Origin: Eledone cirrhosa | Taxonomy: Eukaryota | Direction of reading: 5' to 3' | DNA length: 64,000 nt | Assembly (NCBI GenBank): GCA_964016885.1 | Contig: OZ024763.1 | Span: forward strand, 20,522,001-20,586,000 | In this document: piece after piece, positions 1-64,000 of the stretch | Numbering within the stretch: position 1 is the stretch's first letter | Layout: every line of letters begins with the position of its first letter | Notes under the pieces: model-generated | What the model was told of the DNA's origin: nothing | Seen by the model: only the letters and a program-made list of their open reading frames with translations | The model's database searches: none | Made by a program: the position numbers and the translations under genes

Positions 1-11
1 TATACACATAT

Positions 12-49
<38 letters not shown>

Positions 50-449
50 GTGTGTACAAGCCTACACATACACACACACATATATATACACACACACACA
101 TATACATACATTCACACAAACATACAACGTACATACATACACATACATGAATGCACTCCACTACATATTAACACACGCAAATAAATATAAGAAAAAAATA
201 TATAAATAATATTAACAAATATTTGACAGCGATACATGCCCCAGCTAACAGGACAGACACGCGTGGTAAGTAATACACACATAAGCGCATATACATACGT
301 TCGAAATAGTAAACACATACACACACTCTCACACATAAATATACATATACAAATACATAAACACGTACATACACATACATACGCAAACACGTACACGTAT
401 ACAATATAAACACACACATGTATATGTAATTATATACACACACACACAC

Positions 450-492
<43 letters not shown>

Positions 493-950
493 CAAAAATA
501 TAAAAATATAAACGCACACACACATATATAAATACGTAAACACACATATACATACATAGCTAAACAATTATACACATGCAAATACGTATATATCAAAAGA
601 ACGCACAACCAAATACAAACACACATACATATATACACACACACACACCCACACACAAACCCACACATACATAAAAATAAATAAAAACACACGCAACATA
701 TACATACATACACGTACATATACACATATACATACATACACATACATATATACATATACACATACATATACACAATATATACATACATATATATATATAC
801 ACACGCACACGCACACATACACACATGCATACACATACACACACACATATACATGTGTGTATGTGTAAAGCTCAGTATTAGATAAGACAAATGAACCTTA
901 CATAAACGTATATATAGTAGTAAAGTAATAAAGCCATACAAGGCAATTAA

Positions 951-1008
951 TCCATTCACCAGAGGTTTCTTAAAAGCAAAAAAAGTTTCCTTCAATCTTC
1001 AGAATGAA
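951..1008 (-). ncRNA. Type I hammerhead ribozyme, degenerate (GUG at the cleavage triplet)
   Basis: Minus strand reads ttcatt-CTGAAGA-ttgaagg...ttttaa-GAAA-cctctgg-TG-aatgga; paralog of 4549-4608. Confidence 0.65.
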
Positions 1009-1404
1009 ATATACAAATATATACACACATACAGACACGCACACACACACATATATATATATACATATATATATATATGTGTACATACATATATATATAT
1101 ATATATATATACAGACATATACACACACATACACACACATACATATACATACATACAAACACATATATATACATACACAAACATATACGTACACATATAC
1201 ATATATACACACAAAAATACATACACATACACATAGGTATGTGAAGGGCAAAACAAAAAGAATATATGGGGTGGGGGGCCTAGAGGAGGTAAAAATATAT
1301 AAAGAGAGGTAAGGGAGAAAAAAAATATTTTTTAAATACAAGAGTACAGAAGGTAGAAGCAGCAAAATAAAAGCCGTAGCAAAAGTAAAGAGCAGAGAAG
1401 GAGT

Positions 1405-3537
1405 TCAAGGCGGTTGATTTATCGTAGGAGTGTCAATCCAGTTACAGATCAGATGCGATTTCAGATGAGGACAGCATCTGAAGATCTCAGTCTTAGAGTT
1501 AAGGCAAGCGGAAGTGTCTCTCAAGTTTAGCAAGATCCTATACTTTTCAGTGGTACACAAAGAACAATTCTTTGTGCCCCTTTGGTACTCCCTCGAATGG
1601 TCTAATATAGACCAATCAATAGAGTACGGGATATTACTATCCTTGAGATCCCATACCTTACTTGCGAGGGCCGTTGATGTTCGTTTATCTGAGTGTTTAA
1701 AAGAAGCGACATGTGAGTAAAATCTGGTTTTAAACCTGTCCTGGGTCATACCGACATATCGCTCGCTTCTGGCTGGCTGGTTGTTGATAACTGGCGTTAT
1801 TTTAGCCTCATAAACGACAGATTTTGTTTTACATTTACCCTGCAATGGGCATTCATCCGGCTTCCTGCAACTGCATCCTGGATTTATCCTCGTACGTTTT
1901 GAACTGGTGATTTTGGATTTCATGGATGGACAACAAGAGTAGCTGATCTTAACTACATTCCTATTAAAAATCTTATAATATCTATGAATAGGAGGAAAAT
2001 GTTTGTCTAATAGTTCAAGGAATTTCCTTCCTACATTAGTTTTGACATTTAGAGAGAAGGGGGGTGTGAACCAAATAATCTTCCTTTTCCTGTTATTATG
2101 GTTAGTTTTAGGGGGGGGAATAGGTAAATAAGAAATATTTTCTGTAAAACCGCTGTTCTTAAGGGCTTTATTATAATAAGGGGCGGCTTTATTAAAAATG
2201 TCTATAGACGAAGATAAAGTAGAAATCCTACGGCTAATGTTAGGAATAAGATTTTTAAAAACTATAGGGGGATGGCAAGACTCTTTGTGTATATACCTAA
2301 GATTTTCATTAGGTTTATGATAGGGTTTAAAAGAGGCAGTAAGTAGATCAAGATTAATATCAAGAAAGTTAGCATTAGTAAGGTTCGTATCTATAGTAAT
2401 TTTAAGGTTAAGATTAGCAAAGGTACTAATTAAATCTTTACGGAATTTATCAAGATTATGGCCATTGGTGGTATGAGAAACTGCTAATCCGTCATCACGG
2501 TATAAACCGATATTATGGGACGGAAATTTCTCTTTGAGTGTGTGGAGAAGGAATAATCCTACTAAGTCGCACACATCCGCACTGTCATAAGAACCCATTG
2601 CAACATCGAAAGAGTTTTCAGGGTTTGACTTTTTAACCCAAATCTTATCATTAGTAAAAAGTAAAGTTTTTCTGGCATGAAAGATAATGTCCTCTTCTAA
2701 TTTGGAGATATTAATGAAGGGTCTTGCAAAATCTAAGGCTTTAGTTAATAAGGAAACGGTAATAGAAGGGTAAAAATCGACAATATCAAATTGTGTAAAT
2801 CTACACTTATTTTTACCTTGTATATTATTGAACCAAGAAATAACAGAGGAAGTATTTAGCCACTGTGAAAGGACAGTGTTAGTTCTAATTTGGATAATTA
2901 TTTTTCTTAAGATTTTCTTACTAGCAAGGCCAACCTCGGATTTAGCCGGGTTAATCAGTCTACAACTAGGTCGATTAGTAAAGTCCAATTTATGGTCTTT
3001 AAGGGTAATATATGCTTTACGCTTAGCTAAGCTTTCAATCCGGTTATCTATTTGTAAAGAACTAGCTAGTTCTTTAGCTTCTTTATTGATAGTATTGTAG
3101 CTATTATTATTAGTTAATTGATATTTATTGGTAATACTATTAGTTAAAAGTTGGTTATACAAATTACTATTAACTTCAAAGAGGTTTTTGGTTTTATCAG
3201 AAAGAACAAAAGTGTTTGTAGAATTTCTAAAATTAGAGATATCGTGAGAAAGTTTAGTTTGAAAATTATTAATGTACTTACGAAATTTGATATCACTAAT
3301 TAGATTAACGAGGTCTAATTCGAAGTTGGCCATGTCTTTAATTCTAGGTGGATATTTACGGGATTTAATGTCAAAATTATCTTTAGTATCAGCACTGAAT
3401 AGTCCATCGTAAACCATTGCCTTCCATCTCATTCTTTTAACGACTTGCTCGATTTTATCAATGAGGATTTTGGTGTATGTTGTGTTGGAAGGAGTGGGTA
3501 TGTTTTTGATAGAATAATCCAAATCATAAAGGTCCAT
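1405..3537 (-). CDS. Penelope-like element ORF (reverse transcriptase + C-terminal GIY-YIG endonuclease), Naiad-type, uninterrupted 710 aa
   Basis: RT motifs QFDIVDFYPSI, AMGSYDS, LYRDDGL. PLE thumb/linker IIWFTPPFS. CxCx5C motif CSCRKPDEC. GIY-YIG motif VVYE...YVGMT...FKTRFYSH. Terminal CSLC...CPH. Confidence 0.95.
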   Translation of the reverse strand: MDLYDLDYSIKNIPTPSNTTYTKILIDKIEQVVKRMRWKAMVYDGLFSADTKDNFDIKSRKYPPRIKDMANFELDLVNLISDIKFRKYINNFQTKLSHDISNFRNSTNTFVLSDKTKNLFEVNSNLYNQLLTNSITNKYQLTNNNSYNTINKEAKELASSLQIDNRIESLAKRKAYITLKDHKLDFTNRPSCRLINPAKSEVGLASKKILRKIIIQIRTNTVLSQWLNTSSVISWFNNIQGKNKCRFTQFDIVDFYPSITVSLLTKALDFARPFINISKLEEDIIFHARKTLLFTNDKIWVKKSNPENSFDVAMGSYDSADVCDLVGLFLLHTLKEKFPSHNIGLYRDDGLAVSHTTNGHNLDKFRKDLISTFANLNLKITIDTNLTNANFLDINLDLLTASFKPYHKPNENLRYIHKESCHPPIVFKNLIPNISRRISTLSSSIDIFNKAAPYYNKALKNSGFTENISYLPIPPPKTNHNNRKRKIIWFTPPFSLNVKTNVGRKFLELLDKHFPPIHRYYKIFNRNVVKISYSCCPSMKSKITSSKRTRINPGCSCRKPDECPLQGKCKTKSVVYEAKITPVINNQPARSERYVGMTQDRFKTRFYSHVASFKHSDKRTSTALASKVWDLKDSNIPYSIDWSILDHSREYQRGTKNCSLCTTEKYRILLNLRDTSACLNSKTEIFRCCPHLKSHLICNWIDTPTINQPP

Positions 3538-3573
3538 GGTGTATGTTGGTTAAATTCCTGAAATATATTTTTG

Positions 3574-3614
<41 letters not shown>

Positions 3615-4014
3615 GTGTGTGTGTGTGTATATAATTACATATACATGTGTGTGTTTATATTGTATACGTGTACGTGTTTGCGTATGTATGTGTATGTACG
3701 TGTTTATGTATTTGTATATGTATATTTATGTGTGAGAGTGTGTGTATGTGTTTACTATTTCGAACGTATGTATATGCGCTTATGTGTGTATTACTTACCA
3801 CGCGTGTCTGTCCTGTTAGCTGGGGCATGTATCGCTGTCAAATATTTGTTAATATTATTTATATATTTTTTTCTTATATTTATTTGCGTGTGTTAATATG
3901 TAGTGGAGTGCATTCATGTATGTGTATGTATGTACGTTGTATGTTTGTGTGAATGTATGTATATGTGTGTGTGTGTATATATATGTGTGTGTGTATGTGT
4001 AGGCTTGTACACAC

Positions 4015-4052
<38 letters not shown>

Positions 4053-4141
4053 ATATGTGTATATGTGTGTATATGTATGTGTATATATGTATATATATAT
4101 ATATATATATGTATGGATATGTACATGTGTATATGTATGTA

Positions 4142-4173
<32 letters not shown>

Positions 4174-4282
4174 CGTGTGTATGTATGAATATATGTATGT
4201 GTATATGTGTGTATATATATGTGTATGTGTGTGTAGGTGTACGCTCTTTTTATATATATATATGTGTATGTATGTGTATGTA

Positions 4283-4341
<59 letters not shown>

Positions 4342-4548
4342 GTATGTGTATGTGTGTATGCGTGCAAATTATATGTGTATATATATGTGTGTGTGTGTGT
4401 AAGTATGCTTTGGGGTTTTTTTGTGTGTGTTTGCATGTGTAGTTTTATTTTATTTTATTTTTCCTTTCCTTCTCCCTTTTCCAGCCTCACTTTCATATAG
4501 ATTGCATTTTCGTTTTTAGAATCCATATTCAATAAACAAACCAGGATT

Positions 4549-4608
4549 TTTCATTCTGAGGATTGAAAGCAAAACCTTTTGCTTTTAAGAAACCACTGGT
4601 AAATGGAA
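4549..4608 (+). ncRNA. Type I hammerhead ribozyme in the PLE pseudo-LTR
   Basis: ttcatt-CTGAGGA-ttgaaagcaaaa/ttttgcttttaa (stem II)-GAAA-ccactgg (near-palindromic stem III)-TA-aatggaa. Confidence 0.85.
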
Positions 4609-4710
4609 TAATTGCCTTATGTTGTTTATTACATAATAATAATAATTAAGCTCTGTTGCTTACATAGAGCACTCTTTTTTCCTGGACTTTTCCGATGGAA
4701 TTACTTCATT

Positions 4711-4749
<39 letters not shown>

Positions 4750-4752
<3 letters not shown>

Positions 4753-5770
4753 CTTTTGGCTGCACTTCCCGACAGCATTCGTTAGCTTGCTGGCAACCAG
4801 AGCTTCGATTATGCTGTACTACTTTCTTGTATTATTTGGATTTGCAGTATTGGTAGAGGGTCGGACACCATGCTTTGTAGCATAGAGTTACCTCCCTTTA
4901 TGATCTGAGTTCAAATCCCGCCGAGGTTAACTTTACCTTTCATCCTTACGGGGTCGATAAAATAAAGTACCAGTAATGCACTGGGTAATTTATGGCCTTG
5001 TGCCAAAAGTAGAAACAATTATTATCTCCTAGAGTTCAAAACGATCTGAGTTCAAATCCCGCCGAGGTTGACTTTGCCTTTCATCCTTATGGGGTCGATA
5101 AAATAAAGTACCAGTAATGTACTGGATAATTGCTGGTCTTGTGCCTAAAGTAGAAACAATTATTATCTCCTAGATTTAATGATTAATTGATTAATTTTAT
5201 TAGACAATTCTATTGATTGGTTAATTGTTTATGTTTGTTTAATAACATGTAGTTGAGAGCTTTCATTCGGTTTGTGTAGAGGATTTAAATCCTTTGTTCA
5301 AATTTTGAATTTGATTGCCAAAACCGGGGGGTTACCTCCCTTCGGAGAAACCACGTGACTACTGGCAGTGTTTACTACTAGTTCTTGCAACCGGCGGAGG
5401 CAGAACGAAAACTTGTTGACGAAGTAAATTCCACTGTTCTATCTTCCAAAGCCCAATTAACTTGCAGGCCCCTGCAAATGGATTTTGTTGATTTCGGATT
5501 TACAGAAACCTAGTGGAGATGTTATATAATTTTATGTAATATGTCCACGATGGTCCAGATAACAGTCAAACTTTTCCGAGTCGGTTTTTTCGTTGTTCTG
5601 GTCCTAGCGGTTCGCATTTCGGTCGCTGGCTTCAATTTGCACAGCTGTCTAAATGTAATGTCATAACTCTAAGGTAAAATTCCTTATTGAGTGCTTTTGG
5701 CTGCACTTCCCGACAGCATTCGTTAGCTTGCCTGCAACCAGAGCTTCGATTATGCTGTACTACCTTCTTG

Positions 5771-5772
<2 letters not shown>
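4750..5772. repeat. ~83-bp direct repeat, copies at ~4750-4832 and ~5690-5772
   Basis: GTGCTTTTGGCTGCACTTCCCGACAGCATTCGTTAGCTTGC... occurs twice, each copy next to a microsatellite. Confidence 0.8.
4836..5163 (+). mobile_element. tRNA-derived SINE family A (about 1.5 tandem copies). Other copies at ~11785-11975(-), 21110-21533(+), 45390-45580(-), 46568-46760(-), 48168-48358(-), 48797-49078(+)
   Basis: A-box-like TGGCAGTATCGGTAGAG, B-box GAGTTCAAATCC, conserved core GCCTTTCATCCTTACGGGGTCGATAAAATAAAGTACCAG (resembles the Meta-SINE domain), tail ...GTAGAAACAATTATT. Confidence 0.85.
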
Positions 5773-5813
<41 letters not shown>

Positions 5814-6246
5814 ATGTGTGTTCTGTCTTCACTGGTGCCAAGCTGTACCAGACTTGTACCAGTCTCCCTTGGACAACATCTGAGGTGTGGGGATGCGGAG
5901 ACTGGTATGTATTGACAACTGATGGTCTTCCAACAAAAACACCTTGCCTCGGTTTATATCTTGGAAGGAAACTTTCTGGGTGCAACCTCCCCTTGAGTTC
6001 ATCTTGTGAACCTAATCAACTTTAATGTTAATACAGTCACTTCAGCTGAGAACACTCAACAAGTATAACTTAATTTCTAATATTTTAAGTACTATGAGAG
6101 AGGTTTTCAAGGAAAATGACAAAATGGCAGTTTAAGTACTTCCACTTGCCATAAGTGGATGTGCATGAATCTTCACTTTAAGAGCATAATGCTTTATTGT
6201 TAAGTTTCTTGAATTGTATGATAGATATATGTGTGTTTATATATAT

Positions 6247-6478
6247 ACAGTTCTCCCCCAGTATTCACGGGGTGTATATTCCTAGAGCACCCGCAAAATG
6301 TCTATAAATGTCCAAACATAACATAAAATATAGGCCGGCAAATACAGTATATTGTCATTAATAATTTAGCGTTAAAAAGAGTGAAAATATATATATTGCC
6401 ACGAAAAAAGCCATAACAAAAATATTTACAAATCCGCGAATATGCTGTGGTTTCCACGAACAATTATTAGAGTAATTT
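6247..6478 (+). mobile_element. Tc1/pogo(Tigger)-like MITE fragment; related copy at 44508-45028
   Basis: TA|CAGTTCTCCCCCAGTATTCACGGGG start; internal segments are shared with 44508-45028, which ends ...ACACTG|TA. Confidence 0.55.
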
Positions 6479-6479
6479 T

Positions 6480-7495
6480 TATTGTAGCACCAACACGACC
6501 ACTTTACAGTGTGGGCTGGGTGCTTTTTATCGTGGCACCAACACAACCACTTTACAGTATAGACAGGGTGCTTTTTATCGTGGCACCAACACAACCACTT
6601 TACAGTGTGGACAGGGTGCTTTTTATCGTGGCACCAACACAACCACTTTACAGTGTGGGCTGGGTGCTTTTTATCGTGACACCAACACGACCACTTTACA
6701 GTGTGGGCTGGGTGCTTGTTATTGTGGCACCAACACAACCACTTTACAGTGTGGGCTGGGTGCTTTTTATCGTGGCAGCAACACGACCACTTTACAGTGT
6801 GGGCTGGGTGCTTTTTATCGTGGCAGCAACACGACCACTTTACAGTGTGGGCTGGGTGCTTGTTATTGTGGCACCAACACAACCACTTTACAGTGTGCGC
6901 TGGGTGCTTTTTATCGTGGCACCAACACGACCACTTTACAGTGTGGGCTGGGTGCTTTTTATCGTGACACCAACACGACCACTTTACAGTGTGGGCTGGG
7001 TGCTTTTTATCGTGGCAGCAACACGACCACTTTACAGTGTGGGCTGGGTGCTTTTTATCGTGACACCAACACGACCACTTTACAGTGTGGGCTGGGTGCT
7101 TTTTATCGTGACACCAACACGACCACTTTACAGTGAGGGCTGGATGCTTTTTATCGTGACACCAACACGACCACTTTACAGTGTGGGCTGGGTGCTTTTT
7201 ATCGTGACACCAACACGACCACTTTACAGTGTGGGCTGGGTGCTTTTTATCGTGACACCAACACGACCACTTTACAGTGTGGGCTGGGTGCTTTTTATCG
7301 TGACACCAACACGACCACTTTACAGTGTGGGCTGGGTGCTTGTTATGGCACCAACACCACCACTTTACAGTGTGGGCCGGGTGCTTTTTTTCGTGACATG
7401 ACACCAACACAACTACTTTATAGTGTGGGCCGGGTGCTTTTTTTCGTGACATGACACCAACACAACTACTTTATAGTGTGGGCCGGGTGCTTTTA
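6480..7495. repeat. 48-bp minisatellite (~21 units) related to the RTE/SINE 3'UTR motif
   Basis: Unit TCGTGACACCAACACGACCACTTTACAGTGTGGGCTGGGTGCTTTTTA; the ORF track shows 16-aa periodicity. Confidence 0.92.
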
Positions 7496-7724
7496 TAAAT
7501 TTCAACTAAAAATGGATGAGACATGGCCACAAACCTAGCGCTCCTTGTAAACATTTCAAAACAAGGCAACAAAGAAGCAAGCTTATCAGAACAATTCCAC
7601 TGAAAGGGATACAATATAACTTACCTAATATGTCACTGTCACGGTTCAATAAAGTCATTTAAATTGATTTAATGAATAAAAATAAATAACCAAAAGAAAA
7701 GAGAATGTTTGCTGGGATATTTAC

Positions 7725-7815
7725 CCACAATCCAGAGTGTTTGAAAGCTGATGGTAATGCTAAAAGACCAGTTCCAATGTTTCCTTTCAAGAAATTCATT
7801 AACGAGGACATATTG
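7725..7815 (-). CDS. Coding exon of an SLC36/PAT-like proton-coupled amino acid transporter (TM1 region)
   Basis: Acceptor tctctgttgcAG, donor GTAAAT. Translates (S)NMSSLMNFLKGNIGTGLLALPSAFKHSGLW, matching the SLC36 hallmark LKGNIGTG.LA.P.AF..GL. Phase fits the exon at 8673-8853. Confidence 0.9.
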
Positions 7816-7879
7816 CTGCAACAGAGATAAGAACAGACAATAGAATCAGGAGGTGAGGGAGGGGAATGGCATGATTCCT

Positions 7880-8620
7880 TTCAATACACACACACATAAA
7901 TATACACACTTACATACACATTGAGGGTTCTACACGCACACACACACAAGTACCACATACACATTCACAGATGGTTTTACACACACACACAATTACAGAT
8001 GATTTTACACACACACACAAAGTACCACATACACATTCACAATGGTTTTACACACACACACACAATTAGATGATTTTACACACACACACATACACATACA
8101 CAATTAGATGATTTTACACACACACACACACACAATTAGATGATTTTACACACACACAAAGTACCATATACACATTCACAGATGGTTTTACACACACACA
8201 CACACACAATTACAGATGATTTTACACACACACACAAATACCACATACACATTCACACATGGTTCTACACACACACACATACAAAGTACCACATACACAT
8301 TCAAAAATGTTTCTATACTCACAAACTCCCTCACTCTCACACACAAACTCTTTCACTCTCACACATAAACTCCCTCACTCAAACTCCCAAAATCCCTCAC
8401 TCTCATTCATAAACTCCTTCACTCACAAACTCCCTCGCTCACACTCACAAAATCCCTCACTCACACTCAAAAACTGTCACTCTCACTTAAAAACTCCTTC
8501 ACTTTCACCCAAAAACTCCCCCGCTCACACTCAAAAACTCCTTCACTCTCACTCAAAAACTGTCACTCTCATTTAAAAACTCCTTCATTCTCATTCAAAA
8601 ACTCCTTCACTCTCACTCAA
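7880..8620. repeat. CA-rich degenerate minisatellites (intronic)
   Basis: Recurrent ACAATTAGATGATTTTACACAC and CTCACTCAAAAACTCC units. Confidence 0.75.
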
Positions 8621-8672
8621 GCATAACGAAAAAAAACAAAAAAAAACTTCAATCAACGCAGTCAATGCTTAC

Positions 8673-8853
8673 GATATGGAACCTTGCATGAGGGCTCGGC
8701 CATCTTGTACGGTCCGTTTTTTGTCTGCGGGATTCACCTCGCTCTTATTTTCTACAATTACCGCCACAACTGGTGTTACATTCTCGGAACTGTCAGGAAT
8801 CAACTCCTCCACTGACTGAGAGGCAGCTTTATGTTTCGTCTTCATCGTAGTTA
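8673..8853 (-). CDS. Probable first coding exon of the SLC36-like transporter (ATG at 8845)
   Basis: Polypyrimidine acceptor ttctctttctatccAG, donor GTAAGC. Encodes MKTKHKAASQSVEELIPDSSENV...MQGSI, then TC|C joins in frame to the exon at 7725-7815. Confidence 0.8.
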
Positions 8854-9079
8854 CTGGATAGAAAGAGAAAGAGGGAATGTTGTATATATATAACACAAGT
8901 AGGGAAAAGCGGATGTAAAATGATGATGATGATGATGATATATAATATATGTATAAGAAAATTAGTTGTTTTTTATTTAAATGAAAAAAAAACGAGATGT
9001 CCTACACGAGTGAAACAAATAAATATTCTTAAAAAGACTCCAGTTGCATTTTCGATTTCATCTTTTTTCCTTATATATA

Positions 9080-9420
9080 TATATAGTAATAATAATAAAT
9101 TTGAAGACTAAAATCCAAAGAGGGCTCGATAAGAATAAATATATATCAAATATATAAGAACCGTAGAGCAAATATTTATTAAAATAACAGATTAAAGTTT
9201 AAGCAAAGAATCGCTGCTTAACAGGATCTTCTGAAACTATAAAAATCAATCTGTAAACGCAGAAGTAAATATTTCGAAAAACGTTGCAACCGAAGGAAGA
9301 CAAGCAGACAATACTTTGGTTCGTGGAAACGTTCCCTGGCAAAGAACGGAAAAAAACGAAGATAATACGTCATTATTTGGAGTGATTCTTTGCTTAAACT
9401 TTAATCTGTTATTTTAATAA
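9080..9420 (-). mobile_element. PLE pseudo-LTR fragment of the CAGAAGA-hammerhead family, internally deleted, with a short inverted end
   Basis: Homologous to 34824-35290 and 54215-54330; ~9176-9211 is inverted at ~9385-9420. Confidence 0.7.
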
Positions 9421-9470
<50 letters not shown>

Positions 9471-9627
9471 TGTAGAAATAAACACAGTAAATTGTGTTTA
9501 AAATTACGAGGGTTAAACACACAATTTACTGTGTTTATTTCTACATATATTATAAAATGCTCAGTATATATACTTTGATCTTGTTAATTATAGGGTATTA
9601 AGATGAGTATCTAACTCTGCCTTTTAT

Positions 9628-9670
<43 letters not shown>

Positions 9671-9727
9671 ATTAGAAAGTGAACAACACAATATATAGCT
9701 ACTCTCATCTTGTATTTCCATATATTC

Positions 9728-9809
9728 ATAACCTCTCTGTCTGATGAGCAAACTAGACGTATGTTAATATTGTCTAGGGCCCTGAAACCTTTGGTAATGG
9801 AGTAGTTAT
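9728..9809 (+). ncRNA. Type I hammerhead ribozyme (solo PLE pLTR fragment)
   Basis: ctctgt-CTGATGA-..ctagac/gtctag..-GAAA-cctttgg-TA-atggag; homolog at 53739-53820. Confidence 0.75.
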
Positions 9810-10040
9810 ATATTGTGTTGTTCACTCTCGAAATAGTTCTGTTCTATACATAGAGCAATCTTTTTTCCTATGCTTTTTCTTCGGAAATACTTAACGTGTG
9901 TGTGTGTGTGTGTGTGTGGTGTGTGTGTATGTGTGTGTGTGTGTGTGTAAAAGGTAAAGAGACATAACAAAAATAACAAAACAAATGACAGTACATGGAA
10001 GGAATATATTAGTTTAACGCTTAAAATAGCAGGAAGAGAG

Positions 10041-10076
10041 TCTTAACGTTTCAGACGCTAGTCTTTCATCAGAGGA
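10041..10076 (-). ncRNA. Minimal hammerhead ribozyme (palindromic stem III type)
   Basis: Minus strand tcct-CTGATGA-aagac-tagc-gtct-GAAACGTT-aaga; homolog at 35593-35628. Confidence 0.75.
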
Positions 10077-10186
10077 AAGAATGAGAAATTAAAGAAGAAA
10101 TAGTAAGACTGAGGAGACAGGCAGGACTGAAAGAGAAAAACATTTTTTTAGAGAATATTCATGTTGCCATCTCTTATATATATATA

Positions 10187-11770
10187 TCATCATCATCATC
10201 ATCATTTTACGTCCGCTTTTCCCTGCTTGCAAGGGTGGGACGGGTCTTATTCAGCACAGCATCTCTCCACTCGTCACGGTCCCTCGTCATCTCCACCGTG
10301 AGCTTCAATGATCTGAGGTCTGTTCTCACCACCTCCGCCCATGTTTTTTGTGGTCTACCTCTACCACGTCTTCCTTCAACTGGCAATTCCTGGCACTTCT
10401 TCACCCATCGGTCATCCTCCATGCGCATCACATATCCATACCACCTCAGTCTCCTCTCCCGTACACTACATTCTATCCCTCTCAGACACAGTTTCTCTCT
10501 CAACACATTTAAGCTGGGTCGTTCACGCACATTTACACTGCACATCCAACGGAGCATGCTTGCCTCATTTCTCTCCAGCCGTCGCATGTCCTCTGCAGTT
10601 GCTGCCCATGTCTCACTACCATGCAGCATCGCGCTCCTCACACAGGCATCATACAACCGGCCTTTCGTACGCAGGGAGAAACCCTTCTTCGTCAACAGAG
10701 GAAGCAGTTCCCTAAACTTCTTCCAACCCGTCCTTATTCTAGATACTATGGCCTCGGAACACCCTCCTCCCATGCTAATCTGATCTCCTAGGTACCGGAA
10801 GCTATCCACCACTTCTATAGCGCCCTCCTGCATTTGAAAAATGTGTCTATCAATGCGACTTCTACTGTCTAATTTCCCTGTACATCTACTGCATACATAT
10901 TTCTCCCTACCTGTTAGTTTGCCTGCTATCCCGCTACATCTCTTGTGTACCCAAGATCTGCATTGTGTGCATTTTATAGAATTTATGCCAGTTCCTTTTC
11001 TGCATATCGAACATGGCCATTTCCCTGACGGAATCAGGGTTTTGTCCTCTTTTCTACTCATCAACACTTTTGTCTTAGCTAGATTCACTCTCAGTCCTCT
11101 TGCTTCCAACTGCTCTTTCCATAGCCAGAATTTATTCTCTAGCTCCTCTACTGATTCTGCTATAAGAACCAGATCGTCAGCATAGAGAAGTTCCCATGGA
11201 CAGCCAGTCTTAAACTCCTCTGTTATGGCTTGGAGGACTATAATGAACAACAGCGGGCTGAGGACCGAACCCCGATGTACTCCTACTTGTATCTGGAATT
11301 CCTCACTAAACTCCATTCCTACCCTGACTTTACTGAGAGTACCTCTGTTCAAAGTTTGCACTGTCCTCACAAGCCATTCCTCATCACCTAGCTTCCTTAG
11401 GGACCACCAGATGACAGATCGGGGTACCCTATCAAAGGCCTTCTCTAGGTCAACAAAGGCTAAGTATAGTGGCTTATTCTTCTCTAAGAACCTCTCTTGC
11501 AATTGTCTCACCAAGAAGAGGGCATCTGTTGTACTCTTCCCAGGCACAAAACCAAACTGCATCTCATCTAGTTTGACCCTTTCTCTAATTAGTTGTGCTA
11601 AAATCCTTTCTGCCACTTTCATAACCTGATCTATCAGTTTTATACCCCTATAATTGCTCCTCTCCAAAGCATCCCCTTTACCTTTGTAGCAATTTATGAG
11701 AATACTGCTGCACCAGTCTTTGGGTATGACACCACCATATATAGCCTGATTGATGATGCGTGCAACCAGT
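10187..11770 (-). mobile_element. 5'-truncated RTE-clade LINE (RT ORF 10207-11667) with (ATG)n tail
   Basis: QFGFVPGKSTTDA, AFVDLEKAFDRV, GSVLSPLLF, LLYADDLV, RRLRWYG..., GRGRPQKTW; embedded C4HC3 finger. Confidence 0.95.
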
Positions 11771-12607
11771 TTAATATATATATATTATTATTTCTACTTT
11801 TGGCACAAGGCCAGCAATTATCCCAGTGCATTACTGGCACTTTATTTTATCGACCCCGTATGGATGAAAGGCAAAGTTGACCACGGTGGGATTTGAACTC
11901 AGAATGGCAAGGGCTGTAATTCTATGCTAGAAAGCATGGCATCCGACCCTCCACCGATACTGCCAATCCACCACCCTTATATATATATAATAGGACCCGT
12001 CCCACCGTAAAATGATGATGATGATGATGAATAGGGTATAAGTATCATAGGTGAAGAGGAAACAGAGATACAGAGAAGTGCGATACAGATTACTAAATGC
12101 CAATATATATGTTTGGTGGACACCGATCTGTCCAGCACCTTTGTCTACCAGCATATCATGAAAGAATTATACATCTTCTATCTATTTTATCCGAGGAGGA
12201 GATGTTTTGCTTTATGTTATACATAAAACTTTACATCCTCGAAATATATATAATGAAATAAATATAGATGATATAAAGTATACATCTTTCGTTTATTACT
12301 ATTATTATCTCATATAATATGGAATCTATGAGATTTTGATATTATTTATTTTGAGAACAATACCTTAACATCATTATGAGTGGCCGGTTACAGCTAGTTT
12401 GAACTGGAAGAGGTGAGAGAATTCTGGCTGGATACAGCTGGTGGCCCTACCATTAAAACACCTGAGAAACCTCCAAAGAGATGCACCCTTGTAGAAGCCC
12501 ATCTAAACCTATGTAGGTGTGATCTGTAACAACATGATAGGATTGTGGCCCCTATCATTAAAATAACCAAGAAACCTCCTGTGAGATACAACCTTATAGG
12601 CAGCTAG

Positions 12608-12834
12608 TTAACCCTTTAGCATTTAAACCGGCCATATCCGGCCAGAATTCTCTTACCTCTTTCTGTTCAAACCGGCCACACCTGGACACTTATAATGATG
12701 TTAAGGAATTGTTCACAAAATAAATAATATCAAAATCCCATAGATTCAATATTATGAGATAATTATGTGAAATAACGTGTTTACCATGAAAATACAATAG
12801 TAAATATAAAGTAATTTAAATGCTAAAGGGTTAA
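12608..12834. mobile_element. piggyBac-like MITE with TTAA target duplication; relatives at ~12230-12433, 18566-20330, 25526-25716
   Basis: TTAA|CCCTTTAGCATTTAAA ... TTTAAATGCTAAAGGG|TTAA. Confidence 0.85.
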
Positions 12835-12838
12835 ACCT

Positions 12839-12876
<38 letters not shown>

Positions 12877-14145
12877 CATCATCATTGTTTAACGTCTATC
12901 TTCCACGCTTGCATGGGTTAGGCGGTTTTGTTCCATTTGATGCGGTAATGGTCAGGAAACCATGTCTCACTCGCACAGAAGCTTTCTCTGGCAGGTTTTT
13001 TTTTTACAGCTGGATGCCCTTCCTAACACCAACCACATTTACAGTGTAGACTGGGAGCATTTTCGCCATGTCTCCTACATGACCACTTTACAGTGTGGAC
13101 TGGGAGCCTTTTTACTGTGTCTCCTACATGACCATCTTACAGTGTGGACTGGGAGCCTTATTACCGTGTCTCCTACACGACCACCTTACAGCGTGGACTG
13201 GGAGCCTTTTTACTGTGTCTCCTACACGACCACCTTACAGCGTGGACTGGGAGCCTTTTTACTGTGTCTCCTACACGACCACCTTACAGTGTGGACTGGG
13301 AGCCTTTTTACCGTGTCTCCTACACAACCACCTTACAGCGTGGACTGGGAGCCTTTTTACCGTGTCTCCTACACGACCACCTTACAGCGTGGACTGGGAG
13401 CCTTTTTACTGTGTCTCCTACATGACCACCTTACAGCGTGGACTGGGAGCCTTTTTACTGTGTCTCCTACATGACCATCTTACAGTGTGGACTGGGAGCC
13501 TTTTTACTGTGTCTCCTACACGACCACCTTACAGCGTGGACTGGGAGCCTTTTTACTGTGTCTCCTACACGACCACCTTACAGCGTGGACTGGGAGCCTT
13601 TTTACCGTGTCTCCTACATGACCACCTTACAGCGTGGACTGGGAGCCTTTTTACTGTGTCTCCTACATGACCACCTTACAGCGTGGACTGGGAGCCTTTT
13701 TACTGTGTCTCCTACATGACCATCTTACAGCGTGGACTGGGAGCCTTTTTACTGTGTCTCCTACACAACCACCTTACAGCGTGGACTGGGAGCCTTTTTA
13801 CCGTGTCTCCTACACGACCACCTTACAGCGTGGACTGGGAGCCTTTTTACCGTGTCTCCTAACGACCACCTTACAGTGTGGACTGGGAGCCTTTTTACCG
13901 TGACACAGTGGACAGAACGGAAAAGGGAGGATGGGGTAGGGTGTGTGGGGTGGGGTGTACATTGAGGTAAGAGGTGCCAACTGACTGTAGGTTTGTATGC
14001 AAGGGCAGTCGGGTCTTCTGTACAACTACATGGCACCAAAGGTCTCGATCCAGTGACATTGTCTTAGAGAGTTGTAAGTGAGCAAGGTCAGTTTTTATCA
14101 CCTCACCCCTTGATAGTTTCCATCAATTTTCATTGCCCTGCACTT
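12877..14145 (-). mobile_element. 3' fragment of an RTE LINE whose 3'UTR contains an expanded 49-bp minisatellite (~13030-13905)
   Basis: ~14000-14145 encodes KTDLAHLQLSKTMSLDRDLW, like the C-terminus of ORF 42717-44129. Unit TCCTACACGACCACCTTACAGCGTGGACTGGGAGCCTTTTTACTGTGTC. (CAT)n tail at 12877. Confidence 0.85.
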
Positions 14146-14207
14146 TTTTTATCTATCCTTCTCTCTATATCTCCAAAACCTTACCAAAACTATGCAAAGA
14201 ACAACAC

Positions 14208-14630
14208 ATGATGATGAAGATGGTAGTGGTGGTGATGGTGATGATGATGATGATGATAATGATCGTGATGATCATGATAATGGTGGTGATGATGATGATG
14301 ATAATGGTGGTGATGATGATGATGATAATGATAATGATGATCATGATAATGATGGTGATGATCATGATAATGATGGTGATGATCATGATAATGACGGTGA
14401 TGATCATGATAATGATGGTGATGATCATGATGATGATGGTGATCATGATGATGGTGATGATCATGATGATGATGGTGATGATCATGATGATGGTGATGAT
14501 GATGATGATGGTGGTGATGATGATGATAATGATGGTGATGATGGTGATAATGATGGTGATGATGGTGATGATGGAGATGATGATGATGATAATGATGATG
14601 GTGATGATGATGATAATGATGGTGATGATG
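14208..14630. repeat. (GAT/GGT)n trinucleotide low-complexity repeat
   Basis: Direct inspection. Confidence 0.95.
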
Positions 14631-14760
14631 AGTAAAAGCTGTTTTGAATTTTTCAAGAATGTCGTGCTAATGCAGTTTCATCTGATCTTCTTCGCCCATT
14701 AATTCCTGAGAGGGTCATGGGAGCAGAGTCCTGAAACACTCCTTCCAGCAGATCCTATCA

Positions 14761-16300
14761 GACCAGCTAAACCTACATGGATGTCAACTGTAATAACATG
14801 ATAGGTTTGTGGCCCCTATCATTAAAACACCCGAGAAACTGATGAAATGCAAGCTTATATGAGACCAGCTAAACCTACATGGATGTCAACTGTAACAACA
14901 TGATAGGTTTGTGGCCCCTATCATTAAAACACCCGAGAAACTGATGAAATGCAAGCTTATATGAGACCAGCTAAACCTACATGGGTGTCAACTGTAATAA
15001 CATGATAGGTTTGTGGCCCCTATCATTAAAACACCCGAGAAACTGATGAAATGCAAGCTTATATGAGACCAGCTAAACCTACATGGATGTCAACTGTAAT
15101 AACATGATAGGTTTGTGGCCCCTATCATTAAAACACCTGAGAAACTGATGAGATGCAAGCTTATATGAGACCAGCTAAACCTACATGGATGTCAACTGTA
15201 ATAACATGATAGGTTTGTGGCCCCTATCATTAAAACACCCAAGAAACTGATGAAATGCAAGTTTATATGAGACCAGCTAAACTTATGTGGGTGTCAACTG
15301 TAACAACATGATAGGTTTGTGGCCCCTATCATTAAAACACCTGAGAAACTAATGAGATGCAAGTTTATATGAGACCAGCTAAACCTACATGGATGTCAAC
15401 TGTAATAACATGATAGGTTTGTGGCCCCTATCATTAAAACACCTGAGAAACTAATGAGATGCAAGCTTATATGAGACCAGCTAAACAAACATGGGTGTTA
15501 ACTGTAATAACATGATAGGTTTGTGGCCCCTATCATTAAAACACCCGAGAAACTGATGAGATGCAAGCTTATATGAGACCAGCTAAACCTACATGGATGT
15601 CAACTGTAATAACATGATAGGTTTGTGGCCCCTATCATTAAAACACCCAAGAAACTGATGAAATGCAAGTTTATATGAGACCAGCTAAACTTATGTGGGT
15701 GTCAACTGTAACAACATGATAGGTTTGTGGCCCCTATCATTAAAACACCTGAGAAACTAATGAGATGCAAGTTTATATGAGACCAGCTAAACCTACATGG
15801 ATGTCAACTGTAATAACATGATAGGTTTGTGGCCCCTATCATTAAAACACCTGAGAAACTAATGAGATGCAAGCTTATATGAGACCAGCTAAACAAACAT
15901 GGGTGTTAACTGTAATAACATGATAGGTTTGTGGCCCCTATCATTAAAACACCCGAGAAACTGATGAGATGCAAGCTTATATGAGACCAGCTAAACCTAC
16001 ATGGATGTCAACTGTAATAACATGATAGGTTTGTGGCCCCTATCATTAAAACACCTGAGAAACTAATGAGATGCAAGCTTATATGAGACCAGCTAAACCT
16101 ACATTGGTGTGAGCTGTAACAACATGAGAGGACTGGGGTCCTTATCATTAAAAAACCAATGAAACCTCCTTATGAAATGCAACCTTGTATGAGGCCAGTT
16201 AAAACTACATAGGTGTGAGATATAACAACATGATAGGACTGGGTGTCCTTATCATTAAAACACAAATGAAATACAACCTTGAATGAAGCCAGCTAATAGA
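14761..16300. repeat. 102-bp tandem array (~13 homogeneous units plus a diverged tail)
   Basis: GACCAGCTAAACCTACATGG... recurs at 14761, 14863, 14965 and onward; each unit has the internal hairpin ATGATAGG..CCTATCAT. Confidence 0.92.
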
Positions 16301-16408
16301 TGAGAGCTGGAACAATAATAGATTTGATGAGAAAATCATGTATTTTTCTTACCTTTTTGCAGTTTATTTATAATATAATTTATAGGTAAGAGACAGACAC
16401 AGTCTCAT

Positions 16409-17378
16409 GAGTCATTTGCACATGGAAATATTTCAATTCAATGACAGTACAATGATTGATTCTAATCAATTTGATGTGATATGAGAAAGTGATTGCAGAA
16501 AACAAAGTCCAATAATGCTGCACATCATATTTTACATGTATGCTGATTATCTCAGTATAATTAGATAATGTTACAGCTGTTGGAGCATGGAAACATTGTT
16601 GGCTACATGGTGGCTTGCCATTATTAGCACCTGTGAGTTGCTGACAATGAGAGAGGAGTCATTTGCACATGGAAATATTTCAATTCAATGACAGTACAAT
16701 GATTGATTCCAATCAATTTGATGTGATATGAGAAAGTGATTGCAGAAAATAAAGTCCAATAATGCTGCACATCATATTTTACATGTATGCTGATTATCTC
16801 AGTATAATTAGATAATGTTACAGCTGTTGGAGCATGGAAACATTGTTGGCTACATGGTGGCTTGCCATTATTAGCACCTGTGAGTTGCTGACAATGAGAG
16901 AGGAGTCATTTGCACATGGAAATATTTCAATTCAATGACAGTACAATGATTGATTCCAATCAATTTGATGTGATATGAGAAAGTGATTGCAGAAAACAAA
17001 ATCCAATAATGCTGCACATCATATTTTACATGTATGCTGATTATCTCAGTATAATTAGATAATGTTACAGCTGTTGGAGCATGGAAACATGCCATTATTA
17101 GCACCTGTGAGTTGCTGACAATGAGAGAGGAGTCATTTGCACATGGAAATATTTCAATTCAATGACAGTACAATGATTGATTCCAATCAATTTGATGTGA
17201 TATGAGAAAGTGATTGCAGAAAACAAAGTCCAATAATGCTGCACATCATATTTTACATGCATGCTGATTATCTCAGTATAATTAGATAATGTTACAGCTG
17301 TTGGAGCATGGAAACATTGTTGGCTACATGGTGGCTTGCCATTATTAGCACCTGTGAGTTGCTGACAATGAGAGAGAA
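16409..17378. repeat. 247-bp tandem repeat, 4 copies (third copy has a 20-bp deletion)
   Basis: GAGTCATTTGCACATGG at 16409, 16656, 16903 and 17130. Confidence 0.92.
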
Positions 17379-18159
17379 CAATGCGAGTGAGACAGCTTGC
17401 CTTTATTTCTGCTCTGCTCCAGCCAATTCTCATACCTATGGCTAATAGTGATTGTTGTGGTTGTGGTTACAGCTCACATCTATGGAGGTTTTGCTGGCCT
17501 CTTACAAGGTTTTATCTCATAGGAGGTTTCACTAGGGTTTTACAGATAGGGGACCCTGGCCTATCATGATGTTACAGCACACACCTATGGAGGTTTAGCT
17601 GGCCTCCTACAAGGTTTTATCTCAAAGAAGGTTTCACTAGAGTTTTACAGACAGGGGACCCTGTCCTATTATATTGTTATTATAGAACATACCTATGGAT
17701 GTTTAGCTAGTCCCCTACAAGGTGTATTTCACAGGAGGTTTCAATAGTGTTTTAATGATAGGGTTCTTAATCCTATCATGTTGTTACAGCATACACCTAT
17801 GTAGGTTTAGGTGGCCTCCTATAAGCTTGTGTCTTATAGAAAGTTTCTCTGGTGTATCAATGATAGGGGCTCCAGTCTTAAGCAACATGAAATGAAGTAT
17901 CTTTGTCTTTATGTCCTATCATGTTGTTGTGCATCTCATAAGGTGTTTTAATGATAGGGGTTCCAGTCTGAAACAACATGAAAGGAAGTGTTTTGCCCTG
18001 TATCCTATTATGTTGTTGCAGATCAGACCTATGTAGGTTTAACTGGGCTCTAGAGAGGACAAATGTCTTAGTTTTCGCAGTACTCCAATAGTATCAGACA
18101 CACATCAGATGACAAGCACATTCCTACTTACCACCATAGGCACTGGAGACTTCTAGCAG

Positions 18160-18330
18160 TGAAGACTTCTGGTGTCCTTGGCCGTAGGTCTACCCCCCTA
18201 CTTACCACCACAGGCGCCGAGCTGGCCAGCCGCAGGTGTGAGCCTCACAAGATGGAATGGCTCTTCCAGCGCATCTCCCTTACCATCCGGGGAAATGCCT
18301 TCTCCATTCTGTCCACCTGGGCCGTGGGGC
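18160..18330 (+). pseudogene. Degenerate C-terminal fragment of a CRE-like (REL endonuclease) non-LTR element; similar remnant at ~46330-46480(-)
   Basis: EWLFQRISLTIRGNAFSIL resembles the FQRxSxxxQRGNA motif. Confidence 0.45.
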
Positions 18331-18565
18331 GGCCAGCACATGGGACCCCATTTGCTCACTATACAGAGAAATGGGGAGGGCGAGAGAGATGGAGGTGATG
18401 ACAGTGGGAGTTCGGCTCTTCCATGTTCCGACTCATTGGTGAAATATTATTCCAAAGCTGACAAGTCACCCAGTGGTACTGCTAGAGCAACAATATAAAA
18501 CACCAAAACACCTATGTACAAAATTCATTTATCTTTCACACGCTAATCACCTTACTGTCCCTTTC

Positions 18566-20330
18566 AACCCTTTAACATTTACATCACTCTATATATACTA
18601 TTGTATTTTCACTGTAAAGGCTTTACCTCACATAATATCTTACATAACATTTACATTACTCTATATATACTATTATATTTTCACAGTAAAGACTTTACCT
18701 CACATAATATCTCACATAACATTTACATTACTCTATATATACTATTGTATTTTCACAGTAAAGACTTTACCTCACATAATATCTCACATAACATTTACAT
18801 TACTCTATATATACTATTGTATTTTCACTGTAAAGGCTTTACCTCACATAATATCTCACATAACATTTACATTACTCTATATATACTATTGTATTTTCAC
18901 TGTAAAGGCTTTACCTCACATAATATCTCACATAACATTTACATTACTCTATATATACTATTGTATTTTCACGGTAAAGGCTTTACCTCACATAACATTT
19001 ACATTTCTGTAATATCTCACATAACATTTACATTACTCTATATATACTATTGTATTTTCACTGTAAAGGCTTTACCTCACATAATATCTCACATAACATT
19101 TACATTACTCTATATATACTATTGTATTTTCACTGTAAAGGCTTTACCTCACATAATATCTCACATAACATTTACATTACTCTATATATACTATTGTATT
19201 TTCACTGTAAAGGCTTTACCTCACATAATATCTCACATAACATTTACATTACTCTATATATACTATTGTATTTTCACGGTAAAGGCTTTACCTCACATAA
19301 CATTTACATTTCTGTAATATCTCACATAACATTTACATTACTCTATATATACTATTGTATTTTCACTGTAAAGGCTTTACCTCACATAATATCTCACATA
19401 ACATTTACATTACTCTATATATACTATTGTATTTTCATGGTAAAGGCTTTACCTCACATAATATTTACATTTCTGTAATATCTCACATAACATTTACATT
19501 ACTCTATATATACTATTGTATTTTCACAGTAAAGGCTTTACCTCACATAATATCTCACATAACATTTACATTACTCTATATATACTATTGTATTTTCACA
19601 GTAAAGGCTTTACCTCACATAATACCTCACATAACATTTACATTACTCTATATATACTATTTTCATGGTAAAGGCTTTACCTCACATGATTATCTCACAT
19701 AATATCAAAGCTATGAGATTTTGATTATTTATTTTATGTCAGGTGCTACTGGTAGCGTGAAACCCAGTACAACCTGTCGCATGGTTGGGTCATCAGCGAC
19801 TAAACCGGCAACCCCACCAAGCTTACTTGGTGAGGAGGGTGATTTTGGACACCCTGCAGGACAAAAAACAAAACCTGACAAAGGGTGGAAGAACTCATAA
19901 GAGTCAACGGTCATCTAAAAAAAAAATCCTGCCAAATCAATGGGTGGCAGTAGTTCCAGCTGCACACATCAAAAGACTGGTGTAGTGGTTCTAAGAACAA
20001 TGCGGCTTTGCAGATGATTAATGCAAATTGACAATGGAAAGGTGCTCCTGTTTGAGTTAGAAGAGAACTATTGACCTTCAGGAGAAGCAGCGACCCCTCA
20101 TTGTATTCAGCAACCAAAACAAATATGAAGTACACCAAATCCACAGCTCCTAGGGGCAGCCCTGGTTCTTCTTATTTGTGAGTGTAAATAAGAAGAACCA
20201 ACCAGATTAGATTAGATTATTTTGAGAACTATACCTTAACATCAGTATGAGTGGCCAGTTATGGCCAGTTTGAACAGAAAGAGGTGAGAGAATTCTGGCC
20301 AGATATGGCTGGTTTGAATGCTAAAGGGTT
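18566..20330. mobile_element. piggyBac-like MITE (inverted relative to 12608-12834) carrying a 72-bp tandem expansion (~18575-19700) and an unrelated insert
   Basis: Ends AACCCTTTAACATTT and AATGCTAAAGGGTT. Unit TAACATTTACATTACTCTATATATACTATTGTATTTTCACTGTAAAGGCTTTACCTCACATAATATCTCACA is complementary to the MITE interior. Confidence 0.75.
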
Positions 20331-20699
20331 CAGTTAGTATATATTAATTCATCAACTAACTCAGTAACATTCCTTTGTTTTACATCTCATCTCACTTCTA
20401 CGCCACATTATAACTACTAGAGGAAAAACCACCTTTCGGGTGGTTTTCTGCTAGCATGTGTAGTGTGTATGTTGATATTATACGCAAGTATATATGCATG
20501 TAGATATGATCAAATAAAATCGTAATTGACAATATACAATTCACAATATACACAGAAATTGAACGAAGACGTTATTACATTGTCTTATGTAATCAGTAAC
20601 GTAATCCATGATACATTAAAAAAAGGCGATATTATATATAAACTGTATTAAGGGAAAATTAGTGACAGAAAATTAGTATGTTTATTTAAGTGATCGCCA

Positions 20700-21033
20700 C
20701 CGGAAGTGTTGACATCACACACTCTCTATTTCTATATATATGGTAGTTGAAGTGGTGGTGGTGGTGGTGGCAACGATATACCAGAAGTGTTGACATAACA
20801 CACCCTCTATTTCTATATATATATGGTAGTAGAAGTGGTGGTGGTGGCAACGATATACCGGAAGTGTTGACATAACACACCCTCTATTTTTATATATATA
20901 TGGTAGTTGAAGTGGTGGTGGTGGCAACGATATACCGGAAGTGTTGACATAACACACCCTCTATTTCTATATATATATGGTAGTAGAAGTGGTGGTGGTG
21001 GTGGTGGTGGCGGCAACGATATACCGGAAGTGC
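20700..21033. repeat. 77-89-bp tandem repeat carrying CCGGAAGTG (ETS-type) motifs
   Basis: CCGGAAGTG at 20700, 20858, 20935 and 21024; variant CCAGAAGTG at 20781. Confidence 0.8.
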
Positions 21034-21909
21034 AACTTTGAAAAGAAGTCAATTTTAAATTATTTATTTTTACGAAATTTAGTAAATAAATTATGTAATA
21101 TTCATTCATTTAGGTCGGTGTTGGCAGTATCGGTAGAGGGCCGGACGCCATGCTTTGACGCATAGAGTTATGGTCCTTTATGATATGAGCTCAAATCCCG
21201 CCGCGGTTAACTTTGCCTTTCATCCTTACGGGGTCGATAAAATAAAGTACCAGTCACGCACTGGGGTCAATTTAATCGACTTTCCCCTCCCCCAAAATTG
21301 CCGGCCTTTTGCCTATATAAGAAACAATTATTTAGGTCGGTGAATTGGCAGTATCGTTAGAGGGTCGGACACCATGCTTTGCAGCACAGAGTTACGGCCC
21401 TTTATGGTCTGAGTTCAAATCCTGCCAAGCTTAACTTTGCCTTTCATCCTTACAGAGTCCAGAGTCGATAAAATAAAGTACCAGTAATGTACTGAGTAAT
21501 TGCTGGCCTTGTGCCTAAAGTAGAAACAATTATTTATTCAAAGTAATCCAACTTATTTTACTAATGGGATAAAAAAAAAATAAACCATACGCAGTCCCCC
21601 CCCCCCCCCCCCCCCCCCCCCCGCAGACCTTCTTTTATTATAGTTTAGATTTCTTGTTATTTTACTGTTGATAATTGCTGTTATTGTTATTTTAATCAGT
21701 AAAAATGGTGCCACTCATATTTATGGGTTTTCTGCTGGTTTCCATCTCATCTGAAGCTAAATAATGCTTCTTTGTTTATTTTATAATTCAGATGAAAGTT
21801 CATGTCAGTACAACTGAGTTTTGTTGTTGTTTTAGTTGTTGTTGTAGTGTTAGTATTGTTGTTTCTGTAGTGGTGGTGGTGGTGGTGGTTTTCTTTTCTT
21901 TTTCGATGT

Positions 21910-22028
21910 GAAGGAGCATGGTTTAGTGCTTAGAGGATTAGATTCACAACCGTGAGGATGTGAGTTCAATTCCTAGACCAGGCGACGTGTTATATCCTTA
22001 AGAAAAACACTTTATTTCATGTTGCTCT
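21910..22028 (+). mobile_element. tRNA/CORE-like SINE head (family B)
   Basis: TGGTTTAGTGCTTAGAG A box, GAGTTCAATTCC B box, then GTGTTATATCCTTAAGAAAAACACTTTATTTC. Confidence 0.7.
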
Positions 22029-22249
22029 TTCTGCCAGGAGTTGCAACCAGAAGATAGTATCAGCAATGGAAAGACCAATGGAAACATTGTTTCCTTGGTC
22101 AGATTTGATGAGGTCCACTTCACTTGGTGAGCGAATGAGGTCTGGGATCTTGTCAATCAATTCTACTATGTTGGGTTTTTTTTTAGCTTTAAAACAAGAA
22201 CGTAAAACTGGGGCCCCTATCAATAAAATATCTAAGACACCTCCTAGGG

Positions 22250-22449
22250 CAGGCATGTCAAACATGCAGCCCTTTACAAGAAGACCTGCGGCCCGCACAA
22301 AGATTTTTACAGCGTGAACATGTTTTATCTTCGTAATACAAAAAAATAAAATTAGTTGTAATGTGCGCAAATAGTTGTCATGTGTGGCCCTCAGACAACT
22401 CATATATGACCCATGTGGCCCTCGAGGGACCCTCAGTTTGACATGCCTG
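22250..22449. mobile_element. hAT (Charlie-like) MITE
   Basis: TIR CAGGCATGTCAAAC/GTTTGACATGCCTG; 8-bp TSD TCCTAGGG/TCTTAGGG. Confidence 0.8.
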
Positions 22450-24548
22450 TCTTAGGGGATGCAAACTTATAGGAGGCCAGCTGAAACCTACATAGGTGTG
22501 ACCTGTAACAACATGATAGGACGGAGGCCCTTCATCATTAAAACGCCTGAGAAACCTCCTATGAGTTACAACTTTATAGGAAGTCAGTGAAACCTACACA
22601 GGTGTGACCTGTAGCAACATAATAGGGTTCAGGCCCTTAATATTATAATAACCAAGAAACCTCCTATAAGATTCAAACTTTTAGGAAGCCAGCTAAACTG
22701 GCCTTCAGACAACACATATGTGACCAATGTGACTCTTGAGGGACCCTCAGTTTGACAAGCCTGTCCTAAGGGATGCAAACTTATAGGAGGCCAGCTAAAA
22801 CCTACATAGGTGTGAGCTGTAACAACAACAGCAACAACAACAGCAACAACAACAACAACAGCAATAACAACATGATAGAACTGTAATATTCACATTAATC
22901 ATGAGAATTATTTTCGGTTCAAAAGTAAATAACCTTCATGTAGATATTCTACGACAAACACCTCAGGTGTATTGTCGTTTATCAGGTGTCACAGTTCTGT
23001 GTCTGATTAACATTGAACATTGATCAATACAATCAAGGTTTTAAATATTTAGGCTGCATTCTAGAACATGTGCACGAGTTGTATATTGCTTTCTGTTTAC
23101 GCTATTTGCAGCTTTACTTGTAGCTACATTTAAATAATTGTTTCTACTTTAGGCTGTAACAATATGATAGGTCATAGGGCAAGACACTTCATTTCTTCTT
23201 TTAGATTGGAGCCCCTATCATTAAAACATCCAAAATGCACTCTTGTAGGAGACGAGCTAAAATCTACATAGGTGTGAGCTGTAACATGATAGGATAGGGG
23301 CCCCAATCATTAAAATAAGCAAGAAACCTACTCTGAGATGCAACCTTATAGGAGCCCAGCTAAACCTACATAGTTGTGAGCTGTAACATGATAGGTCTGG
23401 GGCCCTTATCATTGAAATACTTTGAGATACAACCTTATCTAAACCTACATAGGTGTGAGCTGTAACAACATGATAGGACTGTGGCCCCTATCATTAAAAC
23501 ATCTAAGAAACCAACAGGTAAGAGATCCAGGGGTAGACCCAGAGTGAGATGGTTGGATAACATCCTTGAACTATTTTAATAATAGGGGTCTGAACCCTAT
23601 TATGTTGCTACAAGTCACACCTGTGTAGGTTTCACTGACTTCCTATAAGGTTGTAACTCATAGGAGGTTTCTCAGGCGTTTTAATGATGAAGGGCCTCCA
23701 GTCTTATCGTGTTGTTACAAGTCAAACAACTGGATCAGTTGGAGACGGTTGCTTCTGACAGGACCCACTGGAAGAAGTGTTTGAGGACTCTGCTGGTCCC
23801 ACGACTCTCTCAGGAATAAGTGGGTGAAGAAGAACAATATAACAATTGGAGTGATACACAACTAGTTTTGTAGTTCTGTTAAGTAGGTGATAGCAACCTG
23901 ACAAAACAGTGACACTCCCATCCCACCCTCGCTATTTTTCAACAACACCCCCACCCCCACCCACCCACCTCGTTATTAAATTTTGCTTTAAATGGTAGCA
24001 TTCCTGCAACAATTAATTTTCTTTAGACATTAAAAAGTATGCATGACCTACCTCCCCAAAAAGGTACATTACTAGAAATCCCATATGTTATAAAATAAAT
24101 AGGATGGGCTGCGGAGTGAGGGTCTCAATAAGTAAACTAAACGACTAATTCTGGTTTTTTTTTTTTAAATCAACGAAGACAACCTAGAAATATTACTGAT
24201 GGTTATTCCACTACCCCCTATTATTTGGGACCCAAGAGTAATATTAACCTACTCAGTAATGAGAACAAATCATTATCTACATCAAAGGTTCCCAAAGTGG
24301 GCCTTATTGAGAAGGTCCAGGGCGCACTGGCGCCTGAGGTGGAGGTGGTAGAGATGATATAGTAATATATTGAATACTAAATGATATATATTATATAAAG
24401 TACCAGTAATACACTGGGCAATTGCTGGCCTTGTGCCTAACGTAGAAACAATTATATATAAATATAGTATAATAAAAGAAATATATAATATTTATTTATA
24501 CATGGTATATATATTATTTATTATATATAAATTAACGATTTTATTTAT

Positions 24549-24721
24549 ATACACCATTTTTCCAAGCATCAAAGACGCTACTTTTTCCCTAAAATAAGTC
24601 TCAAAAATCTACCATGCGTCCTGGGGCCAAAGGTTGTTATTATTTTTTTTCAAATTTTTGGTTGTCAAAGTTAGGGTGTGTCCTCAAGGACGAAGCGTCT
24701 TCGGCGCTGGGAAATACGGTA
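24549..24721. mobile_element. pogo/Tigger-like MITE
   Basis: TA-flanked imperfect TIRs CACCATTTTTCCAAGCATC..AAGACGC / GCGTCTTCGGCGCTGGGAAATACGG|TA. Confidence 0.5.
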
Positions 24722-25168
24722 TCATCCTCACCATCACCGTTTTACATCCGTTCTTCCACGCTAGCATGGGTTAGACGGGTTGTCCTGTTGTGGGCAGTGT
24801 CCGGTCGGCTGACCTTGTCTTGCTCATACGAGAACTGATTCTGGCTTGATTTCTACAGCTGGATGCTCTTCCTAACACCAACCTCATTTACAATGAGTGC
24901 TGGGAGCTTTTTCGTTGTGGCACCTCCACGACCACTTTACAGTGAGTGGTGGCTGCTTTTTTGCAGTGGCACCCTCCACGACCACTTTACAGTGGAATGA
25001 TAGGGACCCCAGTCCCTATCATCTCCTTTCTACAGCTGAGTAAACTGGAGCAATGTGAAATAAAGTGTCTTGCTCAAGGAAACAACACATCACCCAGTCC
25101 GAGAATTGAACTCACAACCTTTCGATTGCAAGGCCAATGCTCTAACCACTGAGCCTTGTGCCTTCACA
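24722..25168 (-). mobile_element. Full-length SINE family B (tRNA head + CORE-like + RTE-type tail); other copies at 33078-33425(-) and 36123-36520(-)
   Basis: Minus strand GGCTCAGTGGTTAGAGC A box, GAGTTCAATTC B box, GTGTTGTTTCCTTGAGCAAGACACTT, and an RTE-like 3' end with an (ATG)n tail. Confidence 0.85.
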
Positions 25169-25715
25169 GTATATTAATTACAATTTGCATGTAGGCAGAT
25201 CTGTCTGAAAATAGGGGGGGGGGGGTCTGAGTGTATCACGTGGCCGTGATCGGGGGTGACCCAAAAAGTTTGATAACCTCTGATCTACAGCATTAACGGT
25301 GATTTTTTAAAAAATTAATCAAATGAATTGATTAAAATCAATTAAATAAGGAATGCAGTAGGAATAAATCTGAATATTTTTCCCCAGTCATTCTAATTCT
25401 CTAACGATGAGAGAATGTAAATTGTTAACTGAAAAAAAGTATAAACGATAACATGACAAGGTCTGATTGTTTCTACCGCCAAAGATCAAAGTACAATGTC
25501 ATAGATCTGTTTGAGGGAGGTATTTTAACCCTTTAGCATTTAAACTGGCCATATCTGGCCAGAATTCTCTCACCTCTTTCTGTTCAAACCAGCCACTCAT
25601 ACTGATGTTAAGGTATTGTTCTCAAAATAATTAATAACACCTTCAAAATCTCATAGATTCGATATTATGTGAGATAAAGGCTTTACCGCAAAAATACAAT
25701 AGTAAATGCTAAAGG

Positions 25716-27160
25716 CAACAATCCTATCATATTGTTACAGTTCACACCTATGTTGGTATAGCCAGCCACATATAAGGTTGCCCCACATAGATTTCTTGGG
25801 TGTTTTCATGATAGGTGCCACAATCCTATCATGTTGTTACAGCTCACACCTATGTAGGTTTAGCTGGCCACATATAAGGGTGCCCCTGTGTTACAGCTCA
25901 CACCTATGTAGGTATAGCCGGCCACATATAAGGTTGCCCCCACATAGATTTCTTGGGTGTTTTCATGATAGGTGCCACAATCCTATCATGTTGTTACAGC
26001 TCACACCTATGTAGGTTTAGCTGGCCACATATAAGGGTGCCCCCGTGTTACAGCTCACACCTATGTAGGTTTAATTAGCCTCCTATAAGCTTGCATCTCA
26101 TAGAAGATTTCTTGAGCATTTTAATGGTAGGGGCCCCAGTCCTATCATATTATTACAGCTCACACCTATGTAGGTTTAGCTGGCCTCAGAAAGTTTCTCT
26201 GGTATTTTCATGATAGGGGCCCCAGACCTATCAAGTTGTTGTTACATCTCACACCTATGTGGGTTTAGCTGGCCTCCTATAAGATTGCATCTCACAGCTC
26301 ATAACTATGTAGGTTTAGTCGGCTTCCTATAAGGTTGCATCTCACAGGTTTCTCAGTTATTTTAATGATAGGAGCTCCAGTCCTATCATATTATAGCTCA
26401 CACCTATGTAGGTTTAGCTGGCCTCCTATAAGCTTGTGTCTTATAGAAAGTTTCTCTGGTGTATCAATGATAGGGGCTCCAGTCTTAAGCAACATGATAC
26501 GAAGTATCTTTGTCTTTATGTACTATCATGTTGTTGTTACAGTTCACAGCTATGTAGGTTTAGCTGGCCACATATAAGGTTGCTTCTAATGTGGAGGTTT
26601 CATTGACGTTTTAATGATAAAGACCTCTATCCTATCAGTTGTTACAGTTCACAGCTATGTAGGTTTAGCTGGCCACATACAAGGTTGCTTCTAATGTGGA
26701 GGTTTCATTGACGTTTTAATGATAAAGACCTCTATCCTATCAGTTGTTACAGTTCACAGCTATGTAGGTTTAGCTGGCCACATACAAGGTTGTTTCTAAT
26801 GTGGAGGTTTCATTGACATTTTAATGATAAAGACCTCTATCCTATCAGTTGTTACAGTTCACAGCTATGTAGGTTTAGCTGGCCACATATAAGGTTGCTT
26901 CTAATGTGGAGGTTTCATTGACGTTTTAATGATAAAGACCTCTATCCTATCAGTTGTTACAGTTCACAGCTATGTAGGTTTAGCTGGCCACATATAAGGT
27001 TGCTTCTAATGTGGAGGTTTCATTGATGTTTTAATGATAAAGACCTCTATCCTATCAGTTGTTACAGTTCACAGCTATGTAGGTTTAGCTGGCCACATAC
27101 AAGGTTGTATCTCACAGGAGGTTTCATTGGTGTATTAATAAGGTCCCCTCTGCTATCATG
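25716..27160. repeat. Inverted-orientation cluster of the 102/106-bp repeat family, including a homogeneous 106-bp array at ~26535-27120
   Basis: TGTTACAGTTCACAGCTATGTAGGTTTAGCTGGCCAC units, reverse-complementary to the 14761 array. Confidence 0.85.
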
Positions 27161-28084
27161 TTTTTGACACTCTACCGACAGTACCATTCCCTTGACCTCA
27201 AAACCATGATGATGATCATCATCATGATACAACAACAACAACAGCAGCAGCAATCTTTTGAAATTGCTACAAAACCATAGATTTTTGAGGAAGGGTTAAT
27301 TTAGACAATTACTGTTATTCTAACTGACTCACAGTTGAAATTGGGCCATAACAAGATGTAATTTGTCACAACACATTTTTGTACACCACTCTAGGCAGGT
27401 GGTCCAGTGTATGGGTTGGCTGAAAATTTCATAGGCTGACTATGCAGGAGTGATACTAGAGCTGTGAAATCTTTCATGCATTAATTTTCAACTCTTCTTA
27501 TTAATAACTGCATTATTTCTTTCCAGGGACTATGTTGAAAAATAAACCTCATTTGGTCATCCATGAGAGTATCTTGGTCAACCTATGAGGAAGTGATGCT
27601 AAAGCTGTGAAATCTTGCTTGCATTAATTTTCAACTCTTCTTATTAATAACTGCATTGTTTCTTTCTAGGGAATATATCATTTGGTCATTCCATGAGAGT
27701 ATCTTGGTCAGCCTATGAAGGAGTGATGCTAGTTTCCGTCTACCAACTAAACCTATATAGGTGTGAGCTGTAACAACATGATAGGACTGTGGCCCCTATC
27801 ATTAAAATACGCAGGTGTGCTTAAACAAAGGGCCCTGCCGGGCAGGAGAGGAGAAGGGAGCCCGTCTTCTCTGCCAAAAAATTTGTTTACCTCCTTCAGG
27901 GTCCAAGTAAGGGGTCTCATAACTTAACTAGCACAGGACCTCATTTGTCCTGAATCCAGCACTGGGTGGGGGCGTCCAATAGGCCAGCAAATATAAGTAA
28001 ATATATTTTTAAATATATATGTAAAAAAAAGAAACAAAGAACTAAACAGTACTGGAATTGGTATAGAAGCAAAACGGTGGTGTG

Positions 28085-28660
28085 GGGTTGTCAAAAACAA
28101 AAAACAAAAGATAGTGGGAATTGATAACAGGACTATCAAGCAATAGTTGATTGAAAAAAATAGGGGACAAAAGAGTTGAACAAGTAGTACGACAGCTCAA
28201 GGTGAACAGGGTTTCAAAGGTATGGTTGATACAAAAAAATAGGGGACAAAATGAGTCAAACAAGTTGTATGACTGCTCAAAGTGAACAGGGCTATCAAGG
28301 TATGGTTGATACAAAAAAATAGGGGACAAAAGAGTTGAACAAGTTGTATGGTGTGGTCAAACATAAAAAAAAGATATGGTTGATGGAAATAAATAGGGGA
28401 CAAAAGTTGAACAAGTAGTTTGACTGCTCAAGATAAACAGGGCTATCAAGGTTCAGTTGAAACAAAAAATAGGGGACAAAAGTTGAACAAGTTGTATGGT
28501 GTGGTCAAAAACAAAAGACAAAGGAAAAGTTGATGTAAAAAATAGGGGACAAAAGAGTTGAACAAGTTGTACGGTGTGGTCAAAAACAAAAAAAGGGATA
28601 GTTGATGTAAAAAATAGGGGACAAAAGTTGAACAAGTTGTATGACTGCTCAAGGTCAAGG
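28085..28660. repeat. Degenerate ~70-bp tandem repeat
   Basis: AAAAATAGGGGACAAAAG(AG)TTGAACAAGT recurs ~7 times. Confidence 0.75.
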
Positions 28661-28824
28661 TGAAAAAAGGGTGGTGGTAGTAGTAATAGTAGTGGTGGTA
28701 GTAGTAGTGGTGGTGGTGGTAGTAGGGAAGGGGTAATAAAATGGAATCTACTCCAACAAACTGCCGCAAATAAGCAACAGAAGGTGGCAGTGGGTGGAAT
28801 ATGGGTTATAAATATAACACAAGG

Positions 28825-30212
28825 TTAACTCTTAACATCCTGTATTGAATTTGAAAATATTTCTTTTTTTCTTTACATAGGTTTGTTAATTCAAATGTTT
28901 GTAGTATCTTTACTGGTTGACAGATTGTTGTGGATATTTCTAGTATTTCAGTAAAGACTTTAATATTTAATGTGATGTAGTCATAGTGTTGTTTTGTACT
29001 AAATGTTTATAGTATCTTTACTGGTGGACAGATTATTTTTACAATTTGCAACATTAGAGGAAAGACTTTAATATTTAATGTGATGCAGTCATAATGCTGT
29101 CTTGTACTTTTATACTAATGTGGTTTGTTAATTCAAATGTTTAAAGTATCTTTACTGGTTGACAGATTGTTGTGGAAATTTGTAGTAAATTTACATAAAG
29201 ACTTTATTATTTAATATGATACAGTCATAGCGTTGTTTTGTACTTTTCAAGAATGTCTTGCTAATGTAGTTTGTTAATTCAAATGTTTATAGTATCTTAA
29301 CTAGTAGACAGATTGTTGTAAAAATTTGTACTATTAGAATAAATACTTAAATTTTTAAACTGATACAGTCATAGCGCTGTCTTGAACTTTTCAAGTATGT
29401 CTTACTAATGTGATTTCTTAATTCAAATTTTTAAAGTATCTTTATTGGTAGACAGATTGTTGTGAAAATTTGTAGTAAATTTACATAAAGACTTAATTAT
29501 TAATGCAGTGTAGTTATAGTGTTGTTTTGTACTAAAGGCTTACTCTTTTACCTGTTCCAGCCATCCAGCTGAGCCCTGCTGAGGCACCGCCCTAATGGAC
29601 AAATTGTTGTTAAAATTTACAGTATTAAAGTAAATGCTTTAATTTTCAATATGATGCAGTCAAAGTGCTATTTTGTAGTTTTCAAGAATGGCTTACTAAT
29701 GTGGTTTCATAATTCAAATGTTTATAGTATCTTTACTGGTAGACAGTTTGTTGTTAAAATTTACAGTATTAGAGTCAAGACTTTAATTTTTAATGTGATG
29801 TAGTCAAAGTGTTGTTTTTTTACTTTTGAAGAATGTCTTGCTAATGTAGTTTCATATTCTTTGTTAATTCAAATGTTTACAGTATCTTAACTAGTGGACG
29901 ATTCTTCTTAAAGTTTGTAATATTAGATAAGGCTTTAATTTCTAAGGTGATGCAGTCATAGTGTTGTTTTGTACTTTTCAAGAATGACTTGTTAATATGT
30001 TTTCACGTGGTTTGTTAAGTCAAATGTTTATAGTATCTTTACTGGTTTACTTTCTTAATTCAAATATTTACTGGTAGACAGACAGTTGTGAAAATTTGCA
30101 GTATTTGAGCAAAGACTTCAATTTTTAACCTGATGGAGTCACAGTGATGTTTGTAGTTTCAAGGATGCCTTAACAAATTTAGTTTCACATGGTACAGGAC
30201 GTTAAGAGTTAA
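28825..30212. mobile_element. Non-autonomous piggyBac-like element (~1.4 kb) filled with diverged ~150-bp repeats
   Basis: TTAA|CTCTTAACATCCTGTA ... TACAGGACGTTAAGAG|TTAA; internal TTAATTCAAATGTTTATAGTATCTTTACTGG repeated ~8 times. Confidence 0.75.
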
Positions 30213-30480
30213 ACAGGGGTTAAAATCAAACTAAGGGAGATATCAGTTTAACTCACGGTCATAAGAATCTACACTCATTTTTATATATATTTTTTAATAT
30301 TATTTTTATATTTTCAGTTATTATTATTATTATTTAATAAATATTTGGTCTCCCTAATCTTCTGAAAGTAAAAACAATAAAAAGAACATATAATGAGAAT
30401 AAGTAATGACCCCGATAACATTAAAGACTGATGAATATTGTGGATTGTTTCAAAATAATCAGGAAATTTTGCCAGACATA

Positions 30481-30828
30481 TACGAGGGTAGGCTGAAAAG
30501 TTCATAGGCTGGCCATGAAGGAGTGATGCTAGTGCTGTGAAATCTTGTATGCATTAATTTCAACTCTTCTTCTTAATAATAACTGCATTGTTTCTTTGCA
30601 GGGACTATGTTGAAAAATAAACCTCATTTGGTCATTCCATGAGAGTATCTTGATCAACCTATGAAGGAGTGATGCTAGAGCTGTGAAATCTTCCCAGCAT
30701 TAATTTCAACTCTTCTTATTAATAACTGAATTGTTTCTTTCCAGGGACTATGTTGAAAAATAAACCTCATTTGGTCATTCCATGAGTATCTTGGTCAGAC
30801 TATGAACTTTTTCAGCCTACACCCATAT
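30481..30828. mobile_element. Mariner-type MITE; relatives at ~27409-27730, 51985-52235, 52264-52465
   Basis: TA|CGAGGGTAGGCTGAAAAGTTCATAGGCTG ... CAGACTATGAACTTTTTCAGCCTACAC. Confidence 0.8.
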
Positions 30829-30839
30829 ACATATATATA

Positions 30840-31783
30840 CCAGATAGAAAAATGCGTACAGCAAAAAAAAGTAATATTGTTGGAATATAAACCTTTAAAA
30901 TTTTTATTGGTAAAAAATCGAGTTCCACATTCATAGGCTCTGGGTTCCACATTCAGAGGTCGTCGTCAGACCGGGGGATCATTTGATCCTGGTTTGAACA
31001 CCAATTGGGCCATAACCATACCCCTATTTCATCATTCGGTGACACGCCTCATGTGTCATGCATAATGTGAATAGACCCATGGGCCCATGAGCACAGATCT
31101 TGAGCAGCAGCGGACGGTCTTGTCGTCCCGCTCATCCTTGATCTTGACCAACCCGTCCATCTTCTCCTTGCATCTTGTCCTTGAGTTCAAGTCCGGCAGT
31201 CCAGATGAATGCGTGCCACAGCTTTCTGGTACAGGAAGGGGGAGCAGGAGGACTGGAGGGATGACGGGACAGAGGGAGGGAGGACCGGTGGTTTAGGGAG
31301 GTGCTGTAGTCGGTGGTCAGAGTCGACATCTTGTCCCGGTCGTCTTCTCCATCTTCGTCTGGTGTTGCGGGACCAGAAGTGCATTCTTGGAGGAGACCTG
31401 CAGCTGCATCGGCCAATTCTTCTTGCAATGGTCATTCTGACGGAGCAGAACCGCTCAGCCAACCAACCCCAACCAGAACCAACCGCTCAGGGGCAACGCA
31501 CAATGAGAGCATGACAATTATTATCCACTAATCAAGAAGATACTGGGGCATAGCACAGGAAACGAATAAAAAAAATTTGCCACTAATATTATTGTAACAT
31601 TTTTTATTTCTTGTCCAATTCTTTAAAGTTTTATCTTAGTTTCTTGTCCTATTCTTTTAAAGTTTTATCTTAGTTTCTTGTCCTATTCTTTTAAAGTTTT
31701 ATTTTAGTTTCTTGTCCTGTATTTTTAAAGGTTTATATTCCAACAATATTACTTTTTTTTGCTGTACGCATTTTTCTATCTGG
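30840..31783. mobile_element. Unclassified element with ~60-bp near-perfect terminal inverted repeats and a GC-rich interior
   Basis: CCAGATAGAAAAATGCGTACAGCAAAAAAAAGTAATATTGTTGGAATATAAACCTTTAAAA is inverted at ~31723-31783. Confidence 0.75.
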
Positions 31784-32057
31784 TCTACTATTTTTTAAGG
31801 CAATGCAAGCAACAACTAACTAATAATTAAATGATCATAGTGAATTACTGACAAGTGATTGACATTTTAAAGTTCTTTTGAGTATAATTGCAATCTAGTT
31901 GAGGCAACTGGCTTAATGACAAAGCTAGTAAATCATGAATGCATTTGAGATGATTAGTGCATAATAGTGAATTGGTGAAACTTGTGCATTTCAATGGTGT
32001 TACAACAATAGATGTAAGTTATATAGTAGTAATACTTTATCATTTTAACTTTTTAGA

Positions 32058-32417
32058 ATGGACAAAAACCCATGCAAAGAAATGACTTTGACTGCAGTGA
32101 TTCCCTCCAATTTACTTACAAAGCAAAACGTGGTCAAATACCTTATCATCTCTGATAAAATGCCCATTGAATCACTGAAAATCGGATGCATGGAATTCCT
32201 CATAAAATGCACCCATGAATCGGAAGCCATCACATATATCAATGGATATAGGGAGTTGTTCACACTGGAAGACCATCAATTCATTTGTGACTTCATCAGT
32301 TATCTCCACGATTATCTCAGACACCCAATGCCATTGATGAGAGGTGATCCAATGTGTGAGCATGTAACTAATCTTATAGAAGTTGTTATCGACCACCTGG
32401 CTTTTAGTGACATTTGA
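32058..32417 (+). CDS. Hypothetical 119-aa protein, convergent with the SGNH remnant
   Basis: ATG-started, complex-composition ORF in AT-rich DNA; no motif recognised. Confidence 0.3.
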   Translation: MDKNPCKEMTLTAVIPSNLLTKQNVVKYLIISDKMPIESLKIGCMEFLIKCTHESEAITYINGYRELFTLEDHQFICDFISYLHDYLRHPMPLMRGDPMCEHVTNLIEVVIDHLAFSDI

Positions 32418-32597
32418 CTGATTTGACTGATAATGATGTATTTTTAAAAAGTATGTGTACATTCTTGTTACTATTTTAAGGCAATGCAAGCAACAATTAT
32501 TTAATAAAATTTAAATTTAAAAATGACCATTGTGCATTACTAGTATGATGACATTTTATTAAGTCACAAAATTATTCAGTCAGCCATAGAACAAGGA

Positions 32598-33744
32598 TCA
32601 GGTGGCAAAAACATTGGCAAAAATTTGTGTCAATTTAAGATTTCCAACATTGTTCAAATGAATCATATCTGGTTTGAAGTCAGATTTGTCAAATTTTTAC
32701 CAATTTTCAATGTTGTGAAGATTGGGCAAGTTCAATTTTTGAATCATTTCTTTCATGCAGTAATTAAACTTTTCCAAACGAGAATTTCTCTTGCCCAAGT
32801 CATTTTTATTTTCAATTACACTTTGTGGACGTGGAATGACACCACTGTAGAAAATGGGTGTACAGTGGTGCTTTTCCGCTATTTTCTGTAGCCTTGCAAA
32901 GAGACTCTTCCCCTGTTTTTCCGGTTTTGTGCCTCGAATGGGCACTTTGTCCTTAATTTACAAATAAATGATTAATAAAAAATACTTGGGCAAAAATTAT
33001 TGTATTACTTTGCACAGCTTTGTAGTGCCAACGGTGTGACGAGGATTCAGATCATTAGAGCCGACATGAACCACCAATCATCATCATCATCATCATTTCA
33101 TTTTACGTCCGCTTTTTCCCTGCTTGCAAGGGTGGGACGGGAACTGATTCTGGCTTGATTTCTACAGCTGGATGCCCTTCCTAACACCAACCTCATTTAC
33201 AGTGAGTGGTGGGTGCTTTTTTTGCCGTGGCACCCTCCATGACCATTTTGCAGTGGAATGATAGGGACCCCAGTCCCTATCATCTCATTTCTACAGCTGA
33301 GTAAACTGGAGCAACGTGAAATAAAGTGTCTTGCTCAAGGAAACAACACATCACCCGGTCTGAGAATTGAACTCACAACCTTTTGATTGCAAGGCCAATG
33401 CTCTAACCACTAAGCCATGTGCCTCCAATACTTTCACAAAAGGACAACAGATAACAATGTTGGCGATTAACATTACCTGGCCCTGACGGGCCCCAGGTAT
33501 ACAAAATATCTAAGTATTTTTGTTGGTATGATAAGTAAATACATTTGAATTAATATTTTTATACCTTCTGGTCATTCGATTTCACCACATTTCTAATTAT
33601 GGATTTGTAAAAACTGGCATGAATGTGAATTTGATCAGTCCAATTGCCCGATTTTAGTGAAAAGTTTTGATTCGAAATGGAAATACTCCATTTCCGTGCC
33701 ATGGAAAAAATGAATAAGCCGATCAAAAAGCCGCGAAACATCAT
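32598..33744 (-). pseudogene. Spliced SGNH/GDSL-type esterase gene remnant, disrupted by a SINE and one in-frame stop
   Basis: Joining across introns 33564-33510 and 33008-32952 (both GT..AG, phase 0) and removing the SINE (TSD CCAAT) gives ...SIIRNV...|IFCIPGAR...VLVVHVGSNDL...|...IFYSGVIPRP...FN...W*...PDMIHLNNVG. These are SGNH blocks I, II, III and V in order. Confidence 0.75.
33078..33425 (-). mobile_element. SINE family B inserted in the SGNH gene
   Basis: Near-identical to 36123-36520; flanked by a CCAAT duplication. Confidence 0.85.
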
Positions 33745-34786
33745 TTTTAATTAAGCGAAATTAGTGGATGCAAATCTCAGAAAATATTGTACACTATTCG
33801 CACCTATCGCACCTATCGGTACAAAAATATAGCGCACTATTCGCACCTATCGGTACAAAAAAATCGCACGACTGTTAATAATACTAGAAGTGCAAGCTAT
33901 CTGTTGAATACTTGGTATATGAAGAGCAACCGATACGATCGGTCGGCGATCGGTCTTGAAGAAGAATGAAGAATGAAGTGAAATTTTGGTCTGGTTGTTG
34001 TCATCGGTGTTTCGCAGAGATGCCGACACGAACAAAGGTGTCAGTGACACAAAGTTGTCCGCTTGAACAAAGGTGTCGGTCCGACAAAGGTGTCAGTCAG
34101 ACAGACAGTCAGACAGTGTCACAGTCGGTGCGACAAAGCGATCGATGCGATTAAAAAAAATTTAACTCATGTTTACCTATATTTTCGCAAACTATTGATA
34201 GATTGGTACAAAAAATAGCTTTGATAATAAACATAAATTTTTAACGAAGTATTTAAAAAGCATTTTAGCAGTGAAAAGTGAAGTAATGTTTCACACTGAC
34301 ACAAGTAGGGCCGTTCAGAAATGACGTAGTCAATTAGGAGGAAGGGATTCGGCGATTTGACTACATTTGACTAACGTAATCACAAGAGTTCCGCCGAAAA
34401 AAATTCGTCATTTCTGGATTACCTCCCCTAGCGTCACGCTTACTACTCACTCACTTGAACACAAGATTTATCAGCAAACTTTGATTATAAACTTTTTCCC
34501 GCTGGACCAAATTTCTAGCTTTTTAAGCCAAAAGATGCGTAATGATCTACTGTTCATGCTCATATAAGTTTTATCTCAGTTAAATAAAGTAGAGCCGCGC
34601 TGTACTGTCGTAAACAGACGATTGCCAACGAAAACACGACCACAACAATATTACTAAACGGACTACCGTCCGTTTAGGTTAGCCGTAACTCACTCGGTAT
34701 GCAAATGAGGCTACTCATCCCTCCAGCAACATCTTGAAAGACAACATTTTTTCTCTGACAAGTCTTATAAGTGCATCTCTACTGAA

Positions 34787-34828
<42 letters not shown>

Positions 34829-34836
34829 TAAAATAA

Positions 34837-34910
34837 CAGATTAAAGTTTAAGCAAAGAATCGCTGCTTTCACCCTTAACGGGATCTTCTGAAACTAACAA
34901 AGTCAATCTG
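34837..34910 (-). ncRNA. Variant hammerhead ribozyme (CAGAAGA core), left arm of a fold-back
   Basis: Near-exact reverse complement of 35111-35184. Confidence 0.6.
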
Positions 34911-35110
34911 TAAACGCAGAACTGGATATTTCAAAAAACGTTGCAACCGGAGGAAGACAGGAAGACGATACTTTGGTTCGTGGAAACGTTCGCTGGCAAA
35001 GAACGGGAAAAAACGAATAATACGTCATTAATAGGAGCGGTAGAAACAATTACGCGCAAAGACAGAACAACGTTTGCAACGTTTTTTTTAAATATTCACT
35101 TCTGCGTTCA

Positions 35111-35184
35111 CAGATTGAGTTTGTTAGTTTCAGAAGATCCCGTTAAGGGTGAAAGCAGCGATTCTTTGCTTAAACTTTAATCTG
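35111..35184 (+). ncRNA. Variant hammerhead ribozyme (CAGAAGA core)
   Basis: cagatt..agttt-CAGAAGA-tccc/gggt-GAAA-gca..tgc-TT-aaact..aatctg; all three stems pair. Confidence 0.62.
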
Positions 35185-35592
35185 TTATTTTAATAAATAT
35201 TTGCTCTTCGGTTCTTATATATTTGATATATATTTTCCTTATCGAGCCCTCTTTGAATTTTAGTCTTCAATTTTATTATTATTACTATATATATATATAC
35301 AGACACATATATACCTGTTGTATCATAAATGTACTTGAAGAAGAAACATAGTGTAAGAATTAAAACTTATTTTTAAATATCGTGCTTTCTCCTCCATATA
35401 TTTTTGATTATATATATATATTCCAACTGCATTTTAAGTTACCTTAAATCGCAACTGCACAGCTATTTCTATTCTCTCTCTCTCTATATATATATAGATG
35501 TCAACATGAATGGACCTGTTATTTTTATCTAAAAACATTTTTTTCCAATTCCATCCCGCTCGTCCCCTCAATCTATTTTATTTCTCATTCTT

Positions 35593-35628
35593 TCTTCTGA
35601 TGAAGGACTAGTGTCCGAAACGTTAAGA
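35593..35628 (+). ncRNA. Minimal hammerhead ribozyme
   Basis: tctt-CTGATGA-aggac-tagt-gtcc-GAAACGTT-aaga. Confidence 0.85.
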
Positions 35629-35712
35629 CCCTCTTCCTGCTATATCAAGCGTTAACCTAATATATCCCTTCCATATACTGTACCGATTCTGTTGTTATTT
35701 CTGTTTACCTTT

Positions 35713-35759
<47 letters not shown>

Positions 35760-36559
35760 AACCTGCCAGACAGTCCTATGCGAGCAAGACAATTCACTCT
35801 TGCCTCAAGTGGGACTACCCCCGTCCAAACCCATGCAAGCGTGGAACACGGACGTTAAACGTTGATGATGATGATGATGATGATGATATATATATATATA
35901 TGCAGAGGTTATATTTAATTTGTTGGGATTCAACAAACTTAAACATTTTTATAACAGATATCACAATATTACCTTCCTCCAACAGTTTAATTTAAATAAA
36001 CCGTTATCTTTAAACCTTTCGGACACTCATTTGCATACTCAATCATAACTCTCTATAACCCTTAATAAATGTAATATCTCCAGGAAGCTCCAACCGTTAA
36101 GGTTGTCATTTTTCAGGGTATATCATCATTCATCATCATCATCATTTTACGTCCGCTTTTTCCCTGCTTGCAAGGGTGGGACAGGAACTGATTCTGGCTT
36201 GATCTCTACAGCTGGATGCCCTTCTTAACACCAACCTCATTTACAATGAGTGCTGGGTGCTTTTTTTCCGTGGCACCTACACGTCCACTTTACAGTGTGG
36301 GCAAGGTGTTTTTTTTGCCGTGACACCTCCACAACCACTTTGCAGTGGAATGATAGGGACCCCAGTCCCTATCATCTCATTTCTACAGCTGAGTAAACTG
36401 GAGCAATGTGAAATAAAGTGTCTTGCTCAAGGAAACAACACATTACCCGGTCTGAGAATTGAACTCACAACCTTTCGATTGCAAGGCCAATGCTCTAACG
36501 ACTAAGCCATGTGCCTCCATCTTATATCAATATTTATATTATAAAACTAATCTGTATTG

Positions 36560-36625
36560 TATTTTATCTGATGAAAGCACACCATAATTTGCCTTGGTGG
36601 CCCTTGAAATATGTATAATAAAATA
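36560..36625 (+). ncRNA. Type I hammerhead ribozyme (solo pLTR)
   Basis: tattttat-CTGATGA-aag..cacca/tggtg..ctt-GAAA-tatgta-TA-ataaaata. Confidence 0.75.
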
Positions 36626-36665
36626 AATATGGTTTTATAAATATAGTTTCCATTTGTTAATATTT

Positions 36666-36706
<41 letters not shown>

Positions 36707-36875
36707 TGTGCCACAGAAATATACTCACATCATTGAAAAAAATTAGGTTAAATTTTAAAGAGATTCTATACACTGGCTGATATTCGGAGTAATCTATTAA
36801 TTAGTGTGTGTATATATTTTGGGGAATGCCCTGAATATATACTCACACACATGTAATATATATATACTCACACAC

Positions 36876-36939
<64 letters not shown>

Positions 36940-37065
36940 AAGTTTTATTTAAATTGTTGGGTTACAACGAGTAAATATTTATAACTGATATAAAAGCACT
37001 CAACAAGTATTTGGAGTATATTTACGATATTAAATAAATGGAAACTATATTTATAAAACCATATT

Positions 37066-37131
37066 TATTTCATTATATATATTTCAGGGATATCATATTA
37101 AAAATATGGTATGCCTTCATCAGACAAAATA
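37066..37131 (-). ncRNA. Hammerhead ribozyme in the inverted pLTR
   Basis: Reverse complement of 39523-39588. Confidence 0.75.
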
Positions 37132-37287
37132 CAATATAAACAGTCTTATAAATAGATAGATTTGACATACCTTACACTTCAACTTCCATTTAAAAAGTTG
37201 ATTTGGTAGTGAAAAATGTTAGGGACAGTTATAGAGAAAAAAAAAAAAGAAAGAAAGAAAGAAAGCGAAGAAAAAGAAGAAATGCAT

Positions 37288-38208
37288 ATAGTGAACTCTG
37301 TTCAAAAACGTATCTCTAGAATCTCATCTAATAAAAAGATTTTCGACGAAAAAGCCCAGTATTACAATGAAGCGTTAGCTAGAGCAGGATATAGTGATAC
37401 AATTATGTACATAGATAATAATAGACAAACTAACCAAAATAACAACAATTTTAATTACGGCAACAACTTTAACAACTATAATAGAAAGCATTACAATAAT
37501 TCCAAAAGCCAAAAAAGAAATAGAACTAGAAATATAATATGGTTTGCCCCACCTTTCTCACTAAACATTAAAACCCACATCGCTAAACTATTTTTTAATG
37601 CTCTTGATAATCGCTTCCCTAGAACACATAAGTATCACTCAATTTTCAATAGACATACTATAAAATTAACTTACTCATCCACCAAAAATTTAGCACAAAA
37701 TATTAATAGAATAAATAATAGGAATTTAAAACCTAGCCAAAATACCGATAATAGCATAAATAATATCCAAGTAAACAAATGTAACTGTAGAGATAGATCT
37801 AAATGTCCGTTAAATAACAATTGCTTAGTTAAAAATATAATATACAACTGTAATGTTAAAACGGACTTAAATTCTTTTAACTATGTTGGTTCCACCTCGA
37901 CAGAATTTAAACTTCGCTATAATAACCACAAGAATTCTTTCACAGATCCAAGCAAAAAATCTTCAACATCACTATCAGGCTTACTCTGGCAACTTAAGCA
38001 TGATAACGTTGGATATTCGACGGCTTGGAATATAGTCTCAAGAGGGATTCCTTTTAATTCATCTTCTGAGACATGTGACCTCTGCGCGGAGGAGATATTC
38101 TTTATACTAAAATCTAAAAATTCCCTTAATTTACGGACAAATTTATTCAGTTGCTGCAGACATAGATTGAACTCAACTTTTAAATATAAATATAAATTTA
38201 AAATGTAG
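37288..38208 (+). pseudogene. Truncated PLE ORF: RT thumb, CxCx5C linker, GIY-YIG endonuclease
   Basis: KRISRISS, IIWFAPPFS, CNCRDRSKC, IIYNC...YVGST...FKLRYNNH, CDLC...CRH. The first ~24 aa of ORF 37216 come from the inverted pLTR. Confidence 0.9.
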
Positions 38209-39522
38209 TATATTTACTTATGATTTGTAATTATTTATGAAACTCGCCGATAAATCTTTCGATTTCTTTTTTTTAAACATTCTTCATGAATAATTAAACT
38301 ACCCTAAAAGATGATGCTCCAAATATATCGAATAAACTTTACACTAGATAAACTTCTATAATAAATATAAGACCATCTGTAGATCAAATGGGTATCCTAA
38401 ACTTTTGGAATGATTTCTAGACAGGATTTGGTGAATAATTTTGGTTTTGTTTGCTTTTGATTCTGATGCTTATAATGAACTTGGCAATATATTGCCAATT
38501 AAATTTGAAGGGTAGATTTCTGTGGTTGATTTGCGGGGCATACTGTGTTTTATTTTTTAATATTTTTAATATTTTTATTGTTATATTGATATCTGTTGTC
38601 TATTTTATGCTTGAACGATAATCATGTAGAGTAAAGACAAGAATATTATTGTTAAAATTAATGTAGATTCTATATATATTTGTGTGTATGTACACATATA
38701 TGTATACTAGAATTTTTATAGCACAATGAGAATGTTTTCATGTGAAATAGGAATTTGCAGAGTTGATCACATAAATTCACATGGATGTTTATGGTATCGA
38801 ATCTGGGATAACCTTCTATTTTCTTTTTCTTTTTTCATGAAAGTGCATATATACTTATGTATTTTTTTTGAAGTTTTTTATCTCAGTTCTGATTATAAAC
38901 CTAGGAATTTTAAACTAGACATATGATCATTATTTTTCACACTTTATTGATACGTGTCTCATTCATGAATACTGATATTTACATTATAATACCTAATTCA
39001 TACGAATTGATATTTTAGATTGATGAAACATAATGTTTTAAATCTGCCTCGTTTATCTCTGGATATTTTTCTTTTCTCTCTATGTAACGGCTGTTTTCTC
39101 TCCTAACCACATATATCTCTCTCTACCTTAATACTAGAACTAAATAAATAAATAAATAAATAAATATATCATTGATACGTCATTCAACTGGTGCCCAACT
39201 ACCTATTTTTCTCTCTCTCTATCTCTATCTATATCTCTCTATTTTTTCTCTCTCTCTCTCTCTATCTCCCTCTGTTTTCTCTCTCTATCTATCTCTCTCT
39301 ATTTTTTCTTTACATGAATTTCTTCTCTCTATCTATCTCTCTATATCTATCTCTCTCTGTTTTTCGTTGCATGCATTTCTTCTTTTTCTTCGCTTTCTTT
39401 CTTTCTTTTTTTTTTTTTTCTATAACTGTCCCTAACATTTTTCACTACCAAATCAACTTTTTAAATGGAGGTTGAAGTGTAAGGTATGTCAAATCTATCT
39501 ATTTATAAGACTGTTTATATTG

Positions 39523-39588
39523 TATTTTGTCTGATGAAGGCATACCATATTTTTAATATGATATCCCTGAAATATATATAATGAAATA
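39523..39588 (+). ncRNA. Hammerhead ribozyme in the 3' pLTR
   Basis: tattttgt-CTGATGA-agg.ata.catat/atatg.tat.cct-GAAA-tatata-TA-atgaaata. Confidence 0.8.
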
Positions 39589-39628
39589 AATATGGTTTTA
39601 TAAATATAGTTTCCATTTATTTAATATC

Positions 39629-39669
<41 letters not shown>

Positions 39670-39798
39670 CACACATATATATATATATATACACATACAC
39701 ACATATATTTAATAAACACATACACATATATATATATACAAACACACACACATAATATACATACACACATATAATATATATACACACCTAATATATAT

Positions 39799-39829
<31 letters not shown>

Positions 39830-39959
39830 CAGACATATGTATATATACATACACATATATATATTGTTATACTTGGGGAGGGTCATATTTGTGTAATAAT
39901 ATTGCCAGAAATAATAACACATATATATATACACACACATATATAATAAACACATACAC

Positions 39960-39998
<39 letters not shown>

Positions 39999-40056
39999 TA
40001 TATATACACACAGACATATATATAGATAGATATACACATAATATATATACACACTC

Positions 40057-40093
<37 letters not shown>

Positions 40094-40631
40094 ATATATA
40101 TATACATACACACACACGCACAATATATATACATACACACACACATGCAGGCCTGTCAGGGTGAGTAAGAGGTTATGAGGTGTTGGGGAACTGGGTTTTT
40201 CCTTCCCCTTAACATTAATCTGACATAAAGGTCAATCCGTGGGATCGGCAATTAATGCATTTGGTTGAGTTTGTACAGAACTTTGGATTGGGGTAGATTT
40301 GTTTTGTGTTCCAATTTAGGGGATTAATGGTCTAAGTTACATTTATATATATATTAAAAAAACACACAGCCCACGCTGTAATGTGGCCGTGTAGGTAACA
40401 CGGTAAAAAGTTCCCAGTCCACACTGTAAATGTGGTTGGTGTTAGGAAGGGCATCCAGCTGTAGAAAACCTGCCAGATAGTCCTATATGAGCGAGACATG
40501 GTCACCCGACCAACCTTGCCTCAAGTGGGACAACTCCCATCTAACCCATGCTAGCGTGGAAAATGGACGTTAAACAAAAATGATGATGATGATGATGATG
40601 ATGATATATATATATATATATATATATATAA

Positions 40632-42028
40632 GGAAGAGCAATTAGAGACGTGTGATATAGAGGAACAGTGGCAATTCCTGAAAGTGAACCTGCTGAAAGC
40701 AACAGATGAAATTTGTGGCTGGAGCAGACCTATTGGCAGGAGGAGAGTAACTTCGTGGTGGAACAGTAAGGTAGAAGAGACAATCAAGGCCAAAAAGCAG
40801 GCTTGGAAAGTTTGGCAGGATGGGGGAAGTAGAGAGCACTATCAAGTAGCCAGGAGAAAAGCTAGGAGACAAGTGTACCTTGCAAAAAAGGAAGCAGAGG
40901 ATAGAAAGTTCAAGCATGTTCTACAACGCGAGGACTAAAAATGCGAGGTGCTCAGGATTGCTAGACAATGTGTCAAGGAAAACCGTGATATTGTCGGAGA
41001 GAAGTGTGTACGTAATGATAACGGTGTACTTGCCCTCACTGACGCTGATAAGAAGATAGCCTGGAAGTGTCACTACGAGAGACTATTAAATGAGGAGAAT
41101 AAGTGGGAAAAAGATATTCTGCCCCAAATCGATCCAATAGAAGGACCAGCGGTGCAAGTTAAAGGTAGTATAATAAGTAAGGCAATCAAAGATATGAAGA
41201 TGGGTAAGGCAGCTGGGCCTTCGGAGATAGTTGCTGAGATGTTGAAGGCATCTGGAATGGTGGGACATACTATGGTCACCCGTATAGTTAACCAAGTAAT
41301 ACAGAATGGGGTCATACCAAAAGACTGGCGTAGCAGCATCATCATTAACTGCTACAAGGGTAAAGGAGATGCTCTAGATAGAGGAAACTATATAGTCATT
41401 AAGTTAATTGACCAGGTCATGAAGGTCACAGAAAGAGTTATAGTGCAACTAATCAGAGAGCGAATTGATCTAGATGAAATGCAGTTTGGGTTTGTGTCAG
41501 GTGAAAGTACCACAGACGCTCTTTTACTTGTACGACAACTACAAGAGAAGTACCTAGCTAAAAGTAAACCCCTATACTTAGCTTTTGTAGACCTGGAAAA
41601 AGCCTTTGACAGAGTCTCCCGCTCCATTATCTGGTGGGCTCTTAGAAAACTAGGTGTAGATGAATGGCTTGTGAGAGCTATACAAGCTATGTATAATGAA
41701 ACAGTCAGCAAGGTTAGAATTAACAATGAATATTGTGAAGAATTTAGTGTAAAAGTTGGTGTTCACCAAGGCTCTGTCCTTAGCCCCCTCCTATTAATGT
41801 GTAATGTGGCCGTGTAGGTATCACGGTAAAAAGTTCCCAGTTCCACACTGTAAATGTGGTTGGTGTTAGGAAGGGCATCCAGCCGTAGAAAACCTGCCAG
41901 ATAGTCCTATATGAGCGAGACACGGTCACTCGACCAACCTTGCCTCAAGTGGGAGAACTCCCGTCTAACCCATGCTAGCGTGGAAAGTAGACGTTAAACG
42001 AGGATGATGATGATGATGATGATGATGA
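40632..42028 (+). mobile_element. RTE LINE, 5'-truncated and internally deleted (jumps from SPLL to the 3'UTR), with one in-frame stop
   Basis: ORFs 40684-40938 and 40948-41817 share a frame; motifs WWN, GKAAGP, IPKDW, QFGF, DLEKAFDRV; (ATG)n tail at ~42003-42028. Confidence 0.9.
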
Positions 42029-42072
42029 TATAATAAAAAAGAAAATTTTTTTCGCTCTACATGGCTGAATAC

Positions 42073-42323
42073 AATAAATGTAATCTGAGTTTCTCGAATA
42101 TTAATAATAACATTCGATTTGTTTGCAATTATGCAAACAAGCCTCAACTTTAAAGCCATGTCAATAGAATGAACCCTTCATTCTTGCTCTTGTGTTGCCA
42201 ACACAAGAGCAAGAATGAAGGGTTCATTCTACTGACATGGCTATAAAGTTGAGGCTTGTTTGCATAATTGCAAACGAATCGAATGTTATTATTAATATTC
42301 GAAAAACTCAGATTACATTTATT
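42073..42323. repeat. ~250-bp near-perfect palindrome
   Basis: Centre ...CTCTTGTGTTG-C-CAACACAAGAG...; arms of ~125 bp with about 4 mismatches. Confidence 0.92.
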
Positions 42324-42336
42324 ATATATATATATA

Positions 42337-44108
42337 TCATCATCATCATCATCATCATCGTTTAACGTCCGTGTTCCACGCTTGCATGGGTTTGGACGGG
42401 AGTTTTCCCACTTGAGGCAAGAGTGGTTGTCATTGCTCACATAGGACTGTCTGGCGGGTTTTCTACAGCTGGATACCCTTCCTAACACCAACCACGTTTA
42501 TAGTGTGGGGCTGGGAGGTTTTTACCTTGTTGCCTACACGGCCACATTACAGCGTGGACTGTGTGTTTTTTTGTCGTGACACCTACACGACCTCATTTCT
42601 TTCGGCCTGGATGTTGTGGCACCAACATAACTTTACATTGAAAGGGGCGGTGTGGATGGGGGGGGGGGGTATTTTGTTAGAGGTGCCTACTGAGTGTAGT
42701 AGGTTTTACTTTGTATTTAGGTAAGGCGGGTCTTCTCTATTACTGAGTACCGCCAAAGGTCTCGGTCCAGTGACATTGTCTTGGAGAGGTGTAAGTGTGT
42801 GAGGTCGGAATTTATCAGCTCGTCCCAGGTTTTTCTGGGTCTGCCTACTCCGTGGCTACCGTCTATCTTTATTGCCCTGCACTTTGTTATACAGCTGTCG
42901 TCTTTCATGCGCATCACGTGCCCATACCAACGTAGCCTTCTCTCGAGTAAACAACATCTGATCCCTCTTATTTTTAATTTTTTCCTTAGTTCGTTTATGC
43001 TTTGCCGTTCACGTATATTACTATTACACATCCAGTGGAGCATGCAAGCTTTGTTCCTCTCTAGTCTGCGTATATCCTCTGCACACAATGCCCAGGTCTC
43101 ACTGCCATGCAACATTGCTGTTCGTATGCAGGCATCATACAACCTGCCTTTCATTTTTAGAGAGAACCCTTTAGCGGCTAATAGTGGTATAAGCTCTCTG
43201 AACTTTTTCCATCCAGTTCTGACTCTAGCTACTGTACTTTCAGAGCACCCTCCCCCATTGCTGATTTTGTCACCCAGGTAACGGAAGTTGTCCACTATTT
43301 CTATAGAGCCCTCTGCGCAATTGAAAGAGCTAGTATTTTGTGGGCACTTGCTGCTACTTATTGCACCAGAGCACCGGCCACATGTAAAATCTACATTCTT
43401 AGTTAGCTTACCTGTGATCCCACTACATCTTTTATGCACCCATACTTTGCATTTGGGACATAAAATGGAGTTTCTACCTACGCCTTTCCTACACACTGAG
43501 CATGGCCATTTCCAGGAAGGGACCGGCGCCTTATTTTCTTTCCTACAAACTAGAACTTTAGTCTTAGCCAGGTTAATTTTAAGGCCTTTTGATTCTAGGC
43601 CGTGCTTCCATGTTTGGAATTTCTTCTCTAGCTCGGCCATTGATTCAGCTATGAGCGTTAGATCATCTGCGTATAGGAGTTCCCATGGGCAGCCGGTCTT
43701 GAACTCCTCTGTTATAGCCTGAAGGGCAATAATAAATAGTAGGGGGCTAAGAACAGAGCCCTGATGGACACCAACTTTTACGCTAAACTCTTCACTATAT
43801 TCGTTGTTAATTCTAACCTTGCTGACTGTTTCTTTATACATGGCTTGTATAGCTCTCTCAAGCCATTCGTCAACACCTAGTTTTCTAAGAGCCCACCAGA
43901 TAATGGAACGGGGGACTCTGTCGAAGGCTTTCTCCATGTCGACAAAAGCTAAGTATAGGGGTTTACTTTTAGCTAGGTACTTCTCCTGTAGTTGTCGTAC
44001 AATGAAAAGAGCGTCTGTGGTACTTTTGCCTGACACAAACCCGAACTGCATTTCATCTAGATCAATTCTCTCTCTGATTAGTTGCGCTATTACTTTTTCC
44101 GTGACCTT
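42337..44108 (-). mobile_element. 5'-truncated RTE LINE (RT + PHD finger + 3'UTR)
   Basis: ORF 42717-44129 has LLYADDLT, the C4HC3 finger and RRLRWYGHV; 3'UTR ends in (ATG)n; the 5' end abuts (TA)n. Confidence 0.95.
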
Positions 44109-45769
44109 GATATATATATATATATACAAGGGCCTTGTTTCAGGGAGGTACCAGGAGACAAGTCTATATTTTATTATTTATTTTTAAGCTTATTTTTTTA
44201 TATCTTAACTTCATTTGAATATATAAAATTTAATTAGCATAAAATTTTATTTATGTGATAGGGTTTGGGAAAGGCACCATAAGCAATTTATGCTCCTTTA
44301 AGAATCAACAAATGTTGGTTTGTCCTCCTCACATTTTTAAGGCAAACGAGACCCTTGTATATATATTATATTTATATTTATATATATAACATATGTGGTA
44401 AGTATTTCCATAGAAAAGGTAAAGGAAAGAAGAGTGCTCTATGTATAGTACAGAGCTGTTTAATTACATAAAAATGTGTTGTTTAAATATATATATATAT
44501 AGATATGCAGTTGTCTCCCGGTATTCACGGGGGTTATGTTTGTAGAGCACCCATAAAGATTGTAAAACCGTGAATATTGAACGTGGTCTGTAAAAATGCC
44601 TATAAATATAATGTAAAATATAACATAAAAAAAGAGGGAGCATCTTATGTGAAGGGGCATCCAATAGGTCAGCAAATACGGCATATTCAACATCATCATC
44701 GTTTAACGTCTATCTTCCACGCTAGCATGGGTTTAAACGGGAATTGTCCCACTTGAGGCAAGATTGGTTGTCTTGCTCATATAGGACTGTCTGGCAGGTT
44801 TTCTACGGCTGGATGCCCTTCCTAACACCAACCACATTTACAGTGTATATTGTTATTAATAATTTAGCATTAAAAAATATATATATTGCCACAAAAAAGC
44901 CATAAATAAATCGCGGAAGATATTTATGATTCTGCGAATATGCAGTGATTTCCATGAACAATTATTAGTTAGGTTCTAAGGAAAATTCCTTAAATAACTG
45001 GGACCGCGAATGCCAAGAGTACACTGTATATGAATCTAACAATAGAACCAGCAGCTGGACCTAGTTCCTGACTTGTGGAGGCAATTTAATGACAGTAATC
45101 AATGGAAAACCTACAACTATTGTATACATATACACAAAATGGATCATTATTATTCTTTTTATTGATGTGAAAGCAAAAGCTGTGCTATAAGCCCTAATAT
45201 TCAAATTAAATTCAACACCATTATCAGGACATAGATGTTTATCTAACCATCTGCCAGTTGGTTTTGACGGTAAAAATCTGTCCAGCGATTCTTTCCTGAG
45301 ACATTCTATTCAGAATGGATCACATAATGCAGATTGTTTTGCAACTAATATCATACATTCACTTAGTGTAAGAGTATAGTTAGATACAATAATAATTGTT
45401 TCTACTTTTTGGCACAAGGCCAGCAATTATCCCAGTGTATTACTGGTACTTTATTTTATCGACCCCGTAAGGATGAAAGGCAAAGTTAACCTCAGCGGGA
45501 TTTGAACTCAGTCCGTAAAGGGACGTAACTGCTGGAAAGCATGGCGTCCGACCCTCTACCGATACTGCCAATCCACCAATATGATAATAATGAAAATTAT
45601 TGTGTACAGTGCTCAGGTGCACTACAACTCATCAAAGGTGCATGTATAGTACATAGAATAATTGTTTCTACTTTTGGCACAAGGCCAGCAATTACCCAGT
45701 ACATTACTGGTACTTTATTTATATAGTACATAGAATAATGCACATAATGTCAGGAAAGTAAACAGTGTA

Positions 45770-46130
45770 TGAAGCATAATATACACACAGATATATATGT
45801 GAGTGTGTATGGAGGGGGAATATCAGGTGTAGTGTTGGTGAATTTCAGGAAGCATGGAAGTTTTGAAGGATGCAGTGTCCTGACAGCTAACAACTGATGC
45901 AGGTAGTTTGTTCCATACTTCAGCAACTCTGAGCACGATAAAATGTTTCCGAAAGTCATGGGAGCTTTACTGTTTTCTGACTTTGTAAGCATGTCCACGT
46001 GTGTTAGACACATGGAATGTAAAAAGGTGCTCTGGGTTGTTTTTGGCAAGATGGTTAATAATTTTGTGGGTGTCTACCAAGTCAGTTGCCAGACATCGGA
46101 GCTTTAATGTATCCATGCCCAGGGATGCTT
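45770..46130 (-). mobile_element. CR1-clade LINE 3' fragment
   Basis: Minus-strand translation NTRGHAYKV...FRKHF..LRVAEVWNKLPASVV..TASFK. Confidence 0.7.
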
Positions 46131-47049
46131 TAATGTATTCATGCATTCAGAAGTGTGTAAGAGAGAAGATTGCGTTGGTACTGATGTGTAATACATACGG
46201 ATGATGGTCGTTGGGTGCAGAAGTGTTAAAAAAATTCCAGGTGGAAGAAGGACGATGTAGGCAGAAATAATATGCACACGTCTAGGGTAGAATAGGGTGG
46301 AAATGGCAAAAGCTGATTTCAGGAGGTTGACCATCATAAAAGAGATGACAAAAAATTCTAGGCACCCCCTGGACCACATTTCTGTTCACTGCTATCGGAA
46401 TTGAGTTAGCTACCTGCAAAGTGGAGTGGCTGTTCCAGCCAGTATATCTCCCTCGCTTTCCTCTGCGGCAATGCAGCAATGTTCTTGTCCACTCTGTCGG
46501 CCAGGACCACGAGGCAGACAACATATTAGGGCAGGAGCAAGGTGGCAGTCTTGAGACTAAACGGTTAATAATTGTTTCTACTTTTGGCACAAGGCCAGCA
46601 ATTACCCCAGTGTATTACTGGTACTTTATTTTATCAACTCCGTAAGGATGAAAGGCAAAGTTAAGCTCGGCGGGATTTGAACTCAGAATGTAAAGGGACG
46701 TAACTATACACTGCAAAGCATGGTGTCTGACGCTCTACCAATACTGCCAATCCACTGCCCTAAAGGGTTAATAATGCTGACACACACACATACAGAAATA
46801 TTGCAAAATATTCGAAACAGGGAGTTTTCATGGGGAGATTTTGTAAGCTTGTCAAAAATGGGGTGATTTTATGTCCTGACAGGGAGACAGGGAGAAATGA
46901 GCCAAAATGGGGAGATATCCTCCATCGGACAGGGAGAGTTGACAGGTCTGCACACACACATCACCATCACCATCACCATCATCATCCATTGGCCTCAGCC
47001 GAAATCAACTCAACAATTGATCTCTATGTGGGTCTGTCGTTCATTGCTG

Positions 47050-47400
47050 CTGCCAAATCCTGGATTTCAATACCAGAATCTCTGGAGATGACATCGGGAT
47101 AAGAGAGCTTACACCTACACTTGCCTGCTTCAACACATTCAGAACATAAGCTGGCGACATCTGACTTTGAAAGAAATATATGCTTGCCTCCCACGCATAT
47201 CTGTCGTTGTAAGTAAAAGGAGAGTAAGATTTGCTGGCCACTGCCATCGTGCCACCTATGAGGCTGTGTCCCCATTAGTGCTTTGGAAAGCCCAGACACA
47301 TACAAACACTTACACAAAATATAAACCTAGTCGAAACACCAATACCGTCTAACCCATGCTAGCGTGGAAGAACCGTATAACAGTGATGATGATGATGAAT
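47050..47400 (+). pseudogene. Degenerate RTE-like LINE 3' fragment
   Basis: NISWRHLT.KEIY..LPRIS...RRVRFAGHCHR...LVLW. Confidence 0.5.
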
Positions 47401-47526
47401 GATGATACTACAAACTACTAAGTTAGTGACAAGTGGAAAAACACAGTAAGGGAGAGGGGAAAGCTCATCTAAACAATGCAAGCATGGAAAAATAGACATA
47501 TAAAATTATGACAATGATGACAGACA

Positions 47527-47607
47527 TACAGGGTGTCCAAAAAAATGTATACATACTTTTATTAGAATGCTGTTGAAATGTGTATATATTTTGGGGGACA
47601 CCCTGTA
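47527..47607. mobile_element. Tiny Tc1-like MITE
   Basis: TA|CAGGGTGTCC...GGACACCCTG|TA. Confidence 0.7.
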
Positions 47608-47711
47608 TATTGAATAAATGACTACTACAGGACTAGCTCTGTTTTCACTGTAAAGAATTTGTCTGAGTGTATAATTATGTGTGTGTGTGTGTGTGTGAGT
47701 GGGGGGGGGGG

Positions 47712-47890
47712 CAGACCTGCCAACCTCTAAAGACCCAAACAGAGAGTACCATGAAAAAAATTGCCCCAAAATGGGGAGATTTTACATGAAGAAAAAGCTA
47801 TACCCATTTTCACAAGAGAGGACCATCTCTCACCCAACCCAAAGTAGGTGGGAGATCTTTCTGTTGCACAGGGAGAGTTGACAGCTATGT
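47712..47890. mobile_element. hAT-like MITE family; copies at ~46820-46950, 52550-52745, 53161-53360
   Basis: Ends CAGACCTGYCAAC / GTTGRCAGGTCTG with a shared interior. Confidence 0.6.
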
Positions 47891-49297
47891 GTGTGTGTAT
47901 GTCACCATGTGTGTCTGGAAAGTAACATCACTTAGGTTAGCCGGTGGCACTATGTTTATGTCCCACGGCTCAACAGATCGACGTGAAAAATTAGTGGATG
48001 AAGAACTTTACTGAAAAACCAGTAAGGGGTTTAGTATCATGAAGGGCAAGGGAAGCGACCATAGAACAAACACGGCCTCAAAAAGTTTGGTGAAACCCAT
48101 GCCAAGACCACGAGGCAGAAGACATATTTGGACAGGAGTATGGTGGTAGTCTTCAGACTAAAGGGTTAATAATTGTTTCTACTTTTGACACAAGGCCAGC
48201 AACTATCCCCAGTGCATTACTGGTGCTTTATTTTATCGACCCCGTAACGATGAAAGGCACAGTTAACCTCGGCGGGATTTGAACTCAGAACATAAAGGGC
48301 CGTAACTATATGCTGCAAAGCATGGCGTCTGATACTCTGATACTGCCAATCCACTGCCTCAAAAAATTTCGTCAAACCCATGCCACCATGAAAAATAATC
48401 CGGACGCGATCATAATGGCAATGATGCTGATGATGATGATGATATATGCTCCTGCTGATGATGATGGTGGTGATGATATATTCAGAGAAACTGGTTGTCC
48501 CTTAATGCTTATGAGACCCAATCAAATGCATCGCACAATGCTAAGACATTGCAGACCTGACTTAAAATAAAAGGATTAACGGTGAAATTCTGACGGTGTT
48601 TTGTTTTCGAATCATACAAACATTTCCGTTGACCCTAAGATGTGATGTGGGGGCTATTATCACACCTGATGGTGAATTGATGGTCGATTTTTTATTTTCG
48701 TGTATGTTCTTTCTCTCGCTTTAATCGTATATTTTGGTGGTTGTATTTGTAAGGTTCTTAGCAATAGTTAATTGTAATTATTATATAAAGTACCAATGGC
48801 AGTGGATTGGCAGTATCGGTAGAGGGTCGGACGCCATGCTTTCCAGCATAGTTACGTCCCTTTACGATCTGAGTTCAAATCCCGCCGAGGTTGACTTTGC
48901 CTTTCATCCTTACGGGGTCGATAAAATAAAGTACCAGTAATGCACTGGGTAATTGCTGGCCTTGTGCCTAAAGTAGAAACAATTATATAAAGTACCAGCA
49001 ACGAACTGGATCGATTTAATAGAGTTCCACCTCCCACCAAAATTTGAAAGCCTTGTATCTAAATGAGAAACCATTACATGTGTTTATATTTTCGTTGTTA
49101 TATTTGGAGAGAGTCGTGTTGTATTTTCATTCTGAAAGAATTGTGAGCCATTTGTTATGTTATTTATACAACTGCGAATAAGCATATATTGTCAGTTTCG
49201 TAAATGGATATATTAGTTCGGATCTAGCTGTCGAAACGGCAGGAGCTCAGCCGTTGGGATCCTGACTATTTTCCTATATATATATATATATATATAT

Positions 49298-49531
49298 AAA
49301 ACAGTTCTAGTCCTGTAGAAGCCATTTCTATATTAAATATATATATACTCTGCTATGTATTGAATACTTTACTTACACATATATATGTGTGTGTGTTTAT
49401 CCCGGGTTCAATCGGGGGTAACTACAGTAAGTAAGGTATTCAATACATAGCAGAGTATATATATATTTAATATAGAAATGGCTTCTACAGGACTAGAACT
49501 GTTTCATTCGGGAGAAGGGAGAAATCATCAA
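49298..49531 (-). mobile_element. PLE-like fold-back fragment with a truncated hammerhead (49481-49531)
   Basis: 49298-49376 is inverted at ~49427-49504. Minus strand reads TTGATGA-ttc..gaa-GAAA-cag..ctg-TA, but the 5' arm of stem I is missing. Confidence 0.5.
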
Positions 49532-50121
49532 TATGGTCTACCTTTGGTGGTAGGGTCTAATAACTTGCCTTCGTTGTTATTATCATTGTTAAACTTATAT
49601 CTTATATATATATATATATAATACATATTAGCATCATCATCATTGTCGTTTTTAAGTCAACTTTCCCTGGTATGGGTTGGATGGGCAATGTTTTACAGTC
49701 GGGGACCCATCCTGATACCAACACACTTTTGTCGCTTCTTACGACACGCAAGGGACACTGTGTACCTATTCTAACGACTAGATAAGATACATTAGACATC
49801 AAGAGACGTATTAGTCATATTTCTTCGGGTCCATTATGACTGGACACTGAGCCATACACACAAACACAAACATATCTAAGAACCAATAGAGTCCTATGAA
49901 GGATCGAAGATCAATTATATGTAATTAACTTCCTATATTTGATCTGTATCGGAGGCTAAATCATAGCGATTTTCTATAAATAAAATCATATATATATATA
50001 TATATAATCTTCAAATCTATATTTTGCTCTCTCACTCTCTTTATATATATATATATATATTTATATACATATATATATACAATATATTAATAAATGGAAA
50101 CTATATTTATAAAACCATATT

Positions 50122-50187
50122 TATTTTATTATACATATTTCAAGGGCCACCAAGGCAAATTATGGTGCGCTTTCATCAGATAAAATA
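50122..50187 (-). ncRNA. Hammerhead ribozyme in a fold-back pLTR fragment (~50076-50343)
   Basis: Near-identical reverse complement of 36560-36625; flanking ~50078-50130 is inverted at ~50200-50253. Confidence 0.75.
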
Positions 50188-50437
50188 CAGATTTGTTAAT
50201 AATAAAATAAATATGGTTTTATAAATATAGTTTCCCTTTATTAATATATTGTGTTTTTACTCCACTAATCTGTTGAGTGCTTTATATCAGTTATAAAATG
50301 CTTAAGCTTGTTGAATCCCAACAAATTAAATATAACCTCTGCATATATATATATATATGTGTGTGTGTTTGTGTATGTGTGTGTATATTGGGTATAAATC
50401 TACATGCATGTGTGTTTATGCTTGTTAGAACCTGTGT

Positions 50438-50474
<37 letters not shown>

Positions 50475-53400
50475 GTGTGTGTGTGTGTGTGTATACAAGG
50501 GCCGAAACACTCGCTTGAAGAAGGGGTTCTTCTCTAAAGACCTGTTGCTGTCCAGCTCTCCTGAGAGTTTTTTACCACCATACATATACATACATACACA
50601 CATATATACACTCACACACATACGCACACAAAATATATATATAAATATATTTGTTAATGTAAATAAATACAAAATAAATAAATACTTACGAAGTTTCAGT
50701 GGAAATTTACAAAAGATTGGCTATGGTTGTTGTTGATCCTGAAGTTAATGTCGCCTGCTCACAGAGTTTGGTGGATTTTGGTAAAAAAAAGTTTAGGAAT
50801 CGACATATATAGACGCATCCAAACTCGGGAGATGTACAAAACATATAGGCACTAGTAGAATTAAGGGTTGTTTTTTTTTAAATGTGATGGGCAACAAGGA
50901 AGGTTTACAAGAAAGACGGAAGGTTTAATAGAAATAACGTTACTGAGTATATTTATATTAAAAATCTTTCTGTAATCAAACCATTTTTAGAAGGAAGGTT
51001 TATAAAGTACAGTTTGTGTTTTAGACGGACGGACGGGGAGATGGATGGATAGATAAATAGATGGTCAGTTTAAAATAATGTAAAAATGGAAGATGATGAA
51101 GGAAGGGAAAAGAAGAAATAAAACTCCTGTAGGGATCGCCAGAATCGGGATGAGAGGCGTTACGGGAGATTAATGCGGGTTAAAAATAAGATAATTACAG
51201 AGATGAAGATGGGGCCAAATGATGCTGATGTGAGCTAAATGGAAATTTTCAGCGATGATTATTTTTTTTTTGTGGTTTAAATACTACACGTTCCCTAATG
51301 ATAAAAGAATAACCACATAGAGCTTCCTGGTTATACATAAAGAACAAATTACTGCTATAAGCTATATAGGAAACAAAATAATAGTAATAAAAACTTAAGC
51401 GATATGGTGGTGGTTATTGGGGTGTATAAAGTTTGGTAAAACTTAAAAAACAGTTTTCGATCTCACAAGCTGGAGTGGAGATATTCTAAGAGAGAGTTTG
51501 GTGAGAGTTTGTAAAAGCATTTGTGATCAGGTTTAGACGAAAGAAAAACATTGTCTTCTCGGTTATCATAAAAGTCCTCGAAAGATAAGCGGCTCGGAGC
51601 CTTCCATTGTAAGCGAATAAAAAATAGAGAAGGAAGGGAGGGCGACTGAAAAAAAAAATAAAATAAAATAAGTGAATATAAGCCTATCAAGTATAAAAAT
51701 CACATGACAAATTCCTCCGTATTTTGGAATGAAAAGAAGAAATTTTGTCACACAGAACAACACCGGTGGACATAGGAAAATAATACCCTATTTAAATATT
51801 GTCCGGACACTTGTTAATCGGTGAAAGACATACGATATTAATTACTATATTAATATGAATAAATGATTTAAACGTTTAAAGATATATGTCCATGTTCTGT
51901 TATAAAGTCCTGTAAGGGGTGACAAGGGTATGTACCCGTAGATAAATCGAGGTCATTAAATAGACTGCTCTCCCTTACCAATTTGCTCTAGCATCATTCC
52001 TTCACAGTCAGCCTCACAAATTTTCAGTCCATCACCGTATCTACACACAAACGAGGGTCGGCTGAAATGTTCATAGGCTGGCCAAGATACCCTCATGGAA
52101 TGACCAAATAAGGTTTATTTTTCAGCATAGTCCCTAGAATTAATAAGAAGAGCTGAACTTAATGCATGCAAGATTTCACAGCTCTAGCATAATTCCTTCA
52201 CAGTCAGCCTCACAAATTTTCAGTCAGCCCCGTATACACACACGCACCACACACACACACACATACGAGGGTCGGCTGAAATGTTCACAGGCTGGCCAAG
52301 ATATCCTCATGGAATGACCAAATGAGGTTTATTTTTCAGCATAGTCCCTGGAAAGAAACGATGCAGTTATTAATAAGAAGAGCTGAACTTAATGCATGCA
52401 AGATTTCACAGCACTAGCATCATTCCTTCACAGTCAGCCTCTGAAATGTTCATCCTACCCTCGTATAATGCGTCATTTAAAAAAAAAAATGATCATCTGA
52501 TTAGCCTCAATCACATTTCTGACACCAAATGTTAATACGCCCTACATGTTAGTATGTCACCTCTCCCCGACCGACGGGGAGATCTCCCACCTACTTTGGG
52601 GTGGGTGAGAGATGTCTTCTCTTGTGAAAATGAGTATAGCTTTCATTATGTAAAATCGCTCCAGTTTGCCTCATTTCTCCCCGTTTTGGGAGGCACTTTT
52701 TTTCATGGTACTCCCCGTTTGGGTTTTTAGAGGTTGGCAGGTCTGTAAATGTGAGTTTGGCTACGTTTCTGTGTATAAACATAGTCCCTAAATACACAAG
52801 CTGTGTATAAAAATAGTCTCTAAATACACAAGCTATGTATAAAAATAGTCCCTAAATACACAAGCTAGTGTAGTATGAAAAAATTCAAGTGAACGATCGA
52901 TAGCAACTGTCTCCAACTAGAGCCATAGGAGGGCCCGTCACCAACGCGAGGCCAAGGCCGGATTTAATGGAGGGCAAAGGGGGAAATTGCCTCGGGCCCC
53001 CTGCGGTAGGGACCCCACCAGCGACGTCCGTAGCAATTTATTTGTGACCTCGGCTGGGCATTTTAGTTTTAGGATGGTTAGAATTTTTGAATTTAATACC
53101 TGTATGTATAACTTTTCAATTCCAATTACTTGCACCAAGCTAACTGTGATATGTAAATTTCAGACCTGTCAACTCTCCCCACCCGACGGAAAGATCTTCC
53201 ACCCACATTGGGGTGGGTGGGAGATATCATCTCTTGTGAAAATGGGTATAGTTTCATTATATAAAATCTTCCCATTTTGCATCATTTCTCCCCGTTTTGG
53301 GGCACTTTTTTTTCAAGGTACTCCCTGTTTGGGTTCTGAGAGGTTGGGTGGTTTTCTGTGTATGAGGGGCTTCCAAAGCTTGAAGTGCCCTGATCCTCCC

Positions 53401-53551
53401 CACCCCCAAGGTCTAAGTAACCCTGTGGGGGCACTGGGTAACATTACCCTTCTACTCTTTAGTGGTGCATCCTCAGATTTAGAAAGTAGATTTTATATTT
53501 TAAAAATAAATATTTTTTAACTTCTGGATTGGATATATGTTCCTTATAAGG

Positions 53552-53588
<37 letters not shown>

Positions 53589-53738
53589 TTCAATTTTATA
53601 TATATGTATAGATATTTTTATATATTATTTTTCTTACCCCTTTTTTATTTATTTTTTCTTATGTATATTTCCCATTATTTTTCCAGTCTCACTTCCAATT
53701 TTTAACAGATTTTAAATCTCATTTCATATTTTCTATCC

Positions 53739-53820
53739 ATAACATCTCTGTCTGATGACCGATCCAGACGTATATTAATATTGTCTGGGATCCAGAAACC
53801 TTTGGTAATGGAGTAGTTAT
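53739..53820 (+). ncRNA. Type I hammerhead ribozyme (solo pLTR fragment)
   Basis: ctctgt-CTGATGA-..ccagac/gtctgg..-GAAA-cctttgg-TA-atggag; stem II covaries with 9728-9809 (ctagac/gtctag). Confidence 0.78.
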
Positions 53821-53898
53821 ATTTTGTGTTGTTCACTTTCTAATTAAATATATAGGGTATATAGTATTATATAGTGTTTATATTATTATATAATGTAT

Positions 53899-54584
53899 AC
53901 TAGCAGAATGGCCCGGCGTTGCTTGAGATTCTAAACATAGATTAGCATGTTTATCCCTCCTTTCTGAAACAGTACAGAGAAGTACGGAATATCTCGGCCT
54001 CGGGTTGGTGTCTACACTTTGTGCTTATAAAAAAAAATTTGTCGTAGATTACCATGGTTTTTTCCTGTGCGAAGAAAATCAATACTTTATTACGAAATAA
54101 ATACTTTTGTTTATATTTTGTTATTGTGTATGCAAAAATATATATATATTATGAAATACTGTTGGCTTCATGCTCACAATAATTTTTATACTTTCATTTA
54201 TATATATATATATATTAAAATAACAGATTAAAGTTTAAGCAAAGAATCGCTGCTTTCACCCTTAACAGGATCTTCTGAAACTAAAAAAATCAATCTGCGA
54301 ACGCAGAAGTAAATATTTCGAAAAACGTTTACACTATATATATATGAACACACACTATATATACATATATACACACACACACATATAGCGTCATAATGTC
54401 GTAATGCAGACAGTCAGACATACAGACAGATATTATAAGGGTACAACGTTATATCTATGTATCTATCTAAAAAGAAAGACTAAGAATTATAGAGAGATCG
54501 CTAAATCGCCTAATGTAGGAGATTGTATTACATGTGTAAAGTTTGAAAACAATCAGTTGGGTGGTTCTCGAGTTTTTGTGATCG

Positions 54585-54616
<32 letters not shown>

Positions 54617-54639
54617 TTCTCTGTTTTAGATATATAGAT
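53899..54639 (+). mobile_element. Helentron-associated non-autonomous element (DINE-1/HINE-like)
   Basis: Starts ACTAGCAGAATGGCCCGGCGTTGC, has (GACA)n near the end, terminates ...ATATATAGAT; a PLE fragment is nested inside. Confidence 0.65.
54224..54297 (-). ncRNA. Variant hammerhead ribozyme (CAGAAGA core)
   Basis: Minus strand agttt-CAGAAGA-tcct/gggt-GAAA-gca..tgc-TT-aaact. Confidence 0.55.
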
Positions 54640-54661
54640 AATGTATCTAAAGTATTATATA

Positions 54662-54699
<38 letters not shown>

Positions 54700-54736
54700 T
54701 ATATAGTATTATATAGTGTATATAGTTTTATATAAT

Positions 54737-55447
54737 GTGGTGGCAGTGATGGTGGTGGTGACGGTGATGGTGATGTTCATGGTAGTGGTTGTGGTGATGA
54801 TGGTGGTAGTGGTTGTGGTGATGATGGTGGTGATGGCAGTGGTGGTGGTGGTCGTCGTCGTCGTCGTCGTCGTGATGGTGGTGGTGGTGGTGGTGGTAGT
54901 GATGATGGCCGTGATGGTGATGGTGATGTTGATGGCAGTGGTGGTGGTGATGATGGCAGTAGTGGTGGTGGTGGTAGTGATGGTGATGTTGATAGCAGTG
55001 GTGATGGTGGTGGTGATGGCAGTGATGATGGCAGTGATGGCAGTGGTGGTGGTGATGATGGCAGTAGTGGTGGTGGTGGTGGTGATGGTGATGTTGATAG
55101 CAGTGGTGATGGTGGGGTGATGGTAGTGATGATGGCCGTGATGGCAGTGGTGGTGGTGGTGGTGATGGCAGTGATGATGGCAGTGGTGATGGAAGTGGTG
55201 ATGGTGATGGTAGTGGCAGTGGTGGTGGTAGAGCTTACTAGAACAGACGTAAATAGATAGGGGACGTGTAGTGTACCAAAGGTGAAACTGAAGGTAGCCC
55301 CAGCCAGATTCCTCACCTTTACATTTACGTAATTAACAATACTGAGGCAGGTGAAGTAGGTAATATTATTTAGAAAGGAACTGTTAGATAAAACAACTCT
55401 GAGATAATGTTATCTCAATCTTAAACTGATCTTAGGTAATACTACTA

Positions 55448-55479
<32 letters not shown>

Positions 55480-55850
55480 ATTGCTGCTGCTACTACTGTT
55501 ACTATTACTACTACTGCTACTACTACTACTACTACTACTGCTGCTGCTGCTACTATTGCTGCTGCTACTACTGTTACTATTACTACTACTGCTACTACTA
55601 CTACTACTACTACTACTATTACCGCTGCTGCTACTACTACTACTACTGCTGCCACCACTACTGCTACTACTACTACCACCACCACCACCACCACCGCTAC
55701 TACCACCACTACTACTAATACTTCTACCACCACCACCACCACCACTACTACTACTACTACTGTTGCTGCTGCTGCTGCTGCTGTTGCTACCACCACCACC
55801 ACTGCCGCCACCACCACCACTACTACTACTACTTCTACTACTACTACTAA
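54737..55850. repeat. Trinucleotide low-complexity tracts (GGT/GAT at 54737-55230; ACT/GCT/ACC at 55437-55850)
   Basis: Direct inspection. Confidence 0.95.
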
Positions 55851-56302
55851 TGTTATCTCTGCTGTGACATAACAACATGATAATCAGGACTTTTAAATGT
55901 GGAGCTAAGGGTCATTTTTTTATGAGGACTTCTTGTCAATTACTTCAATAACAATTAACAAATGTTCATTGTCCTGGCTTGTGACATTAATTAATCAACA
56001 TGTTGGGCAACCAGCTTCAGGATGTTTGCCCTGGAGCACTTGTATGGTAATGAGTGTTGGGCCCAGTGCAGGATTTAGGACAAATGAGTCCCTGTGCTAG
56101 TTAAGTTATGAGGCCAAAACATTTGAAAAATTCAGCGTAAAAAATTGGAGAGCTGGAAGATGGGCCCACACTCCACACCCTGGCCAACTGGGCCCTGTGC
56201 TTAAGTACACCTAAGCACAATGGTAAATCCAGCTTGACTAGGCCCCCTCAGGATTGAGGACAAATTGCTATTGGAGAGAAGTGAAAATGCTATGGTTTGC
56301 TG

Positions 56303-56690
56303 GACATCTAGCTATCCCTGTATGTCATAACGGGCCTCTAAAAAGGGCTTGTGTTGGGAAGGGCATCTAGCTATCCCTGCATGTCATAAGAGGCCTCTAA
56401 ACAAGGTTGATGTCAGGAAAGACATACAGCTGTCCCTGTATTTCATAACGGGCCTCTAAAAAGAGCTTGTGTCGGGAAGGGCATCTAGCTATCCCTGTAT
56501 GTCATAAGAGGCTTCTAAACAGGGTTGGTGTCCGGAAAGACATCTAGCTATCCCTGTATGTCAAAACGGGCCTCTAAAAAGGGCTTGTGTCAGGAAGGGC
56601 ATCTAGCTATCCCTGTATGTCGTAAGGGGCCCCTGAAAAGAGTCAATGTCAGAAAAGACATACAGCTTTCCCTACATGTCATGAGAGGTT
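56303..56690. repeat. 59-bp tandem repeat, ~6.5 units, alternating A/B variants
   Basis: GCATCTAGCTATCCCTGTATGTCATAA.RGGCCTCTAAA units. Confidence 0.85.
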
Positions 56691-56771
56691 GAATAACATT
56701 CATGAGCTCGGCTGGTCTTACTTGGGTATTCAGCTCTGATACAAAGGACATGTGTGGTTAGAATGTCTCAG

Positions 56772-57752
56772 GTGGTGGTGGTGACGACGACGACGATGAC
56801 GACCACGATGATGATGATGATGATAATGATGATGATGATGATGATGGTGGTGGTGATGATCATGAAGTTGAAGATGTTGATGGTAACAATGATGATAATG
56901 GTGACAATAATGGTGACAATGATGATGATGTAGTAGTAGATGATGAGTGTGATGAAGTTGATGGTGGTGGTGATGGTGATGATGATGGTGAGGATGATCA
57001 TGGTGATGATGATCATGGTTTTGATGTTAAAGGTGATGATGATGACAGTGATGGTGACAATGATAATGATGATGATGATGATGTAGTAGATGATGAGTGT
57101 GATGAAGTTGATGGTGATGGTGATGGTGAAGATGATCATGGTTTTGATGTTAAAGGTGATGATGATGACAGTGATGGTGACAATGATGATGATGACAATG
57201 ATGATGGTGATGATGATGATGATGATGATGGCCTCATTGGTAACAACCTAAAACCTATTTTGAACCCCACACCAGATCATAATTAAGAAAACCATAGTTA
57301 ATTATTCTAAAGCAAAAAACTACACAATTAAACAAGATTACTCCACAATTTAATTAAACATTGAAAGTTTAATTATCTTCGCAAATTTTAGAAGTATTTT
57401 TTAATTGTTTTGTATAGTTTTAGTTTTAATCTATTGTTTTTTTTAATTGTATTTTTACTTTTGTTTTAATAGGTTAATGTCATTTTTTCTCCTATATTTC
57501 ATCTGATAAATTATATAAGTTATGGCATGTGACCAGATGGGTTCAGGTCTGGTTGTTGTGGTTGTTGTAGATGTTGTTGTTGTGATTGTTGTTGTTGGTG
57601 TTGTAGGTGTAGTTGTGGTTGTTGTTGTTGGTGTAGTTGTTGTAGTTGTAGCTGTTGTTGTTGAAGATGTTGTTGTAGTATGTGTTGTGGCTGTTGTTGT
57701 TGTTGTTGTGGTTGTTGTAGGTGTTGTTGTGGCTGTGGTTGTAGCGGTGTTG
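56772..57752. repeat. (GAT)n-like tract at 56772-57230 and (GTT)n-like tract at 57552-57752
   Basis: Direct inspection. Confidence 0.9.
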
Positions 57753-60700
57753 TCATTTCCCATTGATCCAGTGGTAAAAGTGTTCAACTGACTATCATAA
57801 TGTCGTGGGTTTGATTCCTGGTCTGGGTTGTGTGTTGTGTTCTTGAGCAAAACACTTCATTTCCCATTGCTCCAGTGGTAAAAGTGTTGGACTGACGATC
57901 ATAATGTGGGTTTGATTCCTGATCTTGGTTGAGTGTTGTGTTCTTGATCAAAACACTTCATTTCCCATTGATCCAGTGGTAAAAGTGTTGAACTGACGAT
58001 CATAATGTCGTGGGTTTGATTCCTGGTCTGGGTTGTGTGTTGTGTTCTTGAGCAAAACACTTCATTTCCCATTGCTCCAGTTGTAAAAGTGTTGGACTGA
58101 CGATCATAATGTCGTGGGTTTGATTCCTGGACTGGGTTGTGTGTTGTGTTCTTGAGCAAAACACTTCATTTCCCATTGCTCCAGTGGTAAAAGTGTTGGA
58201 CTGACGATCATAATGTCGTGGGTTTGATTCCTGGACTGGGTTGTGTGTTGTGTTCTTGAGCAAAACACTTCATTTCCCATTGCTCCAGTGGTAAAAGTGT
58301 TGGACTGACGATCATAATGTCGTGGGTTTGATTCCTGGACTGGGTTGTGTGTTGTGTTCTTGAGCAAAACACTTCATTTCCCATTGATCCAGTGGTAAAA
58401 GTGTTGGACTGACGATCATAATGTCGTGGGTTTGACTCCTGGACTGGGTTGTGTGTTGTGTTCTTGAGCAAAACACTTCATTTCCCATTGCTCCAGTGGT
58501 AAAAGTGTTGGCCTGACGATCATAATGTCGTGGGTTTGACTCCTGGACTGGGTTGTGTGTTGTGTTCTTGAGCAAAACACTTCATTTCCCATTGCTCCAG
58601 TGGTAAAAGTGTTGGACTGACGATCATAATGTCGTGGGTTTGATTCCTGGACTGGGTTGTGTGTTGTGTTCTTGAGCAAAACACTTCATTTCCCATTGCT
58701 CCAGTGGTAAAAGTGTTGGCCTGACGATCATAATGTCGTGGGTTTGACTCCTGGACTGGGTTGTGTGTTGTGTTCTTGAGCAAAACACTTCATTTCCCAT
58801 TGCTCCAGTGGTAAAAGTGTTGGCCTGACGATCATAATGTCGTGGGTTTCACTCCTGGACTGGGTTGTGTGTTGTGTTCTTGAGCAAAACACTTCATTTC
58901 CCATTGCTCCAGTGGTAAAAGTGTTGGACTGACGATCATAATGTCGTGGGTTTGATTCCTGGACTGGGTTGTGTGTTGTGTTCTTGAGCAAAACACTTCA
59001 TTTCCCATTGCTCCAGTGGTAAAAGTGTTGGCCTGACGATCATAATGTCGTGGGTTTGACTCCTGGACTGGGTTGTGTGTTGTGTTCTTGAGCAAAACAC
59101 TTCATTTCCCATTGCTCCAGTGGTAAAAGTGTTGGACTGACGATCATAATGTCGTGGGTTTGACTCCTGGACTGGGTTGTGTGTTGTGTTCTTGAGCAAA
59201 ACACTTCATTTCCCATTGCTCCAGTGGTAAAAGTGTTGGCCTGACGATCATAATGTCGTGGGTTTGACTCCTGGACTGGGTTGTGTGTTGTGTTCTTGAG
59301 CAAAACACTTCATTTCCCATTGCTCCAGTGGTAAAAGTGTTGGCCTGACGATCATAATGTCGTAGGTTTCACTCCTGGACTGGGTTGTGTGTTGTGTTCT
59401 TGAGCAAAACACTTCATTTCCCATTGCTCCAGTGGTAAAAGTGTTGGACTGACGATCATAATGTCGTGGGTTTGATTCCTGGACTGGGTTGTGTGTTGTG
59501 TTCTTGAGCAAAACACTTCATTTCCCATTGCTCCAGTGGTAAAAGTGTTGGCCTGACGATCATAATGTCGTGGGTTTGACTCCTGGACTGGGTTGTGTGT
59601 TGTGTTCTTGAGCAAAACACTTCATTTCCCATTGCTCCAGTGGTAAAAGTGTTGGACTGACGATCATAATGTCGTGGGTTTGACTCCTGGACTGGGTTGT
59701 GTGTTGTGTTCTTGAGCAAAACACTTCATTTCCCATTGCTCCAGTGGTAAAAGTGTTGGCCTGACGATCATAATGTCGTGGGTTTGACTCCTGGACTGGG
59801 TTGTGTGTTGTGTTCTTGAGCAAAACACTTCATTTCCCATTGCTCCAGTGGTAAAAGTGTTGGCCTGACGATCATAATGTCGTGGGTTTGACTCCTGGAC
59901 TGGGTTGTGTGTTGTGTTCTTGAGCAAAACACTTCATTTCCCATTGCTCCAGTGGTAAAAGTGTTGGCCTGACGATCATAATGTCGTGGGTTTGACTCCT
60001 GGACTGGGTTGTGTGTTGTGTTCTTGAGCAAAACACTTCATTTCCCATTGCTCCAGTGGTAAAAGTGTTGGCCTGACGATCATAATGTCGTGGGTTTGAC
60101 TCCTGGACTGGGTTGTGTGTTGTGTTCTTGAGCAAAACACTTCATTTCCCATTGCTCCAGTGGTAAAAGTGTTGGCCTGACGATCATAATGTCGTGGGTT
60201 TGACTCCTGGACTGGGTTGTGTGTTGTGTTCTTGAGCAAAACACTTCATTTCCCATTGCTCCAGTGGTAAAAGTGTTGGCCTGACGATCATAATGTCGTG
60301 GGTTTGACTCCTGGACTGGGTTGTGTGTTGTGTTCTTGAGCAAAACACTTCATTTCCCATTGCTCCAGTGGTAAAAGTGTTGGCCTGACGATCATAATGT
60401 CGTGGGTTTGACTCCTGGACTGGGTTGTGTGTTGTGTTCTTGAGCAAAACACTTCATTTCCCATTGCTCCAGTGGTAAAAGTGTTGGCCTGACGATCATA
60501 ATGTCGTGGGTTTGACTCCTGGACTGGGTTGTGTGTTGTGTTCTTGAGCAAAACACTTCATTTCCCATTGCTCCAGTGGTAAAAGTGTTGGCCTGACGAT
60601 CATAATGTCGTGGGTTTGACTCCTGGACTGGGTTGTGTGTTGTGTTCTTGAGCAAAACACTTCATTTCCCATTGCTCCAGTGGTAAAAGTGTTGGCCTGA

Positions 60701-63700
60701 CGATCATAATGTCGTAGGTTTCACTCCTGGACTGGGTTGTGTGTTGTGTTCTTGAGCAAAACACTTCATTTCCCATTGCTCCAGTGGTAAAAGTGTTGGA
60801 CTGACGATCATAATGTCGTGGGTTTGATTCCTGGACTGGGTTGTGTGTTGTGTTCTTGAGCAAAACACTTCATTTCCCATTGCTCCAGTGGTAAAAGTGT
60901 TGGACTGACGATCATAATGTCGTGGGTTTGATTCCTGGACTGGGTTGTGTGTTGTGTTCTTGAGCAAAACACTTCATTTCCCATTGATCCAGTGGTAAAA
61001 GTGTTAGACTTATGATCATAATGTGGGTTTGATTCCTGATCTGGGTTGTGTGTTGTGTTCTTGAGCAAAACACTTCATTTCCCATAGATCCAGTGGTAAA
61101 AGTGTTGGACTGACGATCATAATGTCGTGGGTTTGATTCCTGGACTGGGTTGTGTGTTGTGTTCTTGAGCAAAACACTTCATTTCCCATTGCTCCAGTGG
61201 TAAAAGTGTTGGACTGACGATCATAATGTTGTGGGTTTGATTCCTGGACTGGGTTGTGTGTTGTGTTCTTGAGCAAAACACTTCATTTCCCATTGATCCA
61301 GTGGTAAAAGTGTTGGACTGATGATCATAATGTCGTGGGTTTGATTCCTGGACTGGGTTGTGTGTTGTGTTCTTGAGCAAAACACTTCATTTCCCATTGC
61401 TCCAGTGGTAAAAGTGTTGGACTGACGATCAGAATGTGGTGGGTTTGACTCCTGGACTGGATTGTGTGTTGTGTTCTTGAGCAAAACACTTCATTTCCCA
61501 TTGCTCCAGTGGTAAAAGTGTTGGCCTGACGATCATAATGTCGTGGGTTTGACTCCTGGACTGGGTTGTGTGTTGTGTTCTTGAGCAAAACACTTCATTT
61601 CCCATTGATCCAGTGGTAAAAGTGTTGGCCTGACGATCAGAATGTGTTGGGTTTGACTCCTGGACTGGATTGTGTGTTGTGTTCTTGAGCAAAACACTTC
61701 ATTTCCCATTGATCCAGTGGTAAAAGTGTTGGACTTACGATCAGAATGTGTTGGGTTTGACTCCTGATCTGGGTTGTGTGTTGTGTTCTTGAGCAAAACA
61801 CTTCATTTCCCATTGCTCCAGTGGTAAAAGTGTTGGCCTGACGATCATAATGTCGTGGGTTTGACTCCTGGACTGGGTTGTGTGTTGTGTTCTTGAGCAA
61901 AACACTTCATTTCCCATTGCTCCAGTGGTAAAAGTGTTGGCCTGACGATCATAATGTCGTGGGTTTGACTCCTGGACTGGGTTGTGTGTTGTGTTCTTGA
62001 GCAAAACACTTCATTTCCCATTGCTCCAGTGGTAAAAGTGTTGGCCTGACGATCATAATGTCGTGGGTTTGACTCCTGGACTGGGTTGTGTGTTGTGTTC
62101 TTGAGCAAAACACTTCATTTCCCATTGCTCCAGTGGTAAAAGTGTTGGCCTGACGATCATAATGTCGTAGGTTTCACTCCTGGACTGGGTTGTGTGTTGT
62201 GTTCTTGAGCAAAACACTTCATTTCCCATTGCTCCAGTGGTAAAAGTGTTGGACTGACGATCATAATGTCGTGGGTTTGATTCCTGGACTGGGTTGTGTG
62301 TTGTGTTCTTGAGCAAAACACTTCATTTCCCATTGCTCCAGTGGTAAAAGTGTTGGACTGACGATCATAATGTCGTGGGTTTGATTCCTGGACTGGGTTG
62401 TGTGTTGTGTTCTTGAGCAAAACACTTCATTTCCCATTGATCCAGTGGTAAAAGTGTTAGACTTATGATCATAATGTGGGTTTGATTCCTGATCTGGGTT
62501 GTGTGTTGTGTTCTTGAGCAAAACACTTCATTTCCCATAGATCCAGTGGTAAAAGTGTTGGACTGACGATCATAATGTCGTGGGTTTGATTCCTGGACTG
62601 GGTTGTGTGTTGTGTTCTTGAGCAAAACACTTCATTTCCCATTGCTCCAGTGGTAAAAGTGTTGGACTGACGATCATAATGTCGTGGGTTTGATTCCTGG
62701 ACTGGGTTGTGTGTTGTGTTCTTGAGCAAAACACTTCATTTCCCATTGCTCCAGTGGTAAAAGTGTTGGCCTGACGATCATAATGTCGTGGGTTTGACTC
62801 CTGGACTGGGTTGTGTGTTGTGTTCTTGAGCAAAACACTTCATTTCCCATTGCTCCAGTGGTAAAAGTGTTGGCCTGACGATCATAATGTCGTGGGTTTG
62901 ACTCCTGGACTGGGTTGTGTGTTGTGTTCTTGAGCAAAACACTTCATTTCCCATTGCTCCAGTGGTAAAAGTGTTGGCCTGACGATCATAATGTCGTAGG
63001 TTTCACTCCTGGACTGGGTTGTGTGTTGTGTTCTTGAGCAAAACACTTCATTTCCCATTGCTCCAGTGGTAAAAGTGTTGGACTGACGATCATAATGTCG
63101 TGGGTTTGATTCCTGGACTGGGTTGTGTGTTGTGTTCTTGAGCAAAACACTTCATTTCCCATTGCTCCAGTGGTAAAAGTGTTGGACTGACGATCATAAT
63201 GTCGTGGGTTTGATTCCTGGACTGGGTTGTGTGTTGTGTTCTTGAGCAAAACACTTCATTTCCCATTGCTCCAGTGGTAAAAGTGTTGGCCTGACGATCA
63301 TAATGTCGTGGGTTTGACTCCTGGACTGGGTTGTGTGTTGTGTTCTTGAGCAAAACACTTCATTTCCCATTGCTCCAGTGGTAAAAGTGTTGGCCTGACG
63401 ATCATAATGTCGTGGGTTTGACTCCTGGACTGGGTTGTGTGTTGTGTTCTTGAGCAAAACACTTCATTTCCCATTGCTCCAGTGGTAAAAGTGTTGGCCT
63501 GACGATCATAATGTCGTAGGTTTCACTCCTGGACTGGGTTGTGTGTTGTGTTCTTGAGCAAAACACTTCATTTCCCATTGCTCCAGTGGTAAAAGTGTTG
63601 GACTGACGATCATAATGTCGTGGGTTTGATTCCTGGACTGGGTTGTGTGTTGTGTTCTTGAGCAAAACACTTCATTTCCCATTGCTCCAGTGGTAAAAGT

Positions 63701-64000
63701 GTTGGACTGACGATCATAATGTCGTGGGTTTGATTCCTGGACTGGGTTGTGTGTTGTGTTCTTGAGCAAAACACTTCATTTCCCATTGCTCCAGTGGTAA
63801 AAGTGTTGGCCTGACGATCATAATGTCGTGGGTTTGACTCCTGGACTGGGTTGTGTGTTGTGTTCTTGAGCAAAACACTTCATTTCCCATTGCTCCAGTG
63901 GTAAAAGTGTTGGCCTGACGATCATAATGTCGTGGGTTTGACTCCTGGACTGGGTTGTGTGTTGTGTTCTTGAGCAAAACACTTCATTTCCCATTGCTCC
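57753..64000 (+). repeat. 104-bp satellite (~60 units, continues past the window) derived from a tRNA/CORE-like SINE head
   Basis: Unit CATTTCCCATTGCTCCAGTGGTAAAAGTGTTGG.CTGACGATCATAATGTCGTGGGTTTGA.TCCTGGACTGGGTTGTGTGTTGTGTTCTTGAGCAAAACACTT; period 104; colinear with the SINE B head. Confidence 0.95.

What the first reader, a model, noticed from the sequence alone, without database searches (positions are those of the whole stretch)
32598..33744. Hidden spliced SGNH esterase gene with 55-57 nt introns
Seen: splicing two AT-rich GT-AG mini-introns and excising a SINE restores ordered SGNH blocks: SIIRNV, CIPGA, VVHVGSND, SGVIPR and DMIHLN..G. One TAA remains and the block I GDS is damaged. Established: this motif style resembles esterases carried by retroelements (CR1/RTE-X ORF1, some PLEs) and other mobile DNA. 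LINEs lose introns, whereas PLEs and DNA elements can keep them. Inference: an accessory gene of an unrecognised multi-gene mobile element or endogenous virus, or a domesticated esterase.
Basis: partly seen in the sequence, partly recalled or inferred. Interest (0 to 1): 0.75.

Follow-up and report, generated by a model that had tools for sequence, protein, structure and literature searches.

The report
Helitron-borne broken NADAR–SGNH esterase gene
This esterase-like gene is the broken back half of a two-domain gene (a likely ADP-ribose remover fused to a likely lipid esterase) carried by a recently active rolling-circle transposon; this copy is likely dead cargo, but the parent gene and the transposon's unusual ends are new variants worth testing.

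Summary
In detail: two GT-AG mini-introns (55 and 57 nt), a 351-bp SINE insertion and one TAA. The gene lies in a 3.8-kb non-autonomous Helitron (window 34679→30840), one of at least 97 copies with the same deletion junction. It derives from a ~12.6-kb HLE2 element (RepHel with DUF6570, PIF1, UCH) that carries a five-exon NADAR–SGNH gene downstream of RepHel. A ~9-kb internal deletion fused RepHel's first 48 codons to the esterase at the block I serine; this is the 'damaged GDS'. The SINE is private to this copy; the TAA is shared by 1 of 19 paralogues. Copies show no selection (dN/dS 1.13), so this copy is likely a pseudogene. It is neither a virus nor domesticated. All 4 database homologues are also NADAR–SGNH fusions. 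Three families here pair an HLE2 transposase with A|TC…CTRR|T ends, a 5' hairpin and a ~220-bp 3' inverted repeat, like the oomycete proto-Helentron. Helitron–SGNH capture is known in fish (texim). The scan found the NADAR–SGNH gene before on another piece of this genome (e1-9506873). Splicing and enzyme activity are untested.

The parts
30840..34679 (-). Non-autonomous HLE2 Helitron copy (3,840 bp with the SINE, 3,489 without); internal-deletion derivative of a ~12.6-kb RepHel element
   Evidence: Shared boundaries with 20 paralogues and with RepHel-bearing copies
34654..34677 (-). 5' terminal hairpin (10-bp stem, 4-nt loop) just after the 5' terminal dinucleotide (TC in 23 of 25 copies; AC in this copy)
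   Evidence: DNA fold -10.2 kcal/mol; compensatory pair change in the sister family
34643..34654 (-). 12-bp left subterminal inverted repeat
   Evidence: Inverted match at 30871-30882
33601..33744 (-). First 48 codons of the RepHel gene, fused in frame to the esterase; supplies the Ser codon at 33603-33601
   Evidence: Same leader opens the RepHel ORF in autonomous copies
33599..33603 (-). Deletion junction (~9 kb lost: rest of RepHel, UCH tail, NADAR exons, Gly-Asp of block I), with short microhomology
   Evidence: junction 22-mer at 97 places versus intact GDS 22-mer at 6
33565..33600 (-). Remnant of exon 3 of the parent NADAR–SGNH gene (IIRNV…QK)
33510..33564 (-). 55-nt GT-AG intron (predicted)
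   Evidence: homologue spacing
33425..33509 (-). SGNH exon, 5' part (block II, CIPGA)
33074..33424 (-). tRNA-derived SINE with a TGA-repeat tail and a 5-bp target duplication; its 3' end is shared with an RTE-type LINE in the window; private to this copy
   Evidence: Absent in 20 of 20 paralogues; tRNA-like head and 95% match to 10186-10244
33009..33073 (-). SGNH exon, 3' part (block III, VVHVGSND)
32952..33008 (-). 57-nt GT-AG intron (predicted; two in-frame TAA if retained)
32598..32951 (-). Last SGNH exon (SGVIPR, block V DMIH), premature TAA at 32699-32697
32049..32417 (+). Antisense 122-codon open frame inside the element, kept at 93-96% identity in most listed copies; no family; not shown to be a gene
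31570..31787 (.). Inner arm of a 218-bp inverted repeat of the 3' end
30901..31569 (.). Loop between the arms; inverted in 2 of 39 copies
30840..30900 (-). Remnant of the outer arm (about 150 bp deleted here) with the right subterminal repeat (30882-30871) and the 3' CTGG end, followed by T

Best explanation
The finding is the SGNH half of a five-exon NADAR–SGNH gene that sits downstream of RepHel in an HLE2 Helitron; this copy is a non-autonomous deletion derivative, likely non-functional and likely moved in trans by the parent's RepHel. Shown: a ~9-kb deletion joined the RepHel leader to the esterase at the block I serine, at least 97 copies share that junction, and this copy also carries a SINE and a stop. 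Inferred: RepHel nicks at the shared ends and inserts copies between A and T without duplication. Inferred for the parent gene: it is an optional helper of the element. Its NADAR domain (Glu, Lys and Glu at positions matching the catalytic residues) would strip ADP-ribose from guanines on the single-stranded intermediate or transcript. Its SGNH domain would bind or cleave lipids, as the LINE ORF1 esterase does.
For: Copies are 99% identical over the gene region and share sharp ends. In 25 copies with both ends, the 5' flank is A in 25, the start is TC in 23, and the end is CTGG (23) or CTAG (2) followed by T in 25. Five copies have empty paralogous sites without duplication. RepHel-bearing copies share the ends and carry the gene with GDS intact. 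An 88%-identical sister RepHel has Helitron_like_N 1.5e-26, PIF1 3.2e-20, DUF6570 9.2e-18 and UCH 1.7e-07. One copy (L102) gives an uninterrupted 335-aa ORF over 5 exons with GT-AG introns of 55, 217, 54 and 57 nt. NADAR hits: exon 1 E 0.0023, exon 2 E 0.067, collinear; genome-wide E 5.7e-4; homologue P0003 1.4e-12. 4 of 4 database homologues are NADAR–SGNH fusions aligning across the domain border. Neutral decay: 37 nonsynonymous and 12 synonymous variants in 15 copies, dN/dS 1.13; 4 of 18 copies lost a splice dinucleotide.
Against: No RNA evidence for expression or splicing. All direct Pfam hits of the host-genome NADAR and SGNH exons are below curated cut-offs. Only 1 of 6 GDS-bearing copies has the whole ORF. 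That copy has Asn for the block V Asp and a broken RepHel, so no fully intact autonomous copy was seen. The gene is absent from the 88% sister family (2 copies) and undetected in the 58% family (3 copies), which fits neutral hitch-hiking as well as a helper role. The NADAR is shorter than solved ones between its helices. One copy (L039) has a 7-9-bp repeat on both flanks that could pass for a target duplication.
Confidence: 0.88

Rival explanations
1. The NADAR–SGNH gene is a host gene captured by the Helitron and carried as neutral cargo, with no role in transposition (the second hypothesis proposed for texim).
For: It has introns. It is missing from the 88% sister family and undetected in the 58% family. 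Only 6 intact-GDS copies exist against 97 truncated ones.
Against: A genome-wide NADAR search found only 2 matches among 4 candidates, both inside the element, and all 6 GDS places lie in element copies; no host parent was seen. These searches are exon by exon and weak for divergent genes. The closest solved relative is a retroelement esterase.
Confidence: 0.35
2. The chimeric RepHel-leader/SGNH ORF is itself functional and helped the derivative family outnumber its parent.
For: The junction is in frame and restores a serine at the nucleophile position. The ORF is open in 12 of 18 paralogues, 9 of them with all four splice dinucleotides.
Against: dN/dS 1.13; stops, frameshifts and splice-site losses occur freely. 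The first strand and the Gly-Asp of block I are replaced. Selection after insertion is not expected for helper genes either, so this test is not decisive for the master copy.
Confidence: 0.05
3. The gene belongs to an endogenous virus or a Penelope-like retroelement.
For: The motif style matches retroelement esterases; Penelope-like ORFs lie elsewhere in the window; there is a long terminal inverted repeat.
Against: The mapped element holds RepHel, with no reverse transcriptase, capsid or integrase between its ends; no relative among 110 pattern matches in viral contigs.
Confidence: 0.02
4. A domesticated host esterase at this locus.
For: Intron-bearing gene with a start codon.
Against: One of at least 97 dispersed near-identical copies; this one has a SINE in a coding exon and a stop.
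Confidence: 0.01

Closest known systems
texim genes of teleost fish (Tomaszkiewicz et al. 2014, PMC4021074; parts 1-3 of 5 read)
   Same: Intron-containing SGNH hydrolase gene, related to CR1 esterases, carried by a Helitron and multicopy.
   Different: In texim the Helitron coding region lies 3' of the gene or in its last intron; here RepHel is upstream. teximYa and teximYb have 15 exons against 5 here. No NADAR domain is mentioned in the parts read. The paper calls the capture fish-specific. Homology to Texim could not be tested (no sequence in hand).
proto-Helentron of Phytophthora (PMC4067079 section 11; PMC11417382 section 24)
   Same: HLE2-type RepHel without endonuclease, 3' CTAG-type end, A|T insertion without duplication, ~12-bp subterminal repeats, 5' stem-loop.
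   Different: Starts TC rather than TT; hairpin abuts the left repeat; UCH tail; ~220-bp 3' inverted repeat; animal host. HELIANO reports no similar element in its 404 sampled species.
HLE2-reverse / FoHeli3-5 of Fusarium (PMC5148889 passages; PMC11417382 section 24)
   Same: 5' hairpin upstream of the left repeat, no 3' hairpin, DUF6570.
   Different: FoHeli3-5 start TGCCT and end CTCCTGT with no established target; the ORF is reversed in FoHeli4 and FoHeli5.
ZfL2-1 LINE ORF1p esterase (PDB 4c1b; PMC3905857, abstract only)
   Same: Only significant PDB match (E 1.3e-11); same SGNH block spacing; shown in that paper to hydrolyse esters and bind phospholipids.
   Different: Part of a retrotransposon ORF1 with a coiled coil, not fused to NADAR, not in a DNA transposon.
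YbiA-family NADAR (PMC11543638 and PMC11125620, passages); NADAR in Ectocarpus Gypsy and oyster Tx1 elements (PMC12477816, passages)
   Same: NADAR motifs with Glu…Lys (+7) and a last-strand Glu; precedent for NADAR capture by transposons.
   Different: Reported cases are retrotransposons; here it is a DNA transposon and the domain is fused to an SGNH esterase.

Membership tests
Helitron-like elements | Rep (HUH) plus PIF1 helicase in the autonomous partner | tested here: met
Helitron-like elements | No target-site duplication | tested here: met
   Empty sites for 5 of 25 copies; the rest lie in microsatellite or gave no match; L039 ambiguous
HLE2 (Helentron/Helitron2) clade | DUF6570 marker; UCH enriched in subgroups c and d | tested here: met
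   DUF6570 9.2e-18, UCH 1.7e-07 in the 88% sister RepHel; criteria from PMC11417382 sections 22-23. No tree was built.
HLE2 (Helentron/Helitron2) clade | Rep motif 2 signatures: F/Y-x-R before the motif, Ser between Gly and Pro | tested here: inconclusive
   YFWR is present; the motif reads RGAPHIH, neither Ser nor Leu
Canonical Helentron | Apurinic endonuclease domain | tested here: not met
   No such Pfam hit; the C-terminus is UCH
Canonical Helentron | T|T target, 3' hairpin after the right repeat | tested here: not met
   A|T target; strong hairpin at the 5' end, 3' end folds only -2.7 kcal/mol
HLE1 (canonical Helitron) | 5' TC, 3' CTRR, A|T target | tested here: met
HLE1 (canonical Helitron) | HLE1-type RepHel and 3' hairpin; no subterminal repeats | tested here: not met
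   25-31% identity to the genome's other Helitron Rep family, DUF6570 present, 12-bp repeats present
proto-Helentron | HLE2 RepHel without endonuclease, CTRR end, A|T target, 5' stem-loop, ~12-bp repeats | tested here: met
proto-Helentron | 5' TT start | tested here: not met
   Start is TC
proto-Helentron | Same phylogenetic subgroup as the Phytophthora element | not testable with these tools
   No reference sequence in hand
SGNH hydrolase | Blocks I (GDS), II (Gly), III (Asn), V (DxxH) in order, parent gene | tested here: met
SGNH hydrolase | Intact block I and open frame in the window copy | tested here: not met
   YKS junction, SINE, TAA
NADAR (YbiA family) | Profile match and catalytic Glu, Lys, Glu | tested here: inconclusive
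   Sub-threshold hits for the element's exons, above threshold for homologue P0003; residues assigned by motif spacing, not by structure
texim | Clusters with Texim proteins | not testable with these tools
   No Texim sequence was returned

The most novel reading that the evidence does not exclude
An animal clade of HLE2 Helitrons with proto-Helentron-like ends (A|TC…CTRR|T, 5' hairpin, ~220-bp 3' inverted repeat around an invertible loop) carries a NADAR–SGNH counter-defence enzyme. The enzyme would erase host guanine ADP-ribosylation from the single-stranded transposition intermediate, which would imply that the animal uses DNA ADP-ribosylation against transposons.
Probability: 0.2. Interest if true: 0.85.

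Novelty: new variant of a known kind. Interest (0 to 1): 0.5.

Why it matters
The window copy itself is ordinary transposon debris. The parent matters for three reasons. It extends Helitron–SGNH carriage beyond fish, where it was thought to be a one-off capture. It puts a NADAR domain on a single-stranded-DNA transposon; guanine DNA ADP-ribosyltransferase activity is reported in clams (CARP-1, PMC11209040 passages), so an anti-transposon role for that mark and its reversal becomes directly testable. It shows three recently active animal families with an HLE2 transposase but HLE1-like ends, a type so far reported only in oomycetes and missed by an end-based annotator. This bears on how the two Helitron end types are related.

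Tried and rejected
No RNA holder was listed for the gene region. Laying two unlabelled contig runs on the parent gene showed no joints; they read as DNA and say nothing on splicing. AlphaFold on a 3-sequence alignment with the intron left in gave pLDDT 55, and its fold search had no match at E 0.001, so it is uninformative. The protein atlas gave no result. No longer (470-2000 aa) fused homologue was found among 7,996 scored candidates, which is weak evidence. P0003 as query found only itself. The PDB search with the NADAR exons gave only E 1.5 to a solved NADAR, below three chance protease hits. The PF14214 search returned another Helitron family as top hits and was not followed. Rejected: a third intron inside the block II exon (46 nt, breaks frame and spacing); an acceptor just upstream of the serine (the junction explains block I); a Penelope-type or parvovirus-like reading of the inverted repeat; a separate MITE forming the 3' repeat (it shares the 12-bp repeat with the 5' end, and the layout recurs in three families). 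The 'win' row was mis-cut at the SINE, was not among the 15 copies counted, and was redone. Literature searches: Helitron+SGNH (11 papers; texim is the only direct case by title, and only that one was read); NADAR+Helitron (20 papers, 1 read, which concerns retrotransposons); texim (73); octopus+Helitron+Helentron (74); Helitron+esterase+ORF1+Helentron (84). The HELIANO supplement held had 0 hits for NADAR, SGNH or Lipase_GDSL; it may be cut. Repbase and subscription papers were not searchable, so absence from print is not established.

Full report
Observation. With the SINE left out the reading is 227 codons with one TAA at 32699-32697. The last exon alone matches Lipase_GDSL_3 weakly (E 0.006). 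A profile of a paralogue's exons with two homologues matches the ZfL2-1 ORF1 esterase 4c1b at E 1.3e-11.

The gene is part of a young repeat. A DNA search of the 3-Gb host genome gave 667 candidates; of the 40 scored, all but the window itself were 99% identical. All 20 paralogues fetched lack the SINE, and 18 of 19 aligned have TCA instead of the TAA. The SINE is 351 bp with a 5-bp duplication, a tRNA-like head and a 3' end shared with an RTE-type LINE in the window.

Ends. The element runs from 34679 to 30840. Of 43 stretches examined, 25 gave both ends cleanly. The 5' flank is A in 25. The start is TC in 23 (this copy has AC). The end is CTGG in 23 or CTAG in 2, followed by T in 25. Five copies have empty paralogous sites without a duplication; the others lie in AT microsatellite or gave no match, and L039 is ambiguous. 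A 10-bp hairpin follows the TC and shows a compensatory change in a sister family; a 12-bp repeat follows it and recurs inverted near the 3' end. The last 218 bp are repeated inverted about 670 bp upstream. The loop between the arms is inverted in 2 of 39 copies.

Parent element. Divergent matches led to copies with RepHel between the same ends; L089/L091 spans about 12.6 kb. An 88%-identical sister RepHel has Helitron_like_N, DUF6570, PIF1 and a C-terminal UCH domain, and no endonuclease hit. By HELIANO (PMC11417382, sections 22-24, passages and a supplement search seen) DUF6570 marks HLE2 and UCH is enriched in its subgroups c and d. I built no tree. The junction 22-mer occurs at 97 places and the intact GDS 22-mer at 6; reversed controls gave 0.

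Parent gene. Upstream of GDS lie further exons. In L102 five exons (introns 55, 217, 54 and 57 nt, all GT-AG) give an open 335-aa frame; further 5' exons are not excluded. Exons 1 and 2 match NADAR collinearly but below cut-off (E 0.0023 and 0.067; exon 3 no hit). A genome-wide NADAR search returned 2 matches, both in this element. Glu, Lys (+7) and a last-strand Glu sit where PMC11543638 (passages) places the catalytic residues; this assignment is by motif spacing. All four database homologues are NADAR–SGNH fusions at 27-33% identity; their organisms and contexts are unknown. Of the 6 GDS copies, 4 follow RepHel and 2 are in shorter derivatives lacking exon 1. Only L102 is open throughout, and it has Asn for the block V Asp and a broken RepHel. 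The gene is deleted or rearranged in other RepHel copies, absent from the 88% sister family and undetected in a 58% family.

Function of the window copy. Among 18 paralogues scored (L026 and L037 left out for deletions or failed alignment), 12 keep the chimeric frame open and 9 of those keep all splice dinucleotides. Fifteen copies without indels give 37 nonsynonymous and 12 synonymous variants, dN/dS 1.13. With a SINE in an exon, a stop and a replaced block I strand, this copy is best read as a pseudogene. Mobilisation in trans by RepHel follows from established Helitron biology and the shared ends. No RNA run was available, so splicing is inferred.

Likely role of the parent gene. I favour an optional helper. 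NADAR would remove ADP-ribose from guanines of the single-stranded intermediate or transcript, the conserved in vitro activity of NADARs (PMC11125620 and PMC11543638, passages). SGNH would act on lipids, as shown for the ZfL2-1 esterase (PMC3905857, abstract). Clams have a guanine DNA ADP-ribosyltransferase (PMC11209040, passages), which makes a counter-defence role plausible but untested. Passive carriage of a host gene remains a real rival for this step. The 0.88 confidence is for the identity and history of the element; the helper role is about even odds, and the specific counter-defence about 0.2.

Comparison. Helitron carriage of an intron-bearing SGNH gene is known as texim in fish (PMC4021074, parts 1-3 of 5). 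NADAR capture is known in Gypsy and Tx1 retroelements (PMC12477816, passages). My searches found neither NADAR in a Helitron nor a NADAR–SGNH fusion, but Repbase and closed papers were out of reach. The ends fail the canonical Helentron test and the transposase fails the HLE1 test. The best match is the Phytophthora proto-Helentron (PMC4067079, section 11 and passages) and Fusarium HLE2-reverse (PMC5148889, passages), differing in the TC start and the long 3' repeat. A third family with a 2,230-aa RepHel at 58% Rep identity has the same layout: A|TC plus hairpin (3 copies seen), CTAG|T (2 copies), and a 221-bp inverted repeat (1 copy checked).

Verdict. A real but dead gene fragment in a non-autonomous HLE2 Helitron; the parent's NADAR–SGNH cargo and proto-Helentron-like ends are new variants of known kinds. 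The scan noted the NADAR–SGNH gene before in this genome (e1-9506873); I reached and recorded that reading before the look-up. Interest 0.5.

Noticed in passing
L107/L108 (G000:C5:5366550-5379400), also L109-L112: A very young HLE2 family with a single 2,230-aa RepHel ORF, at least 7 copies open at 2,230-2,245 aa; same end layout as the finding's element; no NADAR–SGNH detected. Possibly still active.
   Followed up: partly
window 30901-31569: GC-rich loop between the 218-bp arms, inverted in 2 of 39 copies, holding a ~150-codon open stretch in paralogues; no tblastx match in the sister families.
   Followed up: partly
window 32049-32417 (+): 122-codon antisense frame within the element; no Pfam family. 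A motif about 75% alike flanks it on both sides (31786-31869 and 32469-32558).
   Followed up: partly
L118-L120 (G000:C28:136455000-136484999): Autonomous copy whose NADAR exons are split by nested insertions, including a sister-family Helitron.
   Followed up: partly
L073/L074, L087, L088, L097/L098, L103/L104, L121-L124, L127/L128: Several other deletion or rearrangement lineages of the same element, including one joining the first 281 bp to the last SGNH exon and one with the gene's 3' part placed before its 5' part.
   Followed up: partly
window 57975-64000: Tandem array of ~104-bp units, each about 75% like the tRNA-derived head of the SINE: a satellite apparently grown from a SINE head.
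   Followed up: no
window 1405-3549 (-) and 37213-38208 (+): Penelope-like RT/GIY-YIG ORFs (714 aa and a 331-aa fragment), labelled from recalled motifs.
   Followed up: no
window 10207-11784, 40939-41817, 42717-44177: RTE-type LINE fragments; the SINE shares its 3' end with the first.
   Followed up: partly
window 34821-35200 and about 30483-30823: Two small inverted-repeat elements flank the Helitron: one with 118-bp arms, one with mariner-like ends (label recalled).
   Followed up: no
L077/L078, L085/L086, L041-L070: Another Helitron Rep type is abundant (3,704 candidates for PF14214), with near-regular spacing of about 100-140 kb on C20 and C27, suggesting large tandem duplications.
   Followed up: no
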